From Candidatus Saccharimonadales bacterium (GTDB taxonomy: Bacteria; Patescibacteriota; Saccharimonadia; Saccharimonadales; Saccharimonadaceae): a stretch of DNA of 64,000 nt. The notes below the pieces were generated by a model. It saw nothing but the letters and a program-made list of their open reading frames with translations. It had not been told where the DNA came from and did not search any database. Positions 1-64,000 of this stretch are shown here, one piece after another; within the stretch, counting starts at the first letter, position 1; the number at the start of each line of letters is the position of its first letter. The translations under genes were made by a program, and so were the position numbers. The DNA lies in NCBI GenBank assembly GCA_047974525.1, contig JBKECJ010000007.1, positions 36,508 to 100,507 on the forward strand, given 5' to 3'.

Positions 1-696
1 TGCGTCTCGGCATACTCCGCCATACGCGTGTGGATGTCTCCTAGATCGCCATAATACCCACGTACGACGCCAACCATATGGTTGCCACGCGCTCTCGACT
101 CCTTTCCATCGGGGTCAAGTGATATCCAGTAGTGCGGTTCGCTTGGACTATCTACGAATCCAGCCCAGTCTTCGTGGATGCCGGCAATAGGCAAGTGCAG
201 GTTGATATCAAGGTCTTTCGCTGCCCTGCAAAAACGCACAAATGGTCTGTAAAATCCCGCTTCTCCATCAAACTCGTTACGACGGCCGCGAACAAAATGT
301 ATTGTTTCGAGATCCACGACCGAGACATCGCCGATCTTTTCTGACATTAGTCCGCGCTTTATTAGTTGTCGACGCATATTAAGTACAGAAATACGTTCGC
401 GTATTAATCGTGCCCTCGTTTCAAGTAGTCTTTCTTGATCTTCGATCAACTGCAAAATGTTCTCCGGCGTGCGATCTCTTTCCGTCTCGGCAATAGTCTT
501 CAAAGGAATCTCTAGGCTGTTTAGTACGCTTATGAACTTTACTTGTATGATTTGATCTGGAGTGTAGTATCGATACCTGTTGTGTTTATCTCGTCTCGCG
601 GGCATAAAGAACCCAAGATCGTCCCAGTACCTTAGGGCCGAACTCTCAACCCCCGACAGCTCAGAAAACTCTTTGATAGATAGAAAATCTTTCATT
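1..696 (-). CDS. MerR-family transcriptional regulator (C-terminus runs past the window start)
   Basis: Own minus-strand translation from the ATG at 696: MKDFLSIKEFSELSGVESSALRYWDDLGFFMPARRDKHNRYRYYTPDQIIQV..., the N-terminal HTH signature of MerR regulators. Absent from the ORF track because no stop lies inside the window. Confidence 0.6.
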
Positions 697-717
697 GAGT
701 AGATTTTAAGCTATTTT

Positions 718-1161
718 TTATTTTTTGTCCATTTGGTATCCGATACTATGAATAGTGCGGATAGAGCTTGCTCCCAGTTTTCCTCTTATGCGTTTAATAT
801 ATACTTCGATAGTATTGTTTGAGACTTCCTGTTTTTGTGGCCAGCACCCCGCAGCCAAAACATCTTTCGTTATAATCTCTCCCGTATGCGCCATAAAAAA
901 CCCAATTATCCTAAATTCTAGCGGCGTCACTCTGACTGTTTTCTTATTGCGTTTCAGGGTATGCAGATTGTTGTCTAGCTCGATATTGCCGTTTTTCAGT
1001 ATATTAGCTTCCCTTGATAATTCCGTGAGTAGAAAGTTGCAACCAGTTCTCTTATCATCGCTAACGCCGTGCGAAGCCAAGGCTACTTGGTATCCCGCAT
1101 TCTCAAGCACGCGTTTTATATCCTCGGCGACCGATTGCTGACTATCTATTAGTATCTTCAT
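718..1161 (-). CDS. OmpR/PhoB-type winged-helix regulator with a truncated receiver domain
   Basis: 147 aa. The N-terminus (MKILIDSQQ...LENAGYQVALASHG) looks like the first ~40 aa of a receiver domain but lacks the phospho-acceptor Asp. The C-terminus (TPLEFRII...NTIEVYIKRIRGKL...IHSIGY) is an OmpR wHTH. Confidence 0.5.
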   Translation of the reverse strand: MKILIDSQQSVAEDIKRVLENAGYQVALASHGVSDDKRTGCNFLLTELSREANILKNGNIELDNNLHTLKRNKKTVRVTPLEFRIIGFFMAHTGEIITKDVLAAGCWPQKQEVSNNTIEVYIKRIRGKLGASSIRTIHSIGYQMDKK

Positions 1162-1235
1162 CGTCTTTAAGCCCTACTATACCACAAAAAACCACCCGCT
1201 GCTTTCGCTCGGGTGGTATTTGTATCCAACAAGGA

Positions 1236-1646
1236 TTAGCGTTTGCTAAACTGTTCGCGTTTGCGAGCGCCACGTAGGCCGTAGTGCTTGCGTTCTTTTT
1301 CGCGTGAGTCGCGCTTCATGAGCCCGGCTTTCTTGAGAATTGGGCGGAATTCTGGGAATTCAGCAACCAATGCCTTAGAGATAGCGAGCTTAATCGCGTC
1401 AACCTGTCCGGCCATGCCGCCGCCGTTAACCTTCGCAGTGATATTGTAATCTTTCTGCTTCTGGGTGGCTGCAAGCGGGTCGGTAATCTCGGCGAGCAAT
1501 GTTTTATTGCCGCAGAGATAGTCTAGTGCTGGCTTATCGTTGATCGTAACTTCGCCTTTGCCCTTAATTAGACGTACGCGTGCTGTCGCAGCTTTGCGAC
1601 GGCCATCGCCGTAGGCGTATTTGGTTTTGCTAGCTGTAGCTATCAT
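1236..1646 (-). CDS. rpsI: 30S ribosomal protein S9
   Basis: 136 aa; GRRKAATARVRL core and C-terminal ...RKHYGLRGARKREQFSKR; 1-nt overlap with rplM stop. Confidence 0.9.
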   Translation of the reverse strand: MIATASKTKYAYGDGRRKAATARVRLIKGKGEVTINDKPALDYLCGNKTLLAEITDPLAATQKQKDYNITAKVNGGGMAGQVDAIKLAISKALVAEFPEFRPILKKAGLMKRDSREKERKHYGLRGARKREQFSKR

Positions 1647-2071
1647 TATTTAATCTCCTTTGGGGTCTGTGCTGTGTGGCTATGCTCTTCACCGTCAAAT
1701 ACACGGAGGCGAGACAAGCGGTCAGCTTGGAGTTTATTCTTTGGCAACATGCCAGCAACTGCTTGCGAGATGGCGTTAGCGGGATTCTTCTCGATAACTT
1801 CAGCTAGTGTGAGGTCTTTAAGACCGCCAATATAGCCAGAGTGTCGATAGTAATGCTTGTCAGTCATCTTATTGCCGGTTACGACAATCTTTTTCGCATT
1901 GGTCACTACAACGTAGTCGCCGTTATCTGTATGTGGGGTAAACGTTACTTTGCTTTTGCCAAGTAGTTTGTCTGCGATTACTACAGCGAGCTTGCCAAGG
2001 GGCATAGTCGAAGCGTCAATCGTCCACCATTCGCGGCTGACTTCAGTAGATTTTTGAGAATAAGTTTTCAT
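1646..2071 (-). CDS. rplM: 50S ribosomal protein L13
   Basis: 141 aa; MKTYSQKSTEVSREWWTIDAS... typical L13; position before rpsI. Confidence 0.9.
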   Translation of the reverse strand: MKTYSQKSTEVSREWWTIDASTMPLGKLAVVIADKLLGKSKVTFTPHTDNGDYVVVTNAKKIVVTGNKMTDKHYYRHSGYIGGLKDLTLAEVIEKNPANAISQAVAGMLPKNKLQADRLSRLRVFDGEEHSHTAQTPKEIK

Positions 2072-2517
2072 TATTTCTTCTCCTCTTTAGCTGCTGCCTT
2101 TGGGGCTGCTTTTGCAGCTTTTTCTTCGACCTTTTTTGCTGGCTCTTCGGCCTTCTCTACGATTTCATCAACAAATGAAATTGTAGCCATCTCGGTGTTG
2201 TCTCCCTTGCGGAAACCAGCGCGCTCGATGCGGAGGTATCCGCTATCGCGCTTGATTTGTGGAGCAACAACATCGACTAAGTAGCTGCCTACTTTTTGGT
2301 TATTAAGACGCGCTATAACTAGGCGACGGGCAGCGAGGTCACCTTTCTTTGCGTGCGTGATGAGTTTTTCTGCGTAGCGGCGAATTTCTTTCGCGCGAAT
2401 CAGAGTAGTCGTAATCGACCCATTCTCAAACAATGCAATAATCAGCCCATTGATCAGTGCTGCACGCTGATCGCGTTCGCGACCAAACTTGCGTCCCTTG
2501 TATCCGTGGCGATGCAT
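2071..2517 (-). CDS. rplQ: 50S ribosomal protein L17 (Lys/Ala/Glu-rich C-terminal tail)
   Basis: 148 aa; MHRHGYKGRKFGRERDQRAALINGL... L17; follows rpoA as in the alpha operon. Confidence 0.85.
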   Translation of the reverse strand: MHRHGYKGRKFGRERDQRAALINGLIIALFENGSITTTLIRAKEIRRYAEKLITHAKKGDLAARRLVIARLNNQKVGSYLVDVVAPQIKRDSGYLRIERAGFRKGDNTEMATISFVDEIVEKAEEPAKKVEEKAAKAAPKAAAKEEKK

Positions 2518-2518
2518 A

Positions 2519-3442
2519 TTATACTTTCAACTCCGTTAACTTTTCTCTAACCTCATCAAGTGCTTTGGTGCCGAAGCCCTTTAGCTCTTTAAGGTCGGTT
2601 TCCGACAACATTACGAGGTCACGGATTGTGCGAATTTCGTTGTTGAGAAGTGCGTTTGCGGTACGAGCCGATAGACCCATTTCTTCAACTGGCATCATCA
2701 ATCCAGATTCATCTTCTGCTTTTGTCGTGGTTGGTGCTGGTGCAGACTCTACGGTCGTGCTTCCAGCAAGCGCTTGGTACTGGTTCACCAAGATCGCTGC
2801 AGCTTCCTCAAATGCTTCTTTTGGAGTAAGCGTGCCATCGGTGTCGATAGTAAGAGTTAGCTGTTGTAGGTTTGTGTCTTGTCCGACACGGGTGTTCTCT
2901 GCTTTGTAGCGTACGCGAAGTACTGGGGTAAATAGCGCGTCAATTGCGATCATATCGCTATGTACGCGGTCTTCACCAGCTTGCTCAATACTTAGGTAGC
3001 CACGGCCGGTATCAACTACGAAGTCCATCTTCAATGTGAATTTTGGATCATCAATATTACAGATAATCTGTTGTGGGTTTGCAATTTCTACCTCTGCTGG
3101 CAACTTGATGTCACCTGCGAGCACTACGCCCGAACCCTTTTTCTCTAGGTGCAACTCAATTGGTGCATCCGAGTGGGACTTAACGTGAATGTTCTTAAGG
3201 TTGAGCATGATGTCTACTACGTCTTCCGTAACGCCAGGAACTGCAGTAAATTCATGCGATGCTCCTTCAACGCGGAATGCCGTAATTGCGGCACCTTTAA
3301 TGCTGCTGAGGAGAACACGGCGTAGCGAGTTGCCAAGTGTATTGCCATAGCCATAGTAAAGTGGCTTGATGACGAAGCTTGCACTGTTCTCGCCGAGATC
3401 GTTGATTTCTGCTAATTCTGCTTCGTGAATAACTTTTGTCAT
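2519..3442 (-). CDS. rpoA: DNA-directed RNA polymerase alpha subunit
   Basis: 307 aa; N-terminal dimerisation domain and C-terminal ...IRTIRDLVMLSETDLKELKGFGTKALDEVREKL alpha-CTD. Confidence 0.9.
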   Translation of the reverse strand: MTKVIHEAELAEINDLGENSASFVIKPLYYGYGNTLGNSLRRVLLSSIKGAAITAFRVEGASHEFTAVPGVTEDVVDIMLNLKNIHVKSHSDAPIELHLEKKGSGVVLAGDIKLPAEVEIANPQQIICNIDDPKFTLKMDFVVDTGRGYLSIEQAGEDRVHSDMIAIDALFTPVLRVRYKAENTRVGQDTNLQQLTLTIDTDGTLTPKEAFEEAAAILVNQYQALAGSTTVESAPAPTTTKAEDESGLMMPVEEMGLSARTANALLNNEIRTIRDLVMLSETDLKELKGFGTKALDEVREKLTELKV

Positions 3443-3451
3443 ATTTCTCCT

Positions 3452-4069
3452 TTAGCGTGAGTAGAACTCTACGATTAATTGTTCGTTAATGCCCACCTCG
3501 GCCTCTTCTCGCTTTGGTGATCCTGTGATTTCGATTTTCATCTTTTTAGCGTCAGATTTCATCCACGAAAGTGGTGACTGGTTTGCTGCGCCAATGATGT
3601 TTGCTAGATTTTTGAAATATTCAGTTTTCTGCGATTTCTCACGAACTTCAAGTACGTCGCCGGCTTTTAGGCGGATTGATGGAATATCAATGCGACGACC
3701 ATTCAATGTGAAATGTCCGTGTGATACGAGCTGACGTGCAGCGCGGCGCGTGGTTGCAAAACCAGCGCGGTAAACTGCGTTATCTGCTCGGCGCTCTAGG
3801 AAGTTCAGGAGGTTCTCACCTGTCATACCTTCGGCTTTTTGTGCTTCACGCATCAACTTTGCGAACTGCTTCTCAAGTAGACCATAAATACGGCGAACTT
3901 TTTGCTTCTCGCGTAGCTGAGTTAGGTAGAGGCTTCCGCCTCGAATGCGCATATCAGCGTGCTGTCCTGGAATCCCAGATTTTTTCGCCATGATCTTGTG
4001 GGCTTTTGGAGCCAACGCATAACCTTCGCGGCGGGATTGCTTTCCTATTGGTGTAATGTCTCGTGCCAT
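3452..4069 (-). CDS. rpsD: 30S ribosomal protein S4
   Basis: S4 sequence begins at MARDITPIGKQSRREGYALAPK... (internal Met of the longer track ORF). ATG at 4069 sits 1 nt after the rpsK stop and is preceded by AGGGAGAGAGG. Confidence 0.85.
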   Translation of the reverse strand: MARDITPIGKQSRREGYALAPKAHKIMAKKSGIPGQHADMRIRGGSLYLTQLREKQKVRRIYGLLEKQFAKLMREAQKAEGMTGENLLNFLERRADNAVYRAGFATTRRAARQLVSHGHFTLNGRRIDIPSIRLKAGDVLEVREKSQKTEYFKNLANIIGAANQSPLSWMKSDAKKMKIEITGSPKREEAEVGINEQLIVEFYSR

Positions 4070-4070
4070 A

Positions 4071-4508
4071 TTATGGTTTCCTCTCTCCCTTTGGTCGTAC
4101 GCCACCATGTGGAATTGGCGTCTTGTCCGTAACGCTGTTAATGCTGATTCCGACTGTACCAAATGCGCGGACGGCGCTATCGCGGCCAAGTCCGATACCC
4201 TTTACGAATACATCAATACTGCCCATTCCATGATCGCGCTTTGCGATCTCGGCAACCTTCTCAGCTGCGATTTGAGCTGCATATGCGGTGCCTTTCTTTG
4301 AGCCACGGAAACCATTTGCGCCAGCCGAAGATGCGGTGAGAATCTCACCCTTCTTGTCGGTCACGCTAATGATGGTGTTATTAAATGTTGCTTGAATATG
4401 TGCTTCGCCAGCAGTGACAATACGTTTGCCTTTTTTGCCTTTGCTTTTAGCGACTTTTTGCTCCACAACTGGAGCTTCTGTGGTAGTAGTTTTAACTTCT
4501 TCTGCCAT
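4071..4508 (-). CDS. rpsK: 30S ribosomal protein S11
   Basis: 145 aa; ...TFNNTIISVTDKKGEILTASSAGANGFRGSKKGTAYAAQIAAE... S11. Confidence 0.9.
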   Translation of the reverse strand: MAEEVKTTTTEAPVVEQKVAKSKGKKGKRIVTAGEAHIQATFNNTIISVTDKKGEILTASSAGANGFRGSKKGTAYAAQIAAEKVAEIAKRDHGMGSIDVFVKGIGLGRDSAVRAFGTVGISINSVTDKTPIPHGGVRPKGERKP

Positions 4509-4517
4509 ATTGACTCC

Positions 4518-4904
4518 TTATGTTTTGCTCGCTGCTTTAGGTTGTGCTCCACCGACAGCGATTGCTCTACCCTTACGAGTTCGCGCATTCGTACGAGTTC
4601 TCTGTCCGTTTACAGGAAGACCAGCTTTATGGCGTAGTCCCTTGTAGGAGTTGATATCCTTGATGCGTTTAACGTTGTTAGTTACGAGGCGTTTCAAATC
4701 TCCTTCAACGGAATATTTGTTTGAAATAATATCGTTGAGTTTCTGTTCGTCAGCCTCGGTGAGATCTTTCACCCGAGTGGTCGGCTCAATTTTGGCCGCC
4801 GCAAGGATGGCTTTGCTTGTGGTAGTACCTACTCCAAAAACGTAAGTTAGTGCAATCTGCACTTGCTTATCGCTAGGAATGGTTACACCGGCTATTCTTG
4901 CCAT
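4518..4904 (-). CDS. rpsM: 30S ribosomal protein S13
   Basis: 128 aa; [26 protein letters not shown]... S13. Confidence 0.9.
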
Positions 4905-4906
4905 GC

Positions 4907-5023
4907 TTAACCCTGCCTTTGCTTATTCTTAGGTTTTTTCTTATTGATGACTCTCAGTACGCCTTTACGACGGACGATGATGTCATCGGGACTTATTTTC
5001 TTTACACTCGCGCGAACTTTCAT
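4907..5023 (-). CDS. rpmJ: 50S ribosomal protein L36, zinc-ligand-free (C-minus) variant
   Basis: Own translation: [38 protein letters not shown] (38 aa). Matches L36 at both ends, but the Cys/Cys/Cys/His zinc ligands are replaced by S/D/N/K. Canonical infA-rpmJ-rpsM slot; too short for the ORF track. Confidence 0.7.
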
Positions 5024-5107
5024 GTAGTAGAAAATATCCTTTCCGGATAGTTAGCTGTAATTTAAAGATGCTCATATATGAACATCTAGCATAACTTCCT
5101 ATTAAAA

Positions 5108-5332
5108 TTAATCTTTGAGGCGGAAGCTGATTCTGCCCTTTGTAAGATCGTAAGGGGTTAACTCAACTTCTACCTTATCACCGGGCACAAGGCGGATAAA
5201 ATTCTTTCGCATTTTACCTGACATGTGCGCGATAATAATATGACCATTCTCGAGAGAAACCCGAAACTGGGTACCAGGTAAAGCCTCAACGACTTTGCCC
5301 GTGAGTTTAATCACTTCCTTTTGACTAGCCAT
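5108..5332 (-). CDS. infA: translation initiation factor IF-1
   Basis: 74 aa; ...[39 protein letters not shown]... S1-like IF-1. Upstream promoter-like TTTACT-17-TACAAT. Confidence 0.9.
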
Positions 5333-5396
5333 AAATTACCAAGCTATTGTATCAAATTTTTTGCAATAAGTAAAGAGTAAAATAAGGTTTCTCAGA

Positions 5397-6095
5397 TTAG
5401 TTTTCCACAAGTACTGCGCGCACCATCGCTCGTGACAAATATGTTCGTCGCTCGGTCGTCCATTCGCCAGTACATGTAATTAGCGATATTGACTCTTTTC
5501 CGGCAACTGGAGATTTCTGCATCATGCCCATATAGGTATTTGCCTCTTCCACGCTCATGGTCTTGTTCTCTACCACTTCGTAGGTAAATTTAGTACCATC
5601 ACCCCGTTCGATGATTATCTTATCGCCGTTGTTTAGCTTATCAAGCTTCTTAAACACACCAGCCTGTGTCGGGCCACCATTGTGCCCATCCATAAGCAAT
5701 GTACCGCCGCTGCCTGGCTTTGATGATTTATTGTACCAACCCACATCATAGATGCTTTTTGGTACACCCATCTTATTGTCGCTCGTTAATCCAACGCCGA
5801 GCACTCGCGCATTGCGTGTGCCTAGGCGCTCGATCGTCAAATACCGTGGTTCATCTGCCGCTACAATATGCTCTCGGATTTGTGCTTCGGTAATCTCTTC
5901 CTCTTCAACTTCGGTTTCTTCTTCGTAGTCAACAGTTGCTGGGCCGGCAATGGCGCGCAGGCTACCTTCTTTTTCTCCGTAATAGATTTGCTCCCAAACG
6001 AAGACTTTGATAAGGCATCCTACGATAAATGCAAGGCACAGCCAAAATAAGATTTTCGGAATTTTGCCCACAAAACTATTTATCTTTAGACTCAT
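5397..6095 (-). CDS. sortase-family transpeptidase (membrane-anchored)
   Basis: 232 aa; N-terminal TM helix and acidic linker. Catalytic region ...GTLLMDGHNGG...SLITCTGEW... with the TLxTC Cys motif. Occupies the slot where adk and map normally lie. Confidence 0.6.
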   Translation of the reverse strand: MSLKINSFVGKIPKILFWLCLAFIVGCLIKVFVWEQIYYGEKEGSLRAIAGPATVDYEEETEVEEEEITEAQIREHIVAADEPRYLTIERLGTRNARVLGVGLTSDNKMGVPKSIYDVGWYNKSSKPGSGGTLLMDGHNGGPTQAGVFKKLDKLNNGDKIIIERGDGTKFTYEVVENKTMSVEEANTYMGMMQKSPVAGKESISLITCTGEWTTERRTYLSRAMVRAVLVEN

Positions 6096-7495
6096 TTGTA
6101 CTCGTCGTAAGTAACCATCAGCGCTCGTGAATTAAGCTGACGGAGACTTTCGAGGGCCACCGTCACCACGATAAGTAAGCCTGTACCAGATAGGGATAGC
6201 CCGATAGGGGCACCACTGATAACTATAAAGATATAGTCGGTAATATAAGGGAGCATTGCAATCAAGCCTAGCGCAAGCGCGCCAAACAAGTTCAAGCGTC
6301 GAACTGTGCGGCTGAAGTACTTTTCGGTCTCCAAACCTGGACGCACGCCTTCAATGAACCCGCCCTGCTTCTGTAAGTTTTCAGCAATCTCTTTCGTATT
6401 GAATATGATACTCGTGTAGAAGAACGTAAATGCAACGACTAGTAGGAAGTAACAAATTGGGTAAATAAACCACTCTGGAGTTAGCCCAGAAAAGTTTGAT
6501 GCCGATGGCGCCGAGAACCACGAAACAAGGTTTGCTGCCACTTGATTATCTGGGTTGGCGGATAGCATGATTTGCCCCACGAACGCAGGCAGCGACAAGA
6601 ACGCAACTGCAAAGATCACTGGTACCACGCCAGCCGCGATTAGCTTGATTGGCATAATCGACTTAATGCCACCGTATGCGCTGTTGCCGTGTACGCGTTT
6701 CGCATAGTTGATAGTCACAATGCGCTGCGCTTCGTTAACCTTAACAAGGAAATACAAGACGATAACTAACCCCACTGCGAAGCCTAACACTATGAAGAAT
6801 GCTGATGGGTTAACCGGTAGGTCGAACCAACCAAATAGGCTGAGTGACCCAGCAGACGTATCAAATAGAGATGTAATGATGCTTGCAAGCGTTGCTGGGA
6901 ATGACGAAATAATGCTTGCGAAGATAATCATGGAAGTACCGTTTCCAATCCCCTGTTCTGTGATCAGCTCGCCGAGCCACATCAGAAGAATTGATCCTGC
7001 CGACATCGCCGTAATAGATAGTATCCATTGGATAGCGGTTGGCTCAATAGCAACCGTGGTGTTTGTGGCGAGAACCTGCTGGTAGAGGATAAAGATATAA
7101 GCAATTGACTGCAGGATCGCGAGTGGTACGGCCAACATGCGCGTCCATTGGTTGATCTTGCGCCTACCAGATTCACCGTCTTTGTGTAGCTCTTCCATGC
7201 GCGGAATCGCTTTAGTCAAAAGCTGAACCACGATCGACGCGGTAATAAATGGCGATAGTCCTACGAGGATAATTGAGAAACTTGTAAGCCCGCCACCAGA
7301 AATGAGATTTAGAAATCCGCCAAAGTCTGTACTTGTAATCAGATTATTTACTGCGTCCTTAAACGTGCTGGCATCACCTAGCGGTACTGGAATGTGTGCA
7401 AGCAGTCGATAGGCAATAAGAATACCAAAAATAATGGCGATTCGCTTCAGCATATCTTTGCTGCGTAGGGATTGGAGAATAGTCTTAAAATTCAT
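6092..7495 (-). CDS. secY: preprotein translocase subunit SecY
   Basis: Multi-TM protein with SecY signatures. Start taken at MNFKTILQSL (ATG 7495 with AGAGG RBS); an upstream in-frame ATG at 7528 is possible. Confidence 0.85.
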   Translation of the reverse strand: MNFKTILQSLRSKDMLKRIAIIFGILIAYRLLAHIPVPLGDASTFKDAVNNLITSTDFGGFLNLISGGGLTSFSIILVGLSPFITASIVVQLLTKAIPRMEELHKDGESGRRKINQWTRMLAVPLAILQSIAYIFILYQQVLATNTTVAIEPTAIQWILSITAMSAGSILLMWLGELITEQGIGNGTSMIIFASIISSFPATLASIITSLFDTSAGSLSLFGWFDLPVNPSAFFIVLGFAVGLVIVLYFLVKVNEAQRIVTINYAKRVHGNSAYGGIKSIMPIKLIAAGVVPVIFAVAFLSLPAFVGQIMLSANPDNQVAANLVSWFSAPSASNFSGLTPEWFIYPICYFLLVVAFTFFYTSIIFNTKEIAENLQKQGGFIEGVRPGLETEKYFSRTVRRLNLFGALALGLIAMLPYITDYIFIVISGAPIGLSLSGTGLLIVVTVALESLRQLNSRALMVTYDEYK

Positions 7496-7578
7496 GAAAC
7501 CTCTGATTAGCTTCCACCATGATAACATAGTTTCACGAACGAATAAAGTGGTATTTGGGGAATTTACTAGTGAGCAAG

Positions 7579-7606
7579 AAAAAACCCGCCCTAAGGCGGA
7601 TTTTCT
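7579..7606 (-). terminator. rho-independent terminator between rplO and secY
   Basis: Hairpin CCGCC-CTAA-GGCGG (7586-7599) flanked by an A-run and a T-run. On the minus strand it is followed by TTTTTTC, 20 nt after the rplO stop. Confidence 0.55.
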
Positions 7607-7625
7607 CTGTTATTTCGAGCTGGAT

Positions 7626-8096
7626 TTATTCAGCTGTTTTGGTTTTTTCGCGCATAGGCACGGTTGTCTTCACGAAGCTACCACCAGCTTTCTTGATCTG
7701 CTCGATAGCAGTCTTGCTAGCGAACTGTACTTTGAGATTAACCGTATTAGTCATTTCTTCTCCGCGTACGATAACTTTCACCTTTACGTATGGGCTGGTG
7801 ATCAAGTTATTTTCTGCGAGTACGTAGTTGTCGACATCGCCCTTCAAGGTATTCAAAACATCAGTATATACAACATCTGCCTTGTCATGAATCGAGCGGA
7901 AACCTTTAAGTTTAGGGATTGCCTGCATAAATGCACGCTGGCCACCCATAAACCCTGCTGGCATCTTTTTGTGACCGGTACGGGATTTTTGACCCTTCGT
8001 ACCGCGACCAGCGGTTTTACCTTGCCCTGCCGCAATACCGCGACCAACACGCTTGGTGCTCTTATTTGCGGCTACGTTCAGTTCATTGTATTTCAT
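7626..8096 (-). CDS. rplO: 50S ribosomal protein L15
   Basis: 156 aa; ...KRVGRGIAAGQGKTAGRGTKGQKSRTGH... L15. Confidence 0.9.
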   Translation of the reverse strand: MKYNELNVAANKSTKRVGRGIAAGQGKTAGRGTKGQKSRTGHKKMPAGFMGGQRAFMQAIPKLKGFRSIHDKADVVYTDVLNTLKGDVDNYVLAENNLITSPYVKVKVIVRGEEMTNTVNLKVQFASKTAIEQIKKAGGSFVKTTVPMREKTKTAE

Positions 8097-8740
8097 TACT
8101 TATCCTCCTTCTTGGCGGATTTCTTCTCTGCAGGCTTCTCAGCGTTTAGCCAATCCTTGCGAGCAACTTGTTGGCGTAGACCTTCAATAACCGCGTAAGC
8201 GATATTGGTTTTGTTGGTCGAGCCAATTGATTTGCTGATCAGGTTCTTAATGCCCGTAAGGCCAATCACCGATCGCACCACGCCACCGGCGATAATACCG
8301 GTACCTGGGGCAGCTGGCTTCATCAATACATGAGCACCAGTTACCTTGGTTTCAACTTCGTGGCAAATTGTTTCGCCGTTCATGTTGATCGTGATCATAT
8401 TTTTCTTTGCGCGCTGCTCAGCTTTCTGTACTGCAGTAGTCACGTCTGCGCCCTTTGCGAGCCCAACACCGATTTTGTTTTTGTGGTTGCCCACAGCAAC
8501 AAGTGCCTGGAAGCGCATGCGGCGTCCGCCCTTAACCGTGCGGGAAACGCGATTGATGCTGATATTTATACTGTCAAATTCTTTTGGCGCCTGATCTTCC
8601 ATTGCACGGCGATTGCGACGATTGTCGCGGCGTCGGTTTTGGAAATCATTTTGCGATTTTTGTTCTTTTGCGGCAACAGCTTCATCAGAAAGCTTTGTTG
8701 TGCCGGACTTGTTGATTACTCTAGGTTGCTTGTTTTCCAT
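8096..8740 (-). CDS. rpsE: 30S ribosomal protein S5 (with ~60 aa basic N-terminal extension)
   Basis: 214 aa. S5 core INRVSRTVKGGRRMRFQALVAVGN... follows an extension rich in R/N/Q. No L30 gene lies between this and rplO. Confidence 0.85.
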   Translation of the reverse strand: MENKQPRVINKSGTTKLSDEAVAAKEQKSQNDFQNRRRDNRRNRRAMEDQAPKEFDSINISINRVSRTVKGGRRMRFQALVAVGNHKNKIGVGLAKGADVTTAVQKAEQRAKKNMITINMNGETICHEVETKVTGAHVLMKPAAPGTGIIAGGVVRSVIGLTGIKNLISKSIGSTNKTNIAYAVIEGLRQQVARKDWLNAEKPAEKKSAKKEDK

Positions 8741-8741
8741 A

Positions 8742-9071
8742 CTAGAACTCCAATCCTTCCTTGCGGACGGCTTCTGCGAGGGCGCTCATGCGACCTGCGT
8801 AAAGTCGGGAACCGCGGTCAAAAACGACCTGCTTGACGTTGGCTTTCTTAGCTTTTTTGCTAATCTCAGCACCCACGTAAGCTGCCAGTTCCTTCTTGGT
8901 ACCTTTTTGCTTTGCTCCAACTGTAGTTGCATAGGCGATTGTTGCGCCTTTGTCGTCGTTAATAATTTGTGCCGTAATATGAGTATTGCTAATGAATACT
9001 GCTAGGCGAGGTCGCGTCTCTGTGCCGTGAATCTTGGCGCGAGTGCGTTTTTTACGAAAATCAGCTTTCAT
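8742..9071 (-). CDS. rplR: 50S ribosomal protein L18
   Basis: 109 aa; ...RLAVFISNTHITAQIINDDKGATIAYATTV... L18. Confidence 0.9.
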   Translation of the reverse strand: MKADFRKKRTRAKIHGTETRPRLAVFISNTHITAQIINDDKGATIAYATTVGAKQKGTKKELAAYVGAEISKKAKKANVKQVVFDRGSRLYAGRMSALAEAVRKEGLEF

Positions 9072-9073
9072 GA

Positions 9074-9610
9074 TTATTTCTTCCCTGCCTTTCCGGCCTT
9101 ACGGATGATGACCTCATCAATATATTTAATGCCCTTACCCTTGTATGGCTCTGGCTTGCGCAAGCTGCGAATCTCTGCAGCAACTTGACCAACTTTCTGT
9201 TTGTCAATTCCGCTAACTGTGATTTCCATCTTCTCAGTCTTCAACTCGACACCTTCTGGTGCTTCGTATTTAACTGGATGGCTATATCCTAGCGCCATGT
9301 CAATTTGCTTGCCGCCGCCAGAAAGCCTAAAACCAACGCCGTTGATTTCTAGTTTCTTCTCAAAGCCTTTCGTTACGCCGACTACAGCGTTGTTCAAAAG
9401 TGAACGCTGTAACCCGTGCCAAGCCTTCGACTCTGGCGCGTCGTCTTTGCGAGTAACGATAATTTTGTTGTCTTCTACCTTAGTGGTAGTATTCTGTTGG
9501 ACAGGAACCTGAAGTGTGCCTTTTGGGCCGGCAACGGAAATTTCCGCCTCGCCAACCGTAATTGTCACGCCTGCAGGAATGTCCACAGGTAGTTTTCCGA
9601 TACGACTCAT
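9074..9610 (-). CDS. rplF: 50S ribosomal protein L6
   Basis: 178 aa; MSRIGKLPVDIPAGVTITVG... two L6 repeats. Confidence 0.9.
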   Translation of the reverse strand: MSRIGKLPVDIPAGVTITVGEAEISVAGPKGTLQVPVQQNTTTKVEDNKIIVTRKDDAPESKAWHGLQRSLLNNAVVGVTKGFEKKLEINGVGFRLSGGGKQIDMALGYSHPVKYEAPEGVELKTEKMEITVSGIDKQKVGQVAAEIRSLRKPEPYKGKGIKYIDEVIIRKAGKAGKK

Positions 9611-9670
9611 ATCATTCCTTTGTTAATAATCTAGAGTATTATATCATATCTGGGCGTATTCTTGCAAGAG

Positions 9671-10327
9671 TTACACCCAATAACTTGAGATATTTTGCGC
9701 CATAAACAAACGCTGCTCTTCGGTTAGCTTGTCTGGTTCGTCAAAATAATGATCATCATCAAAAATATCCGCAGGCAAAACATCTATATAGGTTGCGCCT
9801 TGGGTTTCTACGTACAGTTTCGTCGACATTTCAGCCATAATATTGCCCGCAGCGCCCTCGATATGGGTTGGACTAAGTGGCTTAAGTAGCGCTTTTGCGA
9901 TGGCTAGCCCCATTTCATCGCGGAATATATCATCAGTCAGAAGGACGTTCCGGCCATTAACCGCTCGACGATCAATGGAGTTGATAGCCTTGCTGCGATT
10001 GAGCCTACTGATAGCCTCGCGTTTCATTTCTTCGATCTGGCTACTAAACTCCGAGTAGATGTATTCATATTCTGTATTGTTTATTGAAGGGTTTAGGACG
10101 AAGCTTCCCGTCTCGATAAGCGCACCAAGCGTACGTCCTCGTGCGTATGGGTCGTTGATCTGCTCGTAATAAATCACGAAGATCCACGCGTGTAGAATCG
10201 AAGCCATTTCAATGCACGCCGAGAGTGCGTTTTTATCCAAACACATAATTATAGAGTCGTTATTGCGAAAAGTGTCTAGTCGCCCTGCTAATTGATCGCC
10301 AAGTGCTTGGCGATTCAGATAATACAT
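9671..10327 (-). CDS. phosphoribosyltransferase-domain protein (possibly degenerate) inserted in the spc cluster
   Basis: Start placed at MYYLNRQALGDQLAGRL (ATG 10327, AGGAGG 9 nt upstream). Central ...GRNVLLTDDIFRDEMGLAIAKALL resembles the PRPP-binding hydrophobic-DD motif of type I PRTases, but the TG-T part is not conserved. Confidence 0.45.
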   Translation of the reverse strand: MYYLNRQALGDQLAGRLDTFRNNDSIIMCLDKNALSACIEMASILHAWIFVIYYEQINDPYARGRTLGALIETGSFVLNPSINNTEYEYIYSEFSSQIEEMKREAISRLNRSKAINSIDRRAVNGRNVLLTDDIFRDEMGLAIAKALLKPLSPTHIEGAAGNIMAEMSTKLYVETQGATYIDVLPADIFDDDHYFDEPDKLTEEQRLFMAQNISSYWV

Positions 10328-10406
10328 TGAATATGCCTCCTTTTTTACTATTTTAGCATAAAAAATAACCCTCTGCATCTTGCAAAGGGTTATTCCTTTT
10401 ACGGTT

Positions 10407-10808
10407 CTAGTAAACTTTTACGAGTACTTCGCCGCCAAGTTTTGCCTTGATGGCTTCTCGGCCAGTCATGATACCTTTTGAGGTAGACACGAGCACGGTA
10501 CCGCGCCCAGATTTTACCTTTGGAATCTCCGTTGCGCTTGCATAAACGCGACGACCTGGTTTAGAAACTTTTTCGATCTCATTGATTCGTGAAATCGTGC
10601 CATCTTTGCAGATAACTACGTGAAGAATATCGCGTGGCTCAGCTTTTTCTAGCTCCACCTTGTCGATATAGTTTGCATTCTGCAATTTCTCCGCCACCGC
10701 AAACTTCAGCTTGCTGGTAGGAACACGGATTTCGGTCTTACCGACAGCGATCGCGTTACGAATTCGCGTGATCAAATCGGCTACTGCATCTGTTGATTGT
10801 ATAGACAT
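10407..10808 (-). CDS. rpsH: 30S ribosomal protein S8
   Basis: 133 aa; MSIQSTDAVADLITRIRNA... S8. Confidence 0.9.
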   Translation of the reverse strand: MSIQSTDAVADLITRIRNAIAVGKTEIRVPTSKLKFAVAEKLQNANYIDKVELEKAEPRDILHVVICKDGTISRINEIEKVSKPGRRVYASATEIPKVKSGRGTVLVSTSKGIMTGREAIKAKLGGEVLVKVY

Positions 10809-10820
10809 ATTCTCTCCTTT

Positions 10821-11090
10821 CTACCAACTACTCTTTGTTACGCCAGGGATTTCACCCTTGCTTGCTTTTTCGCGGAAACTGATACGGGATAGGCCAAAGC
10901 GGCGCATATAGCCACGTGGGCGGCCGTCAAGCATATCGCGGTTCTTGAGTCGAGTTGGGCTCGAGTTGCGAGGCAATTTCTGCAAACCTTCTAGGTCTCC
11001 AGCTGCCTTTAGTTCAGCCCTTTTTTCCTTATATTGATCGTACATTTTTTGCCGTTTTTGATCACGGAGTACTGCGCTAGTTTTTGCCAT
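10821..11090 (-). CDS. rpsN: 30S ribosomal protein S14 (long, non-zinc form)
   Basis: Start at [13 protein letters not shown]...; ...[28 protein letters not shown]... No CxxC pairs. Confidence 0.85.
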
Positions 11091-11091
11091 A

Positions 11092-11664
11092 TTACTTAGC
11101 CTCCTTCTCAAACGGCATGCCGAGTTTTTCTAACAACTTCAGGCTCCCTTCTTTTGAACCGTTTTTAATTACGAATGTGATTTCTAGACCATGTAGTACC
11201 TGTGCATCTTCAAAGCTGATCTCTGGGAATACTGTCTGTTCTTTGATACCTAGGTTGTAATTACCCTGAGCATCGAAAGACTCTTTTGGTACGCCGTGGA
11301 AATCGCGAACATGTGGCAATGCTACGTTGATCAAGCGATCTGCGAATTCATACATTTTGTCGTTTCGGAGTGATGTCAAGAAACCTACTGGTGCACCCAT
11401 CGCTTTGCGAATCTTAAACTGTGCGATAGATTTCTTTGCGAGACGTGAAGTCGTTTGCTGACCGGTGATTTTCTTTAGAGTCAAGTCTACGGTCTCGGTG
11501 AAGCGCTTATCGTCGCGCTTTTTGCCTACACCAGAAGATACAATAATCTTCTCAAGTTTTGGAACTTGGTTGATATTGCCGAGCTTTAGCTCTTTCTTCA
11601 GGTCTTTAGCGATTTCTTTATTGTAAAGAGTTTTGAGTCTTGGTTCGTACGTCGTAGTAGCCAT
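11092..11664 (-). CDS. rplE: 50S ribosomal protein L5
   Basis: 190 aa L5; canonical position. Confidence 0.9.
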
Positions 11665-11984
11665 TACTTTATCTCCCGATTATTTGCTTGCCTTGCAACA
11701 CGAACTGTCTTGCCGTCAGCATTTTTTACGTAACCAACACGGCTAGTAGCGCCGGTCTTCTCGTCGATCAATAGTTTGACATTGCTCGAGTCGATACCGC
11801 TCTGAATTTCCTTCTTGCCGCCTTTTTGGTATTGTGTTGGGCGCATGTGGCGAGTTCGCTTGCCGATTCCATCAATGAAAACCAAGTTTTCTTTGAGGTC
11901 GATCTTAACGACTTTGCCAGTTGTGCCTTTGTCTTTTCCGGCGATAACTTTTACCATATCGCCAGTCTTAATACGAGTTCCCAT
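11664..11984 (-). CDS. rplX: 50S ribosomal protein L24
   Basis: 106 aa; [25 protein letters not shown]... KOW motif. Confidence 0.9.
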   Translation of the reverse strand: MGTRIKTGDMVKVIAGKDKGTTGKVVKIDLKENLVFIDGIGKRTRHMRPTQYQKGGKKEIQSGIDSSNVKLLIDEKTGATSRVGYVKNADGKTVRVARQANNREIK

Positions 11985-12352
11985 TATAGTACCTCCGGCG
12001 CAAGGCTGATAATTTTTGAATATCCAAGATCGCGAAGTTCGCGTGGTACTGGCCCAAAGACACGAGTACCTTTTGGAGTCTTATCGTCGTTTACGAGTAC
12101 CGCAGCATTGTCGTCAAAACGAATTGTGCTACCGTCCGTACGGCGAATCTGGTCGCGGGTGCGTACGATAACTGCGCGCACGACGGCCTTTTTCTTAACG
12201 CCGCCAGTAGGCGACGCGTCTTTTACGCTACAAGTGACGATATCGCCAACTCGAGCGTAGCGAGCACGAGTACCGCCAAGCACGCGGATTACTCCGAGTT
12301 CTTTGGCGCCACTGTTGTCGGTTACCTTTAGTCTGCTTTCTTGTTGAATCAT
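11984..12352 (-). CDS. rplN: 50S ribosomal protein L14
   Basis: 122 aa; [27 protein letters not shown]... L14. Confidence 0.9.
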
Positions 12353-12353
12353 A

Positions 12354-12665
12354 TTACTTCTCCCCCTCTTTTTCGGCCTTATCCGAAGCGATTTCGGTTA
12401 CGTCTTCCTTAAGTTCTACACGACCCTTCGATTTCTCGATAATCTGAACTAGTTTGTAGGTCTTAGTTCGAGAAATTGGACGGGTTTCGACGATTTCGAC
12501 GCGATCACCTTCGTGGGCTTCGTTCTTTTCGTCGTGCGCAGAATATTTACGCGTAACGGTAAACTGCTTTTTATAGATTGGGTGCGTCTCACGAGAGGCG
12601 ATAAGGACTGTGATTGTCTTATCTCGCTTGTCGGAGGACACTACCCCTGTAAGTGTATGTGCCAT
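12354..12665 (-). CDS. rpsQ: 30S ribosomal protein S17
   Basis: 103 aa; ...[18 protein letters not shown]... S17 with acidic C-tail. Confidence 0.85.
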
Positions 12666-12880
12666 TACTTATCTCCTTTCGTGGCGTTTATCTTAGTCAT
12701 AATTCGGGCAATATCTTTTTTGATAGCGCCGATGTGGTGTGGGTTCTGCAATGTGCTGCCTAGACCTTGCTGGGCGACCAATAGCTCCTCACGCTTCTTC
12801 GCTAGCTGCTCTGGAAGTGGAAGATTACTAATAATCTCTGCTTCTTTTGCTGCTTGCTTATCTTGTTTCTTGTCAGCCAT
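12665..12880 (-). CDS. rpmC: 50S ribosomal protein L29
   Basis: 71 aa; position between rplP and rpsQ; helical L29-like. Confidence 0.8.
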
Positions 12881-12881
12881 A

Positions 12882-13301
12882 TTATAGCTCCTCTTTCTTG
12901 ATGATTCGCGTACGTACTGGCAACTTGTGAGATGCTAGGCGGAGAGCTTCTTTTGCTTGCTCTTCGGTAACGTCAGCGATTTCAAACAATACTGTGCCGG
13001 CCTTAATTTTTGCAACGTGATACTGTGGCTCACCTTTACCGCCGCCCATCTTTACGTCAAGCGGCTTCTTGGTTACTGGAATGTGTGGAAATACACGAAT
13101 CCAGATTTTACCACCACGCTTTACGTAGCGCGTAATCGCCTGACGAGCTGCCTCGATCTGACGACCATTGATGCGTTCGTTGTCGATACTCATAAGACCC
13201 CACTCGCCAAAGTCTACGCTATTGCAACGGGTAGCAACGCCACCGTTCTTGCCTTTGCGAACCTTGCGATGTGCTTCTTTTCGTGGTTGTGAAAGTGCCA
13301 T
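12882..13301 (-). CDS. rplP: 50S ribosomal protein L16
   Basis: 139 aa; ...[28 protein letters not shown]... L16. Confidence 0.9.
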
Positions 13302-13302
13302 A

Positions 13303-13929
13303 TTACTTCTCCCCCTTGTAGATCCAGACCTTCACGCCAATAATACCAGCGATTGTCTTTGCGTGGTGTACGTGGAAGTCCACATCTGCGCGCAAAGTAT
13401 GTAGCGGTACCGAACCTTCAATAAATTTCTCACGGCGAGACATTTCTGCGCCGTTCAAACGACCAGACACCTCAACGCGAATACCCTTAGCACCGGCGTT
13501 CATAGTAGAGGCACAAGCCATCTTGACCGCTCGGCGGAAATTCATGCGCTTACCAAGCTGGAAGCCGATATTCTCGGCAACAAGCTTAGCATTAAGCTCT
13601 GGTTTTTTAACCTCTTCCACATTGATGCGGATTGGGCTATCGGTAATCTTCTCGAGCTGCTTCTTGAGCTCGTTGATACCCGAACCTTGCTTGCCAATCA
13701 CGGCACCAGCCTTTGCAGTCTGGATTGTGATGGTTGTCAGGTTTGGGCTTCGCTCGATATTGATCTTTGCAATCGTTGGGCGGCTCTTAAAGCGCTCTTC
13801 GATTACCTCGCGAATCTTAATATCTTCGATCAACCAAGTTTTAAACTCAGCTTTTCGCGAGAACCATTTGCTGCTCCAGTTTTTGGAGATTTGCAAACGA
13901 TAACTAATGGGGTTAACTTTTTGACCCAT
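13303..13929 (-). CDS. rpsC: 30S ribosomal protein S3
   Basis: 208 aa; MGQKVNPISYRLQISKNWSSKWF... KH domain. Confidence 0.9.
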   Translation of the reverse strand: MGQKVNPISYRLQISKNWSSKWFSRKAEFKTWLIEDIKIREVIEERFKSRPTIAKINIERSPNLTTITIQTAKAGAVIGKQGSGINELKKQLEKITDSPIRINVEEVKKPELNAKLVAENIGFQLGKRMNFRRAVKMACASTMNAGAKGIRVEVSGRLNGAEMSRREKFIEGSVPLHTLRADVDFHVHHAKTIAGIIGVKVWIYKGEK

Positions 13930-14351
13930 TACTTTTTCTCCTTCTTTTCTTCTGCTTTAACAGTCGGCTTCTTCTCAGCCTCTGCTTTTGGAGCAGCTTT
14001 CTTTGCTTTCTCTTCGCCAACGACCTCGACAAAGATGTTCGAACTAATCTTCTCAAACGGCAACGCGCGACCGCGGCTTGCCGGTACGTAACGACGCATT
14101 CTAGTGCCTGCTGTTACCGAAATTCGGCCAATTGCAATCGTCTTAGCATCAATGCTTCCGCTGTTTAGCAAGTTTGCTTTTGCGGATTCAATTGCTTTTT
14201 TGACTGCAGTTGCAGCGCGACGTGGAGTGTTATCAAGGATAACAAGTGCGTCGGCGACATACCTGTCACGTACTAGGCTAGCAACAATGCTAACTTTGCG
14301 TGGCTGGCTGTCTACGCCTTTAATATATGCATGTGCGCTCTGTGTGCTCAT
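13929..14351 (-). CDS. rplV: 50S ribosomal protein L22 (Lys/Ala/Glu-rich C-terminal tail)
   Basis: Start at MSTQSAHAYIKGVDSQPRKVS... (ATG 14351, 1 nt after the rpsS stop). The track ORF is extended upstream, in frame, over the rpsS 3' end. Confidence 0.85.
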   Translation of the reverse strand: MSTQSAHAYIKGVDSQPRKVSIVASLVRDRYVADALVILDNTPRRAATAVKKAIESAKANLLNSGSIDAKTIAIGRISVTAGTRMRRYVPASRGRALPFEKISSNIFVEVVGEEKAKKAAPKAEAEKKPTVKAEEKKEKK

Positions 14352-14352
14352 A

Positions 14353-14640
14353 TTACGAGTTCCCCCTTGCTGCCTCAGCAGCCTTCTTGCCGCCATGCTT
14401 GCGGAACTTGCGGGTTGGTGCAAATTCGCCTAGTTTGTGGCCGACCATGTTTTCTGAAATGAAAACTGGTACATGCACTTTGCCGTTATGAACAGCGATC
14501 GTGCGGCCAACCATCTCTGGGCTGATCGTCGAATAACGAGCCCAAGTCTTGATAATAGTGCGGTCCTCTGATGACAAAGCTTTGATTTTCTTCTCAAGCT
14601 TATAATCTACAAAAGGGCCTTTTTTCAGAGATCGTGACAT
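14353..14640 (-). CDS. rpsS: 30S ribosomal protein S19
   Basis: 95 aa; [19 protein letters not shown]... S19. Confidence 0.9.
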
Positions 14641-14643
14641 AAA

Positions 14644-15480
14644 CTAACCTCTCTTCCCTTCATGACGACTGCGAACAATCATCTTACTTGTTTTCTTGTT
14701 GCGACGAGTGCGGTAACCAAGTGTCAACTGACCCCATGGTGTGCGTGGAGCTTTACCAGCACCGTGACGGCCACCGTCACCACCACCGTGTGGGTGATCC
14801 GTTGCGTTCATTACGACGCCACGTACGCTTGGGCGAATACCCTTGCGACGGCTGCGACCAGCTGCACCAATCTTGATGTTCTGATGCTGGACGTTGCCAA
14901 CGACGCCGATATTTGCTTGGCATGCTACCAAAACCTTACGAACTTCGCCAGATGGCATACGTAGAGTGGCATAACCATTCTCTTTTGCCATTAGCTGAGC
15001 CGATGTTCCTGCCGAACGCACCATCTGTGCGCCCTTGCCAGGAGTTAGCTCAATCGCGTAGATCTGCGTACCAACTGGGATCTGATCGATCGCCATTCGG
15101 TTGCTAGTCTCTACTGGAGCTTCGGTACCAGTCTTAATTGTTGCGCCTTTTTTCATGTTCGTATCGGCGAGCACGTAATAATACGTACCTTCCTGATCCT
15201 TAACACGAGCAATGCGTGCGCTGCGGTTTGGATCGTATTCAATCTCTTCCACAGTCAAAGTCAAATTCTCAGGTAGGTTGTAGGTCATCAAGCGATAATG
15301 TCGCTTCACGCCGCCACCGCGGTGACGTACAGTAATTCTACCTTGGTTGTTCTTACCGGCATTTTGCTTTTTACTCTTCGTCAAGCTCTTTAGGGGCTTT
15401 TTCGTAGTGATTTCGTCGAAATCCTGAGTAGTTTTCTGGCGTTGTGCCGGAGTAGTTGGGCGATATGCTTTAATACTCAT
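14644..15480 (-). CDS. rplB: 50S ribosomal protein L2
   Basis: 278 aa; ...MNATDHPHGGGDGGRHGAGKAPRTPWGQ... L2. Confidence 0.9.
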   Translation of the reverse strand: MSIKAYRPTTPAQRQKTTQDFDEITTKKPLKSLTKSKKQNAGKNNQGRITVRHRGGGVKRHYRLMTYNLPENLTLTVEEIEYDPNRSARIARVKDQEGTYYYVLADTNMKKGATIKTGTEAPVETSNRMAIDQIPVGTQIYAIELTPGKGAQMVRSAGTSAQLMAKENGYATLRMPSGEVRKVLVACQANIGVVGNVQHQNIKIGAAGRSRRKGIRPSVRGVVMNATDHPHGGGDGGRHGAGKAPRTPWGQLTLGYRTRRNKKTSKMIVRSRHEGKRG

Positions 15481-15902
15481 TATTTATCTCCTCTGTTGCC
15501 AGTACGGCGACGAGCAAATAGCCCGGCTTTCTTGGTCTCAGTACTCTGCTTTTCGTCAGCTGCCTTTACAGTGGTCTTCTTTTCCTCTGTTTCAGTAGGT
15601 TTGGTCTCTTGTACTGCCTCTTCATCAAATACCTTGATCTTGTCGCCTTCTTTCAAGGTCACGTAAGCGATCTTGCGGTCTTGGCGATAAGTTGTACCAG
15701 GGTATGCATGTTTGCCGCGGCTAAACTTTGTGGCTTTGCCTTTGCGAACTACGATGCGGGTCGAAGTAACAGTTACTTTGTATTCCTCGGCAACGGCTTT
15801 TGCGACTGCTTGTTTGCTTGCGCCTTTTGGCACGTTAAACATATAAGTACGCTTTGTTTGGGCCGTATAAGCCTTTTCGGTCTGGATTGGACGGATTAAC
15901 AT
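15480..15902 (-). CDS. rplW: 50S ribosomal protein L23 (Glu/Lys/Thr-rich C-terminal tail)
   Basis: 140 aa; MLIRPIQTEKAYTAQTKRTYMFNVPKGASKQAVAKAV... L23. Confidence 0.85.
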   Translation of the reverse strand: MLIRPIQTEKAYTAQTKRTYMFNVPKGASKQAVAKAVAEEYKVTVTSTRIVVRKGKATKFSRGKHAYPGTTYRQDRKIAYVTLKEGDKIKVFDEEAVQETKPTETEEKKTTVKAADEKQSTETKKAGLFARRRTGNRGDK

Positions 15903-16504
15903 TATTTAATCTCCTTTCCATTAAGCCAAGTTTCGATCATCGGGAGCGAAGCTTCCGCAATCAATACCTTGTCTGCATTTAAAATATCAAACACGTTCAA
16001 ATAAGTTGGGCGAACGATTTTCGCGTTAGCGATGTTGTTCGTTGCGCGCAAGATATTGTCGGTCTTCTCTGGAACTACTACTAGGTAGTTTTTGCCAGCC
16101 TCGATGTTCAATCCCTTGATAGCATCTTTGGTTTTGCCGGTTTTAGCGGTAAAGTCAGCAATCACAGTAATTGTTTTTGCCTTGTTTGCCATCGACAATG
16201 CTTGGCGAACTGCCTGAACCTTAGCATTCTTGCTAAGCTTCTTGGTAAAGTTCTCTTCACCGGTGCGCCCGAAAGCTACACCACCATGGCGCCAAATAGG
16301 GTTACGGGTCGAGCCAAAACGTGCACGGCCAGTTCCTTTTTGCTTCCAAGGTTTTTTACCGCCACCGCGAACTTCGCCGCGCTTCAAGGTTTTTGCGTGG
16401 GAAGAGCGAGAATTGGCAAGATATGCATCATAAGCCAACTTCACTAGTTCGTGATTTTCTACGTCTAGGGAGTAGATGTCTTTGTTTAGTTTTGCGTCTG
16501 CCAT
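15902..16504 (-). CDS. rplD: 50S ribosomal protein L4
   Basis: 200 aa; ...GGGKKPWKQKGTGRARFGSTRNPIWRHGG... L4. Confidence 0.9.
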   Translation of the reverse strand: MADAKLNKDIYSLDVENHELVKLAYDAYLANSRSSHAKTLKRGEVRGGGKKPWKQKGTGRARFGSTRNPIWRHGGVAFGRTGEENFTKKLSKNAKVQAVRQALSMANKAKTITVIADFTAKTGKTKDAIKGLNIEAGKNYLVVVPEKTDNILRATNNIANAKIVRPTYLNVFDILNADKVLIAEASLPMIETWLNGKEIK

Positions 16505-16505
16505 A

Positions 16506-17126
16506 TTACTCCTTTCCCTCCACCATAATCAACCCTTTATTTGGGCCAGGCACAGCGCCTTTAATGCCAATCAGGTTGTTTGCGGTGTCAATATAAGCAA
16601 CTACGAGATTCTTCACAGTTACTTGATCGTGACCCATGCGTCCAGGCATTTTCCTGCCCTTAACGACCTTCTGTGGGTACATCGAGCCAATCGAACCTAC
16701 GCGACGTACGTTGCCGTTACCGCCGTGAGTGTGCTTTGACTCGTGAAAGTTATGTCGCTTAATCGTACCAGCAAACCCCTTACCCTTGCTAATACCGGTT
16801 ACCTGTACTTTGTCTCCCAAAGCAAAAGTCTCCACAGTGATTTCACTGCCGAGAGCCAATTCTTCTGGAATACTGTCTACACGGAACTCGCGTACATATT
16901 TAGGTTTAATATCTTTACCGGATTTTTTAACGTGTCCGGACACGGCCTTGCTCAGATTCTTACCCTGACCATATCCCAATTGCACAGCACTATATCCGTC
17001 GGTGTCGACAGATTTAGTCTGAGTTACTGTGCAAGGGCCAGCTTGAAGAATCGTCACTGGAGTGACAACGCCGTCTTCACTGATAATCTGGGTCATACCA
17101 ATCTTGGTGCCGAGAATCGCTTTCAT
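16506..17126 (-). CDS. rplC: 50S ribosomal protein L3
   Basis: Start at MKAILGTKIGMTQI (ATG 17126). The track ORF begins 8 codons further upstream. Promoter-like TTTACT-17-TAAAAT ~100 nt upstream on the minus strand. Confidence 0.85.
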   Translation of the reverse strand: MKAILGTKIGMTQIISEDGVVTPVTILQAGPCTVTQTKSVDTDGYSAVQLGYGQGKNLSKAVSGHVKKSGKDIKPKYVREFRVDSIPEELALGSEITVETFALGDKVQVTGISKGKGFAGTIKRHNFHESKHTHGGNGNVRRVGSIGSMYPQKVVKGRKMPGRMGHDQVTVKNLVVAYIDTANNLIGIKGAVPGPNKGLIMVEGKE

Positions 17127-17620
17127 TTTTGAAGCGCCCTTTCTTTCCATTAAAATACCCAGACTTGTGGGCGGTATCTTATCGTTAAGACCTACACCTT
17201 GCGTCCAGATATCAATGCTTGATATTTAATGTTACTCGAGTATTTTATCACACTTTCCACCTCAAGTAAAGGGTTTCACCAGAGATTTTTTACATGAAAA
17301 AGCTCCGATTTCTACAATCGGGGCCGCGCGACATTTAGTGGCGCTTATTATATATGCTTTCTGCAATATTTCGGCGTAAGCCCAAACCTAGTAACTTCCA
17401 CGTAAGCTGCCATGAATCCGCCCACACTACAGCCGAGCAGCGCACGATTATGGGCATAGATACTATAAATGATCACAATGCAGAGTATGCTAAGTTTTAA
17501 AAACAGCATATTGAACCCCCCCAATTCCATATGGCAACGCCATCTCAAACAGCAAACTGCATCATTGCAGCCATCTCGCTATTATATCACAAATCACACA
17601 AAATATCAAGCTTATTTTAA

Positions 17621-17650
17621 GGTTTCACCAAAGGAAAAGGGAGCGTCGTA
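17621..17650 (-). terminator. rho-independent terminator after the vWA-lipoprotein gene
   Basis: GGGAGCGT-CGTA-ACGCTCCC (17629-17648), followed on the minus strand by TTTTCC. A second hairpin with a T-run lies at ~17299-17325. Confidence 0.6.
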
Positions 17651-17682
17651 ACGCTCCCTTGAATATATGCATAAAATTCTTT

Positions 17683-19371
17683 TTACATCTGTACATTAAA
17701 CAGATTACGCAGCTGGTTGATCAGATCTTCGTTATTCGCGTTGATCAGTACTGCCTCGTTGATCTGAGAGAGCTTTTGCAGCTCGCCACTTGCGCCGCCG
17801 CTGGAGTCCAGATTATACCCGATACTATGAATCGGTATCTGTAATCCGCCAACAATCGGCGTAATTCTGCTAAGCTTGTAGCCCTCATTTTGCTGCCCGT
17901 CACTCAGGACAAACAGCATCAACTTGGCGTCCGGCACTTCTTTCTGCTTCTCGAGCAGCATATTTAGCCCCACCAGCACGGCGTCGTACGTTGCCGTACC
18001 GCCACTTGCCGAGAGCGACTTTACTGCTCCGGAGAAATACGCTCGTTGCGTATCGTCAAATTGGTCTATCTCGAGATTGACATACACCTTGCTCGAATAC
18101 GTGACCAGCCCTACATAGCTTTCGTAGCTAATGAATGACGAGGTGTTGATTAGCGCATCCTTAAGTGAATTCAGCGGCAAACCATCCATACTACCAGAAA
18201 TATCGGCGACAAAAACCGCGATAATCGGGCGGCCGCCATCTTTGTTCTGTTTCCAGAGTTTCTGTGCGGCAATATAGCCTGCGCCATCGAGTCCAGGAGA
18301 CTGCTCGACATAGTCGTCGTGCAGATTGAATCCCTTTTCGTCCGCCAGCTTTTGGCTTTCGGCGTTCAGGCAATACTCCACAAACATTCTGGCGGCTTCC
18401 TGCTTCTCTGCAGACACATAATCAAAGGTGTAAACCGGATGATCATGCCGAATGCCCTGCGGCGTATAAACATAATCTTTGAGCTCCGGCGTATTGTGAT
18501 ATGCCTGCTCCTCCATAACCATTGCTTTGATGATGCCTTTGCTTGCCTGATCCCTCAAAACTGCTGTCGTGTAGGCCACGGGCGGCGAGTTTCTCTGGTA
18601 TTCAAGCAGTTTTTCGGAGGCGGTCGTCGATAGCGGATTGCTGGGATCAAACGCGTGCAGCATGGCAGTAAAAATATTTAGCCCCGTGCTGCTCGTAAAC
18701 GGATTCGTATAGGCAAAGGTCAGGTCGCCAGCCAAGCTTGCTTCCAGTACTTTGTCTACCGTAACCTCGCCATATTCGGCGATAAACGTATCGTAAGTGT
18801 TTTTCTCCATCAGGATTCCAGCGGTGTTGCCAATAATGCGGTCTTCCAGCGTAATTACGCCAAAGCCGCGCGCTTTAAGCATTTCGCCCCAAGCGTAATT
18901 CGATGGGGCGGCAACATCGGGACGATAATCGCCGTCAGCGATATATGTCACGATCTCGCCAGAGGTAATCTTGCGTATTGAAACGCTAACGGATCTGCCG
19001 TCAATGGTAAACCCTTCTTTGTTGAATCGTTCTGCGATGATATTCATCCAGTCGTCGGGCGCCGCCGAGCTCATCTCGGTGGCTGCCGCAATCTCAATGT
19101 TTATCTGGCCTTTTCCTTCAACCGTAATTGGAAACGTATCTATGCTCGCCAGCGTATCGGCCGCCGTCGTCTCTGATGAGTAAATATCGAGCGGCGCCGT
19201 AACGCTTTCGGTCTTAATGGTGCTCACAAAAGTGCTCAGTTCCTTCAAGGCATCGTCATAGCTTAATGCATCCTCGCGGTCGGGGTTCGTGCTGCTGACG
19301 TCGCTGCACCCAGTAAGGGTCGCAAACACCAACAGTATTGCAAGTACAAAACAAGAAAAACGCTTTTTCAT
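17683..19371 (-). CDS. lipoprotein with C-terminal von Willebrand factor A (vWA) domain and N-terminal solute-binding-like domain
   Basis: Start at MKKRFSCFVLAILLVFATLTGC (lipobox; AGGAGG RBS; ATG overlaps the upstream gene's stop). vWA MIDAS motif ...IIAVFVADISGSMDG... with downstream ...GGTATYDAV... and ...LFVLSDGQQN... Confidence 0.65.
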   Translation of the reverse strand: MKKRFSCFVLAILLVFATLTGCSDVSSTNPDREDALSYDDALKELSTFVSTIKTESVTAPLDIYSSETTAADTLASIDTFPITVEGKGQINIEIAAATEMSSAAPDDWMNIIAERFNKEGFTIDGRSVSVSIRKITSGEIVTYIADGDYRPDVAAPSNYAWGEMLKARGFGVITLEDRIIGNTAGILMEKNTYDTFIAEYGEVTVDKVLEASLAGDLTFAYTNPFTSSTGLNIFTAMLHAFDPSNPLSTTASEKLLEYQRNSPPVAYTTAVLRDQASKGIIKAMVMEEQAYHNTPELKDYVYTPQGIRHDHPVYTFDYVSAEKQEAARMFVEYCLNAESQKLADEKGFNLHDDYVEQSPGLDGAGYIAAQKLWKQNKDGGRPIIAVFVADISGSMDGLPLNSLKDALINTSSFISYESYVGLVTYSSKVYVNLEIDQFDDTQRAYFSGAVKSLSASGGTATYDAVLVGLNMLLEKQKEVPDAKLMLFVLSDGQQNEGYKLSRITPIVGGLQIPIHSIGYNLDSSGGASGELQKLSQINEAVLINANNEDLINQLRNLFNVQM

Positions 19372-20114
19372 AAAGAAATTTCCTCCTTTTTGAGTGAATC
19401 GCGGATAACTTTCATCCACGCTTCCAATGTGGTCTGGCTATTGTCGTTCTGCTCACTAATCAAATCAGCGAGGTCGGCTAGGAACTTCTTAATATTATCA
19501 AGCTCCACCTGATTGCTTTTGAGTACTGCTTGTATCAACTCCACATGAGTCGAATACTTTTCATCACCCGCAAAAACGGCGTCGTCGTCCATCTCGGACA
19601 CAATGCCACGGTTGATTACCTTCCTGAAGTTTTTGCAGATAAACTGCTCAACCTCATTGAGTAATTCTTCCGTATTACGCAGGTAGTCGGCCTCGTTCAA
19701 ATCGAGGAGATTCTTAAGTCTTTCTTGCCTATGATCCATTGAGTCCATTTGGCTCTCACACTTATCAATTTCGCTCGCGAGATCAGGTCTCTGCTCCTTG
19801 AGCTTGATTAGCATGCGCCGGATATCTGCCGGATCATAAGTTTTCGCAGAATACGACAGCGTCGATTTCGACTCTGCCATTTTCTCTTGTTCGATTCGCC
19901 GATCTTCCGCTGATTTTGCCAGTCGTGCTCTAACAGTCGGTATAATACCAACTCCCGTAGCAACGATGCCAGCAGCGACAGCGATGTAAGGCACTATCGA
20001 AAGGATTGAGAACACTCGTATTCCCAACCCGATTACAATTGCAGTTTCGGCGGTCTTCACGATAACCAAGGCAACAATGCCAAGAGCTATCAGGCCGAGA
20101 CCTACTTTCTTCAT
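19368..20114 (-). CDS. membrane protein with two N-terminal TM helices and a cytoplasmic coiled-coil; XpaC-like
   Basis: Start at MKKVGLGLIALGIVALV (ATG 20114, RBS AAAGGAGG). Architecture, and adjacency to a TelA/YaaN homolog, recall the Bacillus yaaN-xpaC pair. The longer track ORF overlaps the neighbouring lipoprotein gene and is rejected. Confidence 0.4.
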   Translation of the reverse strand: MKKVGLGLIALGIVALVIVKTAETAIVIGLGIRVFSILSIVPYIAVAAGIVATGVGIIPTVRARLAKSAEDRRIEQEKMAESKSTLSYSAKTYDPADIRRMLIKLKEQRPDLASEIDKCESQMDSMDHRQERLKNLLDLNEADYLRNTEELLNEVEQFICKNFRKVINRGIVSEMDDDAVFAGDEKYSTHVELIQAVLKSNQVELDNIKKFLADLADLISEQNDNSQTTLEAWMKVIRDSLKKEEISL

Positions 20115-20163
20115 CGCGAATCCTCCTTTTTCAAGAATTTCATGCATGTTAATAGGTGTTATT

Positions 20164-20499
20164 TCAGTTCGATATGAGCACGAGATAGCGCTCCCAGGTA
20201 AGGGGCTTTCCATCTTCGGGGTCATATAAAGGAGCGACTCCCGTAAGGGTATCACCCTCGCCGGCGTCGTTGCGGTCGTATCCAATATACATATAATTGG
20301 TCAACCTCTCGCGAAAGACCGTGTAGTATCCGCCCTCGCTTTCGGCAACTTTTACAAAGCCTACTGCGCGTTCGGTGTCTGCAAAATCCTCTTGAATCGG
20401 TATCGCCACAACATCATTTGGGGCTGGAGATGCTCCGCAACCCGCTAACATGCATGATACAAAGACCATGATACAAACTAGCGTAGAAATCCGTTTCAA
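20164..20499 (-). CDS. small lipoprotein
   Basis: 111 aa; signal peptide with lipobox MLAGCGASPAP. Confidence 0.55.
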   Translation of the reverse strand: MKRISTLVCIMVFVSCMLAGCGASPAPNDVVAIPIQEDFADTERAVGFVKVAESEGGYYTVFRERLTNYMYIGYDRNDAGEGDTLTGVAPLYDPEDGKPLTWERYLVLISN

Positions 20500-20518
20500 A
20501 TTTCACCCTCCCTCTTTC

Positions 20519-21622
20519 TCAAACTGTGCGCGGTGTTGTCAGCCGAACTTTTAGCTGATTCTCAATTTCGATCAACTGCTGCTCGGCAGCAATGCGCTTT
20601 TGTCTGCCTTCTTGCTGGATCACCAGTACTTCGTCAAGCGTCGAGATAATACTTTCGTTGGTCTTGACCAGCGTTTCGATATCCACGATTCCGCGCTCAG
20701 ACTCCTGAGCGGCCGCAATCGTATTCTGCTTGAGTAGCGTCGCGGTCTCGTTGAGCAGCTCGTTGGTTACGTTTGTAACCTCGCGTTGCGCTTCGATTGC
20801 GCGTCGGGTATGCTGCATGCCGAGGGCAAGTAGCATTTGGTTTTTCCAGAGAGGTATGGTGTTCGCGATACTGGTCTGAATCTTATCCGCCATAATCACG
20901 TTCGTATTCTGCACCATCCTTATTTGGGGCGCCATCTGAATACATATCGTCCGCGTCAGCTGCAAATCGTAGATTCGCTTCTCAAACCTATCGCATTGCT
21001 GCTCAAGGTCGCTCGCGCGTTGTGCGTCTTCCTGCGAACCGCTAAGTGCGGCCTTTTGTCGCATTTCCTCAAGCTCGCCCGTCCTCACCTCTTCAAGCTT
21101 TTGCTTGCCGGCAAGAATATACATGGTAAGCTCTTTGAAGTACTGCAGGTTGCTCTCGAAAAGCGAGTCCAGCATAGTGACGTCCGCGAGTAGTGTGAAT
21201 CTGTGACCTTTTAAGTCGTCACAAATCTTATCTACATTTGCGCTTACGTCGGCATACTGAGCCTGCAATTCGGCAACGATGTTCTTGCCCTTCTGGAACA
21301 GTCGAGCAAGTCCTTTCTTCTCCTCTGTCGGCCTGAAGCCTCTGATCTGAACCACCAGACCGGAAATCATGTCTCCAACTGTGTCCAAATCCTTAGCTTT
21401 TACGCCTTTGAGCGCCGAGTCCGAAAACTGCGACGACTTATTCTGCGACGATTCGCCATAACGCGAAATTGTTGTCGTGTCATGGATATTAATCTTCGCC
21501 GCGAAGTCCTTGATCTTCTGGTGTTCCTCAGGGGTTAAATTTGCTGCTTCCTTCTCGATGACTGCAAGTTCCGTGGGTTTAGCTGCGGTTCCGGTTTCCA
21601 GAACCAATTCAAAATCAGACAT
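20519..21622 (-). CDS. TelA/YaaN-family (toxic anion resistance-like) protein
   Basis: 367 aa, all-helical. N-terminal ...LTPEEHQKIKDFAAKINIHDTTTISRYGESSQNKSSQFSDSALKGVKAKDLDTVGDMISGLVVQIRGF matches the conserved TelA/YaaN N-terminal region. RBS TAAGGAGG. Confidence 0.7.
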   Translation of the reverse strand: MSDFELVLETGTAAKPTELAVIEKEAANLTPEEHQKIKDFAAKINIHDTTTISRYGESSQNKSSQFSDSALKGVKAKDLDTVGDMISGLVVQIRGFRPTEEKKGLARLFQKGKNIVAELQAQYADVSANVDKICDDLKGHRFTLLADVTMLDSLFESNLQYFKELTMYILAGKQKLEEVRTGELEEMRQKAALSGSQEDAQRASDLEQQCDRFEKRIYDLQLTRTICIQMAPQIRMVQNTNVIMADKIQTSIANTIPLWKNQMLLALGMQHTRRAIEAQREVTNVTNELLNETATLLKQNTIAAAQESERGIVDIETLVKTNESIISTLDEVLVIQQEGRQKRIAAEQQLIEIENQLKVRLTTPRTV

Positions 21623-21699
21623 ACCAGTTCCTCCTTATCAAACTGAATTTTAACAAATACGAGGTAGGTGCAAAAAAAAGAGACCAACCCTATCCCCTA

Positions 21700-21728
21700 A
21701 TTATACACCAACTCGGCGATTTTGTCAA
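21700..21728 (-). promoter_or_regulatory. consensus sigma70-type promoter of the TelA-lipoprotein-XpaC-vWA operon
   Basis: Minus strand TTGACA (21728..21723), 17 nt, TATAAT (21705..21700), about 70 nt upstream of the TelA ATG. Confidence 0.6.
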
Positions 21729-21773
21729 GAACAACTCTGTTATGCTTGCTTCGTCTTATCTGTTAACGTGCGA

Positions 21774-21808
21774 CAAAAAAAGACCCGATCTCATTGATCG
21801 GGTCTTTC
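21774..21808 (-). terminator. rho-independent terminator immediately downstream of rpsJ
   Basis: AGACCCGATC-TCATT-GATCGGGTCT, a 10-bp stem, followed on the minus strand by TTTTTTT. Confidence 0.65.
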
Positions 21809-21822
21809 CAATATCTAAGAAA

Positions 21823-22155
21823 TTACATCTTAATTTCGGCATCAACACCAGCTGGAAGCGATAGATTCTGCAAGCTATCGATAGTTTTTGGCGTTGCGTT
21901 CATCACGTCGATCAAGCGCTTGTGCACTTTCATCTCAAACGCCTCACCACCGGTCTTGTAGACGTGTGGGGATTTCACAACTGTGAAGGTCGAACGCTTG
22001 GTAGGTAGTGGTACTGGACCACTCACAGTAGCGCCTGTACGGATAGCCGTATCTACGATTTGTTTTGCTGATTGGTCGATCACGCGGTGATCGTATGCCT
22101 TTAGGCGGATGCGGATTTTGAGGCCAGCATCTTTGGTTGCTTTAGCTTCTGCCAT
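21823..22155 (-). CDS. rpsJ: 30S ribosomal protein S10
   Basis: 110 aa; ...[42 protein letters not shown]... S10. Confidence 0.9.
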
Positions 22156-22242
22156 TTTTGCTCCTTTGTGCTATCCCTGTAACCTCAGATTAGAACTAGA
22201 CGTCTAGTCGATGAGTTATCGGAGATAAATCATTTATTTAAT

Positions 22243-22272
22243 TGTGTATCGAATTATATATAAAATATCAAA
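22243..22272 (-). promoter_or_regulatory. sigma70-type promoter of rpsJ
   Basis: Minus strand TTGACT (22272..22267), 18 nt, TATAAT (22248..22243). Overlaps the T-tract of the upstream gene's terminator hairpin GCCCTCGG-TAATATA-CCGAGGGC (22280-22302). Confidence 0.55.
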
Positions 22273-22317
22273 AAAAGTCAAGGAAAAAGCCCTCGGTAAT
22301 ATACCGAGGGCAGATTT

Positions 22318-22866
22318 TTACGCTGGTGTTTTCAATAGCATCTTGTGATGCGCTTTCATCCAGCCATAGTACGCCATTTTAATATCAGCTTCAAGCTGAT
22401 CTAGCTCGTCCCAGCGAGCTTTATTGAAATTCCTGAATTCATTATGATGCAACCAGGCTCCGAACTTCAGCGTGTCGCCTGCAATGCTAAGTGCATGTAT
22501 CTCGCTACCACACCCCCACAAAGCGCACCCCTCCTCATACGAGAAGTAGGCTTCGCAAGCTCCAAAGCAGGGCTTAAACAACGTGGTGCCCCGGACGTTA
22601 GCAACGGTTGGCGTGGCGACGCATATGCAGCCGTTGTACCACCGATGGTCTTCGCCATGCGCGTAGAAATTGTAATCGATATACACCGACAAGTACACGG
22701 CCGGCAAACCGTCGACAACTACCGACCGAATCTCCTCCTCGATCAGCCGCTGCAGGACGGATTTCAACTCCCTACATTCATAAGCACGCTCGCGCGCGCC
22801 ATAGTAGCTCTTGATTGCCTTGAATGCTTTCTCCTCAGCGTAGCGACTCATAAGCTTCATTTCCAA
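22318..22866 (-). CDS. hypothetical Cys/Trp/His-rich protein
   Basis: 182 aa ORF bracketed by terminator hairpins; ...WYNGCICVATPTVANVRGTTLFKPCFGACEAYFSYEEGCALWGCGSEIH...; no family recognised. Confidence 0.5.
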   Translation of the reverse strand: MEMKLMSRYAEEKAFKAIKSYYGARERAYECRELKSVLQRLIEEEIRSVVVDGLPAVYLSVYIDYNFYAHGEDHRWYNGCICVATPTVANVRGTTLFKPCFGACEAYFSYEEGCALWGCGSEIHALSIAGDTLKFGAWLHHNEFRNFNKARWDELDQLEADIKMAYYGWMKAHHKMLLKTPA

Positions 22867-23035
22867 TTTCTGTTTCCCTCCCTAAACACAAAAAACGGCG
22901 CTACTAGATTGAACTCCCATGGGACTCAATACTAAAGAACACCTCCATTGTAGGTAATTATAGCACACTAAACATGAATTGTCAATAATAAAGAAAAAAG
23001 CCCCCGAGCATAGAACTCGGAGGCAATTTTTAATC

Positions 23036-23593
23036 TTAGATATCGAAGCCAATGACGTATTGATTGTCATTGCGGCCTGGCTTGATCAGCCAGTTGTGAT
23101 ACAGCTCGAACACGTCATCAAGCAATCGTATCGTTTTCGGCTTCCAGCCCTCATTGGGGTTTTCGTTCTGACGGCAGATAAAACAACCTTGTACCAAGAA
23201 TCTGACAAAAACTCGTTCTGCCTCAAGTCGATCAGGCAGCACAACGTATTTACAGAATTGCCCGCTACAATCTTCGAGGTCGCTTTTCAGCAGTTCGTTC
23301 TTGAAGTTGATGGTGGGCTCAGCCGGACCTAGTTCGCTATCTTCGCCAGGGTTGAGCGAGTAGAACTGCTCAGCCTCAGGCGATGACGCAAATGCAAAAT
23401 GCGTCTTGTAGTGAGGTCTCTTCTCGTCGAGGCGCTGTCCGACCAATGATATGATCAGTACGCAATCCTCCAGTTCCGAATAGCCCAAGATTTCTCTGCA
23501 CTCAGTAATAATTTTATTGAGTACCAACTGAGTCAGCTCTGCATCCCCTCCCTCTGCTTTTAGTGGATAAATTCTCGGATAAATAAACTCCAT
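23036..23593 (-). CDS. hypothetical protein
   Basis: 185 aa ORF with a downstream terminator hairpin GCCCCCGAG-CATAGAA-CTCGGAGGC (23000-23024) and a T-run; no family recognised. Confidence 0.5.
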   Translation of the reverse strand: MEFIYPRIYPLKAEGGDAELTQLVLNKIITECREILGYSELEDCVLIISLVGQRLDEKRPHYKTHFAFASSPEAEQFYSLNPGEDSELGPAEPTINFKNELLKSDLEDCSGQFCKYVVLPDRLEAERVFVRFLVQGCFICRQNENPNEGWKPKTIRLLDDVFELYHNWLIKPGRNDNQYVIGFDI

Positions 23594-23746
23594 ATTGGCA
23601 TGACCTCCAGAAATTTTTTTGGGTAGCCATAGATTAAAAAATTAAGTTACGCCCCCATCTAATCATTATACCACACCACTAGCGTTTTGTCAATTAGGCA
23701 TAGAAAAGGCCCAACAAGAATATGTCGGGCCCACAGCAAGGAGGTA

Positions 23747-24364
23747 TTAGGAATCAATGTCTATATCAAAACCTTTGAGCGAATTGACAAGCGAATCGAT
23801 ACCTAAATACCAAGCTACATTGAGACCGCATCGCAGGGCGGATTCCAGATTCTCTCGACGGTCGTCGATAAATAATATCTCAGACGGCAGTAGCTCCAGA
23901 TCGCTCACTACGTATTCAAACGCACCATCATCGGACTTTACCATGCCGATGTCGTTCGAAAAGTAGCAGGCGTCGAAATAATCGAGTAGCTCACTAGTAT
24001 TTCGGATGTACTCTACCCATTCGTGCAGGTTATCCGAGAATAACATTAGTGGGTATTTGCCGCGCAGTCCATCTAGCACGCGGATAACTTCTTGGTTTGG
24101 CTGGTTAAGATTCTGGCGGATTAGCTCCATCAGTCTTTCGGGCGTGATAGTCCATCCTGTACCTTTCAACAGGTGGTCGATGATGTATTCGCGCTCAGTC
24201 ATTCTGCCGCGCATGAGGTTTAGAAGCGCCTCGTTTGCGATGCGTCGCTGCTCCATGAACTCCTCGGGCTCTATTGGGAACTCCGCCGCAATTAAATATT
24301 CAACACCGTCGTACCCCGTCGCAACCACTTCCCCGTAGTCAATAATTATTGCTTTTATTGCCAT
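23747..24364 (-). CDS. HAD-superfamily hydrolase
   Basis: Start at MAIKAIIIDYGEVV (ATG 24364, RBS AGAGGAGG). Motif I-like IIIDYGE and motif IV ...ILFIDDRRENLESA. Confidence 0.55.
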   Translation of the reverse strand: MAIKAIIIDYGEVVATGYDGVEYLIAAEFPIEPEEFMEQRRIANEALLNLMRGRMTEREYIIDHLLKGTGWTITPERLMELIRQNLNQPNQEVIRVLDGLRGKYPLMLFSDNLHEWVEYIRNTSELLDYFDACYFSNDIGMVKSDDGAFEYVVSDLELLPSEILFIDDRRENLESALRCGLNVAWYLGIDSLVNSLKGFDIDIDS

Positions 24365-24492
24365 TAAGTTGCCTCCTCTAAAATAACTACAGTCACTATA
24401 TGCGTATACCGTCTCTATAATTATAACATAATTGTGCGAAAACAAAATAGCCACCCCTGTAGGAGTGGCTAAATTTGCTCTCAACTAATAAA

Positions 24493-25677
24493 TTAGTCAA
24501 GAATCTTGGTGATAACACCAGAACCAACAGTCTTGCCACCTTCGCGGATAGCAAAGCGGTCGTTGTTGTTCATAGCAATTGGAGCCATCAACTTCACCTT
24601 GAAGGTAACGGTGTCGCCAGGCATGACAATTTCTTTGTCTGCTGGAAGTTCGACTTCGCCAGTAACATCAGTAGTTCGGAAGTAGAATTGTGGCTTGTAG
24701 CCCTTTGAAAATGGAGTGTGGCGGCCACCTTCCTCTTTCTTAAGGATGTAAACCTCAGACTCAAAGCTGGTGTGTGGGGTGATCGAACCTGGCTTGGCAA
24801 TAACCTGACCACGCTCAATATCATCACGCTCAATACCGCGGAGGAGAAGACCAGCGTTGTCGCCAGCTTGACCTTCGTCGAGGGTCTTCTTAAATGCTTC
24901 GATACCGGTAACAACCGACTTCGTAGTATCTTTAAGACCAACGATTTCAACTTCGTCGTTCAATTTTACGATGCCCTGCTCGATACGGCCGGTAGCAACT
25001 GTACCACGACCCTTGATCGAGAAGACGTCTTCAACTGGCATCAAGAATGGCTTGTCGAGCTCACGTGGTGGCTCTTCTACCCATTCGTCAACAGCCTTGA
25101 CGAGATCCATAATAGCCTGTTCGCTATCTGCATCACCTTCAAGAGCCTTGGTTGCCGAACCCTTGATGATTGGAGTGTTGTCGCCATCGTAGCCATATTT
25201 GCTAAGAAGTTCACGAACATCCATCTCAACTAGTTCAACTAGTTCTGGATCAGCAAGATCCATCTTGTTCAAAAATACAACGATTTTTGGTACGTTCACC
25301 TGGTGAGCAAGAAGTACGTGCTCACGAGTCTGTGGAAGTGGGCCGTCGTTTGCAGCAACCACGAGGATTGCGCCGTCGATCTGAGCAGCACCGGTAATCA
25401 TGTTCTTAACATAGTCGGCGTGTCCTGGCATGTCCACGTGAGCGTAGTGACGCTTCTCGGACTCATATTCGTTGTGAGAAGTTGCAATCGTAATACCGCG
25501 CGCCTTTTCTTCTGGGGCGTTGTCGATCTGATCATATGCAACCGCTTTGTTTACTTCCGAAGGAAGTTTCTTTGCTAGCACGTTAGTGATAGCGGCAGTG
25601 AGAGTAGTTTTACCGTGGTCAACGTGGCCCATTGTACCAACGTTTACGTGAGGTTTGCTACGGTCAAAATTTGCCAT
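24493..25677 (-). CDS. tuf: elongation factor Tu
   Basis: 394 aa; [15 protein letters not shown]..., [18 protein letters not shown]. Promoter-like TTTACT-17-TATAAT upstream (25761..25733, minus). Confidence 0.95.
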
Positions 25678-25830
25678 AGTATTTTTTTCTCCTTAATTAA
25701 TAATTTCTGGGCGCTAATATTGACCAGCCCAAGATATACACCATATTATAGATAAGTTCTTGTGTAAAGTAAAGGGCAATAAAAACAAAAGACCCCGACT
25801 GGCTGTCGGGGTCAATTGCTCTAAACTCGC

Positions 25831-26388
25831 CTAGAGCGCGGGCGTGTTAGAAAGGATAGAAATGGGGGCGCTGATGCCAGCCGGTAGACCAGTCGGCGTG
25901 CTTTCGAAAACACGCGCCAGCCTCTCAACTGCATCAGTCTCCATCTGTTCGATGGCATCATCGAGCGACAAACCGCCGCGCACCAAGCTCTGAAGAGTCT
26001 TCAGATCCAGTTCGCAGTCGTATGCCGCGTTAATGATATCGCAGCCAAATTCGTCGCCGATCTTCAGGGCATCGTCAACGGACATACCTTCCCTGATCCT
26101 TTTGCTGATCGTATCGGTCGGTATGCCGTGGATTTCTGCCAACTGGTAAAGATAGTACATCTCGTCGCAATACGGATACTGCAACTTGCCTTCGCTGTTT
26201 CTGATGATGCCGCGTTTGGCAAGTTCTGCATCGCGAGCGCGGTTTTCCTGACGCTTCTTGTCGCGTGGCGCATTTTTCAGCGCACGCTCCTGTCGGCGTT
26301 TGATAACTTCGGGCTTGTCATCGATACCGGTTACTCGAATGTTCTCATAGGTATCGCCAATTTTCAGATTAAGTTCGTTTATTCTCAA
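25831..26388 (-). CDS. hypothetical protein
   Basis: 185 aa ORF followed by terminator hairpin GACCCCGAC-TGGCT-GTCGGGGTC (25786-25808); basic/acidic helical, no family recognised. Confidence 0.45.
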   Translation of the reverse strand: MRINELNLKIGDTYENIRVTGIDDKPEVIKRRQERALKNAPRDKKRQENRARDAELAKRGIIRNSEGKLQYPYCDEMYYLYQLAEIHGIPTDTISKRIREGMSVDDALKIGDEFGCDIINAAYDCELDLKTLQSLVRGGLSLDDAIEQMETDAVERLARVFESTPTGLPAGISAPISILSNTPAL

Positions 26389-26616
26389 GGCGTTAGCCTC
26401 CTATAAATATAATATCTATATGAATAGCTCGTTAAAGCTAGAAAAATGGGTTATGGGTACTCGGTTCTCCTTTCTAATTTTTAAACACACTATCATCCCA
26501 ATCGATGATCATTATTCTATTATATCACACTTTGCCGAAAAAAGCAATACTGCTTATGTTCTTCTCGGGTAATTGGGCAAGAAAAAAGGGCGAGATTATA
26601 TATCTCGCCCCATGTG

Positions 26617-26955
26617 TTACCGGAAAAACTCAAAGCTCATTACTTTGGTAGTTCCGGTCTTTGCGGCCGCCTTTTGATAGATGTATTCGCCACTTTTCAG
26701 CAGCAAGTTTATCAAGTCGGGCGACTCACGGAGGAGCTCGTCATAATTCGTGACGCGATAGTACGCCAGATGTCCGTCATACCAATATGTCCGACATAGG
26801 GCGTATGGCTGACCTTCTTCGTGGAAGAAGGACGTGTGCGAGTCGTCGCGGATGAAGAATTCTCTCGGATTGGTCATTTTTCGCTCGACTAGCTCACAGC
26901 CACTTGTTTCTAGTTCTGCTTTCGCCCACGCAAAAGCCTTTTTACCCAGCTCCAT
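26617..26955 (-). CDS. hypothetical protein
   Basis: 112 aa ORF; no family recognised. Confidence 0.4.
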   Translation of the reverse strand: MELGKKAFAWAKAELETSGCELVERKMTNPREFFIRDDSHTSFFHEEGQPYALCRTYWYDGHLAYYRVTNYDELLRESPDLINLLLKSGEYIYQKAAAKTGTTKVMSFEFFR

Positions 26956-27048
26956 GAAAAACCACCTCCTAGCTATCTATGTACTGGAGGTGGTATTATA
27001 GCATACTTCTCGCTAAAAAGCAATAGTATTTATGCTAGCGGTTATTTC

Positions 27049-27429
27049 TTACGATGCACGACCGAAAGAAGCACCACGGTTGCCTTCTGGATTGCCAAGC
27101 GCGTCTTCACGGCTATTATGTACGAAACCTTCTTTATCGATGAAGTGCTCAGTCGAATTTGCGGCCTTTGCTGCTGCCGAGCCGAGTTCCGAGAAGCTCA
27201 TTTCTGCTGGTTCTGCGGTCTCGCCGCTCCCGCCAGCCTCTTCTCGATCAATATCTTCTAGGATCTTCTGCAATATCGCATCATTCTGCTCCAGATATTT
27301 CATGACCTTAGCCTGAACTTCTGGGTTGTCTGCGAATTTCTCTTTTTGCCCCTCGAGATATGTATTGTCCTCTTGCACTTCGTCCCACCTCTGTTCTGGT
27401 GTTTGCGGTGCGGCTTCAGGATTTTCCAT
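27049..27429 (-). CDS. hypothetical acidic protein
   Basis: 126 aa, Glu/Asp-rich; immediately upstream of fusA in the same orientation. Confidence 0.4.
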   Translation of the reverse strand: MENPEAAPQTPEQRWDEVQEDNTYLEGQKEKFADNPEVQAKVMKYLEQNDAILQKILEDIDREEAGGSGETAEPAEMSFSELGSAAAKAANSTEHFIDKEGFVHNSREDALGNPEGNRGASFGRAS

Positions 27430-27477
27430 ACAATTGCCTCCAATAATTAGTTTATGTTTTTATTTTAACAGATAAAT

Positions 27478-29580
27478 CTATTTTGCGTTGCGCTTCTCGA
27501 TAATCTCTTGCGCGATGTTTGGTGGAACTTCCTCAAAGTCCGAGAGTTCCATCGTCGATGCTGCACGACCCTGCGACATACCGCGGAGGTCGGACGTGTA
27601 GCCAAACATGTTTGCAAGTGGCACGAAGCCCTTGATCAACTTGGCACCACCAGGCAGATCTTCCATGGCATCTACGCGACCACGGCGAGAGTTAAGGTCG
27701 CCAATCACGTCGCCCATGAAGTCCTCAGGGGTGGTAATTTCAATTTTCATTACAGGCTCCAAAAGCACAGGTTTTGCGCGTTTGATACCCTCACGGGTAG
27801 CAAGTGCACCTGCAAGGTGGAAGGCTAGCTCCGAAGAGTCGACATCATGGTAAGAGCCATCATAAAGGGTTGCCTTTACGTCGATTACTGGATAACCAGC
27901 GATAACGCCACCCGTCAAAGTCTCCTTAACACCTTCAAGAACTGGCTTGCGGTACTCTAGAGGCACTACGCCGCCCTTGATTTGGTCTACGAACTCAAAG
28001 CCCTTACCGGTCTCATTTGGCTCAAACTTGATCCAAACATCACCGTACTGACCACGACCACCGGACTGCTTGATGTGCTTACCTTGTGCTTCGGCAACGC
28101 CACGAATAGTTTCGCGGTATGCAACCTGTGGCTCGCCAGTATTAGCTTCAACGCTAAACTCGCGGCGCAAGCGGTCGATAATGATTTCAAGGTGAAGCTC
28201 GCCCATACCCGAGATGATCGTCTGACCAGTCTCTTCGTCGGTGTGCACGCGGAAAGTAGGATCTTCCTCAGCTAGACGGCCTAGGCCGATACCCATCTTC
28301 TCTTGGTCGGCTTTGGACTTTGGCTCAACAGCAATCGATACTGGTGGCTCTGGAAAGTCGATTGACTCAAGCAGGATTGGATGTGCTGGGTCACAGATTG
28401 TGGTACCAGTAGTAGTATCCTTAAGACCTACGACAGCGGCAATATCGCCAGCTTCGATGTCGGAGATTTCCTCACGCTTGTCTGCGAACATTCGCACCAG
28501 GCGACCTACGCGCTCTTTGTTGCCGGTTGTAGCATTCATGACGTACGAACCAGATGACAATTTGCCAGAGTATACGCGAATAAAGATAAGTTTGCCTACG
28601 AATGGATCGGCTGCAATCTTAAATGCTAGGGCAGTTAGTGGCTCGGAGTTATCGGCCTTGCGGATGATTTCGTCGCCAGTTTTTGGGTTAACGCCAACAG
28701 TCTGACCCAAATCGCGATCAAGTGGGCTTGGCAAGTAGTCGACTACGAGGTCAAGCACCTTTTCTACGATCACGCCACGGCCATCGCCACCGGTGACCAA
28801 GTAGAAGTCGCCATCAAGCACGCGTTTGCGGAGTGCTTTTTTGAGCTCATCAACAGTAATGCTCTCTTCGCCGCTCTCAAAGAATTTCTCAAGCAAAGCT
28901 TCGTCGGCCTGTACGGCTTCTTCCACGAGCATTGCACGTGCATTTTTTGCCTTCTCAAGCATGTCTGCTGGAATCTCACCAACCATCAACTCGTGATCGG
29001 AGTATTCATTATAAGTGTAAGCCTTCATGTCTACGAGATCGACGATACCATTGATCTCTTTTTCGAAGCCGATTGGCAAGTGGATTGCAATAGCGTTCTT
29101 GCTAAGGCGACGGTGAATAGAATCAAGCGATTTGTAGAAGTCGCCACCGATTTGGTTGATCTTGTTCACAAAACATACGCGAGGCACGCCATACTTGGTA
29201 GCCTGACGCCATACAGTCTCAGACTGCGCCTCAACACCCATCTTGCCGTCAAACACAACCACAGCGCCGTCTAGCACGCGAAGCGAGCGCTCTACCTCTG
29301 CGGTAAAGTCGATATGCCCTGGGGTATCAATGACGTTGATCTTATGGTCTTTCCAATAAGCCGTAACAGCAGCGGAGGTAATTGTAATTCCGCGCTCTTT
29401 TTCCTGTTCCATCCAGTCGGTCGTTGCGCCGCCGTCATCACCCTTAACTAGGCTGATTTTGTGCTTTAGACCGGTGCGATAAAGAATCGCCTCTGAAGTC
29501 GTAGTCTTACCTGCATCAATGTGCGCGATAATACCGATGTTTCTGAAATTTTGTAGATCCTTAACTTGTTGGGTTGCCAT
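27478..29580 (-). CDS. fusA: elongation factor G
   Basis: 700 aa; AHIDAGKTTTSEAIL, DTPGHIDFTAEVERSLRVLDGAVVVFD. Confidence 0.95.
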   Translation of the reverse strand: MATQQVKDLQNFRNIGIIAHIDAGKTTTSEAILYRTGLKHKISLVKGDDGGATTDWMEQEKERGITITSAAVTAYWKDHKINVIDTPGHIDFTAEVERSLRVLDGAVVVFDGKMGVEAQSETVWRQATKYGVPRVCFVNKINQIGGDFYKSLDSIHRRLSKNAIAIHLPIGFEKEINGIVDLVDMKAYTYNEYSDHELMVGEIPADMLEKAKNARAMLVEEAVQADEALLEKFFESGEESITVDELKKALRKRVLDGDFYLVTGGDGRGVIVEKVLDLVVDYLPSPLDRDLGQTVGVNPKTGDEIIRKADNSEPLTALAFKIAADPFVGKLIFIRVYSGKLSSGSYVMNATTGNKERVGRLVRMFADKREEISDIEAGDIAAVVGLKDTTTGTTICDPAHPILLESIDFPEPPVSIAVEPKSKADQEKMGIGLGRLAEEDPTFRVHTDEETGQTIISGMGELHLEIIIDRLRREFSVEANTGEPQVAYRETIRGVAEAQGKHIKQSGGRGQYGDVWIKFEPNETGKGFEFVDQIKGGVVPLEYRKPVLEGVKETLTGGVIAGYPVIDVKATLYDGSYHDVDSSELAFHLAGALATREGIKRAKPVLLEPVMKIEITTPEDFMGDVIGDLNSRRGRVDAMEDLPGGAKLIKGFVPLANMFGYTSDLRGMSQGRAASTMELSDFEEVPPNIAQEIIEKRNAK

Positions 29581-29641
29581 ATGCTTTCCTTATATTTTTT
29601 AGACAATAGTAATAGACTTTGAAGATAATATAACATAATTC

Positions 29642-31060
29642 TTATCGAGATGAAAGTAGAATTTGGCCAGATTTGTCCGATAGGGTTGACTTTGTTTTGC
29701 CAGTAAGATCTAGGTGCGCCGTATAAACTTTATCCCCGTAGCGCCTTTCAAATATAAATATCCCATTTCGCTTTGCTCGCTTCACCTTCAATTTGCCCCG
29801 AATCAGCACTTCGTCTGTTCGCCATAGCTCAAGTAATTTGCGGTAAAACTCCAATACGGAATCATCATCTTTGCATTGTCGGTCGTATTCGGCAAAATCT
29901 AGCGGCGCCCGCGCATTGTCACGCGAAACGCGCTTAATCACCGCCATCGCCTCTGTTTTTGACTTCCCCTCTTTGATTAGTTGATGATAAATCGCTCGCG
30001 ATTGCACCCCTGGATAATCCTCAATATTATTTCCGAGGACGGGATTTTTCGTGCCAATTTCTTGCCCCTGATAAATACACGGGTAATTCGCTGGTAGCAG
30101 AAATTGCAGCATAGCTAGCGCCTTTGGATCGGCATTAAACCGCGATACTGCCCTTGGTGTATCGTGGGATTCTAGTGCAAACGACAGCTTCGGCTCGATC
30201 GTCCATTTCGCCAGCTTCTTAAACCATTTTCGGTAATTGACTGGCTTTGGTCGCGCCTTATCCGAAAACACAGTATCTGCCACATCCAAAATCCCTACAT
30301 TAAACGACGCATCGAAGGCACTCTTGGTGAGCTCATGAAACTTCCCCTTGCCCAAAAAATCTCCGCCCACCGGCTCCGCCAGCGAAAATATCCGTTTCCC
30401 GCCAAATAATTTCTCCAGCGTGCGTACCGTCTCTTTTGTCTGGAAATAATAGAAGAACCCAGGAATACGCGGCAGTCGCCCAGACGCCAGCTTCGACTCC
30501 GAAAGTACGTTTGCTGAGTCCACGCGAAACCCCGCGATTCCCTCGTCCATCCAAAAATCAATAATCTTCTGAAACTCCCGCACTACGCGCGGATTTTGGA
30601 AGTTTAGGTCTGGCTGAGTCTTGTCAAAGAGGTGCAGATAATATTGCCCGCGCACCTGATCATACTCATACGCCGTACCGCCAAAAAACGACTGCCAGTT
30701 GAGCGGTTTATCAATCCAGATGTAATAATCCTTGTACCAAACGTCGCGGTGCCGTGATTTTTCAAACCATTCATGCTTCACGGAAGTGTGGTTTATGACC
30801 AAATCTAGCAGGATTTCTATCTTATATTTGCGCGAAACTTGTACAAGTTTGCGGAAGTCCTGCATGGTGCCAAAGCGGGGGTTTACCTTTCGATAATCCG
30901 ATACGTCGTACCCACCCTCATTCCAGGGGCTCTCAAAAAACGGGTTCAGCCAAATATAATCAGGCCCCAGCTTGGCAATGTCTGGGATCCGCGCCGTAAT
31001 CTCTTTGAGACTCCCAAACGCCGTTGGGTAAATTTGGTATATTAGCTTTCGCCCACTCAT
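29642..31060 (-). CDS. GH13 (alpha-amylase family) glycoside hydrolase
   Basis: 472 aa; ...YQIYPTAFGSL..., ...IILDLVINHTS..., ...GIAGFRVDSANVL... The GFRVD region carries the catalytic nucleophile. Confidence 0.7.
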   Translation of the reverse strand: MSGRKLIYQIYPTAFGSLKEITARIPDIAKLGPDYIWLNPFFESPWNEGGYDVSDYRKVNPRFGTMQDFRKLVQVSRKYKIEILLDLVINHTSVKHEWFEKSRHRDVWYKDYYIWIDKPLNWQSFFGGTAYEYDQVRGQYYLHLFDKTQPDLNFQNPRVVREFQKIIDFWMDEGIAGFRVDSANVLSESKLASGRLPRIPGFFYYFQTKETVRTLEKLFGGKRIFSLAEPVGGDFLGKGKFHELTKSAFDASFNVGILDVADTVFSDKARPKPVNYRKWFKKLAKWTIEPKLSFALESHDTPRAVSRFNADPKALAMLQFLLPANYPCIYQGQEIGTKNPVLGNNIEDYPGVQSRAIYHQLIKEGKSKTEAMAVIKRVSRDNARAPLDFAEYDRQCKDDDSVLEFYRKLLELWRTDEVLIRGKLKVKRAKRNGIFIFERRYGDKVYTAHLDLTGKTKSTLSDKSGQILLSSR

Positions 31061-31129
31061 AATATTTTTATTTTAGCATAAAGAAAGCCTCCGACGAATG
31101 CCGGAGGCTAATATTATTGCGGTTTGGGT

Positions 31130-32872
31130 TTACTTTTCTTCGCCATCGGGCTGAACTTCGCTGCCGTTCGTGACGGGTTCTTCGCTCGTGCCCGTATCGG
31201 CCGTATCCGTATCTTCGGTGACGCCATCTTCGAGGCCGCCCTTGATTGAACCTTCGCCAATCACGCGGGTCTCCTTATTCAGGACGCCCAATGGGCCAAC
31301 CACGGAGCCAACAAACTTGCTGATTGTGTCGTTGAAGGTTTCGCCATTCAGCGCCTCGTTCGACAGTCCAGCCTGCTTAAGCACGCGGGGCAGATCTCCG
31401 AGAAAACTCGTAAGCGTACTGCCCGTACCATCTCCTCTTGAGCTTCCGCCAAAGTCGTAGATGGTGGTCTTTTCGCCCACGCTCGCCATAACCTTACCAA
31501 CATTGGTGGCAACTTCAACCTGCATAGAGCGGTAAATTTCTGCCAGCTCAACCTGAAGGTTAACGCCGTCGTGTTTCGCAAGTGCATCCGCCTTGGCAGA
31601 TTCTGCCTCGGCTTCAGCAAGACCTTTCGCACGGATTGCATCCGCTTCGGCCTTACCTCTTGCAGAGATGGCAGAAGCCTCAGCCTCACCCGCCAGCCTT
31701 ACCTTGTCGGCATCGGCAGCGGCCTGCAGCTTAACGGCTTCGGCCTGTCCAGCAGCATCTTTCTTGGCGGCGTTTGCTCTACCTTCGGCGGCTTTCTCGT
31801 CAACGGCAGCCTGCGCGTCCGCTTCGATCTTGCGCCTTTCAGCATCAGCTTGTGCCCCAATAACCTGCTCTTTCTTGACTGTTTCGGCCTGTGTGACCTT
31901 TACAGTCTGCTCGGTCTCGGCGGCGCGGTTTGCCTGTTCGTTACGAACAACTGCAACCTCACCTTCCTTAGTGGCAAGCTCCTTTTGACGTTCCGTCATC
32001 TGAAGCTGACCTGCCACTTCGGCGTCGGCCTGTGCTTTGTCGGTTTCTGCCTTAAATCCAGCTTCCTGAACTGCCGTATCACGCGTTTTAGCAGCGATAG
32101 CGACCTTGGAAGCGAGTTCGGATTCCTGAGCTTGCTGCTCGGATTCCGCGGTTTTCTGGCGAATTGCCTGATTTGCTTCTGCGGTGATATTGGCGGCCTT
32201 ACGACGCATGGACTCGCGCTCTTCAGCGGCGAGATCTTTGTAGTAAGTTGCCTCTTTTGGATCACGTACTTCCTGAATATATAGCTGAACTTTGTAGCCC
32301 AGCTCGGCCATCTGGCCTGAAATATTCTTCTGTACTGCCTCGTCGAGCTTGTCCTTGCCCACCATGACGTCAACAGGCGTCATGGTAGAAATAACAGCAC
32401 GCACTCCGCCCGCAACCGCATTTTTGATAATATCTTCGATTTCGGGCTTTTGCTTGTCGAGAAATTGCCGGATTGCTGGCTGCAGCGTCTCTATCGTATC
32501 GGCATTGGGTGCATACGAGATGACCCAGTCGATATCGACTTCGACACCGTCTCTGGTTTTCATTGTGTCGCCTTTTTGTTCAGCTTTTTCCACGCAGATG
32601 TCAAACTTCTGTGCGCGCTGGATAAACGGGATGACCAAACTTGCGCCCGCAATCTTTACTTTGGGCTCATAGGTTACCTGTTCTTCTTCGACTTCGACGC
32701 CGTCGCGCATCATTTTGACTTTCTTTGTAACTTTCTTGGTGGCGCCAATACCCGTGACGACCAGTACTTCATTACCGGAGACGACTTTAATCATCACCAG
32801 CAGAAGCACCGCAATCACGATCACGGCACCAACGATAGGCAGGTAAGGCAGAACAGCAGACAGAAATTCCAT
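31130..32872 (-). CDS. flotillin-like SPFH/band-7 protein
   Basis: 580 aa. N-terminal TM, SPFH domain (VVTGIGATKK...), and a long Ala/Glu/Lys/Gln-rich coiled coil as in FloT/YuaG. RBS GAGGAGG. Confidence 0.7.
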   Translation of the reverse strand: MEFLSAVLPYLPIVGAVIVIAVLLLVMIKVVSGNEVLVVTGIGATKKVTKKVKMMRDGVEVEEEQVTYEPKVKIAGASLVIPFIQRAQKFDICVEKAEQKGDTMKTRDGVEVDIDWVISYAPNADTIETLQPAIRQFLDKQKPEIEDIIKNAVAGGVRAVISTMTPVDVMVGKDKLDEAVQKNISGQMAELGYKVQLYIQEVRDPKEATYYKDLAAEERESMRRKAANITAEANQAIRQKTAESEQQAQESELASKVAIAAKTRDTAVQEAGFKAETDKAQADAEVAGQLQMTERQKELATKEGEVAVVRNEQANRAAETEQTVKVTQAETVKKEQVIGAQADAERRKIEADAQAAVDEKAAEGRANAAKKDAAGQAEAVKLQAAADADKVRLAGEAEASAISARGKAEADAIRAKGLAEAEAESAKADALAKHDGVNLQVELAEIYRSMQVEVATNVGKVMASVGEKTTIYDFGGSSRGDGTGSTLTSFLGDLPRVLKQAGLSNEALNGETFNDTISKFVGSVVGPLGVLNKETRVIGEGSIKGGLEDGVTEDTDTADTGTSEEPVTNGSEVQPDGEEK

Positions 32873-33036
32873 AGAGTATTTCCTCCTCAGATTTTTTTCC
32901 GCTCGGGTTCACAAAAAAATAAACTCCAAACTCTTAATGTGCATCCCCACGGTATCTGTCTATTATATCAAATAATTGACATTTTGTCAACAAAAAAGCC
33001 CCACTGCAGGGGCCAATTTGATTGTAGTTGTCGAGA

Positions 33037-33516
33037 TTAAACGCGAGCAAAGTGAGCAAACGCGCGGTTTGCCTCTGCCATGCGGTGTGTATCTTCTTTC
33101 TTCTTGAAAGCAGCACCGGTCTCGTTGTAAGCATCAACAATTTCCGCCTCTAGGCGCTTCGCATATGGCATGCCAGAGCGAGCGCGAGCCGAAGTTACGA
33201 GCCAGCTAAATGCGAAGTGCATTTGGCGGTGACCCGAAATTGGGAACGGAATCTGGTAGTTAGCACCACCAACACGGCGGGACTTAACTTCAAAGTTAGG
33301 GCTGATATTGCCTAGAGCTTTTTCAAATACCTCAACTGGGCTTTCGCTATCCAATTTCTTGGCAGCACCTTCAATTGCGGCGTATACAGCACGCTCGGCA
33401 GTTTGTTTTTTGCCGTCGAGCATGGATTTGTTGATCAAACGCTGCACGAGGACGCTCTGATACTTGCGATCTGGGCTTACCTTGCGCTGCAAACTCGTAG
33501 TAGTTTTACGTGGCAT
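33037..33516 (-). CDS. rpsG: 30S ribosomal protein S7
   Basis: 159 aa; MPRKTTTSLQRKVSPDRKYQSVLVQRLINK... S7. Confidence 0.9.
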   Translation of the reverse strand: MPRKTTTSLQRKVSPDRKYQSVLVQRLINKSMLDGKKQTAERAVYAAIEGAAKKLDSESPVEVFEKALGNISPNFEVKSRRVGGANYQIPFPISGHRQMHFAFSWLVTSARARSGMPYAKRLEAEIVDAYNETGAAFKKKEDTHRMAEANRAFAHFARV

Positions 33517-33518
33517 AA

Positions 33519-33932
33519 TTACTTACCCTCCTTCTTGGCGCCATATTTCGAGCGACCCTGTTTGCGACCCTGTACGCCCTGAAGATCCAAAGTACCGCGT
33601 ACGATATGGTAGCGGACACCTGGAAGATCTGGCACACGGCCACCGCGCACTAGCACAACAGCGTGCTCCTGCAGATTGTGACCTTCGCCGCCAATATATG
33701 CCCAAACTTCTTGACCATTCGTAAGACGCACGCGTGCAACCTTACGAAGAGCTGAGTTTGGCTTTTTTGGAGTCTTGGTAGTAACTTTGATACAAACACC
33801 ACGCTTTAGCGGAGCGGCTTGATTATAATAGCGGGTCTTCAACGTGTTCAAAATAGAACCAAGCGCTGGAGCCTTGCTTTTCTTTGGAGCTCGCTTGCGC
33901 GGCTTCCTGACTAATTGATTGATTGTTGGCAC
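33519..33932 (-). CDS. rpsL: 30S ribosomal protein S12
   Basis: 137 aa; [24 protein letters not shown]..., ...[22 protein letters not shown]... Confidence 0.9.
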
Positions 33933-34038
33933 AAAAAATCCTTTTCCTTAATATCTTAATAAATTGTTTTAGTCCTATCTGTTTCAGCAATAACAAATAG
34001 AGCTACGAAAACTCTTCCCTTTATTCTACTTCATTATT

Positions 34039-34602
34039 TTAGTTTTGTAAAGCCCCATCAATTCTATATAGATAGTGGCTATTTGTCTTGGCGATAGGCT
34101 TCATGCCGTTAAATTCAAACGCTTTGCTCACGACGTCAATACTTTTCCCGTGTTTGCGCACATGCTTCTCGATCACGGGCATAATCATCTTCATCACGCG
34201 GTCCAGTCCAAACACGTACACGACAGTCATATCGGACGGCAAGACAGTCTTCGTCATATCGCCGTTAATCACCTGTACTTTCTTATCTCCACGGCTTTTG
34301 CGCCGCGCTAGCGTCACGAGTATCGGATTTATCTCTATGCCAACTGCCTTCTTTGCTCCAGACTTTGCCGCCGCCCGCAAAACCACACCATCGCCACACC
34401 CAAAGTCTACTAAGACGTCATCCTTGGTGAGCGGGCGCAGCTTATCGAACGCTCGGATAATTTCTTTCTCACCACTCGCCACATATGGCGCCCCAAATAG
34501 TGCCGTTACCAGAAACACCCCCACCACAACCAATACCAAAATCACCGCACCTAGCGCTATGTACATGTAGAGATTATACCCCTCATGCGCACGCTTCGGC
34601 AA
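34039..34602 (-). CDS. class I SAM-dependent methyltransferase with N-terminal TM helix
   Basis: ...VLVDFGCGDGVVLRAAAKSGAKKAVGIEINP... (motif I GxGxG). The track ORF starts at TTG 34602; the first ATG is at 34566. Confidence 0.6.
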   Translation of the reverse strand: MPKRAHEGYNLYMYIALGAVILVLVVVGVFLVTALFGAPYVASGEKEIIRAFDKLRPLTKDDVLVDFGCGDGVVLRAAAKSGAKKAVGIEINPILVTLARRKSRGDKKVQVINGDMTKTVLPSDMTVVYVFGLDRVMKMIMPVIEKHVRKHGKSIDVVSKAFEFNGMKPIAKTNSHYLYRIDGALQN

Positions 34603-34616
34603 TAAACTGCTATAAT

Positions 34617-35027
34617 ATGCTTATGAATACAGATTTATGGGGAGATGTCGCAACTTGGGCGGGTGCCGTAGGTACAGTTGGTGCTTTCGTAGCGGCGTTC
34701 GTACAAATCAAAGTTGAGCGTAGTGCTCGCAAAGATCGCGAAAAGAAAGAAACGGATTTATCCGAAAAAGCACAGGCATCGAAGGTTAGCTCTTGGGTAG
34801 AAGACGGAAAAATCGTATTTTCTAATTCTTCCAATCATCCCATCTACGATCTGAGGGTCTATTTGACGGACGGCTCAATGCATGAAGAGCGCGTTATGGG
34901 GCCGGGGACAAAGCGCATTAGCGACGCCAAAGAAAGCGGCGCGCACGTGTCCAAAATCGAGTTCACAGATAATCAATCCGCCACAAAGTGGGTACGCGAA
35001 GCCAGCAAAGCTCTTCGCAAGCGATAA
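34617..35027 (+). CDS. hypothetical single-pass membrane protein
   Basis: Internal Met MLMNTDLWGDVATWAGAVGTVGAFVAAFV... A TATAAT sits immediately before the ATG, so the transcript may be leaderless. The upstream part of the track ORF overlaps the methyltransferase. Confidence 0.4.
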   Translation: MLMNTDLWGDVATWAGAVGTVGAFVAAFVQIKVERSARKDREKKETDLSEKAQASKVSSWVEDGKIVFSNSSNHPIYDLRVYLTDGSMHEERVMGPGTKRISDAKESGAHVSKIEFTDNQSATKWVREASKALRKR

Positions 35028-35672
35028 TTACTCGTCAATCTCGCTCGCCGCGCGCTCAAAATCCTTTTGTTTTGGCAGGGTCAGTTTTTCCATTGGCGGG
35101 AAAGTCGCATCATACGCCTCAAGTCCACTCTCGTCTGGATATAGTGCAGCGCTAAACTCAATCTTGCCCGACACGTCGTCCAGCGCGCCATCATACAGCG
35201 GCAGCGCCATAATACCCGTATAGAACTTGCCATCTGGCATTGAAATTCCGTATTTTTTCGCACCCACGAAGCCGTAAGTCTCGTAATGATACCTAAATCC
35301 AGCAATGACAATTGCCCTATGTCCTGCCTCCTTCGCCTTCTGTATCGCATGCGTAATCAGAATTCGCCCCAAGCCTTGCCTATGACGCTCTGGCGCAATG
35401 CTGACCGGCCCAAAGTGCACTACTGGCACCTTTTCACCATCGGGCTCCATAATCCACGCTCTTGCAAAGTGAATACTTCCCAAAATCTCCCCATCCTCCT
35501 CAATCACAAACGACAGCTCTGGCATATAATCTTCGTGATCCCGCATCGTATGTACGAGATAATGCTCATTCGCCCCCGGAATATACAAATTCCAAAACGC
35601 CGCACGGGTAATCTCCTCAACTTTTCGGTAATCTGCTGGTTTTTCTTCTCTTACTGTAATCATATCAAGCAT
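35028..35672 (-). CDS. GNAT-family N-acetyltransferase
   Basis: Start at MLDMITVREEKPADY; ...HRQGLGRILITHAIQKAKEAGHRAIVIAGF... The acetyl-CoA-binding Q/RxxGxG/A motif is present. Confidence 0.6.
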   Translation of the reverse strand: MLDMITVREEKPADYRKVEEITRAAFWNLYIPGANEHYLVHTMRDHEDYMPELSFVIEEDGEILGSIHFARAWIMEPDGEKVPVVHFGPVSIAPERHRQGLGRILITHAIQKAKEAGHRAIVIAGFRYHYETYGFVGAKKYGISMPDGKFYTGIMALPLYDGALDDVSGKIEFSAALYPDESGLEAYDATFPPMEKLTLPKQKDFERAASEIDE

Positions 35673-35790
35673 TATACAGCAGTAACGATAAGGGGTCGCC
35701 TTGCGAACATGCCAAAAGCATGTTATAATGAACACTTGCACATTATAAATATGGCCTTTAGTCGCACTATTTTTGAAGGAGGGCAAAAGT

Positions 35791-36300
35791 ATGAAGAAAA
35801 ATACCCCACCTGAGGTCAAAGTGGAACAAAATATTGAGCTTGGCAGCTATACCGCCAATAATTTGCTCAAACCCATGGCAAAATTCATCGTTGGCAACGC
35901 CACAGAGCTATGGAACTATTATTACGCAGTTTTCGACGCCAAGACCACCGCCTTCGAGTTTGTTCGCATTCTTGGCGAATTTTCTCGGCGTGAACCTTGG
36001 CATATCGAGCTGAAGAACGACAAGGTGTCCGTAGTGGCAGTCTTAGGCGGCTGCACTCTGCGAATAGCGATCGGCAACTTCCACGACGAAGTTACCAGCG
36101 CGTTCCCTATCGAGTCGGTAAAGTATACCAACTCAGACGGCGAATATATCCACATCAAGGTACCAGAGCTCCACGGCACTATCTACTTCTCGTCCAACGT
36201 TAGCGACTCTTACGAAGCCGAAAAGCGGCTACTAGACGAGCTGCACATCATGTACTCCCGCCTCGCAAAAGACAAGGAGTTTCTCGAAGTCAGCGCATAA
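35791..36300 (+). CDS. hypothetical protein
   Basis: Start MKKNTPPEV with RBS AAGGAGGG. Terminator ATCGCCAG-ATCTATT-CTGGCGAT then TTTT at 36345-36371. Confidence 0.5.
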   Translation: MKKNTPPEVKVEQNIELGSYTANNLLKPMAKFIVGNATELWNYYYAVFDAKTTAFEFVRILGEFSRREPWHIELKNDKVSVVAVLGGCTLRIAIGNFHDEVTSAFPIESVKYTNSDGEYIHIKVPELHGTIYFSSNVSDSYEAEKRLLDELHIMYSRLAKDKEFLEVSA

Positions 36301-36422
36301 TCTCACGCACTACCTAAAGGCCATCATAGAAGATATCGCCAGATCTATTCTGGCGATTTTTCAATCGAAAAAATACCCGCGAATCACTTCGCGGGTAGTT
36401 ATTCTCATAAAACATAAAAAAA

Positions 36423-36455
36423 TGGAGCCGCGATCGGGATTTGAACCCGAGACCT
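36423..36455 (-). other. tRNA 3'-end fragment (T-arm plus acceptor 3' strand with encoded CCA): attachment-site core copy
   Basis: Minus strand reads GGTCTCGGGTTCAAATCCCGATCGCGGCTCCA: a perfect T-stem/loop and a 3' acceptor strand. No matching 5' half, D-arm or anticodon arm upstream. Lies directly beside the integrase. Confidence 0.6.
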
Positions 36456-36613
36456 CATCCTTACCATGGAAGTGCTCCATCGCAACAGATAGCGACTCTT
36501 GAAATAACCTATGACACATCATATCGATCCGCACAGATCAGTTTGTTTAGGAACAACGATTCAATAACCCCATATTAGCATTTCGAGCTCAAAAAGTCAA
36601 TATGTTTATGGTC

Positions 36614-37465
36614 TCATATGGAATGAAATTTGCGATACTGAGCTTCAAGATCATTGTCTACGACGTGGGCGTACATTGCAGTCGTATCCATCGAAGAGTG
36701 TCCCATCATAGCGCTCAGATAGCGCATATTGCCGTTGTTTTTTAGAAAGTTAGTTGCATACGAGTGGCGTAACGTATGGGGCGTTACGCGATTAGACTCT
36801 AGCCCTGCTTTTCTCGCGGCGTTACGTATGACGAGCTGTATGGTTGTATGATTTATCCGCTCTCTATGCTGGAACGAAACTATGAGAGCCTCACAGTTGT
36901 CTTTACGAGTCGCGAGATAAGACTCCATGAGTTGTTCTGTTCTCTCGTCGATAAAGCAAAGCCTTGGCTTACTACCCTTTCCAATAATAGTAAACCGGCG
37001 CTCGACGATCTGCCCTCGATTAAGAGATATTAGCTCGGATAGCCTGATTCCAGAGCTATAAAGCAGAGAGACAATAAACTGTGCTCGAATGTTGCAAGCA
37101 GAGTTTATCATCGCCGTGACTTCTTCGGAGGTTAAAAATCTTGGGACTGTCGAGGAGCGCTTTGGTACCGGTATCATACCTGCTTTTATGCAAGGTATTT
37201 CTCGAATATTTAGGTAGTTCAGGACTGTACGCAGTCTGACGATATAATTGCGAACAGTATTCTGCGATCGCCTCTTCGAGAGATAGTTCTTCCAATCTCG
37301 GACATCGTCGAAGGATAATTCAGAAATTGGCTTATCGGGTACAAAAAGAAGCAATGCTTTCTTGCATACCTCGTGGTTTTCCTCGGTTTTAACGGATTGG
37401 TTCTTAAATCGAATATAATCGTTCTTATATAATTCAAATGCCTCTGAGATTAGTAATTCTCTCAT
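36614..37465 (-). CDS. tyrosine recombinase / phage integrase
   Basis: 283 aa; C-terminal ...HTLRHSYATNFLKNNGNMRYLSAMMGHSSMDTTAMYAHV... (R, H-x-x-R, Y catalytic pattern). Confidence 0.85.
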   Translation of the reverse strand: MRELLISEAFELYKNDYIRFKNQSVKTEENHEVCKKALLLFVPDKPISELSFDDVRDWKNYLSKRRSQNTVRNYIVRLRTVLNYLNIREIPCIKAGMIPVPKRSSTVPRFLTSEEVTAMINSACNIRAQFIVSLLYSSGIRLSELISLNRGQIVERRFTIIGKGSKPRLCFIDERTEQLMESYLATRKDNCEALIVSFQHRERINHTTIQLVIRNAARKAGLESNRVTPHTLRHSYATNFLKNNGNMRYLSAMMGHSSMDTTAMYAHVVDNDLEAQYRKFHSI

Positions 37466-37527
37466 TAAAAAAGCACTCCTCCCTTAATTATTCGTAGGGT
37501 TTCAGAGTGCTGATTTGTTCTTTCAAA

Positions 37528-37908
37528 TTACGCCGCTGCTGGCCGTACCACCCGATTCCGATAGTCTACGTAGTTTCCTTTTGTGTGTCTTGGAGCCGTC
37601 ATTGGGCTTAACTGACCTTTGCCATCTAGCTCGTCCTTAAGAATTCTGCTGAAGACTCGTGACCTGTCTCGTATTTCGCTGTCTGTCCTGACTATTGACG
37701 CAATCGTTCTGTATCGTTGCTCACCTAGTGCCTTGAAGCATTTGCAATGCCAAGGCGTCATGTCTGGATTACTTGTAGAGATTAGCTCTCCGCCTATGCT
37801 GATGACCTTCTCTCTGATTTCTAAAGCTGATAGTTTCCTATCTTCAAATTGCAATTTGCTATTTACTCCTTGCAATTTAGAAGTTGCAATTTGTTTGATT
37901 GACTCCAT
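37528..37908 (-). CDS. hypothetical prophage protein
   Basis: 126 aa ORF upstream of the integrase, same strand. Confidence 0.4.
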   Translation of the reverse strand: MESIKQIATSKLQGVNSKLQFEDRKLSALEIREKVISIGGELISTSNPDMTPWHCKCFKALGEQRYRTIASIVRTDSEIRDRSRVFSRILKDELDGKGQLSPMTAPRHTKGNYVDYRNRVVRPAAA

Positions 37909-38514
37909 CTGTTATTACCTCCAAATTTTTAACGCACGAAAGGTCTTACGCTCTGTTGACCTCTTAGCGTCTATTTTTTATGATAAGAAAAGATAATGCA
38001 AGCAAGAGCGTTACTCGAAATTAAAAATTCTTATGTTTGTCAAGAAATCAAAAGACCTCTTGCGAGGTTGTTTGATTTTGGTCGATACCATAATACTAGC
38101 GCACTTTAAGCGTTTTGTCAACCTGCGCCCCGTGCATTTTACTTTCTTCTCCGCATCGATATAATAGATAGTGGGTGCCTTAGCATGGATTAGCAATCGC
38201 GCTCAGCGTCAACGACGCTAGTAGGTGCTGCGCGTCGATTTTATTAAATTTAATTTCAAATGGAATCTGGGAATATCTCAGATCAAAAAAGAGGATTCCA
38301 CAAATAATCTCGAGAATATTAACTTTGATCATGATAGGAGTAGTAATGGTAACATTTATAACTTCAATTAGTTCGACGTGCGGCGCTGAGCGAGATGGCT
38401 AATCCAAGAATGTTTACTCGTTTCCGCGCCCGCCGCGTGGTGGGCGCCGGCGCGCTTTAGTTCCACCACGAAGTGATATATAATGGAGATACAGCCTTGT
38501 TTGTAGGCTGCGTG

Positions 38515-38590
38515 CTAGCTTAGCTCAGTTGGTAGAGCAGAGGCTTTAAGACCCTCAGGCCATCGGTTCAAATCCAGATAGCTAGCACAT
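38515..38590 (+). tRNA. prophage-encoded tRNA-like gene with atypical anticodon/T arms (anticodon UAA if standard numbering)
   Basis: GCTAGCT-TA-GCTC-AGTTGGTA-GAGC gives canonical acceptor and D arms. The anticodon stem GAGGC/CCCTC has a C.C mismatch and the loop is TTTAAGA. The T region ATCGG-TTCAAAT(C)-CAGAT is imperfect. 3' acceptor strand AGCTAGC. Preceded by TGATATATAAT at ~38473-38481. Confidence 0.55.
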
Positions 38591-38652
38591 AATCTACAAA
38601 CTACGAATATTGGGTAAGCTCGGAAGCGGGCGCGGTTAAGATAGGAGAAGAG

Positions 38653-38922
38653 GTGAGTAAGTTCAAGGATCAGCTAGTCATGGCGTTTATTGCGAAGAAT
38701 TCTGGTGACTTTCCACAATACTACGTCACGGACGAGACGAAGCTGTATCGTATCGAAGACGAGGATTATTTGCTGGCGCAGGCGGTCGTTAGTGGGGCGG
38801 TGGACGAGGAGCGCTTCTATTTGATTGCGAAGAAGCACGTGTGCGGTACAGCTATTTTAAATATGAGCGGCGCGAGGGAAATAACTTCTGACGAAGCAAA
38901 AGAGTTATCTAGTCATGCGTGA
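38653..38922 (+). CDS. hypothetical protein, first gene of a coupled pair
   Basis: GTG start with RBS AGGAGAAGAG; 89 aa. Its stop overlaps the next start (ATGCGTGA). Confidence 0.5.
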   Translation: MSKFKDQLVMAFIAKNSGDFPQYYVTDETKLYRIEDEDYLLAQAVVSGAVDEERFYLIAKKHVCGTAILNMSGAREITSDEAKELSSHA

Positions 38923-39880
38923 TGTCGGCGGGTACCTTCAGGCATTCTCGGCGCTCGAGGCGGAAATAAATGCGCTCAGCTACTCAATTTTATTTGACGA
39001 CAACCAAATTAATACGTATTCAATGAAAATCGCCGAACTCGTCATGCGATCCGGCATTGAGCTCGAATCGGTGGCGAATGATATATTCAGGGGATGGACG
39101 AGTGAGGATGAGATAAAGAATGACGACGGGGCGGCCGAAAAATCATTCGCGTGGCTAAAGAAAAGTAGCGGATGGAAGCTTGAGCAAAAACAGATCTCAA
39201 TACTTTCTCCTTCTATGTTTTTCTCCAGAACTTTCTCTCCGTCGTTTGCTCCGTTTGGGTATAAGAAAAATTCGTCTGACGACTACTATTCTGCCTACAA
39301 TAGCATTAAGCACGACCGCGCCAAGAACTCGCATAAGGCGAACCTGAATATACTGATCCGATCTATGGGCGCGCTGTACGTTCTGCTGACATACTTTTAT
39401 GGCTCTAGGATAAATTCGACAATATTCTCGGCTAGCGTAGCCGATGCGAAGCTCAGTTTTTTGTCCGATTTTGGGATGGATTTCAGTAGCGACCTAGACA
39501 GGTCTATATTTCTTACTTTGTACGATTGGAGATACTACGACTATAAAGAGGCGCACGGCGAAACCCTGAGAGGACTTATCGAAACAATCAAGCGCAACGG
39601 ACGAGAAGACGCGGTTAGAAAAATCGCGAGGTTCCCTAGGACGTCCTACGATACGATTTTTAGATTTATCCTTAGAAACTCCTCGGAAGGAATTAGTATG
39701 CCGGAAAGAAACAAACTCGCAAGGAGTCTCCTAGCGGACGGACTGCTAAAAGAGCTCGAAATGCGAACGAAAGTAAACTACAACTACGAGCGAATTTACG
39801 CTGAGTCCGAGTCGGAGCTTGCCGACGAGAACGAAACGTATAGCCGTCGCATTTGCGATAATTTTGACGACCATATATAG
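38915..39880 (+). CDS. hypothetical protein with a possible HEPN-like R-x4-H motif; candidate abortive-infection/defence cargo
   Basis: 321 aa. Motif ...YNSIKHDRAKNSHKANL... (R-AKNS-H). The only plus-strand genes at this end of the prophage. Hairpin TAGTCGC-TGCTATT-GCGACTA downstream. Confidence 0.5.
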   Translation: MRDVGGYLQAFSALEAEINALSYSILFDDNQINTYSMKIAELVMRSGIELESVANDIFRGWTSEDEIKNDDGAAEKSFAWLKKSSGWKLEQKQISILSPSMFFSRTFSPSFAPFGYKKNSSDDYYSAYNSIKHDRAKNSHKANLNILIRSMGALYVLLTYFYGSRINSTIFSASVADAKLSFLSDFGMDFSSDLDRSIFLTLYDWRYYDYKEAHGETLRGLIETIKRNGREDAVRKIARFPRTSYDTIFRFILRNSSEGISMPERNKLARSLLADGLLKELEMRTKVNYNYERIYAESESELADENETYSRRICDNFDDHI

Positions 39881-39998
39881 AAGCTTATCGTCTGACGATC
39901 TGGCGGACGGACAGAAAAATAGTCGCTGCTATTGCGACTATCTTCCTACTCATTGTTATCGAAAAACTCTTTTCTTAAATCATAGTTTACACTAAAAA

Positions 39999-40214
39999 CT
40001 ACTTCGATTCAAACATTATCGTTTTGACAAAAGTTTTCTTCTGTCTGTCGATCTCATTGAATGCGTATCCAAGCAACATATTAACTGTCATATTTAATGA
40101 CAATGATTGCTCTTCGGATAGCTTGCTCACCCTTCCATATAGTTCTTTGTCCGTTATTCTTAGCGCAATTGGAATTGTTTTATTCGCGTCTCCAATCTGC
40201 TTAATAGCTTGCAT
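39999..40214 (-). CDS. small prophage protein (71 aa)
   Basis: Internal start MQAIKQIGDANKT... with RBS GGAGAGGAG; the longer track ORF has no RBS. Confidence 0.4.
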   Translation of the reverse strand: MQAIKQIGDANKTIPIALRITDKELYGRVSKLSEEQSLSLNMTVNMLLGYAFNEIDRQKKTFVKTIMFESK

Positions 40215-40324
40215 TTTGCGCTCCTCTCCATTTTCTTCTTTTTTTGATTGCTTTTGTAGTAGGTTCAACTTAAATATGGGCACACCTCCCATAAGCCAGA
40301 CGGACAGTAGCAAGTAATTGCGCT

Positions 40325-40594
40325 CTACAACTCGACGACTGTTACGCTATAAGCCAGATGTACGTCGGTCTCTGACTCAACTTTGATTTTAAACTCGTCG
40401 CAGAGATTTCTCACCTGCTCCAAGTTTTGGCTCGAAGTAAACCATAACTTAACTGCACCGCTCTTTTGACTGTATTCTGCAATCTCGGCGTTTTCGGCAA
40501 ACCGATTCGCTATTTCTAGCATGGTTGTATTAGCATTCACATTGATTCGTTTCAACTCTATCTGGTAGAGCGAAAAGACTTTTTGTTTTAACAT
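40325..40594 (-). CDS. small prophage protein (89 aa)
   Basis: ORF adjacent to the 71-aa gene, same strand; terminator hairpin AATGCAAC-ACTTTT-GTTGCATT then TTTT at 40671-40697 upstream. Confidence 0.4.
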   Translation of the reverse strand: MLKQKVFSLYQIELKRINVNANTTMLEIANRFAENAEIAEYSQKSGAVKLWFTSSQNLEQVRNLCDEFKIKVESETDVHLAYSVTVVEL

Positions 40595-40695
40595 TGAGTA
40601 TGTTATCGTCTGGCTTTTTAAGCTGCATAGCTTACCTGCTACTCATCTAGTATAGCGCATTTGCAATAAAAATGCAACACTTTTGTTGCATTTTC

Positions 40696-41064
40696 TTATA
40701 TTCCCATAGCCTTCCGGTACTGGTCGATCTCAAATGCCATGTACTGGTCTTCTCCGTCCTTCACGTACTCCCCATAGAGCTGCATAATCTGCCGACTTCT
40801 CGACCCAGTATGGTCTCCGCCGCCACTTATATCTGCCTGAATCAACACGAGAATCTCGAGCTTTTTCGAGATTCTTACTTGCTCTGCGCCACCAGACTCA
40901 AGCTCTCCGACCCGCGCGTCCATCGCAGCGACCCTGTAATCCACGATCCCAATGAGCAGTCCGCCTACTATACCAAGCGCAGCGGCACCTCCAGTAATTA
41001 TACCGGGGATTGTTTTGAAGAATTTTAGTATTGATTCTGACGCTTTAGACATGCTTTCCGCCAC
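40696..41064 (-). CDS. membrane protein of the lysis cassette (single TM, Gly-rich)
   Basis: 122 aa; ...FFKTIPGIITGGAAALGIVGGLLIGIVDY... hydrophobic segment. Confidence 0.4.
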   Translation of the reverse strand: MAESMSKASESILKFFKTIPGIITGGAAALGIVGGLLIGIVDYRVAAMDARVGELESGGAEQVRISKKLEILVLIQADISGGGDHTGSRSRQIMQLYGEYVKDGEDQYMAFEIDQYRKAMGI

Positions 41065-41178
41065 CTGTTTAAGTTTTATTTTGCACTCTCTTCTATCCCC
41101 TTGCCCATGCCCAGAAAACGGAAAGTCAAAGGGGCATGGGTAAGAGGATAGAGCTTCATTTAGGCGTCACTCGTAAAA

Positions 41179-41469
41179 TTACGCTTCATTGGTTTTCGCC
41201 TTGTTGTAGTTGAGCTTGAACTTATCCAGCATCTTATTGAGCGCCGCAGAGACTGCCAGAGCTACACCCATCGTCTCTAGACCATAAGACAGGTTTAGGG
41301 CGTATGCTACGCCGAGATAGGCAAGGCTTAGAATCGGAATCATGTAGGCGAAGAAAGCTAGTAGATCATAAACTACGCTAGGCAGATAAATGCCAGTCCA
41401 CCCGTCCTCCTGCGTGACGCGATCCGTCTCGCTCATTGAGTCTTCTGCGGATTTCTTTTGGTCTTCCAT
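41179..41469 (-). CDS. holin-like two-TM protein
   Basis: Start MEDQKKSAEDS... (ATG 41469, 1 nt after the endolysin stop). Two hydrophobic helices ...LLAFFAYMIPILSLAYLGVAYALNL... and ...METMGVALAVSAALN... Confidence 0.45.
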   Translation of the reverse strand: MEDQKKSAEDSMSETDRVTQEDGWTGIYLPSVVYDLLAFFAYMIPILSLAYLGVAYALNLSYGLETMGVALAVSAALNKMLDKFKLNYNKAKTNEA

Positions 41470-41470
41470 A

Positions 41471-42139
41471 TTAACCCCCAAACCCATAACCTTTGAGCTT
41501 CGCGAGCGTAATCGGCCCAATAAACCCATCAGCCTTCAGCCCAGTTCGTTTCTGGAACTCCGTGATTGAGGCTACTGCATAGGGACCATAGACGGGTCCG
41601 AGCGCCTTCGCATTGGTATATGCTGGGTAGTTCTTGCGCATGAATGCCGTAATGCGCCCGATGATGTCTCCTTTATCGTTTAGCTTCCAGTAGCCACGAG
41701 CTGGGAGTTCTGTCGTAACGTCCGCTCCGGATACTTCTAGAACCCTAACGTTTTCGACGTCTTCCGTCCATCCAAGAATGGTCGGCTTATAATCCTGAAC
41801 ACGATTCGCCCATGCCGTGTAATTTTTATACGCGACGAAGCGTCCGGTATTATTGTCGTCCGAATAAAAGACACCAGTCTTGGGGTTATATAGCATAACA
41901 TGGTCGTTCGTACTTATAGCACCATAGCGTATCCATACTGGGATTAAGACGTCTATTTTGGGCAGATCATAGATTCCGTAATGTTTGGTCTTTGAGGCGT
42001 CCCATGCGGCGCGCGCGTTTCTGTACTTAGCGTATGAATCGGATATTCCATATGCACGCCTGACATCTCGTAGGCACCATCCGAGCTGAGTCGCGATAGT
42101 TAGGTTAGCTGACCTGAGTTGTTTAATTGTCGTTATCAT
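41471..42139 (-). CDS. endolysin: CHAP/NlpC-like amidase/peptidase domain plus C-terminal peptidoglycan-binding domain
   Basis: 222 aa. N-terminal Cys (...QLGWCLRDV...) and downstream His (...NDHVMLY...) as in CHAP. C-terminal ...ITEFQKRTGLKADGFIGPITLAKLKGYGFGG is a PG_binding_1-type repeat. Confidence 0.6.
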   Translation of the reverse strand: MITTIKQLRSANLTIATQLGWCLRDVRRAYGISDSYAKYRNARAAWDASKTKHYGIYDLPKIDVLIPVWIRYGAISTNDHVMLYNPKTGVFYSDDNNTGRFVAYKNYTAWANRVQDYKPTILGWTEDVENVRVLEVSGADVTTELPARGYWKLNDKGDIIGRITAFMRKNYPAYTNAKALGPVYGPYAVASITEFQKRTGLKADGFIGPITLAKLKGYGFGG

Positions 42140-42248
42140 CGGGCTCTCCAGTCTGGTCTACGTCGGGAATTTCGATAGACTCCCCATTCGTTTGTTCGAT
42201 AGATAGTGGCTGGCTATCTGGAATTTGATTTGTAATTTCTTCGCTCAT
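42126..42248 (-). CDS. small acidic ORF (40 aa) overlapping the endolysin start
   Basis: Own translation MSEEITNQIPDSQPLSIEQTNGESIEIPDVDQTGEPDDNDN with RBS AAAGGAGATGT. Below the ORF-track length cutoff. Confidence 0.3.
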
Positions 42249-42263
42249 ACATCTCCTTTCGTT

Positions 42264-44285
42264 TTAAACTTTCGTGTAATACATCGTAAAGAATGACCTA
42301 GTGTAGGTGGTATAGGTGCCGGTTGAATCAATCACGATTTGGGTTGTATTCGCGTAGGCGTTCGTACTCGTGCCATACGGAAACGGCAAAAAGCTCGTTC
42401 CATCCGTCATGAACGATTCTAGTTTGACGACAAGATCTATGCCTGCCACGTCATGAGTTATGCGGGTAGTGCCGGTCGTGACAGCGGTAGTTTTCAGGAT
42501 AGTTTTCTTGTATATAGTTTTGCCGTCGACCCATTTGCTCGAAGTAGCTACTTCACTCGAGGCGTAGTTGAAATCTCCAATTGAATCAAAATCGATATTA
42601 TCGGCCTTCGTCATATTGAAATCGATTATTGATGCAGGCAACCATTGGTTAGAGGAATTCTTTGATATGACGCCAAGCGGTAGCTCCTTAGGCGGAAATT
42701 CACCAATTGAATCTGCATGCTGCTTCAAAGTTCCGCTTGAATCGAGCGTGAGATAACCGACGCCCCCAGCCGGAATTACTGTTGTCGTGTTAGGAATAGT
42801 TTGCTGATCAACGATAACCCACTCTCCATCGACCAGCGCGGCGCCATCGGATAAAACGAGCAAGCTCGCAGACGCGGACAGTGTGCAGCCGTAGGCTACC
42901 TTTGAGGGGCTGGGAATAAGGGCGTCAACGTATGACTTATTTGTGATGTCGCTCGCGGATGACGGGGCTGAAACTTGAGACCTTCCAGACGCGTCACGCT
43001 CGACGATAGTGCCCGCGAGCGGCGAGGAACTAATATCCGTAATAGATTGGTCGCCGGAGCTCGACACGACGTACGCCCGGTCATTCGTAGAGGCGTCCGT
43101 AATTTTATCTAGCTTTCCGGAAGAAAGTGCCGAGATGTCTGAGGTATTAGTCGAAACGGACGACTTCAGGGTGTCATAGCCGTTAACGGATCCGGTTCCG
43201 TCCGCTTCGGCGAACACTTGGCCCTCCGACGCACTGCCTTTTATTAGTCCTGGGACTGAATTTGTAAAGTTAGCGATTGGCGTTGATCCTCCGCCAGAAT
43301 TTGTGAGAATCCACTCTTCGCCAGACGAAGTTCCGTAATACCCAAAGCGCCTTTGGTTGTCGATGTCCCATAAGACCGCTCCGTTTATTACTGTTGTTTG
43401 TCCAGAAGCGGCAATCCAAGCATTAGTGATGTCTGTCTGCGTGTATATCTCCGGAACGCCATTTGCGGCGAAAGCTTCATTTTTCAACGACACTATATCA
43501 TTTTTTGCCTGCTCGAGCCCCAAGAAAGTTGCGGCATTCATCATGCCAGCTTCAGTTTCGTTAGCCGTTGGGAATACGGCTTGCGTAGAGCTTTGAGTTC
43601 CATCTGATAGATTTATCGTATCCATGTCGGCCGTTACGGCACTAGCGTCGGTCGATAGACTAAAAGTCTCAATTAGATCGTAATTCGCGTCCGTTTTATT
43701 CACGACGTCTGACGGCTTGGCAAAGCTTTCTGGATTATACCCGCTGTCTTCGGCAATTTGCCCATCACTAATGGACACAAAATTCCCAGCTACTCCCTCG
43801 ATTTCGAGGCTTCCGGGGTCTCCCTTTTCGCCTGTAATTACTTCGATCGTTATCGACTGAGAGCCGCAATCGTTGATAAACACCCTAGAGCCAACTGCCC
43901 CGTCAATAGTCGTATTGCCAGAATTAGCATTGCTCGGCCCCCCAGTAACCCCAAACTCAAGAATTGCTTTTCTAAGCGGAATGTCGTTTTCTTCAACCAC
44001 GACTATATCGGCATAATAAACGGATTCTGGGTCGAGCTGGCTTTGCTCTGCCGTAATTGGAAAAAGAACTTTTGAATTGTCTTCAGGATCTAGTTCGCCA
44101 GTAATAATAAATTTCGCACTCGTGGAGTCGCTCTCGTCGTCAAATGGAACGTCCTTGCATGTCAGCGTAATGGTCGCCCCCTCAAGACTAGTAGGCTGCC
44201 CATTCACTCTGTAATACATCAAAATAGAGTTGTAGACCCCGCGGTTTAGATTGGCGATTCTGGTAGTTCTAAGGCTTCGCGCCAT
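42264..44285 (-). CDS. tail fiber / receptor-binding protein
   Basis: 673 aa, Ser/Thr/Gly/Asn-rich with repeated beta-like segments; ends the structural module before lysis genes. Preceded by conserved late promoter/leader element (a). Confidence 0.55.
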   Translation of the reverse strand: MARSLRTTRIANLNRGVYNSILMYYRVNGQPTSLEGATITLTCKDVPFDDESDSTSAKFIITGELDPEDNSKVLFPITAEQSQLDPESVYYADIVVVEENDIPLRKAILEFGVTGGPSNANSGNTTIDGAVGSRVFINDCGSQSITIEVITGEKGDPGSLEIEGVAGNFVSISDGQIAEDSGYNPESFAKPSDVVNKTDANYDLIETFSLSTDASAVTADMDTINLSDGTQSSTQAVFPTANETEAGMMNAATFLGLEQAKNDIVSLKNEAFAANGVPEIYTQTDITNAWIAASGQTTVINGAVLWDIDNQRRFGYYGTSSGEEWILTNSGGGSTPIANFTNSVPGLIKGSASEGQVFAEADGTGSVNGYDTLKSSVSTNTSDISALSSGKLDKITDASTNDRAYVVSSSGDQSITDISSSPLAGTIVERDASGRSQVSAPSSASDITNKSYVDALIPSPSKVAYGCTLSASASLLVLSDGAALVDGEWVIVDQQTIPNTTTVIPAGGVGYLTLDSSGTLKQHADSIGEFPPKELPLGVISKNSSNQWLPASIIDFNMTKADNIDFDSIGDFNYASSEVATSSKWVDGKTIYKKTILKTTAVTTGTTRITHDVAGIDLVVKLESFMTDGTSFLPFPYGTSTNAYANTTQIVIDSTGTYTTYTRSFFTMYYTKV

Positions 44286-44327
44286 ACAATATCCTCTACA
44301 TGGCGCCTAATAACTTAATTATACCAC
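44286..44327 (-). promoter_or_regulatory. conserved late promoter/leader element, copy a
   Basis: Minus strand TGGTATAAT-TAAGT-TATTAGGCGCCATGTAGAGGA-TATTGT-ATG. Confidence 0.55.
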
Positions 44328-44328
44328 A

Positions 44329-44754
44329 TCACGATTCAAACGGCGACAAGAATGTGTTGATTTTTAGAGTTATCGTCTGACCGACATTCGTGACAGTAGC
44401 TCCATCTTGGTAGCTAATACTGTAATTTGGCTCGACGTGAATCCTCACTTGTCCCGTAGCTGGTCGATAAATATATCCAATCAAGAAATCCTCCGTAGTC
44501 TGTCCGTTGAAAGTATACGTCGCCGGAATGTTAAAGTTGGGAGTAATAACGCTTTTGCCAGGGTACTTGCTGGATGATATATTGAATCGCATGCTCGCGG
44601 ATTTTTGTCCGACAGCAGCGGTCGCCTCGAATGGAGAGATCGTGCTGCCAGCTGGTATCACGAACGTAGCGGGGATCGTCAGCGTCAACGCGCCTGAATC
44701 ATCATTTATCGTCGTAGCGTAATCGGTATTTATGTTGAATCTGCTAGGCTTCAT
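44329..44754 (-). CDS. phage tail/baseplate-associated protein
   Basis: Start MKPSRFNI (ATG 44754, 8-nt overlap with the upstream gene's stop). Confidence 0.45.
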   Translation of the reverse strand: MKPSRFNINTDYATTINDDSGALTLTIPATFVIPAGSTISPFEATAAVGQKSASMRFNISSSKYPGKSVITPNFNIPATYTFNGQTTEDFLIGYIYRPATGQVRIHVEPNYSISYQDGATVTNVGQTITLKINTFLSPFES

Positions 44755-45415
44755 CGGCGTAAATCCTGCAATAAAAATACCCACTCCCCGTCGCAAAGCT
44801 AACTTCGGAAGACGAGACATTCATAATTGAATTTGCGATACTTGAAGTGCCCAATATGTCATTATTCAGCTCTACCCATCTGTATACTCCCGAAGACACT
44901 TCGATGCGCTGCCATGCGTCCACCTGTGGCACGAATCCGAGGTTATGAGGCACGCTCACCTGTCCAGAAGTTGCGTCGGCAAAATTATCGAGATAAAGCT
45001 TCGGGTAGTTGAAATCGCTATTCAAGACAAACTTGTTCGCGCTCTTGTCTCTCGTAGGGGCTACAACTACATCTAAGGTCGTCGCCTCGTGGAAGACGCC
45101 CCAAAGTCGTAACACGAAGCTCGTGACGTTTGCCAACCCGTGGACGTAGACATTGGTTTCGTCCGATTCAACAGCGACCTGTTTCGCAATCTGCTGTATG
45201 TCGTTGACTGTTATGTTTGTAGGCCACGTAGTGTCCCAACTGTCGGACGACCAAGTGCCTTTAACGAATGGTATTGCGCCGAGTTCGTGAGGTATCGTCA
45301 GGCTGAATCCGCCCTGTGGGTTGCTTATGGTTCGTTCGTCTGGGAGCCAGATTATTTTATCCATCGGATAGTCGGAATTTATACCAAAATTGTTAATTCT
45401 AGCGGGAGCCGTCAT
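44744..45415 (-). CDS. phage tail/baseplate-associated protein
   Basis: 223 aa ORF in the tail module. Confidence 0.45.
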   Translation of the reverse strand: MTAPARINNFGINSDYPMDKIIWLPDERTISNPQGGFSLTIPHELGAIPFVKGTWSSDSWDTTWPTNITVNDIQQIAKQVAVESDETNVYVHGLANVTSFVLRLWGVFHEATTLDVVVAPTRDKSANKFVLNSDFNYPKLYLDNFADATSGQVSVPHNLGFVPQVDAWQRIEVSSGVYRWVELNNDILGTSSIANSIMNVSSSEVSFATGSGYFYCRIYADEA

Positions 45416-45708
45416 GTTGATTTTAATTCTTCAAGAACATTATAGCCGCTCTTAGCTATCCATAGTCCCGGACGCCTATCGTCTGGAGCCTGTCCGAAAA
45501 GAGCCGAAGGTAATCCGCTGGAGTCGTATACGAGCTCGCCGAAGTTTTTGTCTGGGAGCCTGCCTGAAATCAACGCGGACTGCCCGTTCCCGCCAGCGAT
45601 CCTCTTAGTAAACACTTCAGAGTCAAGCATTTGAAGGTTGCGATTTATGGCGGCAATCTGAGATGCCATATCCATATCCTCATTTAGCATCGTGAATCGA
45701 TTGGCCAT
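45412..45708 (-). CDS. small phage tail-module protein
   Basis: 98 aa; overlaps neighbours by 4 nt. Confidence 0.4.
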   Translation of the reverse strand: MANRFTMLNEDMDMASQIAAINRNLQMLDSEVFTKRIAGGNGQSALISGRLPDKNFGELVYDSSGLPSALFGQAPDDRRPGLWIAKSGYNVLEELKST

Positions 45709-47682
45709 TTAGCGAATCCTTTGCGCCTGCGCCGTTATCGTATGACTTTCAAGACCAAACGGCTCGAAGGCGGCGTGGTGTTTGTATCGAAGCTGCGCTC
45801 GACGGAATTCTCCGTAAACATAAGGCAACGTGGAGAGAATCGTGCCAGGCAACTCGTCCTCCCATCCGTAATCTTCGTACGATATTGAGTCTCCAGAAAA
45901 AACACTTACAGAGAAAGCGTAGTTTACTTTTGTGCTAAAGTCCTTAGCAAAGCCGCAATCCACTTTGTACTCTCTGCCCTCTTCGGAGATCTCTGGTCGC
46001 CATTTCGTAATTCGCTTTAATAGCGCCGGAGCGCCAAACCCTTGAAATATCGTGCCAAGCTCGCTCCGCAGGATGCCACCAATGTTGCTCGAGCCGGCAT
46101 CTGAATTTTCGCCCTTAAATATAGCCCCAACGCGACTAGAGCCTTGCAAGAACTCGCCATTAGGATTGTTGCGCGCGGCGGTAGCAGAGACGTATGCGTC
46201 CGTGTCGATAGACTCCCAAGCGCCCGTAATTAAATGGTAGACTAAGCACTTATTGTTTTCTACTGAGTCACCATCGGCGTAAAACACAAATAGCCTATTA
46301 TCGAAAAGTTCTGTGATGATTTGGCTTTTATTCTTAATAGCCGAATAGACGTCGTTGATTGTTTCGCCAGTAATATCTTTTTCGCTCGTTCCATTGAATA
46401 TGTATATTCCGTCATTTGATGGGTAGTATATGAAGTTCGTATCAGCCGATATGCTCTCTTGCGTAAAAGTGCCTTTCTGGGCTGCAGCGGAGTTCATGGT
46501 AAAAGTAGTCCAGTCATCGCCATAAAGTGCGTATTTGTTTCGTTTAGTCAAAAAGAAAAGCGTTCCGCCCAGCTCCACGAAAGCCGCTAAATCATCACCG
46601 CATTTTGGAGCCGGAATATCACTTACGAACGATTGTTCGACGTCAAATTTGTCATAAAGCGGTAAACGCTCGGAAGTAAAAACACCATTAGGATCATCGG
46701 CAGACATGTAAAACAAAAACGAGCCAAACATCATTACGTTCCTTGCAGATAAGTTCCGGCCGGAAGGATCGGCAATCTCTATTTCGGAGAAATCTTCCAA
46801 AAGAATAACTCTTGGATTACCGCCCGCGTCGCCTACATAGCGCACCGCGGCCACGGGGTCAGAATCATCATCTGGTACATATTGCGCTTGATTGAAGCGT
46901 ACCTTCCTAGTCCCAGTTGGGAGTTCGTCATTCTGGATCGTTGTTTCTCCGCTTTCGTCGGTTCGGTAAAGAATTCCATTCTGAGCGAAAAACGTCGTAA
47001 ATACCCCAGAATTATTTGCGACGAAAATACTATCGACGCCTCCGGCGGTCGCGCTAATCAGTCGATATAATGCTCCGTTATTGCCAAAATCCGTTGAGGT
47101 CTGTATGTAGAAATCTCCTGCGGCATCTGGCTGGAGCGAGAATTGCAAAATATAATTACCACCAGAAACAATATCTGGAGCGTTAACGAACTTAACTTCA
47201 ACCTGAGTCTGCATGGTAGATAAGTCTGGGTAGTTAATATTACTGTGTGCCACCAAATCTCCCCGCGAGCCATCTTCGTTCTGCGCGTATAGTCTTACGG
47301 AGACTACACCCTTAGAGTCTAAGTCTTTTCGACACATGAATTGTATAGCCCAAAGCCTAAAGTCACCTGAAGCCACTACGGGCACTTCTAGCGTCGAATC
47401 GCCCGATAATACATATTCTTCCAAGTTCTCATCCGACCATTGCTCTTGAGCCGTTGCGCGCCCCATAGCGTCGAACTTTACTGTGCTCCCGTGACGCGTC
47501 CTATACTTTCCAATCTTCTCCATGCGCATGTCCTGTGCAATAAGTAGGTCGTAAGGCTTGAGTTTTTGTTCCGGCGTATACGTTTTGATGCCGCCACTAA
47601 AATCTGCCGAGACGCTCTCAAACTTCCGACTCGATGATTTCGGGATAGTCTTTGATCGTTTAAATCGTGACTTTATGGCCAT
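45709..47682 (-). CDS. large phage tail/baseplate structural protein
   Basis: Start MAIKSRFKRSK (ATG 47682); ~657 aa; Asp/Gly/Ser-rich. Confidence 0.5.
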   Translation of the reverse strand: MAIKSRFKRSKTIPKSSSRKFESVSADFSGGIKTYTPEQKLKPYDLLIAQDMRMEKIGKYRTRHGSTVKFDAMGRATAQEQWSDENLEEYVLSGDSTLEVPVVASGDFRLWAIQFMCRKDLDSKGVVSVRLYAQNEDGSRGDLVAHSNINYPDLSTMQTQVEVKFVNAPDIVSGGNYILQFSLQPDAAGDFYIQTSTDFGNNGALYRLISATAGGVDSIFVANNSGVFTTFFAQNGILYRTDESGETTIQNDELPTGTRKVRFNQAQYVPDDDSDPVAAVRYVGDAGGNPRVILLEDFSEIEIADPSGRNLSARNVMMFGSFLFYMSADDPNGVFTSERLPLYDKFDVEQSFVSDIPAPKCGDDLAAFVELGGTLFFLTKRNKYALYGDDWTTFTMNSAAAQKGTFTQESISADTNFIYYPSNDGIYIFNGTSEKDITGETINDVYSAIKNKSQIITELFDNRLFVFYADGDSVENNKCLVYHLITGAWESIDTDAYVSATAARNNPNGEFLQGSSRVGAIFKGENSDAGSSNIGGILRSELGTIFQGFGAPALLKRITKWRPEISEEGREYKVDCGFAKDFSTKVNYAFSVSVFSGDSISYEDYGWEDELPGTILSTLPYVYGEFRRAQLRYKHHAAFEPFGLESHTITAQAQRIR

Positions 47683-48331
47683 ATGGCAACCTCGCCCTAT
47701 TACCGCTGTCGTTTTGTCGAGGCCCAAATCGCCTCTTCATATTCTCAATGACTTCGAGCTGCTTGTTTTCGTAAATTTGCGCAAAATCAAAGTTGTCTCG
47801 CCATTGCTCTACTCTCGCTAGCGCCCCGAGTACGAGGCATTCGCTAAATTCGTCCGGGATAACGGCCTTGTCTTCCGGCTTCACTAGCTGTTTTGGCTTC
47901 GCCAGGTACATATGTCGAACTTGCCATAGCTCAGGCAGCCCCCCAACCGTCGGCGCACAGGGCTTATTGTCGCGCGGCAGAGTAAAGAATACCTTATTCG
48001 AAAATACGGTATAGGTGTAGTTTCTATCCGGATACGCATATTCCGTAGATTTATCGAAATACTCGCGGAATGGCAGATACCTCAGCCTTCGAGGCATCGA
48101 GCCTTTCTTATTCACTAGTATCTGCTCAGTCTGCTGCCAATCGCGCGGCAGATCCAGCTCTCCCCCGCTTACCTCCACGGGATCGTCATAACGTTCCAAA
48201 AACATATATTCTGCTTCGCCCAGAATTTCATTTTGGCAATCATTCAAAAAATCGCCAATCTGACCATCGCCTAACTCGGGATCTTTCGCTTTGTTGCGTA
48301 CCCTCTCTGTGAGCTGCGCTAATGTAGTCAC
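47660..48331 (-). CDS. phage tail-module protein
   Basis: GTG start at 48331 preceded by GGAGA and conserved element (b); 223 aa. Confidence 0.5.
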   Translation of the reverse strand: MTTLAQLTERVRNKAKDPELGDGQIGDFLNDCQNEILGEAEYMFLERYDDPVEVSGGELDLPRDWQQTEQILVNKKGSMPRRLRYLPFREYFDKSTEYAYPDRNYTYTVFSNKVFFTLPRDNKPCAPTVGGLPELWQVRHMYLAKPKQLVKPEDKAVIPDEFSECLVLGALARVEQWRDNFDFAQIYENKQLEVIENMKRRFGPRQNDSGNRARLPYGHKVTI

Positions 48332-48372
48332 AATAATCTCCTACATGGCGCCTAATATTTTAATTATATCAC
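48332..48372 (-). promoter_or_regulatory. conserved late promoter/leader element, copy b
   Basis: Minus strand TGATATAAT-TAAAA-TATTAGGCGCCATGTAGGAGA-TTATT-GTG. Confidence 0.55.
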
Positions 48373-48484
48373 ACAGATATTACGATTTCCACTTCAATAC
48401 GCGTTGTTTTATGGTTATGCTGTATCGTTTCTGAGAATATGGTAAAATTAAACTAATTTAATCTCTTGGAGAGAAGGAAGCATA

Positions 48485-48793
48485 ATGGATAAAAAGTTAG
48501 TGCAGCCAAACAACAAAAAGACGCTAATAATCGCTGGGGCTTGTCTGCTCGCCGTCGCAATCCTATCCGCGACTGCGCTGATTATTGTCAATATGCTCAA
48601 TACGAAAGATGATGATTCTGCGCAGAGGCTTGAAGATGCGAAAAACTGCGTAGTATCGGCAGGCCAAAAATCTACTTCCGGATCATTTGCAGACGGTTCC
48701 TATACTCCGTCAGGCGCCAGCTACACACAAATTATCGCCGAATGCGCTGAAAAACATAGCGTCTCTTATGGCGACCTAACAGCCGAATTATAG
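48485..48793 (+). CDS. small membrane-anchored protein (counter-oriented cargo gene)
   Basis: 102 aa; N-terminal TM LIIAGACLLAVAILSATALIIV; RBS GGAGAGAAGGAAG; extended -10 TGGTAAAAT at ~48435-48443. Confidence 0.5.
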   Translation: MDKKLVQPNNKKTLIIAGACLLAVAILSATALIIVNMLNTKDDDSAQRLEDAKNCVVSAGQKSTSGSFADGSYTPSGASYTQIIAECAEKHSVSYGDLTAEL

Positions 48794-48805
48794 GGGTCGC
48801 ATCGT

Positions 48806-49267
48806 ATGAGCGAGGCTCCGAATGCTAAAAAGCACAACACAAAGGTCGCTACTTATCTCGTCGCAGGCTCACTTATAGTTTTAGGGTGCGCTGCCTTCGA
48901 CAGCCAAACTACTTGCGAAAGACAGCCCATTCCTTTCGCAACAGAAACAGTTCGTCTAGATAATCAGTATGCGGACTATAGGAGCGAGGCGGCAGGAATT
49001 AGCGGGGAAAAAGAAATCTGCCGACAGCACGGAAAAATAGTCTCCGAAAGAACGACAGCAAGTCCAGTTAGCAAAAAAATATATGTCGGCACGATCGCCA
49101 GGTCGCCAAGTGCAACATATACCCCATCTACCCCCAGTAGCCAATCTCCTCCGGCCACAACGCCGAGAGGGAGAACAGGGGCAATCTGTAATGATGGCTC
49201 ATCAAGTAAAGCAACGGGCTCTGGGGCGTGTAGCCACCACGGCGGCGTAGCGTATTGGACGTACTAA
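48806..49267 (+). CDS. putative secreted/lipoprotein with Pro/Ser/Thr-rich linker and Cys-rich C-terminus
   Basis: 153 aa; signal-like VATYLVAGSLIVLGCAAF; ...SPSATYTPSTPSSQSPPATTP... Confidence 0.5.
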   Translation: MSEAPNAKKHNTKVATYLVAGSLIVLGCAAFDSQTTCERQPIPFATETVRLDNQYADYRSEAAGISGEKEICRQHGKIVSERTTASPVSKKIYVGTIARSPSATYTPSTPSSQSPPATTPRGRTGAICNDGSSSKATGSGACSHHGGVAYWTY

Positions 49268-49268
49268 A

Positions 49269-49598
49269 ATGAAGTATGTATTATTTATCATTGGCGTAAT
49301 TGGGATTATCTGGTCGATTTGGATGCTCGGCGGAAAAATAGATAACCACAAAGAGACTGGGTTGAAAATTTGCGGAGATTTATATGCCTATGATGGAGTG
49401 TATCATGACAATGACTTTATTTGGTACGCAGAATGCTATAGTGAATATGACGATTCAGCAAACACTTGGTTCGGATGGTCGTTATTCTTGCTCATAATAG
49501 GCACGCCGGTCACGATATTGTCTGGAATTGCAATCCTGCGCTCCAAGAGCAACGCAAAAGCCACTCCCAAGCAAGTCAACGATTCGGTCACTGGTTAA
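49269..49598 (+). CDS. small two-TM membrane protein
   Basis: 109 aa; MKYVLFIIGVIGIIWSIWMLGG... and ...WSLFLLIIGTPVTILSGIAIL... Confidence 0.5.
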   Translation: MKYVLFIIGVIGIIWSIWMLGGKIDNHKETGLKICGDLYAYDGVYHDNDFIWYAECYSEYDDSANTWFGWSLFLLIIGTPVTILSGIAILRSKSNAKATPKQVNDSVTG

Positions 49599-52228
49599 TA
49601 GTTTGCGTAGATTGATTGCTCGTATCCGCTCAATAAATCGGATATCGTCGCAAGCTTTCTCTGCGCACTATCGCTAGTGTCAGTAAACTGTGGCAACATA
49701 TCCGCATAGCGTTTTGCATCACTCTCCGTCGCACCAAGATTCACGAAGTTCTTTATGATAGCCATTCCGAGGGAGTTTCGCAGGTCATTGTAGTAGCGCA
49801 CGTTTTCATCTAGCCCTCCAAATGTGTTCGTAAGCACTCCAGCTAGTCCCTGTCCGCCGCCCGCCTTTGCGAAAGCATCGGCAATTTGATTAAGGCTATT
49901 TCGGGAATTTTGTATGTTTTGGAGGGTTGTCTTATCACCTGCAGACAAATCGGCGCTCGCACCAGATTGACTTTTAGCCTGTCGTTCGTAGGTGTTTTTC
50001 AGCATGCTGTAAACTTCATTTAGCCTATCGTAGGCTACCGTATCTCCCATCATCATTGCGTTCATCATAGCTTGCTCTGTATCTTCAAGCCCCACTTGCT
50101 GCCCATTCGGGAGCGTATAAGTTGGGCTCGTCGCCATAGTGGTTGTTTGGCCAGAAGTGTATTGGCTCGGAAGACTATTCAGGGCACTCAAGATATTATT
50201 CGCGCTTTGCTCCGAAACTTGGGATGGGATCGATAAGTCGTTCGCATCGCCGCCCCGTGATTGGAATCCTGAGATGAGGTCTGCAATTCCATCATCAATG
50301 AGCGCATTTTGGCCATTCGCAGTATTGGCGATTGCGTTTTGCCCTTGACTCCGAGCAACACTCTGACGGACATTAGCGTTGATCATATTGCCTGGAGAAA
50401 CGACTACTCCGCTCTCTCCAAGCTTGAAGTCGCCGAATGGCGACCCGGCAGAAGAGCGAGCCTTCGGCATCTGCGCCGCGTCGCTTCCGTTGACGATATT
50501 TAAATTCCTGTCGACTCGAGCTTGTCTGACTGGCGTTAAATTCTGACCCTCGCGCATGGCTAACTTCAGTGCCTCTGATTTCGACAACGGGATATCCGTC
50601 CTTCCGGCCGTCCTTCCGCCATATGTCGTCGAGTTATTATCTGCCGAATCAATAAATATCATGGCACGCGTTGGTGTCTTGATTGACGAACGAAGCGACG
50701 ACATTGGAGTTCCGGAATCCACCGAGTTGACCATATCATCTACCCTTGCCTGCCATTTTTTGTTGTTCGGGAACATGTCGCGCAGCTGCTGAACTTGCGC
50801 AGCGTTATTATCAAGAGCGGCTCCCAATGCCCCAGTTCCTCTTACTGCCGAATCTAGATTATCACCGATATTACTTGCAATCTTGTATAGCTGATCGGCG
50901 TTGTAGGTTATGCCCCCACGCTCAAGTGTTCCTGCAGAATCGGCTGTATTGGCAAGTTTTTCAATTTGGCGTTGCAGCGTTAGCGCATCTACGCCTGATT
51001 TATTTCCAGATATACTGCTTGGCGTTTCATCAATTAGCTCGGATAATAGCCCGCTATACTTACGTATGCTCGAATTATTTTTCATACCGAGCTCTTTTAC
51101 TAGTCTATTAGCGTCAGTTAAATCGACGACACCCGCCCCACCTGCCGTGTCGCGGATAATCTTACTCCCAGCGTCCAACATGGCGTTCATGCCCTGCCTG
51201 ATGTCATCGGCATTGGTCAGCCCGAAGTCGCCAGCTACCGACGTAAAGGTCTCAGACGGTCTTACCCGATCATTGACGCGCTTGGGGACTACGCCGAACT
51301 GCTCGGTTATATCTTTTGCGATAGCGCGCTGCGCCTTTACCTGTTTATTATTCAGCTTGCCAACCCCCTCCGTAGTCGCTTGCGTAGTGCCGTTGACACC
51401 CCGAATCGTCCTTCCGCGCATCTTGTTAATAGCTTTTGAGCCAATACCGAGCGCGCCGCCCATTGCTCCTCCGGCGAGTGCGCCTCCACCAATCCCGCCA
51501 CCTAGGTTATTTAGTGCATCCTCAATTGAACCTCCAGACGCAAGAGTATTCCCAACGGCTGAAGTTCCGCCTCCAACTGCACCAGAAAGTGCACCGCGCC
51601 CGACATTTCCAAGAATCGTAGTTGGATCCGTAAGCTTTGTAGCGCCGCTTCCAAGAATGCTCGTTATCCCTTTGCCCCCGGCCTTTTCAGCAAGCTTCCC
51701 GACTCCTTTTAGCGCTCCGGCAGTCAAACCTTCAGCGGCCGCACCTGTCCCGGCACGCCCAAGAGCAGTGCCCAAATCTGCTTGATTCCCCTTTTCGTAA
51801 AATTCATCTCCAAATCCCTGAGCCGCACCACCAAATACGTTCCCAGCTATCGCTCCGGCTCCGGGAATGAAGCTTGCAGCGGTTCCCGCCGTTTTCATAG
51901 CGGCGCCTAAGTTCTTTGCGTATGCGTCTTTAGCATTATCTTCTCCGTAGACATTCGCGACATGGGCATCCTGCATAGCCTTAATCTCATCGGCATTTTT
52001 ACCCGAAGCGAGGCCACCTATAGTGTGGCCCATGCTTCCAAAAAACGAAGCTCCAGCCTGCCCGACAGGTTTAACTACGCTATTGAAAAAATCTACTAAC
52101 GGGTTGCCACTGCTTTGGCTTTGGGTGTTCTGGTTATATCGTCCAGCAAGAGTTTCCAGATCCGCGTTAACACCTGTGGGCGCAACCCATTTTTTGCCAC
52201 TTGGTATATATCCGCCATTTTCAAACAT
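49595..52228 (-). CDS. tape-measure-like / internal virion protein with Gly/Ala-rich repeats
   Basis: 877 aa, largest structural ORF. Central GGGALAGGAMGGALGIGS-type repeats, helical N-terminal third. Confidence 0.5.
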   Translation of the reverse strand: MFENGGYIPSGKKWVAPTGVNADLETLAGRYNQNTQSQSSGNPLVDFFNSVVKPVGQAGASFFGSMGHTIGGLASGKNADEIKAMQDAHVANVYGEDNAKDAYAKNLGAAMKTAGTAASFIPGAGAIAGNVFGGAAQGFGDEFYEKGNQADLGTALGRAGTGAAAEGLTAGALKGVGKLAEKAGGKGITSILGSGATKLTDPTTILGNVGRGALSGAVGGGTSAVGNTLASGGSIEDALNNLGGGIGGGALAGGAMGGALGIGSKAINKMRGRTIRGVNGTTQATTEGVGKLNNKQVKAQRAIAKDITEQFGVVPKRVNDRVRPSETFTSVAGDFGLTNADDIRQGMNAMLDAGSKIIRDTAGGAGVVDLTDANRLVKELGMKNNSSIRKYSGLLSELIDETPSSISGNKSGVDALTLQRQIEKLANTADSAGTLERGGITYNADQLYKIASNIGDNLDSAVRGTGALGAALDNNAAQVQQLRDMFPNNKKWQARVDDMVNSVDSGTPMSSLRSSIKTPTRAMIFIDSADNNSTTYGGRTAGRTDIPLSKSEALKLAMREGQNLTPVRQARVDRNLNIVNGSDAAQMPKARSSAGSPFGDFKLGESGVVVSPGNMINANVRQSVARSQGQNAIANTANGQNALIDDGIADLISGFQSRGGDANDLSIPSQVSEQSANNILSALNSLPSQYTSGQTTTMATSPTYTLPNGQQVGLEDTEQAMMNAMMMGDTVAYDRLNEVYSMLKNTYERQAKSQSGASADLSAGDKTTLQNIQNSRNSLNQIADAFAKAGGGQGLAGVLTNTFGGLDENVRYYNDLRNSLGMAIIKNFVNLGATESDAKRYADMLPQFTDTSDSAQRKLATISDLLSGYEQSIYANY

Positions 52229-53040
52229 TATCTAGTTGCCCCCACTCCCCCGAACGAGCCACCACCAGATTTATTCACTAGGGCAGGCAACCCAAGCATA
52301 GATCGTTGATGATTAGTAGCAGTACCATTGATAACAGCGCGTGCGTTTGCATCGCCAGCGCTCGCCATATCGTTCAATATGTCGTTCATGGTAATCGTCG
52401 AGGAGTTTAGGGCTACATAAGCATTCGCAGTTATCGGCTTGCCATTTGCATCATAAAAATAAAATCCATTCATGTCGTTACCCTTATTTGACCCCCTTTG
52501 AACTCGTCCGACCGTCTTCGTCTCAGCTGCCTTTTGCGTATTGTAGTAGTCGCTCAAAGCCTTAGCCTGAATTGAAGCGGCTTCTCTCTGAGCCTGTAGC
52601 TGCGCCTGACGATCAAGATCGGCTTGGTAGAGGCTCTGCGCATACTTATACTGATCGTTCGTCAGCGAGTTTAGTGTGTTCTCGAGGTCGAATTTGCGAT
52701 TATTATAATTCTGTCGAGTAGACTCCTGATTTGCGTTCAAATCGCGGTTTAGCTGTGTCACGGCAGGAGTATAACTATTCTTCTCGTAATTAGCGGCATA
52801 ATTCTGCCCAATATTACTCCAGCCAAGTCCACGGTTAGCCGCAGTAGACTGCGCGCCGTAGTTGTACTGGTCTTTTGCGCTATCGAGTCCACCTTTGTCT
52901 ATATTGTATTGCTCGCTCAAAGAGTTAAGGGCTCCCGTAAGCTGATCTGGGATAGCGTTAATCTGGTTTTGAATGCCCTGCTTTTGCGAAGCGTAAGCTG
53001 GGTTTGATTGTTCTATATATGTCTGAAGAGATGTCGCCAC
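52228..53040 (-). CDS. phage structural protein (Gln/Asn-rich)
   Basis: GTG start 53040 preceded by conserved element (c); 270 aa. Confidence 0.45.
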   Translation of the reverse strand: MATSLQTYIEQSNPAYASQKQGIQNQINAIPDQLTGALNSLSEQYNIDKGGLDSAKDQYNYGAQSTAANRGLGWSNIGQNYAANYEKNSYTPAVTQLNRDLNANQESTRQNYNNRKFDLENTLNSLTNDQYKYAQSLYQADLDRQAQLQAQREAASIQAKALSDYYNTQKAAETKTVGRVQRGSNKGNDMNGFYFYDANGKPITANAYVALNSSTITMNDILNDMASAGDANARAVINGTATNHQRSMLGLPALVNKSGGGSFGGVGATR

Positions 53041-53082
53041 GTAAAATCCTCTACATGGCGCCTAATACTTCTATTGTATCAC
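53041..53082 (-). promoter_or_regulatory. conserved late promoter/leader element, copy c
   Basis: Minus strand TGATACAAT-AGAAG-TATTAGGCGCCATGTAGAGGA-TTTTAC-GTG. Confidence 0.55.
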
Positions 53083-53173
53083 GCGCCATCAATTTTTCCT
53101 ATATTTTAATCGTCGAATCAGCTCGCTCAATTGTGCCCCCGAACGTATCGGGGACACTAGGAACGAGCTATCC

Positions 53174-54094
53174 TTATGCGGATTGAAGAATTGCCACGCC
53201 CTTCTTCTTGCCGTTCGCGTCAAACACCCAAGCGCCTGGGCGATACAACGCACGAAGCACCGCGCCGTCTGCACCCGCTGCGCGAGCCAAGTCGCCAGTA
53301 AGAATGCTGATGCTCTTAAGTTTGTTGACCGAACCCATCACGCGGTTATCCCACAGGACTGCCTTAACGTTAGGGGCTGCGGTAAACGCTGCCTGCGCAT
53401 ATGGGCTCGTTCCGGTGGTCGTCATAGTATTGAAGAACTCGTCCGGTACGATTTCTACATCGATACCGAGAAGCTGCTTCTGTTCGCCCGTACGCGCCTT
53501 GCCATCGTTGTATGACGGCGTATAGCTCGTAAACAGGTTCTTATTAAGCAATGGCTCTACGCTCGCCGCGATAAACAACGTCTGGTTTTTCGCATACGAC
53601 CTTTGCTGCTTGAGCGCCGCGGCCATCTCGCCAATGCCAGTAATGACGTCGGTCTCATCGTAAGTCACGACATTCGCGCCGCCATACGCCGTAGCGGCGT
53701 TGATAGCTGCGCCAAGCGCGATCTTATCAATGAGCGGGGTATACTGCTCCATAATCGCAACGTTCATGATGCGACCGCCCTCTTTCATCGCCCCAGCGGT
53801 GTCATCGATTTGAACCGCGGTAAGCATTTTGTTCGTTTCGTAGAAGAAGTCTACGTCTTTTCGCACGACGTCTGAGTTGGTCTCGGTAGGGTCGCCAAAG
53901 AGCGCGCTAGTGTGCCCAGCGATAAAGTCGCTAGTATCCACAGTACGGAAGTAGACGCTAGCTACGCCTCCATCCTCTTTGTATTCGCCACGACTCTTCA
54001 TGTGGACTAGAGTCTGTGATTCTTTCGTAAAGAGCTGGTCTAGCTCTTTCGCATATTTGGTTGCGTAATCAACATTACGGCTATCAGCTGCCAT
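53174..54094 (-). CDS. putative major capsid protein
   Basis: 306 aa, follows the scaffold-like acidic protein and portal. Call is based on gene order and size, not a recognised motif. Confidence 0.4.
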   Translation of the reverse strand: MAADSRNVDYATKYAKELDQLFTKESQTLVHMKSRGEYKEDGGVASVYFRTVDTSDFIAGHTSALFGDPTETNSDVVRKDVDFFYETNKMLTAVQIDDTAGAMKEGGRIMNVAIMEQYTPLIDKIALGAAINAATAYGGANVVTYDETDVITGIGEMAAALKQQRSYAKNQTLFIAASVEPLLNKNLFTSYTPSYNDGKARTGEQKQLLGIDVEIVPDEFFNTMTTTGTSPYAQAAFTAAPNVKAVLWDNRVMGSVNKLKSISILTGDLARAAGADGAVLRALYRPGAWVFDANGKKKGVAILQSA

Positions 54095-54140
54095 AAGTAT
54101 CCTTTCAAAAATTAGGGTTAAATCCGCAACCTAATTTCAA

Positions 54141-54872
54141 TTAGGCTTGATTGAAGCCATCAAGGAAGTCATCTTCTTTGTCGCCCGAACCGAACTGTTT
54201 ACTGTCGGTGGAGCCCCCAGCTAGCCTTTGGGCGCGCTGTTTGCTAGAGATTTCGGCCAATGTCTGTTTTCGTGTTTGCTCTTGGATGGTTTTAGGGTCT
54301 ACTGCCCCGCCACCAATCAGCTTATACACATCTTCCAAACTCATAAGACCGTTAACGACTAATTCGCCGCGCCTAATCTGCTGTCCGTTTGGGAGCATAG
54401 TAGGCTGCTGCAAAAACTCAGCCATCTTCGTTTCTTCCTCTGGAGTGAGATTAACCTTCGCCTTGAAATCCGCCGACATTTGGCGGTTTTTCATCATCTG
54501 CATGTCGCGAGCTATAATATCCATCTGCGTTTGTGGCGCAGTCTGCGTATTCTGAAGCTCTGTCTCTATGCGAGGCGCATTAGCCTGTCGCTGTTCATGC
54601 ATAGCCTTTTCTGCGTTTCGATACATCTTGGCCATTTTCTTGAAAGCGTCAGGATCTGAAGGGTCAAGATTCTTTTGAGTCTTTATGTATTCGACGTCTT
54701 CGTCAATCTCAGGTTCTGCCTGCTCGGCATCTTCGATCTCAGGTTCGTCTCCTGCATTAGTTTCTTGTTCTGCGGCAGTTATTTCTGCCGACTCTTCTGG
54801 CTGCTCTTGGGTTCCGGATGCCTCCGCTCCAATGCCTTGCCCGAATTCATCGGTTGTAGTTTCTTCTGTCAT
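54141..54872 (-). CDS. putative scaffolding protein
   Basis: 243 aa, strongly acidic N-terminus then helical Gln/Met/Lys-rich region, between portal and capsid. Confidence 0.4.
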   Translation of the reverse strand: MTEETTTDEFGQGIGAEASGTQEQPEESAEITAAEQETNAGDEPEIEDAEQAEPEIDEDVEYIKTQKNLDPSDPDAFKKMAKMYRNAEKAMHEQRQANAPRIETELQNTQTAPQTQMDIIARDMQMMKNRQMSADFKAKVNLTPEEETKMAEFLQQPTMLPNGQQIRRGELVVNGLMSLEDVYKLIGGGAVDPKTIQEQTRKQTLAEISSKQRAQRLAGGSTDSKQFGSGDKEDDFLDGFNQA

Positions 54873-54995
54873 GAACTCTCCGTTAAATTAAGTTGCTTTC
54901 ACGGGGATAACTCCCCGTAATCCTAGCCCTGGTCATGTTTTTAGGCACCATGTCCAAATTGGATTATTTAATAAAATCCTAGGCTAGGGTTACGA

Positions 54996-55283
54996 CTAGC
55001 TATCTGTGTCTTCGTTTGACTCCGCCTCCTTTCTCTCTTTTTCTTTGCGCTCGGCATCAATAGCGAAACAGTTTTCAATCGCAACTAGCACTCCCTTAAT
55101 TCCTGCGGCACGCTGGGTTTCTTTCAGACATTCAAATTCGGTCGTCGCGTCCATAGCCCGCTTAACTCGCGCATCGCGCATCTCTTCAAATTGTTCGCGG
55201 ATTAAAATCCCATCAGGGCTACTGAATACTCGCAAGAATGCACTTACGCGCGCATCCTGCTTCTGTCTTTCATCGGGCGTCAT
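54996..55283 (-). CDS. small phage head-module protein
   Basis: 95 aa; 4-nt overlap with the portal stop. Confidence 0.4.
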   Translation of the reverse strand: MTPDERQKQDARVSAFLRVFSSPDGILIREQFEEMRDARVKRAMDATTEFECLKETQRAAGIKGVLVAIENCFAIDAERKEKERKEAESNEDTDS

Positions 55284-57151
55284 ACGAGCGCTCCTTGGTC
55301 TTGAGCAGGGTCGCTACCGGACATTATTTGTTCGGATTGCTCCGGTGCAAGCTCATTCATCCCTTCCTGAGGAATAGCGAGTGCGCCGACGCCCAACTCT
55401 TGACCCTGTGCCGGAGGAGTGATCATCCGCTCAATCTCTTCCTCAGATGTGTCGACGAGCATTTTCGGCAAATAAATTCGTTTAATTTCTTCTAAGTTAT
55501 TGGTTGGATCCTGAATCAGTATTTGGTAGTCTCGACGGGCACTCTCGCGCTCGAGCTCTTTTGTGCTTTCGCGCGTAATCTTCAATTCGACCTTCGGAGT
55601 ATAGTTACCCATAAAGCGCGACATCTGAAGATCTTTCCATTCGATATTGTCTCCGTTAATAGTGCGGATTTTTACTATGTCGTCCGCGTATAGACGCATA
55701 ATTTCAAAAACGATTTTGCCTTCTTGGAAGAACAGGTCGTCAGCGATCGTTCGTGCCTTGAGTTGGATAATTTGCGATGCTTGGGCCATCTGCGCATTGA
55801 CTTCCGTAGCGGTCTGCTTCGTGGTCGAGCTGATACCCTTCACGACGCCATCAGTAGATAGGGCTTCGCGGATCTCCTGCTTAATGTTCGCTCTCTCTTG
55901 GAATGGCAGTCCAGAAATAGCTGGAGGGTTGTTCCATTGCATAGCGTTTGGCGGCACGGGCCACGTTTTGCCTGGGGCAGGGTCGAGGTTGTCGATTCTA
56001 GTGGCGTACTCTGGGTCAATTGATCGCTCTGGGTAGAGTGTATAGAGTTCAGCCTCGAGCGAGATCTCCGTAAAGTCGTTTAAGAGCTCCTGCTGGTCTT
56101 TTATGACGTCTACGCTAGATCCACCATAGACGAGCGAAGTATCTATCTCTGAGCGCCCTAGCGCGAACGGAATAATACCCTCGAGCGGCTCTTCGCTAGT
56201 TGGCTCTTCTGGAGCTACTGGCATTTGCGGCCACTCTTCCTCTGGGATTAACGCTAAGGCTTCCGCCGATGGCATATCGAGCATAGCCCTCTGGTACTGA
56301 GCTAGCGCCACCTCGTAGTCTGATCGTTCTTTTTCATATCGAAGCTTCGCCTGTGTCAAATAAGGATTCTCTATATCTTCAATAACTGTCGCCCTATTAG
56401 CCACAGTCGCCACACGTTTTTTAGTCCATATCTCAATAATCTCAACATGGTTCTTTGAGCTTGTCGCTCCTCCAGTTGACTGACCGAGGTTCATATCCTT
56501 AACAGTCTTATCCGACCGATACATATCATCCTCGCCGCTCGAGCCAGTAAGTTTGTCTAGGTTCTTATAGCGCCTTTCAAGCTCGCCAGTCTCAGGGTTC
56601 ACTATCTGTGCGGATTTTAGCTCCGTCTTGGTGGCGTGGTATCTGCGTCCTGCATAGCGCCAATTGCGCCACGAAGTCGCTCTCGGGTCTATGATCGTAT
56701 CTCGAATTGGGATTACCGTCTTACTGACGATCCCGTCAGAATATTCATAATAAAACACTCCATTGCCGACGATTTCCATGTTCTTGCCATTTTCGAGGTT
56801 CTTCTCCGCCCATCCGTCGCGCAGATAGAAATCGTCCATCATCTCAGACAAGATTTCAGTATCGCCGTCCTGTTGCGGATCGTCTGGCACGAAAACGAAT
56901 TTCGGAGAGCTCGAATATAACGCCGCGACAATAGTAATTATTGCCGAGCGCGTCATAGGCACGAACGTCTTAATGACGCCAGCGTGACGTCTCATTGTCC
57001 TTATGCCGTTATATAGTTTCCAGTTCTCGTCCCAAGTCGTATGGTATCGCTGGCTAGCATATAGCCAAGACTCTTCATACTTGTCTTGAACCCAAGTCAA
57101 GGCGTCGTCTTTTCCGTCTCCCCACTTCTTGTTTTCTTTAGAGTCAGCCAT
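55280..57151 (-). CDS. putative portal protein
   Basis: 623 aa, located after the large terminase as in most tailed-phage packaging modules. Confidence 0.5.
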   Translation of the reverse strand: MADSKENKKWGDGKDDALTWVQDKYEESWLYASQRYHTTWDENWKLYNGIRTMRRHAGVIKTFVPMTRSAIITIVAALYSSSPKFVFVPDDPQQDGDTEILSEMMDDFYLRDGWAEKNLENGKNMEIVGNGVFYYEYSDGIVSKTVIPIRDTIIDPRATSWRNWRYAGRRYHATKTELKSAQIVNPETGELERRYKNLDKLTGSSGEDDMYRSDKTVKDMNLGQSTGGATSSKNHVEIIEIWTKKRVATVANRATVIEDIENPYLTQAKLRYEKERSDYEVALAQYQRAMLDMPSAEALALIPEEEWPQMPVAPEEPTSEEPLEGIIPFALGRSEIDTSLVYGGSSVDVIKDQQELLNDFTEISLEAELYTLYPERSIDPEYATRIDNLDPAPGKTWPVPPNAMQWNNPPAISGLPFQERANIKQEIREALSTDGVVKGISSTTKQTATEVNAQMAQASQIIQLKARTIADDLFFQEGKIVFEIMRLYADDIVKIRTINGDNIEWKDLQMSRFMGNYTPKVELKITRESTKELERESARRDYQILIQDPTNNLEEIKRIYLPKMLVDTSEEEIERMITPPAQGQELGVGALAIPQEGMNELAPEQSEQIMSGSDPAQDQGALV

Positions 57152-57233
57152 TATAGCTCCATGAAACTAAAATTCACCAGCTTATGTGCCAAAAAAACAC
57201 GAGCGCATTTACTCGTGTTTTTCCGCGACGTAC

Positions 57234-57710
57234 TTATTCGCCAAGCTGGAGGGCAATCACGAACCCATCTTCGGGATTATCCCGAGATTTTCGTGACTTA
57301 CCTGCGTCGTCGCCTTCACCCAAATCATCCGCATCTTCGGATAACTTATTCATCTTCTTATCGCCCTTGCATTCCGCTTCGAGGCAATCAAGGAGCATAT
57401 TAGTCTGCTTTCGTACTGCGTCGATATTCAACTTCGGCTCCTTGCCGTCCTCTACGGAGTCGGCGATAAAATGTAGCAAGTCTTGATGCATCCGCTCTTG
57501 TTTGCTGTTAAATCTTACGATAGCCCGCGCAACTGTTCCGTAGTATGGGTTGTCACTTTCGTCGAGCTCTGCGTACCCTGCGCGCGCTTCGGCCTCGTCG
57601 GCGTCTAGATCGTGCAGGTTTTCAAGAAACCGAGCCTTTAAATCTCTACCTTCGTCATCATTCCATTGCCTTCCAGCATCCTTAGTTGTGGCGTCTGAGC
57701 CTTTTTGCAT
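57234..57710 (-). CDS. phage protein (acidic)
   Basis: Start MQKGSD (ATG 57710) preceded by AGGAGA inside conserved element (d). In-frame upstream ATGs lie inside the element. Confidence 0.45.
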   Translation of the reverse strand: MQKGSDATTKDAGRQWNDDEGRDLKARFLENLHDLDADEAEARAGYAELDESDNPYYGTVARAIVRFNSKQERMHQDLLHFIADSVEDGKEPKLNIDAVRKQTNMLLDCLEAECKGDKKMNKLSEDADDLGEGDDAGKSRKSRDNPEDGFVIALQLGE

Positions 57711-57751
57711 AGCAATTCTCCTCATGGCGCCTAATATATTCACTATACCAC
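57711..57751 (-). promoter_or_regulatory. conserved late promoter/leader element, copy d (variant)
   Basis: Minus strand TGGTATAGT-GAATA-TATTAGGCGCCATGAGGAGA-ATTGCT-ATG. Confidence 0.5.
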
Positions 57752-58017
57752 AATCACTATCTTTGTGATATATTGGAGATATGTAAATGCGGCGAATAGT
57801 CGCATTTTTTGTTACCCAGAAAGCGCTAGAGCGTCGCTTTTGCAGAACAAGGGTAACGTTGCCCGCCTATGCGACGGCATAATGCGAGTTGAGATTGTCG
57901 CGCCTCCGTACGAGCCGGAACAATATATATGACAGGATCATTGTACTGCCACCATGCGAGCTTAGAGCATGGCAGTAGGTCGGAAAAATCCTAAAACTAA
58001 ATTTAAAAGGAAGAACT

Positions 58018-58188
58018 ATGAAGAATAAAACAAGAAAAAGGCTCATGGTGCTCGCATGGATAACCATATCAGTATCATGCGCAATTATGGCAATATACAT
58101 GCTTATCGATGGAAGGACGAAAGAAGCATGGGAGCTAATCGTGTCTGCGCTGAAAATAATAACCGGGATCGGACTGGTTAATAAATAA
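58018..58188 (+). CDS. small single-TM membrane protein (56 aa), counter-oriented
   Basis: Own translation MKNKTRKRLMVLAWITISVSCAIMAIYMLIDGRTKEAWELIVSALKIITGIGLVNK; RBS AAAGGAAG. Below track cutoff. Confidence 0.35.
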   Translation: MKNKTRKRLMVLAWITISVSCAIMAIYMLIDGRTKEAWELIVSALKIITGIGLVNK

Positions 58189-58190
58189 TT

Positions 58191-58400
58191 CTAATCGCCG
58201 CACTTCTCGTCGCCAAGCTGGGGCTCAAGCGCGCGTCTCTCGGCCTCTCTTAGCTTTTCGGCTGCTCGCATTCGGTGCGCGAACCCCTTGACAGCCCCCT
58301 CGGGCCACCCTTTCTGTCCCCCGATCTTGCCAATCTTTGAATAATAGTCGTCGCCATATTTCCTCTTCTTCGTTATTGCTGCCTTTTTATATTTATTCAT
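58191..58400 (-). CDS. small basic phage protein
   Basis: 69 aa; Lys/Arg-rich; directly downstream of the large terminase. Confidence 0.4.
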   Translation of the reverse strand: MNKYKKAAITKKRKYGDDYYSKIGKIGGQKGWPEGAVKGFAHRMRAAEKLREAERRALEPQLGDEKCGD

Positions 58401-58403
58401 TAG

Positions 58404-59783
58404 TCACCCTTTCTGCCCCCAACTAGGCACGTACGTGTGAAGTTTACTCTCGCCTCCACCCAAGCTAGCGTTTTTACGAATATCTTTAATTGCCATAACT
58501 GCATACTGAAATGCGTCTGCGCCATGAGAGCTCCAGTCGTGCTTCGGTACCTTCGACAAGATCTTATTCTTCTCGCTCCATTCGTAGTGATAAGCGCCTA
58601 TGCACTCAAGCCCTCTTTTACATCTTTCTTCATCAAAATAGAAAGTCGAGAACATTCCTCGAGCCAAATCTATCGCGCCATAACCTTCATTTCTTGGCAA
58701 AACTTTGAAACGAAAATCTTGTAGCATTTTCTTTAAATCGTCCAAGAGCGAAGTTGCTTGAACTTGGTTAATATCGCTCGCGCGATTACTCCGATTATTC
58801 GCGTCATGCGGCAGATAAACCGTCCCAAACCTATATCCTAGGTTTCTCAAATCCGAAAAATAATTCGCAACAGGTCGCCCGAAGTCTTCTAGATAATCAA
58901 TGAAGTAAACTGCCCCGTCTCGAATCTGCATGAGCCAAATTGCAGTACTATCACTTACGCCCAAATCAAAGACTGGGTGGACTTCATACCTATTATCGTA
59001 TGGGTATTTGCCGACCCTGTTCGCATTTCGGGCTTCTGCGAGTTGACGCGTGAATATGCCGCCATTTACTTCCGTAAGCGGCTCGCCTCGCCATACGTGG
59101 CGGTAGTTTGCAGGATCGAGAACTTCGAGCTGCGCGCGCTCATCCAAAACTTCCTTCGGCAAGTAATTCTCAATATCCCAGCTGTCAATTTTCTGCACGA
59201 AAGTTCGACCATCGTCGATTGGGCGTGAGCTAGCGGGATTATCCGTGCCTATCAGCGGCTCTGCTACTCGCAATCGCGCGGGGTCACTTTTTGCGAGTCG
59301 GTTACTTGTCCAAATAAGCATGGATCCTTTAGCGCGAATCGTCGGTATCAGCACATCAATGCTCTCCGTAGACGCGCTCTGCGCCTCCTCGAACCAAAAT
59401 ACGTCTACGCCCTCAAGAGACTTAACTCGCTGCGCATCCCTCGCTCCCGACGACTGAGAAGTACGAAGGCCTTTGAATATGATTTCAGACTTCGTATCTG
59501 GAAACCAAAAACGCTCGCTGTTGTGCTGCCATCCCGTCATTCCGCACTCTTCGATATTTGAAAGGAAAGCTCTATGGACGGAGTCTTTTGTAGTGTTTTC
59601 AAGCTCACGCCCTACACAAATTAACGTCTTCTGCGCCATTGCGGTAATTAGCAATGCTCGGCATACGTTCTTGGTCTTGCCGCCAGCGCGTCCGCCCTCT
59701 AGCCATATATGTCGCCTGTCTCGATTTAGAATGTGCTCTATGGCTTCTTTATAGGCTGGCGGGAATTCGATGCTGATCTCCAC
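58404..59783 (-). CDS. terminase large subunit
   Basis: 459 aa; N-terminal Walker A WLEGGRAGGKTKNV; ATPase plus C-terminal nuclease-sized domain with acidic residues. Confidence 0.7.
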   Translation of the reverse strand: MEISIEFPPAYKEAIEHILNRDRRHIWLEGGRAGGKTKNVCRALLITAMAQKTLICVGRELENTTKDSVHRAFLSNIEECGMTGWQHNSERFWFPDTKSEIIFKGLRTSQSSGARDAQRVKSLEGVDVFWFEEAQSASTESIDVLIPTIRAKGSMLIWTSNRLAKSDPARLRVAEPLIGTDNPASSRPIDDGRTFVQKIDSWDIENYLPKEVLDERAQLEVLDPANYRHVWRGEPLTEVNGGIFTRQLAEARNANRVGKYPYDNRYEVHPVFDLGVSDSTAIWLMQIRDGAVYFIDYLEDFGRPVANYFSDLRNLGYRFGTVYLPHDANNRSNRASDINQVQATSLLDDLKKMLQDFRFKVLPRNEGYGAIDLARGMFSTFYFDEERCKRGLECIGAYHYEWSEKNKILSKVPKHDWSSHGADAFQYAVMAIKDIRKNASLGGGESKLHTYVPSWGQKG

Positions 59784-60019
59784 TACCTATACCTCGAAAT
59801 ATCATATGCCAATTTCTTGACAGCCTCGGCCGCTCCTTCGTCGATGGCGGCTCTCATCGCCCTGCCGCACTCGGTTCGTCTTCTTGCCGACATCATTTTG
59901 GGAATAAATTTATTGCTGGAGCGGACTAAACTTTCGGATAATGAGGCGACTAACTCTAGCTTCCAGCTTTCGATTAGGGCTTTTTCGGCCATTCGAGTAA
60001 ATGCGTTTTTATCTTCCAC
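59783..60019 (-). CDS. small phage protein upstream of terminase (candidate small terminase subunit)
   Basis: 78 aa; start overlaps the upstream stop, stop overlaps the TerL start. Confidence 0.35.
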   Translation of the reverse strand: MEDKNAFTRMAEKALIESWKLELVASLSESLVRSSNKFIPKMMSARRRTECGRAMRAAIDEGAAEAVKKLAYDISRYR

Positions 60020-60422
60020 TTAGTTTCTTCCTTTCTTTTGACTCTTTGGAGCCAAAACTAATATTCACGCCAGTTATCTTTTCATCTCCGCTAGTAACAT
60101 CAACAGCCTGCTTTGGCTTACCAGTTAGCCTATCTTCGATCTCTTTGGCTACCTCCAACCGCTCATCATTCACGATTTTCCACGCCTTTACTTCGGCCAT
60201 AGTACGGTCTTTCATAGGGGTATCTTTGTCCCATGCTCGAAACTCTTCTTCACTCATAGCCATGAATCGCCCATACTGATATGTGTATGTATGCCTCTTA
60301 TCCCAAGTTCCGCTCGAACGCGGATTCCCACCTGGTTTACCAAATTGTTTATCTACTGGAGGGACTACTCCATTTATTGGGCTACCCTTCGCCTGCTCTG
60401 TGGCGGGTTTTTTATTGCTCAT
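60009..60422 (-). CDS. phage protein (basic N-terminus)
   Basis: 137 aa ORF. Confidence 0.4.
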   Translation of the reverse strand: MSNKKPATEQAKGSPINGVVPPVDKQFGKPGGNPRSSGTWDKRHTYTYQYGRFMAMSEEEFRAWDKDTPMKDRTMAEVKAWKIVNDERLEVAKEIEDRLTGKPKQAVDVTSGDEKITGVNISFGSKESKERKKLSGR

Positions 60423-60655
60423 ATTCTCTCCTTAATAAGCTCTTTCTCGCATAGCACCTTAAGCCTTTTTAGCTCTCTATTTCTTTTCCACCACGGGATA
60501 CTCAGTAAATGCTCGGCGAAGTTTACATAAGATTTTGCATATATACCATCTACTTCATGTACTATGCCAAGCTGCATATCTTCGCCAATTTGTTTGATCT
60601 TGCCTGATATAGTCACAGACAAAAGATCGCCATCGTCATTGTATTCAAAATTCAT
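60419..60655 (-). CDS. small phage protein
   Basis: 78 aa; 4-nt overlaps both sides. Confidence 0.4.
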   Translation of the reverse strand: MNFEYNDDGDLLSVTISGKIKQIGEDMQLGIVHEVDGIYAKSYVNFAEHLLSIPWWKRNRELKRLKVLCEKELIKERI

Positions 60656-61083
60656 ATCCTATCCTCAACAAACTTCCTAGCTTCATCAAACCCACGGCAA
60701 ACCACAGATTCGATTCCGGCACTATTTAATATTTCTAGCCATTGCTTTTGTTCTGGCGATAATTTGCCGCCTTTGCGGCGTTTCATTTCAACGGCGACTA
60801 GACGATACGCGTAGTATTTGACCGGCAAGGCATAGCTGCTGCCTTCTGCACGCAAATCCACTACCCTCCGCGCGAGTCCAGCTGGCACGACGACCAAGTA
60901 GTCCGGAAAGCCCTTACTCTGCCCCATACGCTTCAATTTAGCCGTCCTAAGCATCGCTGTGCGCCCTCTGCCGCTCTCATTGCCAATATGGGTGTGCGGT
61001 AGTCCTTTTAGCGTTAGCCATTGCGAAAAAGCTTCAGACTCTTGGTCTTCGGTTGGGTTTTCTATGTTTGATAGGCTAGGCAT
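60652..61083 (-). CDS. VRR-NUC domain nuclease
   Basis: 143 aa; ...GFPDYLVVVPAGLARRVVDLRAEG...RLVAVEMKRRKGGKLSPEQKQWLEILNSAG... (PD-(D/E)xK-type VRR-NUC pattern). Confidence 0.55.
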   Translation of the reverse strand: MPSLSNIENPTEDQESEAFSQWLTLKGLPHTHIGNESGRGRTAMLRTAKLKRMGQSKGFPDYLVVVPAGLARRVVDLRAEGSSYALPVKYYAYRLVAVEMKRRKGGKLSPEQKQWLEILNSAGIESVVCRGFDEARKFVEDRI

Positions 61084-61333
61084 GAGAACTCCTCGAAATA
61101 CCCTCCCTTAGTAGTTTTACTATGTAGTGTTTACTGGCAGCGTCTATGAACTGAGCATGCGTTTGGCCGGTAGCAATGATTGTCTCATATACGCAAGATT
61201 CTATATGATTTAAGCTGCCCCTTCCTTCAAGTATTTTTTTGATTCTGGGTCGGCTTGTCGAAGTTAGTTTCGCTAAATTATCCTGAGACCAGCCACGGCT
61301 GTACAAAATAGCGGCGAAATTTTCTTCTTTCAT
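61076..61333 (-). CDS. HTH (XRE-like) DNA-binding protein
   Basis: 85 aa; ...ILYSRGWSQDNLAKLTSTSRPRIKKILEG... Confidence 0.5.
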   Translation of the reverse strand: MKEENFAAILYSRGWSQDNLAKLTSTSRPRIKKILEGRGSLNHIESCVYETIIATGQTHAQFIDAASKHYIVKLLREGISRSSHA

Positions 61334-61773
61334 TTCTCGTCCTCTAAAAGTTCGGGGTTTTCGTGGATATTTCCGATGACTCTCAATAGGCTAGCAGCGT
61401 CATCGTCCATCCAGCATCCTATACTATTTGGGTGAGCTGATATTGTAGGCGATAATCTAAACCCACCAGAAGTAAAAATAACATACGTGACCGCGCCAGC
61501 CATTAGCCCAAGCTCATCCCAACTATCGTCAAGTTTTACTATATCCCCTTCGTAAACTTCCTTACCTTTTTTATCTTTGAGTCCGGTGAATTGCTCCAAG
61601 ACAAATGCGTCCTCTTTGCCACCATTAATTTTTCCACTCAAATTGTACTGACCATTTGGAATATGGGAGGTAATTCGTTCTGGTACGAATCCCGCCTCAC
61701 TAAAATTAATGTGGGATACCATGTGCATAGTTTTATCGTTTTTATCCCATACTCTAAATTTTAGTTCTCTCAT
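61330..61773 (-). CDS. YopX-family phage protein
   Basis: 147 aa; N-terminal MRELKFRVWDKNDKTMHMV is characteristic of YopX-domain proteins. Confidence 0.5.
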   Translation of the reverse strand: MRELKFRVWDKNDKTMHMVSHINFSEAGFVPERITSHIPNGQYNLSGKINGGKEDAFVLEQFTGLKDKKGKEVYEGDIVKLDDSWDELGLMAGAVTYVIFTSGGFRLSPTISAHPNSIGCWMDDDAASLLRVIGNIHENPELLEDEK

Positions 61774-61970
61774 ATCTCACCTACCTTTTCTACCAACCAG
61801 CCAGTAGCTTCCTGATAAGTCTTAAATTGTTCTCTAGCTTTAACTCTTTGTGACTTACGCCATATTTTTGTCACCTCATACTCAATATGGACGGTATAGC
61901 TCTTCCGGTGGTTTTCGTAGCTTATAGACCAACTGAGAACTTTTGCATCTAATTGTACTGTTCCCATCAT
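61770..61970 (-). CDS. small phage protein
   Basis: 66 aa, overlapping stops/starts. Confidence 0.35.
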   Translation of the reverse strand: MMGTVQLDAKVLSWSISYENHRKSYTVHIEYEVTKIWRKSQRVKAREQFKTYQEATGWLVEKVGEI

Positions 61971-62491
61971 TTCGCCACCCCAAGCACCACCTCATAGGCG
62001 CGCTTTACTTCTGGGATTTCTAGAGCAGCTCTAGCCTCGCTAGCAGAACGGTAATGCGCATGGTCTTGAGACTGGCAATAATAGCAGCTGGATGGGACGA
62101 GCTCATTTTCTTTATTGTCGTATATTATCGAGACTTTTTCTTGATGATTGTCGCCCCAGTCCGGAACAAAGTCCGAACTACGACGAATAATCGCTATGGC
62201 TCTTAGATATTCGCGATGAGCTTCAGCTTCGCCCTCAGTCTCAAAGCAGTTACCCAAATCCCAGAGCCTATTATCGTCACGATCATCGCGCCATACGTAT
62301 CCGTCGATGCTTCCAGCGCTACTTACTCTAAAATACGCGCCCCCTTTGTCTGGCTTCCACGCAGCAGGCGCCTGCTCTTCTACCGGCTTCACCATGGTCC
62401 TGCTGAACTCATTGTCCGGCATCGTGAGGATTATCCCGTCCCTCGTGAACTGCAACGTAGTTCCTTCGCCCTCTAACTTAATAGTTTTCAT
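61967..62491 (-). CDS. hypothetical phage early protein
   Basis: 174 aa. Confidence 0.4.
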   Translation of the reverse strand: MKTIKLEGEGTTLQFTRDGIILTMPDNEFSRTMVKPVEEQAPAAWKPDKGGAYFRVSSAGSIDGYVWRDDRDDNRLWDLGNCFETEGEAEAHREYLRAIAIIRRSSDFVPDWGDNHQEKVSIIYDNKENELVPSSCYYCQSQDHAHYRSASEARAALEIPEVKRAYEVVLGVAK

Positions 62492-62500
62492 ATTTTTCTC

Positions 62501-62791
62501 CTATATCGGCGTTATAGCCGTTATTATTATTTGTTTACCACTAGGTTTGATTGCGTCCGTGATCTTCATTTGCTCGAATAGCTCGCCCGCATGATTTCTC
62601 TCCGCTCGCCATTCTGCACCCCGAACGAAATGTTTGAGTACTGATCGGCATTTAGCCTCTGAAGCGCCCTTCGGTACGATTACTCGCTGACCGCGCCAAC
62701 TCACGGCGCCGGCTCTGAGATCGACGGAAATATCTAGGCAGTCGAGCCTATTGCCGAAACGCTCAGCGGCGGAACGTAGGTTATTACTCAT
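62501..62791 (-). CDS. hypothetical phage early protein
   Basis: 96 aa. Confidence 0.4.
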   Translation of the reverse strand: MSNNLRSAAERFGNRLDCLDISVDLRAGAVSWRGQRVIVPKGASEAKCRSVLKHFVRGAEWRAERNHAGELFEQMKITDAIKPSGKQIIITAITPI

Positions 62792-63048
62792 GCCTCCTCC
62801 TTTGCAAAAACAGTAATGCCTATTCGATTATTCGGATGCGACTTAAATAGAACTCGTCCGCTCCGCGCCAAAAGCGTAAGCGCCGAGTGAACTTCTGGAG
62901 TATCCGGCGTAACGATCTCGCCCCGCTCACGGCAATATATGCCGCGCCTGAGCCAGTCCGTCTTATGCAGAATCCTCTCCTCGCCGCACGGCGCAGAAAC
63001 TGCATCGATCATCTTCCAAGCGATTTTGTAAAAGTTGTCGTCAACCAT
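62788..63048 (-). CDS. hypothetical phage early protein
   Basis: 86 aa. Confidence 0.4.
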   Translation of the reverse strand: MVDDNFYKIAWKMIDAVSAPCGEERILHKTDWLRRGIYCRERGEIVTPDTPEVHSALTLLARSGRVLFKSHPNNRIGITVFAKEEA

Positions 63049-63050
63049 TC

Positions 63051-63443
63051 TTATGCCTCACCCGAGATCGCGCACATAAATAGCGCTATCAAACAGACTA
63101 TGATGATAATTGAGAGAACAAATAGCATTATGAATAGGCTGGGATTTTGAACCCGATTTAGATTTTTCGGGGTTTGCTCTGCGCGATCATACTTCGATTC
63201 CGCAATGATCTTTTCGAGCTCACGCTTCGCCTTACGTCGAGCATTGCGTTTGGCGTTGTATGTGTCTAGAATTTCGCGGTATTCTCTCATATCGCCAGCC
63301 TTGTCGATACTCCGAAGAGTCTCTTTGCTGACGCCCAAGTAGCTACTTACCCACTTCTTGCTATAACCAGCCTTGAGAAATTTTTTCGCTTGCTCGAATA
63401 GCCGAAGATTTACTTTAACTAATTTCCTTTTTTCGCCCTTCAT
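63051..63443 (-). CDS. HTH-containing protein with C-terminal TM anchor
   Basis: 130 aa; ...AGYSKKWVSSYLGVSKETLRSI... HTH then ...LFIMLFVLSIIIIVCLIALFMCAI. Confidence 0.45.
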   Translation of the reverse strand: MKGEKRKLVKVNLRLFEQAKKFLKAGYSKKWVSSYLGVSKETLRSIDKAGDMREYREILDTYNAKRNARRKAKRELEKIIAESKYDRAEQTPKNLNRVQNPSLFIMLFVLSIIIIVCLIALFMCAISGEA

Positions 63444-63836
63444 AAGTTACCTCCTTTAAAATGGCTTATCCCCCTAGACCCACCTATATTTGGCGGCGGC
63501 TTAGAAAAGAATGTGGACTAATCTTATTCTGTTGCCGTTTAGATATAGATGGATCTAGGGTACCGATCGGCAACCGCGCACGATCGGTACTACCATTTAG
63601 GAGTGCCGGCGACTTGAGCGCTCTCTCAAAGACGCTCAAGCTCTTGGTCATCTTCGGCCGTGAAAAATAGCGGCTTTAAAAACGAAGACCAGCATTCCTA
63701 AAATTGTTAATGTTCTGGCGTAAGCAGCCCGATATTTTCCGTCAGCGCCGTGATCTCAAGCCCGCAGGTGCCCCTCGCCGCTTCAGATAGATCTCGTAGG
63801 TCGCCAACAGTCAAGTCTGCCCAGTTGACTATCATT

Positions 63837-64000
63837 CGACTTCTTTCAGATTTTTTAGCGCTGCGGATAATTCTGGAGTAACCTCATATTCGGTACCGCC
63901 AATATTTATCGTTTGAGGCTTCTCCGCCTCCGCGCTAGAGTCTTCCTTATCCAACTCTTCAATCTCGTAATCACCGATGACATACTGATGTCTCCAGTAG
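63837..64000 (-). CDS. partial ORF (C-terminal part; N-terminus beyond window end)
   Basis: Own minus-strand translation ...YEIEELDKEDSSAEAEKPQTINIGGTEYEVTPELSAALKNLKEVE-stop at 63837. Confidence 0.3.

What the first reader, a model, noticed from the sequence alone, without database searches (positions are those of the whole stretch)
17299..21808. Stand-alone TelA/YaaN - lipoprotein - XpaC-like - vWA-lipoprotein operon wedged between rpsJ and rplC
rpsJ normally leads directly into rplC. Here rpsJ is followed by a strong terminator (21781-21805). After that comes a perfect TTGACA-17-TATAAT promoter (21728..21700). Then four tightly packed minus-strand genes follow: a TelA/YaaN homolog, a small lipoprotein, a two-TM coiled-coil membrane protein resembling XpaC, and a lipoprotein with a C-terminal vWA domain (MIDAS DISGSM). 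Two terminators (17629-17648 and ~17299-17325) precede rplC, which has its own promoter-like TTTACT-17-TAAAAT. The TelA-XpaC pairing is known in Firmicutes. A vWA lipoprotein partner and insertion into the S10 operon is not a textbook arrangement, and it suggests an envelope-stress module co-located with ribosomal genes.
Basis: partly seen in the sequence, partly recalled or inferred. Interest (0 to 1): 0.6.

Follow-up and report, generated by a model that had tools for sequence, protein, structure and literature searches.

The report
Borrowed TelA membrane operon in Saccharibacteria
A tiny epibiotic bacterium (Saccharibacteria) carries a membrane-protection operon acquired from gut Clostridia, and it sits between two ribosomal genes because that junction holds different cargo genes in nearly every relative examined, not because it has anything to do with ribosomes.

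Summary
Between rpsJ (21823-22155) and rplC (true start 17129) lie four co-oriented genes with their own perfect promoter and flanking terminators.

Three corrections apply:
- The membrane protein is not detectably XpaC. It belongs to an unnamed ~250-aa family.
- The window is a Saccharibacterium (Nanosyncoccaceae-like). In 29 related species the rpsJ-rplC gap ranges from 179 to 9295 bp and holds about 20 unrelated gene families. rplC always has its own promoter and a covarying leader RNA. The split is therefore normal for the lineage and the site is a cargo hot spot.
- TelA-membrane protein-SBP/vWA is a conserved three-gene operon of gut Clostridia (72/66/77% identity to an Oscillospiraceae MAG). 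Its phylogeny indicates transfer into Saccharibacteria.

A relative at ~81% nucleotide identity carries the trio directly upstream of rplC, without the small lipoprotein.

I infer an envelope or membrane stress function from the family. No link to translation is supported. Interest is moderate: an undescribed but widespread TelA operon variant, cross-phylum transfer, and a new rplC leader.

The parts
24493..25677 (-). tuf (EF-Tu). Conserved upstream anchor of the variable region.
   Evidence: NCBIfam EF-Tu, E=1e-209. 81-94% identical in relatives.
22318..24484 (-). Three cargo genes in the tuf-rpsJ gap: HAD-IA hydrolase 23747-24484, unknown 185 aa 23036-23593, unknown 182 aa 22318-22866. Perfect consensus promoters lie at 23693-23665 and 22985-22957.
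   Evidence: None of the three has a homologue in the 80 related loci.
22253..22281 (-). rpsJ promoter TTGACT-17-TATAAT (11/12). It follows a terminator at 22311-22289.
21823..22155 (-). rpsJ (ribosomal protein S10), a monocistronic unit here.
   Evidence: PF00338, E=3e-33.
21781..21805 (-). Intrinsic terminator after rpsJ.
   Evidence: -24.5 kcal/mol followed by U7, z=-8.05.
21700..21728 (-). Promoter of the TelA operon, TTGACA-17-TATAAT (12/12).
   Evidence: The promoter and 5' UTR are conserved in the relative L088 but not in the Clostridial operons.
20519..21622 (-). telA (toxic anion resistance/YaaN family), 367 aa, no signal peptide, all-helical.
   Evidence: PF05816, E=1.1e-113. 72% identical to an Oscillospiraceae MAG. 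AF2 model shows long helical hairpins.
20164..20499 (-). Small lipoprotein (111 aa, lipobox LAGC). An optional accessory gene of the operon.
   Evidence: Only 2 hits in 5.8 billion proteins. Present in L092 between telA and the membrane gene. Absent from L086 and the Clostridial trios. A 54% homologue stands alone between rpsJ and rplC in L032.
19368..20114 (-). Membrane protein (248 aa): N-terminal transmembrane helical hairpin plus a C-terminal helical bundle. Belongs to an unnamed family.
   Evidence: 312 cluster representatives. No Pfam family.
17683..19371 (-). Lipoprotein (562 aa, lipobox LTGC) with SBP_bac_11 and vWA/MIDAS domains. Translationally coupled to the preceding gene through an ATGA overlap.
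17637..17660 (-). Intrinsic terminator of the TelA operon.
   Evidence: -16.8 kcal/mol, z=-3.4. Conserved in L086.
17279..17635 (-). Extra mini-cassette: promoter TTGATA-17-TGnTATAAT (17609-17581), a hydrophobic small ORF (17348-17548, or 53 aa from ATG 17509), and a weak hairpin (17321-17305). Absent from relative L086.
17242..17270 (-). rplC promoter (TTTACT-17-TG-ATAAAAT). It corresponds to TTGACA-17-TGnTAnAAT in 35 relatives.
17130..17235 (-). Conserved structured 5' leader of rplC, ending in the Shine-Dalgarno sequence.
   Evidence: 15 base pairs, 7 with compensatory changes, 96.9% of cells paired, 0 of 500 shuffles as good. No Rfam match.
16506..17129 (-). rplC (L3), first gene of the long ribosomal-protein operon.
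   Evidence: PF00297. 73-83% identical in 80 loci.

Best explanation
The window comes from a gut-associated Saccharibacterium (Nanosyncoccaceae-like).

In this lineage tuf, rpsJ and the rplC-led operon are separate transcription units. Each has its own near-consensus sigma-70 promoter and a terminator, and rplC also has a structured leader RNA. The two junctions between these units tolerate inserted DNA. In different species they hold different cassettes of the form promoter, gene(s), terminator.

The cassette here is a three-gene operon typical of gut Clostridia: telA, a ~250-aa membrane protein, and an SBP/vWA lipoprotein. It entered a Saccharibacterial ancestor by horizontal transfer and acquired a host-style promoter. 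In this genome it also holds an optional small lipoprotein gene.

Inferred mechanism (not shown):
- The lipid-anchored SBP/vWA protein faces outward. It binds a small anion or metal-dependent ligand through its solute-binding fold and MIDAS site.
- The transmembrane hairpin protein, made in a fixed ratio with it through translational coupling, connects it to the cytoplasmic side.
- On the cytoplasmic side the helical bundle of the membrane protein recruits the helical TelA protein to the membrane.
- This stabilises or remodels the membrane against envelope-active compounds, as reported for TelA/XpaC in Firmicutes.

It has no functional connection with the ribosomal genes.
For: Lineage: L3 is 73-83% identical to 80 Saccharibacteria genomes.

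Hot spot:
- The rpsJ-rplC gap is 179-9295 bp and the tuf-rpsJ gap is 196-5012 bp in 29 species.
- The gaps hold many unrelated families.
- A terminator, promoter and leader precede rplC in all 35 close relatives.
- 5 of the 6 near-consensus promoters in the window lie in this region, one per cassette.
- Such promoters occur at 0.30 per kb in the equivalent interval of relatives against 0.08 per kb elsewhere.

Conserved operon:
- The same gene order is found in Oscillospiraceae, Lachnospiraceae and 'Firmicutes' MAGs.
- It also appears in at least 17 metagenome contigs.

Transfer:
- Every named TelA or membrane-protein relative is from Clostridia.
- The window and L088 TelA sequences nest inside the Clostridial operon clade.
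- TelA is absent from all 80 related Saccharibacterial loci.

Not an assembly artefact: contigs from six samples (L086-L091) carry the trio at ~81% nucleotide identity. In L086 the trio joins a rplC leader that is 92% identical to the window's.

Mechanistic clues:
- The ATGA overlap between the membrane gene and the vWA gene is conserved.
- The lipobox Cys and the MIDAS residues are invariant.
- The membrane protein is predicted as a transmembrane hairpin plus helical bundle, with a positively charged stretch after the second helix.
- TelA has no signal peptide.
- In E. faecium, xpaC/telA affect daptomycin binding and phospholipid domains (PMC6811118).
- TelA and vWA proteins are proposed to form sub-membrane structures in Ter systems (PMC7824862).
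Against: - Function is inferred only from family membership and domain architecture. No experiment exists for this trio.
- The membrane protein has no detectable homology to XpaC.
- The structural searches returned only generic helical bundles, and the models are of moderate confidence (pLDDT 69-73).
- The topology of the membrane protein is predicted, not shown.
- The membrane protein-vWA pair also occurs without TelA (L097). It occurs with an unrelated 165-187 aa helical protein in three rumen Saccharibacteria. TelA may therefore be an accessory rather than the effector.
- The direction of transfer rests on an unbootstrapped NJ tree and on taxon labels of MAGs.
- Composition of the insert is not atypical, so the transfer is not recent, or the donor had a similar composition.
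Confidence: 0.6

Rival explanations
1. Surface adhesion module. The SBP/vWA lipoprotein is an adhesin that the epibiont uses to attach to its host bacterium or to the gut matrix. The membrane protein and TelA serve as its anchor or support.
For: - vWA/MIDAS domains commonly mediate metal-dependent protein-protein adhesion. The MIDAS residues are intact and invariant.
- The protein is a predicted surface lipoprotein.
- Three other Saccharibacteria keep a divergent membrane protein-vWA pair without TelA in the same hot spots.
- The vWA protein is the most conserved component, at 58-77% identity, against 26-32% for the membrane protein.
Against: - The same operon is widespread in Clostridia, which are not epibionts.
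- TelA is cytoplasmic and is linked elsewhere to membrane stress.
- The SBP fold suggests a small-molecule ligand.
Confidence: 0.15
2. Ter-like defence against phage or xenobiotic entry. TelA plus a vWA protein form a membrane-associated barrier, as proposed for Ter systems.
For: TelA and the TerF vWA protein are proposed to form sub-membrane structures that block the entry of phage or xenobiotics (PMC7824862). The site behaves like a variable island, and defence genes often collect in such islands.
Against: - None of the four proteins hits PADLOC.
- No TerB, TerC or TerD genes are nearby.
- The vWA domain here is extracytoplasmic and fused to an SBP domain, unlike TerF/TerY.
- Other cargo at this site is mostly metabolic or surface proteins.
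Confidence: 0.1
3. Functional coupling to translation. The module is placed inside the S10 cluster so that envelope stress genes are expressed together with ribosomal proteins.
For: Physical position between rpsJ and rplC, and the same orientation as both.
Against: - A strong terminator follows rpsJ and the module has its own promoter.
- rplC has its own promoter and leader in all relatives.
- Cargo at this site differs in nearly every species.
- In Clostridia the trio lies in unrelated contexts.
Confidence: 0.04
4. Assembly or binning chimera. A Clostridial fragment was mis-joined into a Saccharibacterial contig.
For: The nearest homologues are all Clostridial. GC3 of telA and the vWA gene is slightly high (0.59-0.60).
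Against: - The insert is flanked on both sides by Saccharibacterial genes.
- Six independent samples give contigs with the trio. One joins the vWA gene terminator to a Saccharibacteria-type rplC leader at 92% identity.
- The promoter is of the lineage's own type.
- Tetranucleotide composition is not an outlier (z from -1.6 to -0.2).
- No Clostridial sequence is closer than 77%.
Confidence: 0.02

Closest known systems
xpaC-telA (xpaC-yaaN) two-gene cluster of Firmicutes
   Same: A TelA-family protein is encoded beside a small membrane protein that has N-terminal transmembrane helices and a helical soluble domain. The cluster is linked to envelope stress (daptomycin binding and phospholipid domains in E. 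faecium, PMC6811118).
   Different: - The partner here is not a PF10112 member.
- It lies downstream of telA. In Roseburia (L096) the xpaC-like gene lies upstream.
- A third gene for an SBP/vWA lipoprotein is always attached, with translational coupling.
Ter (tellurite resistance) systems with TelA and the vWA proteins TerF/TerY
   Same: A TelA-family protein co-occurs with a vWA/MIDAS protein. The pair is proposed to form a membrane-proximal assembly (PMC7824862, citing Anantharaman et al. 2012, which I could not read).
   Different: - No TerB, TerC, TerD or TerZ genes are present.
- The vWA domain here sits in a secreted lipoprotein fused to a solute-binding fold, so it lies on the opposite side of the membrane from TelA.
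Chromosomal integration hot spots flanked by core genes
   Same: Highly variable cargo lies between strongly conserved core genes (tuf, rpsJ, rplC) across species. No integrase is required. This statement about hot spots in general rests on my own knowledge of the literature, not on a paper read here.
   Different: - The flanks are the start of the S10/spc ribosomal cluster, which is usually regarded as one of the most syntenic regions of bacterial genomes.
- Each cargo unit carries a near-consensus promoter of the host's own type.
SBP-vWA 'VWA domain-containing proteins' on cyanobacterial plasmids
   Same: Full-length similarity (~30%) over both domains.
   Different: The neighbours are an SPFH protein, a Ser/Thr kinase and a protease. 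There is no TelA and no membrane-hairpin protein.

Membership tests
TelA / toxic anion resistance (PF05816) | Full-length match to the family profile above the curated cut-off | tested here: met
   380 bits against a cut-off of 30, E=1.1e-113, profile positions 1-331 of 332.
XpaC (PF10112, Halogen_Hydrol) | Match to the family profile | tested here: not met
   No hit even at E<=10 for the window protein or two Clostridial orthologues. Only 1 of 70 family members gives a marginal hit, E=0.0055.
XpaC (PF10112, Halogen_Hydrol) | Profile-profile similarity to a bona fide telA-linked XpaC-like protein | tested here: not met
   hhalign probability 1.5% with the 19-sequence profile and 2.0% with the 70-sequence profile, against L096 4635-5969.
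XpaC (PF10112, Halogen_Hydrol) | Gene order: xpaC immediately upstream of telA | tested here: not met
   Here the membrane gene lies downstream of telA. In Roseburia the PF10112 gene lies upstream.
XpaC (PF10112, Halogen_Hydrol) | Architecture: N-terminal transmembrane helices plus a helical soluble domain | tested here: met
   AF2 model: helices 3-38 and 40-82 form a hydrophobic hairpin, followed by a helical bundle at 95-247. This is a resemblance only.
vWA domain with MIDAS (PF00092/PF13519) | Profile match and the DxSxS...T...D metal-site residues | tested here: met
   PF00092 E=8e-14 and PF13519 E=3e-9. D390, S392, S394, T459 and D491 are invariant in 9 homologues.
Solute-binding protein, SBP_bac_11 (PF13531) | Profile match over the whole domain | tested here: met
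   56 bits against a cut-off of 25, E=6e-15, profile positions 4-226 of 227. The ligand is not testable here.
Bacterial lipoproteins | Signal peptide with a lipobox L-x-[GA]-C | tested here: met
   LAGC in the small protein and LTGC in the vWA protein. The Cys is invariant in 9 vWA homologues. Presence of Lgt and LspA in this genome was not tested.
Ter system (terZABCDEF type) | TerB, TerC or TerD genes in the neighbourhood | tested here: not met
   Neighbouring genes are rpsJ, rplC, a HAD hydrolase and unknowns. None is found in the Clostridial loci either.
Canonical S10 operon (rpsJ-rplC-rplD... co-transcribed) | rpsJ immediately followed by rplC with no intervening terminator or promoter | tested here: not met
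   A terminator follows rpsJ. rplC has its own promoter and leader in all 35 relatives. Gaps are 179-9295 bp. In the Nanosyncoccus group no rpsJ lies within 10 kb of rplC.
Integrative mobile element / genomic island | Integrase or transposase, tRNA target, flanking direct repeats | tested here: not met
   No such genes lie in the gap. The only tRNA is at 38514. There are no flanking repeats beyond chance.
Known anti-phage defence systems (PADLOC) | Profile match of any component | tested here: not met
   No hits at E<=0.01.

The most novel reading that the evidence does not exclude
Two linked proposals.

1. The tuf-rpsJ-rplC junctions of Nanosyncoccaceae are a lineage-wide cassette-exchange site. 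Ultra-small epibionts use it to capture and express foreign genes, under host-type consensus promoters, from co-resident gut bacteria such as Oscillospiraceae. Those bacteria may be their physical partners. The flanking ribosomal genes would supply the homology needed for recombination between species.

2. The captured TelA-hairpin protein-SBP/vWA trio is an undescribed trans-membrane system. An extracellular anion- or metal-binding lipoprotein would control a cytoplasmic TelA scaffold.
Probability: 0.25. Interest if true: 0.65.

Novelty: new variant of a known kind. Interest (0 to 1): 0.45.

Why it matters
1. TelA proteins are widespread and tied to resistance against nisin, daptomycin and tellurite, but their mechanism is unknown. 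A conserved three-gene operon pairs TelA with a defined membrane partner (312 cluster representatives) and an extracellular ligand-binding/MIDAS lipoprotein. This gives a concrete, testable architecture.

2. It is a clear case of gene flow from Clostridia into a reduced-genome Saccharibacterium. This bears on which organisms these uncultured gut epibionts live with.

3. The start of the 'universally syntenic' ribosomal block is broken and variable in this family. That matters for methods that rely on 16 co-located ribosomal proteins, S10 included, for binning and phylogeny.

4. The rplC leader is a candidate new ribosomal-protein regulatory RNA in the Candidate Phyla Radiation (CPR).

Tried and rejected
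- Exact-sequence look-ups of the window's TelA and S10 found no contig, although the identical proteins are in NCBI (MFV0485323.1 and MFV0485321.1).
- Rfam found nothing relevant in 15.5-26.5 kb or in a relative's rplC leader.
- PDB sequence searches were uninformative.
- I tested whether the 165-187 aa protein that replaces TelA in three rumen Saccharibacteria is a truncated TelA. hhalign probability was 7%, with a shared YG..Q.K motif. This is inconclusive.
- The 5' UTR of the operon shows no significant structure (z about 0), so an attenuator is not supported.
- No flanking repeats, integrase or tRNA were found.
- No phage record holds a vWA homologue. Plasmid homologues are only distant cyanobacterial ones.
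- The key review of Ter systems (Anantharaman et al. 2012) could not be read. Whether it already lists this trio is therefore unchecked.
- The Saccharibacteria genomics papers I searched do not mention tellurite, vWA or this hot spot.


Full report
**What is there**

All genes in the region lie on the minus strand. Reading downstream from tuf (24493-25677), the order is:
- Three cargo genes: a HAD hydrolase and two unknowns.
- rpsJ (21823-22155).
- A hairpin of -24.5 kcal/mol followed by U7.
- A 12/12 TTGACA-17-TATAAT promoter at 21728-21700.
- telA (20519-21622; PF05816, E=1e-113).
- A 111-aa lipoprotein (20164-20499; TTG start, lipobox LAGC).
- A 248-aa membrane protein (true start ATG 20114).
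- A 562-aa lipoprotein (true start ATG 19371, lipobox LTGC), whose start overlaps the preceding stop codon as ATGA.
- A terminator at 17660-17637 (-16.8 kcal/mol).
- A small extra cassette at 17279-17635.
- The rplC promoter and leader, then rplC.

It also has a vWA domain (E=8e-14). Its MIDAS residues are invariant across nine homologues.

**Which organism**

L3 from the window is 73-83% identical to 80 Saccharibacteria genomes. Most are rumen, gut and termite MAGs labelled Nanosyncoccaceae or Nanosyncoccus. The identical TelA and membrane proteins are deposited for a 'Candidatus Saccharimonadales bacterium' MAG on a 147-kb contig.

**The position is a lineage-wide cargo site**

- In 29 related species where both genes are in view, the rpsJ-rplC distance ranges from 179 to 9295 bp. 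The tuf-rpsJ distance ranges from 196 to 5012 bp.
- The intervals contain many unrelated families:
  - a nucleotidyltransferase that sits in either gap, depending on the species;
  - glutamine synthetase III;
  - a P-type ATPase;
  - an adenylosuccinate-synthetase-like protein;
  - a CmpB-like membrane protein;
  - giant proteins of 1470-2375 aa;
  - many orphans.
- In the more distant Nanosyncoccus group, rplC is preceded by a release-factor gene with 0-3 variable genes between them. No rpsJ or tuf lies within 10 kb.
- In all 35 close relatives rplC has its own promoter (consensus TTGACA-17-TGnTAnAAT), usually just after a terminator. A conserved ~110-nt leader follows.
- The leader folds into three nested helices of 15 pairs, 7 of which show compensatory changes. 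96.9% of cells are paired, none of 500 shuffles matches this, and slid controls give 23-40%. It has no Rfam match.
- Five of the six near-consensus promoters in the 64-kb window (0.31 expected) lie between 17.5 and 23.7 kb, one in front of each cassette. In relatives such promoters are about four times denser in this interval than elsewhere.
- There is no integrase, tRNA or flanking repeat.

The split of rpsJ from rplC is therefore normal for this family. The site simply tolerates insertions between independent transcription units.

**What the cargo is**

telA, a ~246-aa membrane protein and a ~560-aa SBP/vWA lipoprotein occur in this order, tightly spaced, in several sources:
- an Oscillospiraceae MAG (72%, 66% and 77% identity to the window proteins);
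- termite-gut 'Firmicutes' contigs;
- a Lachnospiraceae MAG;
- at least 17 further metagenome contigs from rumen and other guts. In these TelA has diverged to 32-50% and the membrane protein to 26-32%, while the lipoprotein stays at 58-68%.

The membrane protein belongs to a coherent, unnamed family with 312 cluster representatives, all about 250 aa. It has no Pfam model.

The membrane protein-lipoprotein pair also occurs without telA (L097). In three rumen Saccharibacteria it occurs in the same two hot spots behind an unrelated 165-187 aa helical protein. Similarity of that protein to TelA is inconclusive.

The small lipoprotein is optional:
- It is present in the same position in L092/L093.
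- It is absent from the Clostridial trios and from the closest relative.
- A 54% homologue stands alone between rpsJ and rplC in the termite Saccharibacterium L032.

**Origin**

- Every named relative of TelA and of the membrane protein is from Clostridia. The only Saccharibacterial entry is the window itself.
- None of the 80 related Saccharibacterial loci encodes TelA.
- In an NJ tree the window sequence and its relative (91% identical) form a pair nested within the Clostridial operon clade.
- Contigs from six independent samples (L086-L091) carry the trio at about 81% nucleotide identity. They lack the small lipoprotein and the mini-cassette. The terminator of the vWA gene is joined directly to a rplC leader 92% identical to the window's. 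The same perfect promoter lies upstream of telA.
- That promoter and the 5' UTR are not shared with the Clostridial operons.

This excludes a chimera. It shows that the acquisition predates the split of two Saccharibacterial lineages and that the operon now uses a host-type promoter. Composition is only slightly shifted: GC3 is 0.59-0.60 for two genes, and tetranucleotide usage is unremarkable.

**Relation to XpaC**

In Roseburia a PF10112 protein lies upstream of telA and no vWA gene follows. The protein here gives no PF10112 signal. Only one marginal hit appears among 70 family members. hhalign probability against the Roseburia protein is 1.5-2%.

The AF2 model (pLDDT 73) shows a hydrophobic helical hairpin followed by a helical bundle. 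The basic stretch after the second helix, together with the MKK N-terminus, suggests that both ends are cytoplasmic. This is my inference from the positive-inside rule.

**How it probably works (inferred)**

TelA lacks a signal peptide and is predicted to form long helical hairpins. It would act on the cytoplasmic face of the membrane.

The bundle of the hairpin protein is its likely docking site. The lipid-anchored SBP/vWA protein is outside. It is made in a fixed ratio with the hairpin protein through translational coupling, which is conserved in L086, L022 and L025.

The solute-binding fold is of the type found in molybdate, sulfate and iron binding proteins, and the MIDAS site is intact. 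These features suggest that the protein recognises an anion or a metal-bridged ligand.

Published data tie TelA/XpaC to daptomycin binding and phospholipid organisation (PMC6811118). TelA with vWA proteins has also been linked to membrane-proximal assemblies in Ter systems (PMC7824862).

I therefore favour a membrane or envelope stress-protection system with an extracellular sensing or binding component. The rivals are adhesion, phage or xenobiotic exclusion, coupling to translation, and assembly error. They are listed with their evidence in the rival explanations. The last two are effectively excluded.

**Verdict**

The 'insertion into the S10 operon' is ordinary for this lineage. The module is a horizontally acquired copy of a widespread but uncharacterised Clostridial TelA operon. 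It is a new variant of known TelA-partner systems, not a new kind of system.

The more general points of interest are the ribosomal-gene-flanked cargo site in Saccharibacteria and the covarying rplC leader.

Noticed in passing
window 17130-17270 (- strand); L001-L035 about 175 nt upstream of rplC: A conserved promoter plus a ~110-nt structured leader lies upstream of rplC in the window and in 35 related Saccharibacteria. It has three nested helices of 15 pairs, 7 with compensatory changes, 96.9% of cells paired and 0 of 500 shuffles as good. No Rfam family matches. It is a candidate ribosomal-protein (L4 or L3?) autoregulatory leader.
   Followed up: partly
window 17279-17635 (- strand): An orphan mini-cassette with an extended -10 promoter (17609-17581), a hydrophobic 53-66 aa ORF (17348-17548) and a weak hairpin. 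It is absent from the ~81%-identical relative L086, and no homologue occurs in any fetched locus. It could be a small membrane peptide or toxin.
   Followed up: partly
window 22318-24484 (- strand): The tuf-rpsJ gap holds three further cargo genes: a HAD-IA hydrolase and two proteins of 185 and 182 aa with no family match. Perfect TTGACA-17-TATAAT promoters lie at 23693-23665 and 22985-22957. None of the three has a homologue in the 80 related loci.
   Followed up: partly
L036-L080 (Nanosyncoccus group), 6 kb upstream of rplC: rpsJ and tuf are not within 10 kb of rplC. The conserved upstream neighbour is a class-1 release factor (356 aa, PCRF+RF-1), with 0-3 variable genes between it and rplC. 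S10 is thus detached from the 'rp16' syntenic block in this family.
   Followed up: partly
L022 6595-9723; L025 3373-6412; L029 6201-9241: Three rumen Saccharibacteria carry a divergent variant of the module. A 165-187 aa helical protein replaces TelA, followed by a membrane protein (26-29% identity) and an SBP/vWA lipoprotein (58-63%). The variant sits in either the rpsJ-rplC or the tuf-rpsJ gap. In L029 the membrane gene appears disrupted.
   Followed up: partly
L002, L005, L008, L013-L017, L020-L023, L026-L028, L030, L033: A 396-476 aa nucleotidyltransferase-like gene (PF00483) is the most common cargo. It lies in the tuf-rpsJ gap in some species and in the rpsJ-rplC gap in others, as if it had moved between the two junctions.
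   Followed up: no
window 15480-15902 (- strand): rplW (L23) is 140 aa long and has a ~45-residue Lys/Glu/Thr-rich C-terminal extension.
   Followed up: no
L124 (Stanieria plasmid NC_019765.1) 3503-6707: A distant SBP-vWA homologue (~30% identity, full length) on a conjugative cyanobacterial plasmid sits beside an SPFH-domain protein, a Ser/Thr kinase and a serine protease. This is another pairing of the architecture with a membrane-scaffold protein.
   Followed up: no
window 37000-46000: Tetranucleotide composition deviates most here (z up to 2.3). GC skew changes sign around 38-40 kb, next to the only tRNA (tRNA-Leu, 38514-38588) and a plus-strand gene at 38915-39880.
   Followed up: no

What the first reader, a model, noticed from the sequence alone, without database searches (positions are those of the whole stretch)
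36423..37465. Prophage left boundary: tRNA 3'-half att core next to a tyrosine integrase
A perfect tRNA T-arm plus 3' acceptor strand and CCA (GGTCTCGGGTTCAAATCCCGATCGCGGCTCCA, minus strand) lacks any 5' half. It is followed within 160 bp by a tyrosine recombinase. Convergent terminators at 36345-36371 and 36384-36407 separate it from host genes. This is the classic footprint of integration into a tRNA 3' end; the intact tRNA should lie at the other prophage end, beyond 64 kb.
Basis: partly seen in the sequence, partly recalled or inferred. Interest (0 to 1): 0.55.

Follow-up and report, generated by a model that had tools for sequence, protein, structure and literature searches.

The report
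Prophage junction in a tRNA-Thr gene
This is one end of a roughly 30-kb phage inserted into the threonine tRNA gene of a Saccharibacteria bacterium by the phage's own integrase, which is the most common way phages insert into bacterial chromosomes, so it is real but ordinary.

Summary
The 32-nt tRNA piece is at 36423-36454(-) and is unique in the window. A complete tyrosine integrase (36614-37465, -) lies next to it. Two terminator hairpins separate the piece from host genes.

The tRNA-derived block is longer than reported. The 48 nt at 36423-36470 are identical to tRNA-Thr(GGU) of Saccharibacteria, from the anticodon stem to CCA. No D arm or 5' acceptor strand is present.

Left of the block is host core DNA (rpsL, rpsG, fusA, tuf). 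Right of it, to the window end and beyond, is a phage: endolysin, tail, capsid, portal and terminase genes.

Free-phage contigs with related integrases carry the same tRNA-Thr 3' piece 110-160 nt downstream of the integrase gene, with phage genes on both sides. That is the phage attachment site (attP). One provirus contig with the same layout shows both ends: piece plus integrase at one end, intact tRNA-Thr 36 kb away on the same strand.

This is therefore the integrase-proximal junction of a tRNA-integrated prophage, of the anticodon-centred type. The intact tRNA at the far end of this prophage lies beyond the window. I could not reach it in any collection.

It is a new member of a known kind, of low to moderate interest.

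The parts
36423..36470 (-). 48-nt att common core. It equals tRNA-Thr(GGU) from the last 3 nt of the 5' anticodon-stem strand through the anticodon loop, variable region, T arm and 3' acceptor strand to CCA. Downstream of the crossover it is the host's displaced tRNA 3' part.
   Evidence: Exact and unique in the window. Identical over 48 nt to variant-A tRNA-Thr(GGU) of Saccharibacteria MAGs, with identity stopping at 36471 and at 36422. The ends of two Logan k=31 contigs (phage contig starts at 36441, host contig ends at 36452) fit a repeat of exactly 36423-36470.
36471..36486 (-). tRNA-like part of the phage arm (GUUGCGAUGGAGCACU). It resembles the 3' D-stem strand and 5' anticodon-stem strand, with a U-U mismatch in the anticodon stem. 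GUUGCGA can pair with the 3' acceptor strand.
   Evidence: Rfam tRNA hit 36426-36486 at 32.8 bits with the D arm deleted. The closest free-phage attP (L080) has the same TTCC...GGATG mismatch. The minimum-energy fold is not a cloverleaf, z = -1.09.
36374..36397 (-). Intrinsic terminator-like hairpin on the tRNA's strand, 26 nt after CCA. It is most likely the host tRNA-Thr gene's own terminator.
   Evidence: 10-bp stem with 6 G-C pairs and tail TTTTTTCG.
36335..36357 (+). Terminator-like hairpin ending the host ORF 35791-36300(+).
   Evidence: 9-bp stem with tail TTTTCAAT.
36614..37465 (-). Tyrosine integrase, 283 aa, with a Xer-like two-domain build and no arm-binding domain detected. It is transcribed toward the att core.
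   Evidence: PF00589 at 1e-30, plus SAM-like N-terminal domains. XerA 5hxy at 1e-31; I read the catalytic residues off that alignment: R in GIRLSEL, K in GKGSKPR, HTLRH, GHSS and MYAHV. Homologues of 43-66% identity lie next to tRNA-Thr(GGU) or its 3' piece in 5 Saccharibacteria MAG loci and at least 9 viral contigs.
37528..37908 (-). 126-aa ORF directly upstream of the integrase gene, function unknown. Its position would suit a directionality or regulatory factor, but that is not shown.
   Evidence: No Pfam or PADLOC hit. The gene is also called on the Logan contig.
38514..38588 (+). Prophage-borne tRNA-Leu(UAA).
   Evidence: ARAGORN. Rfam 55.4 bits.
41471..42139 (-). Endolysin with a peptidoglycan-binding domain.
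   Evidence: PF01471. PHROG endolysin families.
53174..54094 (-). Major head protein.
   Evidence: phrog_422 at 1.1e-12.
55280..57151 (-). Portal protein.
   Evidence: phrog_1216 and phrog_332. PF23899 SU10_portal on the Logan contig.
58404..59783 (-). Terminase large subunit.
   Evidence: phrog_2, phrog_3717 and phrog_2472 at about 1e-27 to 1e-29. PF04466.
36471..64000 (.). Prophage body. It continues past the window end, at least to about 64160.
   Evidence: The 27,720-bp Logan contig SRR30067235_44091 equals window 36441 to about 64160; two mismatches were found over the ~24.4 kb of it compared, and it carries only phage-type genes.

Best explanation
Positions 36423-36486 are the integrase-proximal junction of a temperate phage of about 30 kb. 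The phage has SU10-type (podovirus-like) portal and adaptor genes and is integrated in the tRNA-Thr(GGU) gene of a Saccharibacteria (CPR) bacterium. The phage's attP lies 110-160 nt downstream of its small Xer-like tyrosine integrase gene and contains a copy of the 3' 48 nt of the tRNA, from anticodon stem to CCA. The integrase exchanged strands between attP and the host gene inside this shared block, most likely at the anticodon stem-loop. Two consequences follow. (i) At this junction, phage DNA runs into the host's original tRNA 3' part, its CCA and its terminator, leaving a displaced, non-functional fragment. (ii) At the far junction, beyond the window, the host's 5' tRNA part should be joined to the phage's copy of the 3' part, restoring a working tRNA-Thr. 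Shown: the fragment and its 48-nt identity to the host-type tRNA; the intact integrase; host DNA on one side and phage DNA on the other; the same piece as attP in related free phages; and both ends in an analogue. Inferred: the intact tRNA at the far end of this prophage, the exact crossover point, and that the prophage is still able to excise.
For: The fragment is exact and unique. It is identical over 48 nt to tRNA-Thr(GGU) of Saccharibacteria, and all 48 genome hits for the 32-mer are Saccharibacteria or CPR MAGs. The integrase is established by Pfam and by alignment to XerA, where I read the catalytic residues off the alignment. Phage genes run from 41 to 63 kb and host ribosomal and elongation-factor genes lie to the left. 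A terminator follows the tRNA piece on its own strand. The Logan k=31 contigs of a near-identical strain break exactly as a 48-nt repeat at 36423-36470 predicts. Integrase relatives in viral contigs L058/L093, L060/L078, L061/L114, L065, L080 and L109 have the tRNA-Thr 3' piece 111-161 nt after the integrase stop codon, on the same strand. Homologues of this phage's genes lie on both sides in L058, L061 and L080 (and downstream as well in L060), which identifies the piece as attP. MAG contigs L006, L019 and L032 show the same order of integrase, fragment and host flank. IMGVR_UViG_3300033074_000212 has the fragment plus integrase at positions 1-1060 and an intact tRNA-Thr(GGU) at about 36.3 kb on the same strand. 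The two copies differ only in the T arm, which places the exchange 5' of the T arm. The principle that a regenerated tDNA and a displaced 3' fragment mark island ends, with anticodon-centred attP the commonest class, comes from PMC4383910.
Against: The second copy of the core and the intact tRNA of this prophage were not observed, because the window ends inside the phage. The source genome is absent from the genome, JGI and IMG/VR collections. No closely related genome with an empty site was found. The Logan contig breaks could equally come from other Saccharibacteria in that sample that share the same tRNA sequence. The crossover position is inferred from a single analogue whose integrase is only 43% identical.
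Confidence: 0.85

Rival explanations
1. Assembly chimera. The sample held free phage (attP) and non-lysogenic host (intact tRNA-Thr, attB), and the assembler joined the phage left arm to the host flank through the shared 48-nt core, creating a junction that does not exist in any cell.
For: In the k=31 Logan assembly of a near-identical strain, the host and phage contigs are separate and break inside the core. That graph is the same whether attL/attR or attP/attB are present. Related phages do carry the core as attP.
Against: A 48-nt repeat is shorter than ordinary reads and shorter than the k-mers of most modern assemblers, so a join normally needs spanning reads. Independent MAG contigs (L006, L019, L032) and CANBEI010000002.1, which holds both ends 28.2 kb apart on one contig, show that integrations of this kind into this tRNA are real.
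Confidence: 0.06
2. Decayed or stranded prophage. The junction is genuine, but the far end has been lost or rearranged, so no intact tRNA or core repeat remains and the element can no longer excise.
For: The far end is unseen. One relative (L009) has an integrase hit split across two frames, so decay does occur in this group.
Against: The integrase ORF is full length and I could read all catalytic residues. Every structural gene examined is an uninterrupted ORF. The core has 48 of 48 identity to the host-type tRNA. Only two mismatches to an independently assembled copy were found over the ~24.4 kb compared.
Confidence: 0.06
3. The piece is a functional, unusually short (D-armless) tRNA-like gene and not a recombination scar.
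For: Rfam's tRNA model scores it 32.8 bits, above the gathering score of 29, over 36426-36486. GUUGCGA can form a 7-bp acceptor-like stem with UCGCGGC. A promoter-like site lies upstream at 36600-36572(-).
Against: ARAGORN finds nothing. The D arm is absent and the anticodon stem has a U-U mismatch. The minimum-energy fold is not a cloverleaf and is no more stable than shuffled sequence, z = -1.09. The score is less than half that of intact tRNA-Thr, 70.3 bits, and a relative's attP piece scores similarly at 30.0. Promoter-like sites are no more frequent than chance, 4 found against 4.8 expected.
Confidence: 0.02
4. tRNA-dependent lysogeny. Integration destroys the host tRNA, and a phage-borne tRNA of the same isotype compensates.
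For: The prophage carries a tRNA gene 2 kb from the junction. The mechanism exists in actinobacteriophages (PMC10865867).
Against: That mechanism is defined by a ~10-bp core that does not rebuild the tRNA and by a phage tRNA of the same isotype. Here the core is 48 nt and reaches the CCA end. The phage tRNA is Leu(UAA), not Thr.
Confidence: 0.01

Closest known systems
Integrative elements in tRNA genes with an anticodon-centred attP and a displaced 3' tDNA fragment (Islander class A; Williams 2002; Hudson, Lau and Williams 2015, PMC4383910)
   Same: A tyrosine integrase is present. attP carries the 3' part of the tRNA starting at the anticodon stem-loop. The displaced 3' fragment marks one end of the element. 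By analogy, the regenerated tRNA marks the other end, on the same strand.
   Different: Nothing is different in principle. The integrase lies next to the displaced fragment rather than next to the intact tRNA; close relatives show both arrangements. The host is a CPR bacterium.
Saccharibacteria prophages predicted by VIBRANT (120 reported; PMC10746230)
   Same: Same host phylum, and an integrated phage carrying terminase, portal and integrase genes.
   Different: The passages I searched in that paper (terms 'prophage', 'integrase', 'attachment') gave no attachment-site or tRNA-target description. Here the junction is resolved to the base, and the target tRNA-Thr(GGU) is seen repeatedly.
Xer-type tyrosine recombinases (XerA 5hxy, XerD 1a0p)
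   Same: These are the best sequence matches among solved structures. They share the two-domain build of about 283 aa and the same catalytic residues.
   Different: This enzyme is encoded in a phage next to a tRNA-derived att site, not as a chromosome-dimer resolvase acting at dif. No arm-binding domain was detected, unlike lambda Int.
tRNA-dependent lysogeny of actinobacteriophages (PMC10865867)
   Same: A tyrosine integrase, an attB overlapping a host tRNA gene, and a tRNA gene carried by the phage.
   Different: The core here is 48 nt and reaches CCA, so the tRNA can be rebuilt. The phage tRNA is a different isotype (Leu against Thr).

Membership tests
tRNA-integrated prophage or island (Islander definition) | Tyrosine integrase gene inside the element | tested here: met
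   PF00589 at 1e-30. Alignment to XerA, from which I read R, K, HxxR, H and Y.
tRNA-integrated prophage or island (Islander definition) | A 3' fragment of a tRNA gene at one end, identical to the host-type tRNA up to its 3' end | tested here: met
   48 of 48 nt identity with Saccharibacteria tRNA-Thr(GGU), ending at CCA, with flanks diverging immediately after.
tRNA-integrated prophage or island (Islander definition) | Intact cognate tRNA gene at the other end, same orientation, fragment downstream of it | not testable with these tools
   The far end lies beyond the window and beyond the Logan contig (about 64160). The source genome is not in the searchable collections. The feature is met in the analogue IMGVR_UViG_3300033074_000212 and in CANBEI010000002.1.
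tRNA-integrated prophage or island (Islander definition) | Foreign (phage) gene content between the ends and host genes outside | tested here: met
   TerL, portal, major head protein, tail and endolysin genes lie to the right. rpsL, rpsG, fusA and tuf lie to the left.
tRNA-integrated prophage or island (Islander definition) | Empty site (uninterrupted tRNA with the same downstream flank) in a related genome | tested here: inconclusive
   None of the 48 genome loci shares the flank. No relative of the adjacent host protein was found in JGI metagenomes.
Anticodon-centred attP class (Islander site A) | Identity block between attP and tDNA begins at the anticodon stem-loop | tested here: met
   The block starts 3 nt before the anticodon loop. 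It starts at the same place, 46-48 nt, in L006, L019, L030 and L032, and in the attP of L058, L060 and L061.
Anticodon-centred attP class (Islander site A) | Strand exchange at the anticodon loop | not testable with these tools
   Only bounded so far. In one analogue the two copies differ in the T arm, so the exchange is 5' of it. Mapping it needs attL of this phage or an in vitro assay.
Functional tRNA gene | Complete cloverleaf with D arm and 5' acceptor strand | tested here: not met
   No ARAGORN call. The covariance-model match requires deleting the D arm, 32.8 against 70.3 bits. The fold is not a cloverleaf.
tRNA-dependent lysogeny (PMC10865867) | Short (~10 bp) core that does not rebuild the tRNA, plus a phage tRNA of the same isotype | tested here: not met
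   The core is 48 nt and reaches CCA. The phage tRNA is Leu(UAA).

The most novel reading that the evidence does not exclude
The most novel reading has two parts. First, a family of small Xer-like integrases of Saccharibacteria phages has repeatedly re-oriented its attP relative to the integrase gene (same strand here and in L080; convergent in L079, L085, L009 and L025, at 60-66% integrase identity) and has retargeted it from tRNA-Thr(GGU) to tRNA-Ala(CGC) in L059 and L062. Second, because the integrase gene is transcribed straight into the att site, its mRNA would end in the host tRNA 3' part and terminator only in the integrated state. That would give a sib-like, state-dependent control of integrase expression.
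Probability: 0.12. Interest if true: 0.5.

Novelty: new member of a known kind. Interest (0 to 1): 0.3.

Why it matters
The result fixes one prophage boundary to the base in a genome of the Candidate Phyla Radiation, where temperate phages have mostly been predicted only by automated tools. It also shows that tRNA-Thr(GGU) is a recurrent integration target for one integrase family in Saccharibacteria. This is useful for delimiting prophages in CPR MAGs and for linking IMG/VR phage contigs to Saccharibacteria hosts through their attP sequence. It could also supply an integrase/attP pair for genetic tools in these hard-to-manipulate bacteria. Mechanistically it adds nothing new.

Tried and rejected
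**Chimera idea.** I first thought the fragment was a hybrid of two tRNA-Thr variants, B-like 5' and A-like 3', that would map the crossover to the anticodon loop. I dropped this when the closest free-phage attP (L080) showed the same TTCC...GGATG mismatch, so the phage arm is tRNA-like by itself.

**Reaching the far end.**
- Walking with exact-protein look-ups stopped at a repeat-induced contig end at about 64160.
- Homologues of the last, beta-solenoid ORF lie in unrelated phages.
- IMG/VR has no relative of the 130-aa end gene and no copy of the 32-mer or of the phage arm.
- The JGI scan for the adjacent host protein found nothing.
- The JGI scan for the arm-plus-core pattern found only an unrelated organism's intact tRNA.

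**Empty site.** None of the 48 genome loci shares the host flank, and tblastn of the flanking host proteins against those loci gave no hits.

**Logan contig breaks.** I considered these as proof of a second core copy. I downgraded them because many Saccharibacteria share the same tRNA sequence.

**Accessory genes.** PADLOC and Pfam found nothing for the ORFs near the integrase.

Full report
**1. The observation**

It occurs once in the window even when 3 mismatches are allowed, and none is expected by chance. ARAGORN finds only one tRNA in the window, tRNA-Leu(UAA) at 38514-38588(+), and nothing at the finding.

Rfam's tRNA model does match 36426-36486(-) at 32.8 bits, above its gathering score of 29. 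The alignment deletes the D arm (13 model positions replaced by 2) and has a U-U mismatch in the anticodon stem. An intact Saccharibacteria tRNA-Thr(GGU) scores 70.3 bits, and the attP piece of a related phage scores 30.0. The 64-nt stretch does not fold into a cloverleaf, and its energy is ordinary for its composition, z = -1.09. It is therefore a tRNA fragment and not a gene.

The ORF 36614-37465(-) is a tyrosine recombinase. It hits PF00589 at 1e-30, plus SAM-like N-terminal domains. Its closest solved relatives are XerA, a XerC-like protein and XerD. I read the catalytic residues off the XerA alignment: R, K, HxxR, H and Y.

Two terminator-like hairpins lie between the fragment and the last host ORF. 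One is at 36335-36357(+) and one at 36397-36374(-). The second sits 26 nt after the CCA, on the tRNA's own strand.

**2. What the fragment is**

A scan of one genome per species (185,579 species) for the 32-mer gave 48 loci. All are in Saccharibacteria or other CPR MAGs. In about 40 of them the match is the 3' end of an intact tRNA-Thr(GGU).

Two sequence variants of this tRNA exist:
- Variant A: ...GAGCGCATCCATGGTAAGGATGAGGTC...
- Variant B...GAGCACTTCCATGGTAAGGAAGGGGTC...

The window's piece is identical to variant A over its last 48 nt, 36423-36470. This covers three bases of the anticodon stem, the anticodon loop with GGT, the variable region, the T arm, the acceptor 3' strand and CCA. It differs from position 36471 onward. 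In all loci the flanks diverge directly after CCA. The core is therefore 48 nt, not 32, and it starts at the anticodon stem-loop.

**3. Host on one side, phage on the other**

To the left lie rpsL, rpsG, fusA, tuf and the ribosomal protein operons.

To the right lie, in order, the integrase, a tRNA-Leu, an endolysin (41471-42139), tail proteins, the major head protein (53174-54094), the portal (55280-57151), the large terminase (58404-59783), and VRR_NUC and YopX genes. Small ORFs continue to the end of the window.

A near-identical strain is present in the Logan assembly of SRR30067235.
- One 27,720-bp contig equals window 36441 to about 64160. I compared ~24.4 kb of it and found two mismatches.
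- One 49,393-bp host contig begins at window 36452 and runs leftward.

With k = 31, those two break points are exactly what a repeat spanning 36423-36470 produces. This agrees with a second copy of the 48-nt core in that sample. It could also come from other Saccharibacteria there that carry the same tRNA, so I treat it as consistent but not decisive. The phage contig ends at about 64160 inside a repetitive beta-solenoid gene, not at a phage end.

**4. Relatives show what the piece does**

Integrase homologues of 43-66% identity occur in IMG/VR contigs of 27-36 kb and in Saccharibacteria MAGs.

In L058/L093, L060/L078, L061/L114, L065, L080 and L109, the tRNA-Thr 3' piece begins 111-161 nt after the integrase stop codon, on the same strand. 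The window has the same geometry, at 145 nt to CATGG. Homologues of this phage's tail and adaptor genes lie upstream, and homologues of its VRR_NUC, YopX and terminase genes lie downstream, in L058, L061 and L080. There the piece is flanked by phage DNA on both sides, so it is attP.

The closest of these is L080, with 66% integrase identity. It has the same imperfect TTCC...GGATG stem, so the tRNA-like bases to the right of 36470 belong to the phage arm.

MAG contigs L006, L019 and L032 show integrase, then fragment, then host flank, as in the window.

IMGVR_UViG_3300033074_000212 (36,411 bp) shows both ends in the window's layout. The fragment and integrase are at 1-1060, and an intact tRNA-Thr(GGU) is at about 36,310-36,385 on the same strand. 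Its two copies share ATCCATGGTAAGGATGAGGTCC and then differ by three bases in the T arm, each copy keeping a paired stem. The strand exchange therefore lies 5' of the T arm, in the anticodon stem-loop or variable region.

A second layout also exists, with the integrase convergent with the intact tRNA.
- It is seen in L009, L025, L079 and L085, at 60-66% integrase identity.
- In CANBEI010000002.1 the intact tRNA is at 26,517-26,591 and the fragment is 28.2 kb downstream on the same strand.

**5. Mechanism**

The best explanation is Campbell-type site-specific integration by the phage integrase between an attP that copies the 3' 48 nt of tRNA-Thr(GGU) and the host gene.

At this junction, phage DNA is fused to the host's original tRNA 3' part and terminator, leaving a dead fragment. 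At the far junction the host's 5' part should be completed by the phage's copy.

This is the standard arrangement used to map islands. In Islander, 3,760 of 3,919 islands have a 3' fragment and 2,083 have an anticodon-centred attP (PMC4383910).

The integrase has only core-binding and catalytic domains by Pfam. How direction is controlled is unknown. The 126-aa ORF upstream has no family match.

**6. Rivals**

- **Assembly chimera through the 48-nt core.** I cannot exclude this without reads. It is unlikely given read lengths and the independent MAG examples.
- **Stranded prophage without a far end.** This is possible, but all genes examined are intact.
- **Functional D-armless tRNA.** Rejected.
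- **tRNA-dependent lysogeny (PMC10865867).** The defining features are not met: the core is 48 nt and reaches CCA, and the phage tRNA is Leu.

**7. What could not be done**

I could not observe the far end of this prophage or an empty site in a sister genome. The source species is absent from the genome set, JGI metagenomes and IMG/VR. Judged from relatives of 27-36 kb, the far end should lie roughly 0.5-9 kb beyond the window.

**8. Novelty and verdict**

Prophages of Saccharibacteria are already reported in bulk: 120 were predicted in PMC10746230. Integration into a tRNA gene at the anticodon loop is the commonest known mode.

Three things are new, and all are modest:
- a base-resolved junction;
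- the recurrent use of tRNA-Thr(GGU) by this integrase family in Saccharibacteria;
- both attP orientations among close relatives.

This is a new member of a known kind. Interest is 0.3.

Noticed in passing
window 38514-38588 (+): The prophage carries a complete tRNA-Leu(UAA) gene 2 kb from the junction (ARAGORN; Rfam 55.4 bits). Loci with related integrases also carry tRNA genes near the att region: Tyr and Leu(UAG) in L039, Tyr and Lys in L024, and Ser in L054 and L055.
   Followed up: partly
window 29642-32872 (-): The host str operon is interrupted. A 580-aa Band_7 protein and a 472-aa alpha-amylase-family protein sit between rpsG and fusA (Pfam labels from the Logan contig).
   Followed up: no
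window 63832-64000 (-), continuing in L001 1-329: The ORF that runs off the window end is a YdcK-type beta-solenoid protein (homologues carry PF18836, 150-186 aa). Its repetitive DNA (GCGTTGCCGGAGACC...) is where the Logan contig stops.
   Followed up: partly
window 38915-39880 (+): A 321-aa ORF on the strand opposite to the phage late genes, next to the tRNA-Leu. It contains an RAKNSH (Rx4H-like) motif but has no Pfam or PADLOC match. It could be an accessory or defence gene.
   Followed up: partly
L047 3790-3937 (CAYYWU010000012.1): An intact tRNA-Thr(GGU) is followed 8 nt later by a second copy of its T arm and acceptor end, TCTCGGG...AAATCCCGATCGCGGCTCCA, split by a ~40-nt insert in the T loop. 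It may be a scar of another element that targets the T loop.
   Followed up: no
L059 10993-11068 and L062 10974-11049: Integrase relatives of 47-54% identity in viral contigs lie next to a complete tRNA-Ala(CGC) on the opposite strand instead of a tRNA-Thr piece. Part of the family appears to have changed its target tRNA.
   Followed up: no
L009 2707-3500 (CANBEI010000002.1): The integrase homologue next to the intact tRNA-Thr matches in two segments in different frames, which suggests a frameshifted, decaying gene.
   Followed up: no
window 63560-63590: A perfect 10-nt inverted repeat, GTACCGATCG / CGATCGGTAC with an 11-nt spacer, lies in the ~260-nt gene-poor gap between the 130-aa ORF and the next small ORF (63707-63835). 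It could be an operator or a terminator.
   Followed up: no
window 36484-36492 (-) and L068 phage arm: The motif ATCTGTTGC lies 15-25 nt upstream of the core both here and in the both-ends analogue, whose integrase is only 43% identical. It may be an integrase-binding site or may be chance.
   Followed up: no

What the first reader, a model, noticed from the sequence alone, without database searches (positions are those of the whole stretch)
38653..39880. Translationally coupled plus-strand two-gene cargo module: candidate anti-phage (Abi/HEPN-like) system
An 89-aa protein (GTG start, strong RBS) overlaps by 8 nt (ATGCGTGA) a 321-aa protein. The pair is transcribed opposite to all neighbouring prophage genes, in the integrase/tRNA-proximal cargo position where prophages usually carry defence or superinfection-exclusion morons. 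The large protein contains YNSIKHDRAKNSH (R-x4-H), the minimal HEPN catalytic motif found in Abi_2 (AbiD/AbiF)-type proteins of similar length. The small partner has no recognisable fold from sequence and could be a regulator or antitoxin-like component. Neither matches a family I can name with confidence.
Basis: inference. Interest (0 to 1): 0.65.

Follow-up and report, generated by a model that had tools for sequence, protein, structure and literature searches.

The report
Prophage HEPN-like defence-candidate gene pair
A prophage in a Saccharibacteria genome carries, next to its integrase, a small orphan gene coupled to a 321-residue protein of a large unnamed family that folds like HEPN RNA-cutting enzymes and that elsewhere sits among anti-phage genes, so it is a credible but untested phage-defence candidate.

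Summary
ORF-S (38653-38922, GTG, 89 aa) and ORF-L (38915-39880, 321 aa) overlap by ATGCGTGA. Both lie on the + strand among minus-strand prophage genes, and both have coding-type codon usage.

A shuffled sequence contains one 25% of the time, and the His is kept in only 12 of 124 relatives. The family signature is E-x-E-x3-K in helix 2 and Y-x3-K-H-[DN]-R at the end of helix 3.

The family has at least 512 clusters. Members lie in type I R-M operons, beside integrases at the ends of mobile elements, and in the Abi hot spot of lactococcal plasmids, after AbiF in pNP40. They have no conserved partner, and ORF-S is an orphan.

The prophage's attachment site is a tRNA-Thr remnant at 36.42-36.50 kb. 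The adjacent tRNA(UAA) is therefore carried by the phage.

Most likely ORF-L is a stand-alone HEPN-type abortive-infection or exclusion effector, and ORF-S is a lineage-specific regulator. No function was tested.

The parts
36423..36496 (-). attL: degenerate tRNA-Thr(GGU). The 3' half, from the anticodon loop to the CCA end, is intact; the 5' half pairs poorly. This is the left border of the prophage.
   Evidence: ARAGORN calls it only at a relaxed threshold. Two Logan contigs of one sample, one host and one phage, end at 36452 and 36441. The genes to its left are host genes: S12, S7, EF-G, EF-Tu, S10.
36614..37465 (-). Prophage tyrosine integrase.
   Evidence: PHROG phrog_1 integrase, E 4.5e-49; Pfam Phage_integrase.
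38426..38447 (+). G+C-rich 9-bp hairpin followed by UUUAGUU. It may be a terminator that insulates the module from upstream transcription.
   Evidence: Centroid structure. The z-score is only -1.0, so the support is weak. Its role is inferred.
38514..38588 (+). Phage-borne tRNA with anticodon UAA. It is 75 nt, has a class-I shape with no long variable arm, and has a C31-C39 mismatch. It points the same way as the two ORFs and ends 64 nt before ORF-S.
   Evidence: ARAGORN; Rfam tRNA, 55.4 bits. No stable structure or terminator lies between it and ORF-S (z = 0.0). Co-transcription is inferred.
38643..38647 (+). Shine-Dalgarno sequence AGGAG of ORF-S.
   Evidence: Read from the sequence; 5-nt spacer to the GTG.
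38653..38922 (+). ORF-S: 89 aa, acidic (net charge -5), an orphan. Possibly a lineage-specific regulator or antitoxin-like partner.
   Evidence: The ORF. Coding-type codon usage. The only database hit is itself. No tblastn hit in any related locus. No Pfam, PADLOC, PHROG or PDB match. The single-sequence AlphaFold model is poor, pLDDT 56.
38915..39424 (+). ORF-L N-terminal domain (residues 1-170): the conserved HEPN-like helical bundle that defines the family.
39059..39079 (+). Helix-2 motif E49-x-E51-x3-K55, which matches the HEPN E-x3-[KR] element.
   Evidence: E49 in 118 of 124 relatives, E51 in 124 of 124, K55 in 108 of 124. The motif is also kept in the proteobacterial sub-family. The HEPN element is described in PMC3710099.
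39296..39319 (+). Family signature Y128-x3-K132-H133-[DN]134-R135 at the end of helix 3. This is the proposed catalytic His and Arg.
Evidence: Y128 in 123 of 124, K132 in 123, H133 in 124, R135 in 117. KHD is invariant in the second sub-family.
39425..39880 (+). ORF-L C-terminal domain (residues 171-321, plus the stop codon): helical and variable between relatives. Possibly a sensor or regulatory domain.
   Evidence: Only about 10 relatives align over the full length. The model is helical from 206 to 320. The role is inferred.
39919..39941 (+). Hairpin with an 8-bp stem, 39 nt after the ORF-L stop codon and between convergent genes. A likely terminator.
   Evidence: Folding gives -20.2 kcal/mol, z = -2.75. 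The following U-tract is weak.

Best explanation
ORF-L belongs to a large family of ~300-residue proteins that has no name in any library searched. The family's conserved N-terminal domain is a HEPN-type helical bundle with a non-canonical active-site signature: E-x-E-x3-K in helix 2 and Y-x3-K-H-[DN]-R at the end of helix 3. In this signature the invariant His lies two residues before the Arg, rather than 4-6 residues after it.

The gene is cargo (a 'moron') at the integrase end of a temperate SU10-like podovirus integrated into a tRNA-Thr gene of a Saccharimonadales host. It probably has its own transcription unit, opposite in direction to the phage genes.

Inferred mechanism: ORF-L is made in the lysogen and acts as a stand-alone abortive-infection or superinfection-exclusion effector. 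It would be a metal-independent endoribonuclease that is held inactive until a competing phage infects, and that then cuts tRNA, rRNA or mRNA and stops translation. The variable C-terminal domain would be the sensor or autoinhibitory part.

ORF-S is translationally coupled and acidic, and it is found only in this lineage. It is most simply a local add-on that restrains or tunes ORF-L, in the manner of an antitoxin.

Shown here: the ORFs, the fold resemblance, the family and its conserved residues, the genomic contexts, and the prophage borders. Inferred: RNase activity, a defence role, and any role for ORF-S.
For: - Motif positions: the invariant residues fall where HEPN active-site residues fall, with E-x3-K in helix 2, a long insert between helices 2 and 3, and a basic/His motif at the end of helix 3 (HEPN description in PMC3710099).
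- A real, wide family: 512 cluster representatives at E <= 1e-3. A proteobacterial sub-family is linked at hhalign probability 99.6%.
- Restriction-modification context: one relative follows hsdR-hsdM-hsdS and an ABC-ATPase defence candidate (PDC-S06) with a 7-nt overlap. Another directly precedes hsdS.
- Mobile-element context: relatives lie directly after tyrosine or serine integrases at element ends, often beside the att tRNA.
- Defence-gene context: relatives lie beside putAbiC and beside a caspase plus nSTAND pair. Genes within two positions include AriA-like, Old, SduA, LlaJI, type I methyltransferases and HEPN_LA2681.
- Lactococcal plasmids: the gene follows AbiF in pNP40 and follows AbiQ in pUCCL632E/pCV56-type plasmids. 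ORF-L aligns to the 307-aa lactococcal protein at E 5e-27.
- Precedent: the prophage-encoded solo HEPN protein HepS is an anticodon nuclease (PMC13043305).
Against: - No experiment exists for any member that I could identify.
- The canonical R-x4-6-H motif is not conserved (15 of 124), so catalysis is not assured. Some HEPN domains, such as that of AbiA, are inactive.
- No HMM of a known HEPN or defence family matches.
- Some relatives sit among housekeeping or polysaccharide-synthesis genes.
- ORF-S has no homologue, so its role cannot be supported by comparison.
Confidence: 0.55

Rival explanations
1. The pair is a toxin-antitoxin addiction module. ORF-S would be a labile protein antitoxin made first and in excess through translational coupling. 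ORF-L would be the HEPN toxin. The pair would mainly stabilise the prophage rather than exclude other phages.
For: The layout is classical for type II systems: a small acidic upstream gene (net charge -5), an 8-nt overlap, a strong ribosome-binding site on the first gene only, and a HEPN-like fold in the large gene.
Against: ORF-S is an orphan. More than 500 relatives have no conserved neighbour, so the putative toxin can evidently be kept without this antitoxin. This reading is not exclusive of a defence role.
Confidence: 0.2
2. ORF-L is a non-catalytic HEPN-like protein, binding RNA or a nucleotide or acting as a scaffold. Its role would lie in the life cycle of the mobile element itself, for instance control linked to integration or excision, and not in defence.
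For: The canonical R-x4-6-H is missing from the family. The most frequent neighbour is a recombinase: serine recombinases in 5 loci and tyrosine integrases in 3 contexts. Inactive HEPN domains are known (AbiA; PMC13064643).
Against: About 14 invariant or near-invariant polar residues (E15, E17, D29, S36, E49, E51, K55, K92, Y128, K132, H133, R135, S168) point to an enzyme. Relatives inside type I R-M operons and in plasmid Abi hot spots have no integrase nearby.
Confidence: 0.15
3. The tRNA is part of the system. The odd tRNA(UAA) would be co-transcribed with ORF-S and ORF-L and would serve either as an RNA antitoxin or decoy for a tRNA-cutting HEPN enzyme (type III-like), or as a nuclease-resistant spare tRNA that lets the prophage itself translate while the host tRNA is cut.
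For: The tRNA has the same orientation, lies 64 nt upstream, and has no terminator between it and ORF-S. It is atypical for tRNA-Leu: 75 nt, no long variable arm, and a C31-C39 mismatch. The HEPN Abi toxins AbiF and AbiV are reported to have RNA antitoxins (PMC13064643). Phage tRNAs that counter anticodon nucleases are known (PMC10264068 and PMC11464382, listed).
Against: No relative has a co-oriented upstream tRNA; nearby tRNAs in other loci are att sites on the opposite strand. There is no tandem-repeat antitoxin-like array. An ordinary reason exists: TTA codons are twice as frequent in the prophage genes as in the host genes of the window (9.2 against 4.5 per 1000).
Confidence: 0.07

Closest known systems
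HepS (prophage-encoded 'HEPN solo' anticodon nuclease of Salmonella Gifsy-1; PMC13043305)
   Different: HepS has the canonical R100-x4-H105 motif. ORF-L's family has H-[DN]-R instead, plus an extra ~150-residue C-terminal domain. No sequence relationship was detected. The trigger, target and oligomeric state of ORF-L are unknown.
AbiD/AbiD1/AbiF group (Pfam Abi_2, PF07751)
   Same: Both are ~300-350-residue stand-alone HEPN-containing Abi proteins on plasmids and prophages. In pNP40 the family member lies immediately after abiF.
   Different: Neither ORF-L nor any of 150 relatives matches PF07751. The Abi_2 group keeps R-x4-6-H. AbiF-type systems depend on an upstream RNA element (PMC11381338 and PMC13064643), not on a small protein.
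AbiV / AF0298-type HEPN variants with an alternative histidine (Anantharaman et al. 2013, PMC3710099)
   Different: In AbiV and AF0298 the alternative His comes from the insert between helices 2 and 3. Here it is two residues before the Arg, at the end of helix 3. There is no HMM match to HEPN_AbiV.
PrrC / RloC anticodon nucleases
   Same: Both are HEPN effectors embedded in type I R-M loci. Relative P0003 follows hsdRMS and an AAA_13 ABC ATPase, the same ATPase family as PrrC and RloC, with overlapping reading frames.
   Different: ORF-L and most relatives have no ABC ATPase, either fused or adjacent. The motif differs, and no sequence match was found.
Rhea (lactococcal single-gene Abi-like system, 303 aa; PMC11381338)
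   Same: Both are ~300-residue single proteins from lactococcal conjugative plasmids with no InterPro or HHpred hit and several hundred distant homologues (611 HMMER hits for Rhea, 512 clusters here). This family has 291-307-residue members in the Abi hot spots of plasmids from the same study.
   Different: Identity could not be tested because the Rhea sequence is not held here. Its authors report a TnsE-like C-terminus and no HEPN domain. No plasmid of strain UCCL617 was among the tblastn hits. I put the chance that Rhea belongs to this family at roughly one in four.

Membership tests
HEPN superfamily (fold level) | Four-helix up-and-down bundle with structural similarity to solved HEPN domains. 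| tested here: met
HEPN superfamily (fold level) | Conserved R-x4-6-H motif at the end of helix 3. | tested here: not met
   R135 is conserved (117 of 124), but a His 5-7 residues later occurs in only 15 of 124 relatives and 3 of 26 in the second sub-family. ORF-L itself has R135-x4-H140. The invariant His is H133, two residues before the Arg.
HEPN superfamily (fold level) | Conserved acidic residue in helix 2, typically as E-x3-[KR]. | tested here: met
   E51 is present in 124 of 124 and K55 in 108 of 124, within predicted helix 37-61. The feature is as described in PMC3710099.
HEPN superfamily (fold level) | Metal-independent endoribonuclease activity. | not testable with these tools
   This needs biochemistry.
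Abi_2 (AbiD/AbiD1/AbiF; PF07751) | Match to the family profile. | tested here: not met
   There is no Pfam hit for ORF-L even at E <= 1 apart from a sub-threshold HTH_29 match. None of 124 + 26 relatives hits any Pfam HEPN or Abi family at E <= 0.01.
Known or candidate defence systems in PADLOC-DB v2.0 | Match to a system protein model. | tested here: not met
   ORF-S and ORF-L have no hit at E <= 1. None of 124 relatives has a consistent hit.
Type II toxin-antitoxin pair | A conserved two-gene unit in which the antitoxin co-occurs with the toxin across genomes. | tested here: not met
   ORF-S has no homologue. All-against-all BLAST of genes neighbouring relatives in about 45 loci finds no recurrent partner other than serine recombinases.
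Type II toxin-antitoxin pair | The toxin is toxic alone and is neutralised by its partner. | not testable with these tools
   This needs expression experiments.
Type III toxin-antitoxin (RNA antitoxin, as in AbiQ, AbiF and AbiV) | A tandem-repeat or structured antitoxin RNA directly upstream of the toxin gene. | tested here: inconclusive
   There is no tandem repeat in 37900-40100. The only structured RNA upstream is the tRNA(UAA). Whether it interacts with ORF-L is unknown.
Defence-island / mobile-element cargo gene (guilt by association) | Recurrent placement next to known defence genes or at integrase-proximal ends of mobile elements. | tested here: met
   Type I R-M operons; integrase or recombinase neighbours; putAbiC and nSTAND plus caspase; AriA-like, Old, SduA and LlaJI; the AbiF and AbiQ hot spot of lactococcal plasmids. 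No formal enrichment statistic against a background was computed.

The most novel reading that the evidence does not exclude
The transcription unit may be a three-part system of tRNA(UAA), ORF-S and ORF-L. In this reading a non-canonical, phage-borne tRNA-like RNA belongs functionally with a HEPN-type tRNA nuclease. It would act either as a decoy or RNA antitoxin, or as a cleavage-resistant replacement tRNA that spares the prophage's own translation while superinfecting phages are starved. That would be a self-immunity design not described for HEPN Abi proteins, and it would be found in a CPR (Saccharibacteria) prophage.
Probability: 0.07. Interest if true: 0.8.

Novelty: new variant of a known kind. 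Interest (0 to 1): 0.45.

Why it matters
- If ORF-L is active, it would define a widespread HEPN lineage of at least 512 clusters, spanning Saccharibacteria, Clostridia, Lactococcus plasmids and many Proteobacteria. No Pfam, NCBIfam or PADLOC model recognises this lineage.
- Its catalytic signature (K-H-[DN]-R plus E-x-E-x3-K) departs from the R-x4-6-H rule that is commonly used to spot HEPN nucleases. Motif-based screens would therefore miss it.
- It would add a phage-defence gene to the very small set known for CPR bacteria and their prophages.
- There is a tractable route to a test. The lactococcal homologues sit in classical Abi plasmids, for which phage panels and escape-mutant methods already exist.

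Tried and rejected
- Known-family membership: Pfam, PHROGs, PADLOC and NCBIfam scans of both proteins and of 124 + 26 relatives gave nothing consistent.
- Solved structures by sequence: a profile and single sequences against PDB sequences gave nothing.
- Foldseek: against PDB there was nothing below E = 0.88. Against BFVD the only hit was an uncharacterised phage fragment that looks like a relative. The afdb50 library was unavailable.
- Cultured phages: megablast of the neighbourhood and tblastn of ORF-L and of P0156 against GenBank phages gave no match.
- RES-domain or PD-(D/E)xK nuclease: rejected. The model is almost all helical, and the E-x-E residues lie inside a helix.
- tRNA-Leu as the attachment site: rejected.
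- A conserved partner gene: rejected.
- ORF-S as a remnant of the AAA_13 ATPase or of any neighbour of a relative: tblastn found no similarity.
- Structure of ORF-S: the single-sequence model was too poor to search with (pLDDT 56).
- A tandem-repeat RNA antitoxin upstream: none found. Rfam finds only the tRNA.
- Motif strings in the literature: no paper found.
- Whether the validated lactococcal system Rhea is this family: not resolved, because the sequence and supplements are not held.

Full report
**1. The observation.**
The two ORFs exist exactly as described. ORF-S runs 38653-38922 (GTG start, 89 aa) and ORF-L runs 38915-39880 (ATG start, 321 aa). They share the 8 nt ATGCGTGA. An AGGAG lies 5 nt before the GTG of ORF-S. 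ORF-L has only a weak AAGAG about 12 nt upstream of its ATG, which fits translational coupling (read).

I trained a codon table on the long ORFs of the window. Both ORFs score as coding in the annotated frame (+0.27 and +0.17, against a training mean of 0.24 +/- 0.13) and negative in all five other frames. Both are called as genes in an NCBI MAG of Candidatus Saccharimonadales. All flanking genes are on the minus strand.

The string YNSIKHDRAKNSH is present. An R-x4-H on its own means little, though: 25% of shuffles of ORF-L contain one.

**2. Where the module sits.**
The window left of about 36.45 kb is host chromosome, carrying rpsL, rpsG, fusA, tuf and rpsJ.

A degenerate tRNA-Thr(GGU) lies on the minus strand at 36423-36496. 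Its 3' half is good and its 5' half is poor. Two contigs assembled from one public read set, one host and one phage, break at 36452 and 36441. This is attL of a prophage integrated into a tRNA-Thr gene.

The prophage then carries these genes:
- a tyrosine integrase at 36614-37465;
- the plus-strand module;
- an endolysin with a PG_binding_1 domain;
- a tail fibre and an internal virion protein;
- an SU10-type adaptor and portal, and a terminase;
- VRR-NUC and YopX.

The tRNA(UAA) at 38514-38588, however, is inside the prophage and is not the attachment site.

No terminator or stable structure separates that tRNA from ORF-S. A hairpin follows ORF-L at 39919-39941 (z = -2.75), and a G+C-rich hairpin precedes the tRNA. 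My reading of tRNA, ORF-S and ORF-L as one transcription unit is an inference. The consensus promoter scan found no strong promoter directly upstream of the tRNA. By eye there is a TGATATATA extended -10-like element at about 38473-38481.

**3. What ORF-L is.**
Sequence libraries say nothing. There is no Pfam, PADLOC, PHROG or NCBIfam hit, no PDB sequence match, and no match in GenBank phages.

The word-indexed protein search found only three proteins. The exhaustive phmmer search found 512 cluster representatives at E <= 1e-3 and 224 at E <= 1e-10. Nearly all are about 300 residues long and match residues ~7-165 of ORF-L.

None of 124 aligned members hits any Pfam, NCBIfam or PADLOC model consistently. 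Every source name I saw is 'hypothetical protein'.

A second, mainly proteobacterial, sub-family has a ~120-residue N-terminal extension. It is homologous at hhalign probability 99.6% and is equally unannotated.

**4. The motif.**
R135 is conserved (117 of 124). H140 occurs in only 12 of 124 relatives, or 15 of 124 if a His at +5 to +7 is allowed, and in 3 of 26 members of the second sub-family.

The conserved residues are:
- E15 and E17 in helix 1;
- D29 and S36;
- (R45)-x3-E49-x-E51-x3-K55 in helix 2;
- K92 and P113;
- Y128-x3-K132-H133-[DN]-R135 at the end of helix 3;
- S168 and F171.

Anantharaman et al. (PMC3710099) describe the HEPN active site as three elements: R-x4-6-H at the end of helix 3, an acidic residue in helix 2 that is usually part of E-x3-[KR], and a variable insert between helices 2 and 3. 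ORF-L matches the second and third elements. It also has its basic/His cluster at the expected place, but with the His two residues before the Arg.

I therefore call ORF-L's family a non-canonical HEPN lineage. Catalysis is plausible, given the many invariant polar residues, but it is unproven.

**5. Genomic company of relatives.**
- *Type I R-M operons.* P0003 follows hsdR-hsdM-hsdS and a 730-residue AAA_13 ABC ATPase, with a 7-nt overlap. The ATPase matches PADLOC candidate PDC-S06 at E 6e-192. P0002 overlaps the start of an hsdS gene.
- *Ends of mobile elements.* P0156 occurs on hundreds of Clostridium contigs. It lies directly after a tyrosine integrase of a small element, and in some variants a type IIG methylase/Eco57I gene follows. 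P0171 lies directly after a large serine recombinase and 180 nt from a tRNA-Ser. Serine recombinases are the only recurrent neighbour family across about 45 loci.
- *Other defence genes.* These include putAbiC in two contexts, once with overlapping reading frames, a caspase plus nSTAND pair, and Xre-type HTH genes. Among genes within two positions are AAA_21/AriA-like, Old, SduA, LlaJI, type I methyltransferases and HEPN_LA2681.
- *Lactococcal conjugative plasmids.* In pNP40 the relative is the gene immediately after abiF, within the block abiEi-abiEii, recA, umuC-like, abiF. In pUCCL632E, pLLUC7005B and pCV56-type plasmids the same slot holds abiQ, a hypothetical gene, and a 307-residue relative. 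That relative aligns to ORF-L at E 5e-27.
- *Exceptions.* One relative sits in a polysaccharide cluster and one lies between housekeeping genes.

I did not compute a background-corrected enrichment, so this is qualitative guilt by association. It is consistent across phyla.

**6. ORF-S.**
It has no homologue in 5.8 billion clusters other than itself. tblastn found nothing in any locus that holds a relative. It has no family or PDB match, and its single-sequence model is poor. It is acidic (net charge -5).

The two-gene architecture is therefore specific to this lineage and is not a property of the family. Regulator and antitoxin remain the simplest guesses, and nothing here tests them.

**7. 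The tRNA.**
It is 75 nt long and has a class-I cloverleaf, with no long variable arm and a C31-C39 mismatch closing the anticodon stem. From general knowledge, bacterial tRNA-Leu species are class II with a long variable arm, so this shape is unusual. Its body resembles phage tRNA-Ile, -Thr and -Arg at about 80% identity.

TTA codons are twice as frequent in the prophage genes as in the host genes of the window (9.2 against 4.5 per 1000), so plain codon supplementation is a sufficient explanation.

A functional link to a tRNA-cutting HEPN enzyme is not excluded. HEPN Abi toxins with RNA antitoxins are reported (AbiF and AbiV; PMC13064643), as are phage tRNAs that counter anticodon nucleases. 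Nothing here supports the link, though. No relative has a co-oriented upstream tRNA, and there is no repeat array.

**8. Comparison with known systems, and novelty.**
In function the closest analogues are solo HEPN Abi proteins of prophages and plasmids: HepS (PMC13043305), AbiD/F and AbiV. The R-M-embedded HEPN nucleases PrrC and RloC are also close.

Membership in Abi_2, or in any profiled HEPN or defence family, was tested and not met. At superfamily level, the fold and the helix-2 motif are met and the canonical R-x4-6-H is not.

One unresolved lead is the validated lactococcal system Rhea. It is 303 aa, has no domain hit and has 611 homologues, and its escape mutants map to the terminase large subunit (PMC11381338 and PMC12184496).

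I rate the finding a new variant of a known kind: a HEPN-type Abi-like prophage moron from an unprofiled family with a reordered catalytic motif.

**9. Verdict.**
My confidence is about 0.75 that ORF-L is a HEPN-fold cargo gene of the defence-island type, about 0.55 that it acts as a defence or abortive-infection RNase, and about 0.3 that ORF-S is its inhibitor. Interest is 0.45: a solid, testable candidate family, but of a kind that specialists expect to find at prophage ends.

Noticed in passing
window 38514-38588 (+): A phage-borne tRNA with anticodon UAA that is only 75 nt long. It has no long variable arm and has a C31-C39 mismatch, which is atypical for tRNA-Leu. Its body resembles phage tRNA-Ile, -Thr and -Arg at about 80% identity. 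TTA codons are twice as common in the prophage genes as in the host genes of the window.
   Followed up: partly
window 36423-36496 (-): A degenerate tRNA-Thr(GGU) with an intact 3' half marks attL of the prophage. Independent Logan contigs of SRR30067235 break at 36441 and 36452. The intact tRNA-Thr should lie at attR, beyond the window; the phage contig runs to at least 64160.
   Followed up: partly
window 29642-32872 (-): In the host str operon, a Band_7 protein (580 aa) and an alpha-amylase (472 aa) lie between rpsG (S7) and fusA (EF-G). This is an unusual insertion into a normally tight ribosomal operon.
   Followed up: no
window 44280-44327, 48325-48372, 53035-53082, 57704-57751: Four copies of a 48-nt element (63-79% identical to the reference copy), spaced 4.0-4.7 kb apart in the prophage. 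On the minus strand it reads like a -10 box (GTGGTATAAT) followed by a conserved AGGCGCCATGTAG. These are probably phage promoters or operator sites at the heads of operons.
   Followed up: no
window 48485-49598 (+): A second plus-strand islet of three small ORFs (102, 153 and 109 aa; one is DUF3761) inside the minus-strand structural region. It may be another moron.
   Followed up: no
L001 1175-9689: A type I R-M operon (hsdR, hsdM, hsdS) is followed by a 730-aa AAA_13 ABC ATPase (PADLOC PDC-S06, E 6e-192), and then by the family member P0003 with a 7-nt overlap. The layout resembles a split PrrC/RloC.
   Followed up: partly
L063 6983-7897 (pNP40, NC_010901.1 17122-18036): The pNP40 copy of the family lies directly after abiF. 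It encodes the conserved N-terminus (KTFFQIYQSLEKELL) but has no ATG, GTG or TTG start upstream of the RefSeq TTG start, and it has G in place of R45 and K in place of R135. It may be decaying, or it may use an unusual start codon.
   Followed up: partly
L019-L045 (26 genome loci, alignment A5): A proteobacterial, myxobacterial and actinobacterial sub-family carries the same E-V-E-x3-K and W-Y-x-A-Y-N-A-V-K-H-D-R motifs behind a ~120-residue N-terminal extension with a conserved P-G-x-Y-x-P-R motif. It is likewise absent from Pfam.
   Followed up: partly
L048 144-6804: One Clostridium context of P0156 is a small integrative element with a D5_N/DUF5906 primase, a lone Phage_capsid gene, Tn916-type Xis and an integrase. 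This gene set resembles a phage satellite, with the family member as its terminal cargo.
   Followed up: no
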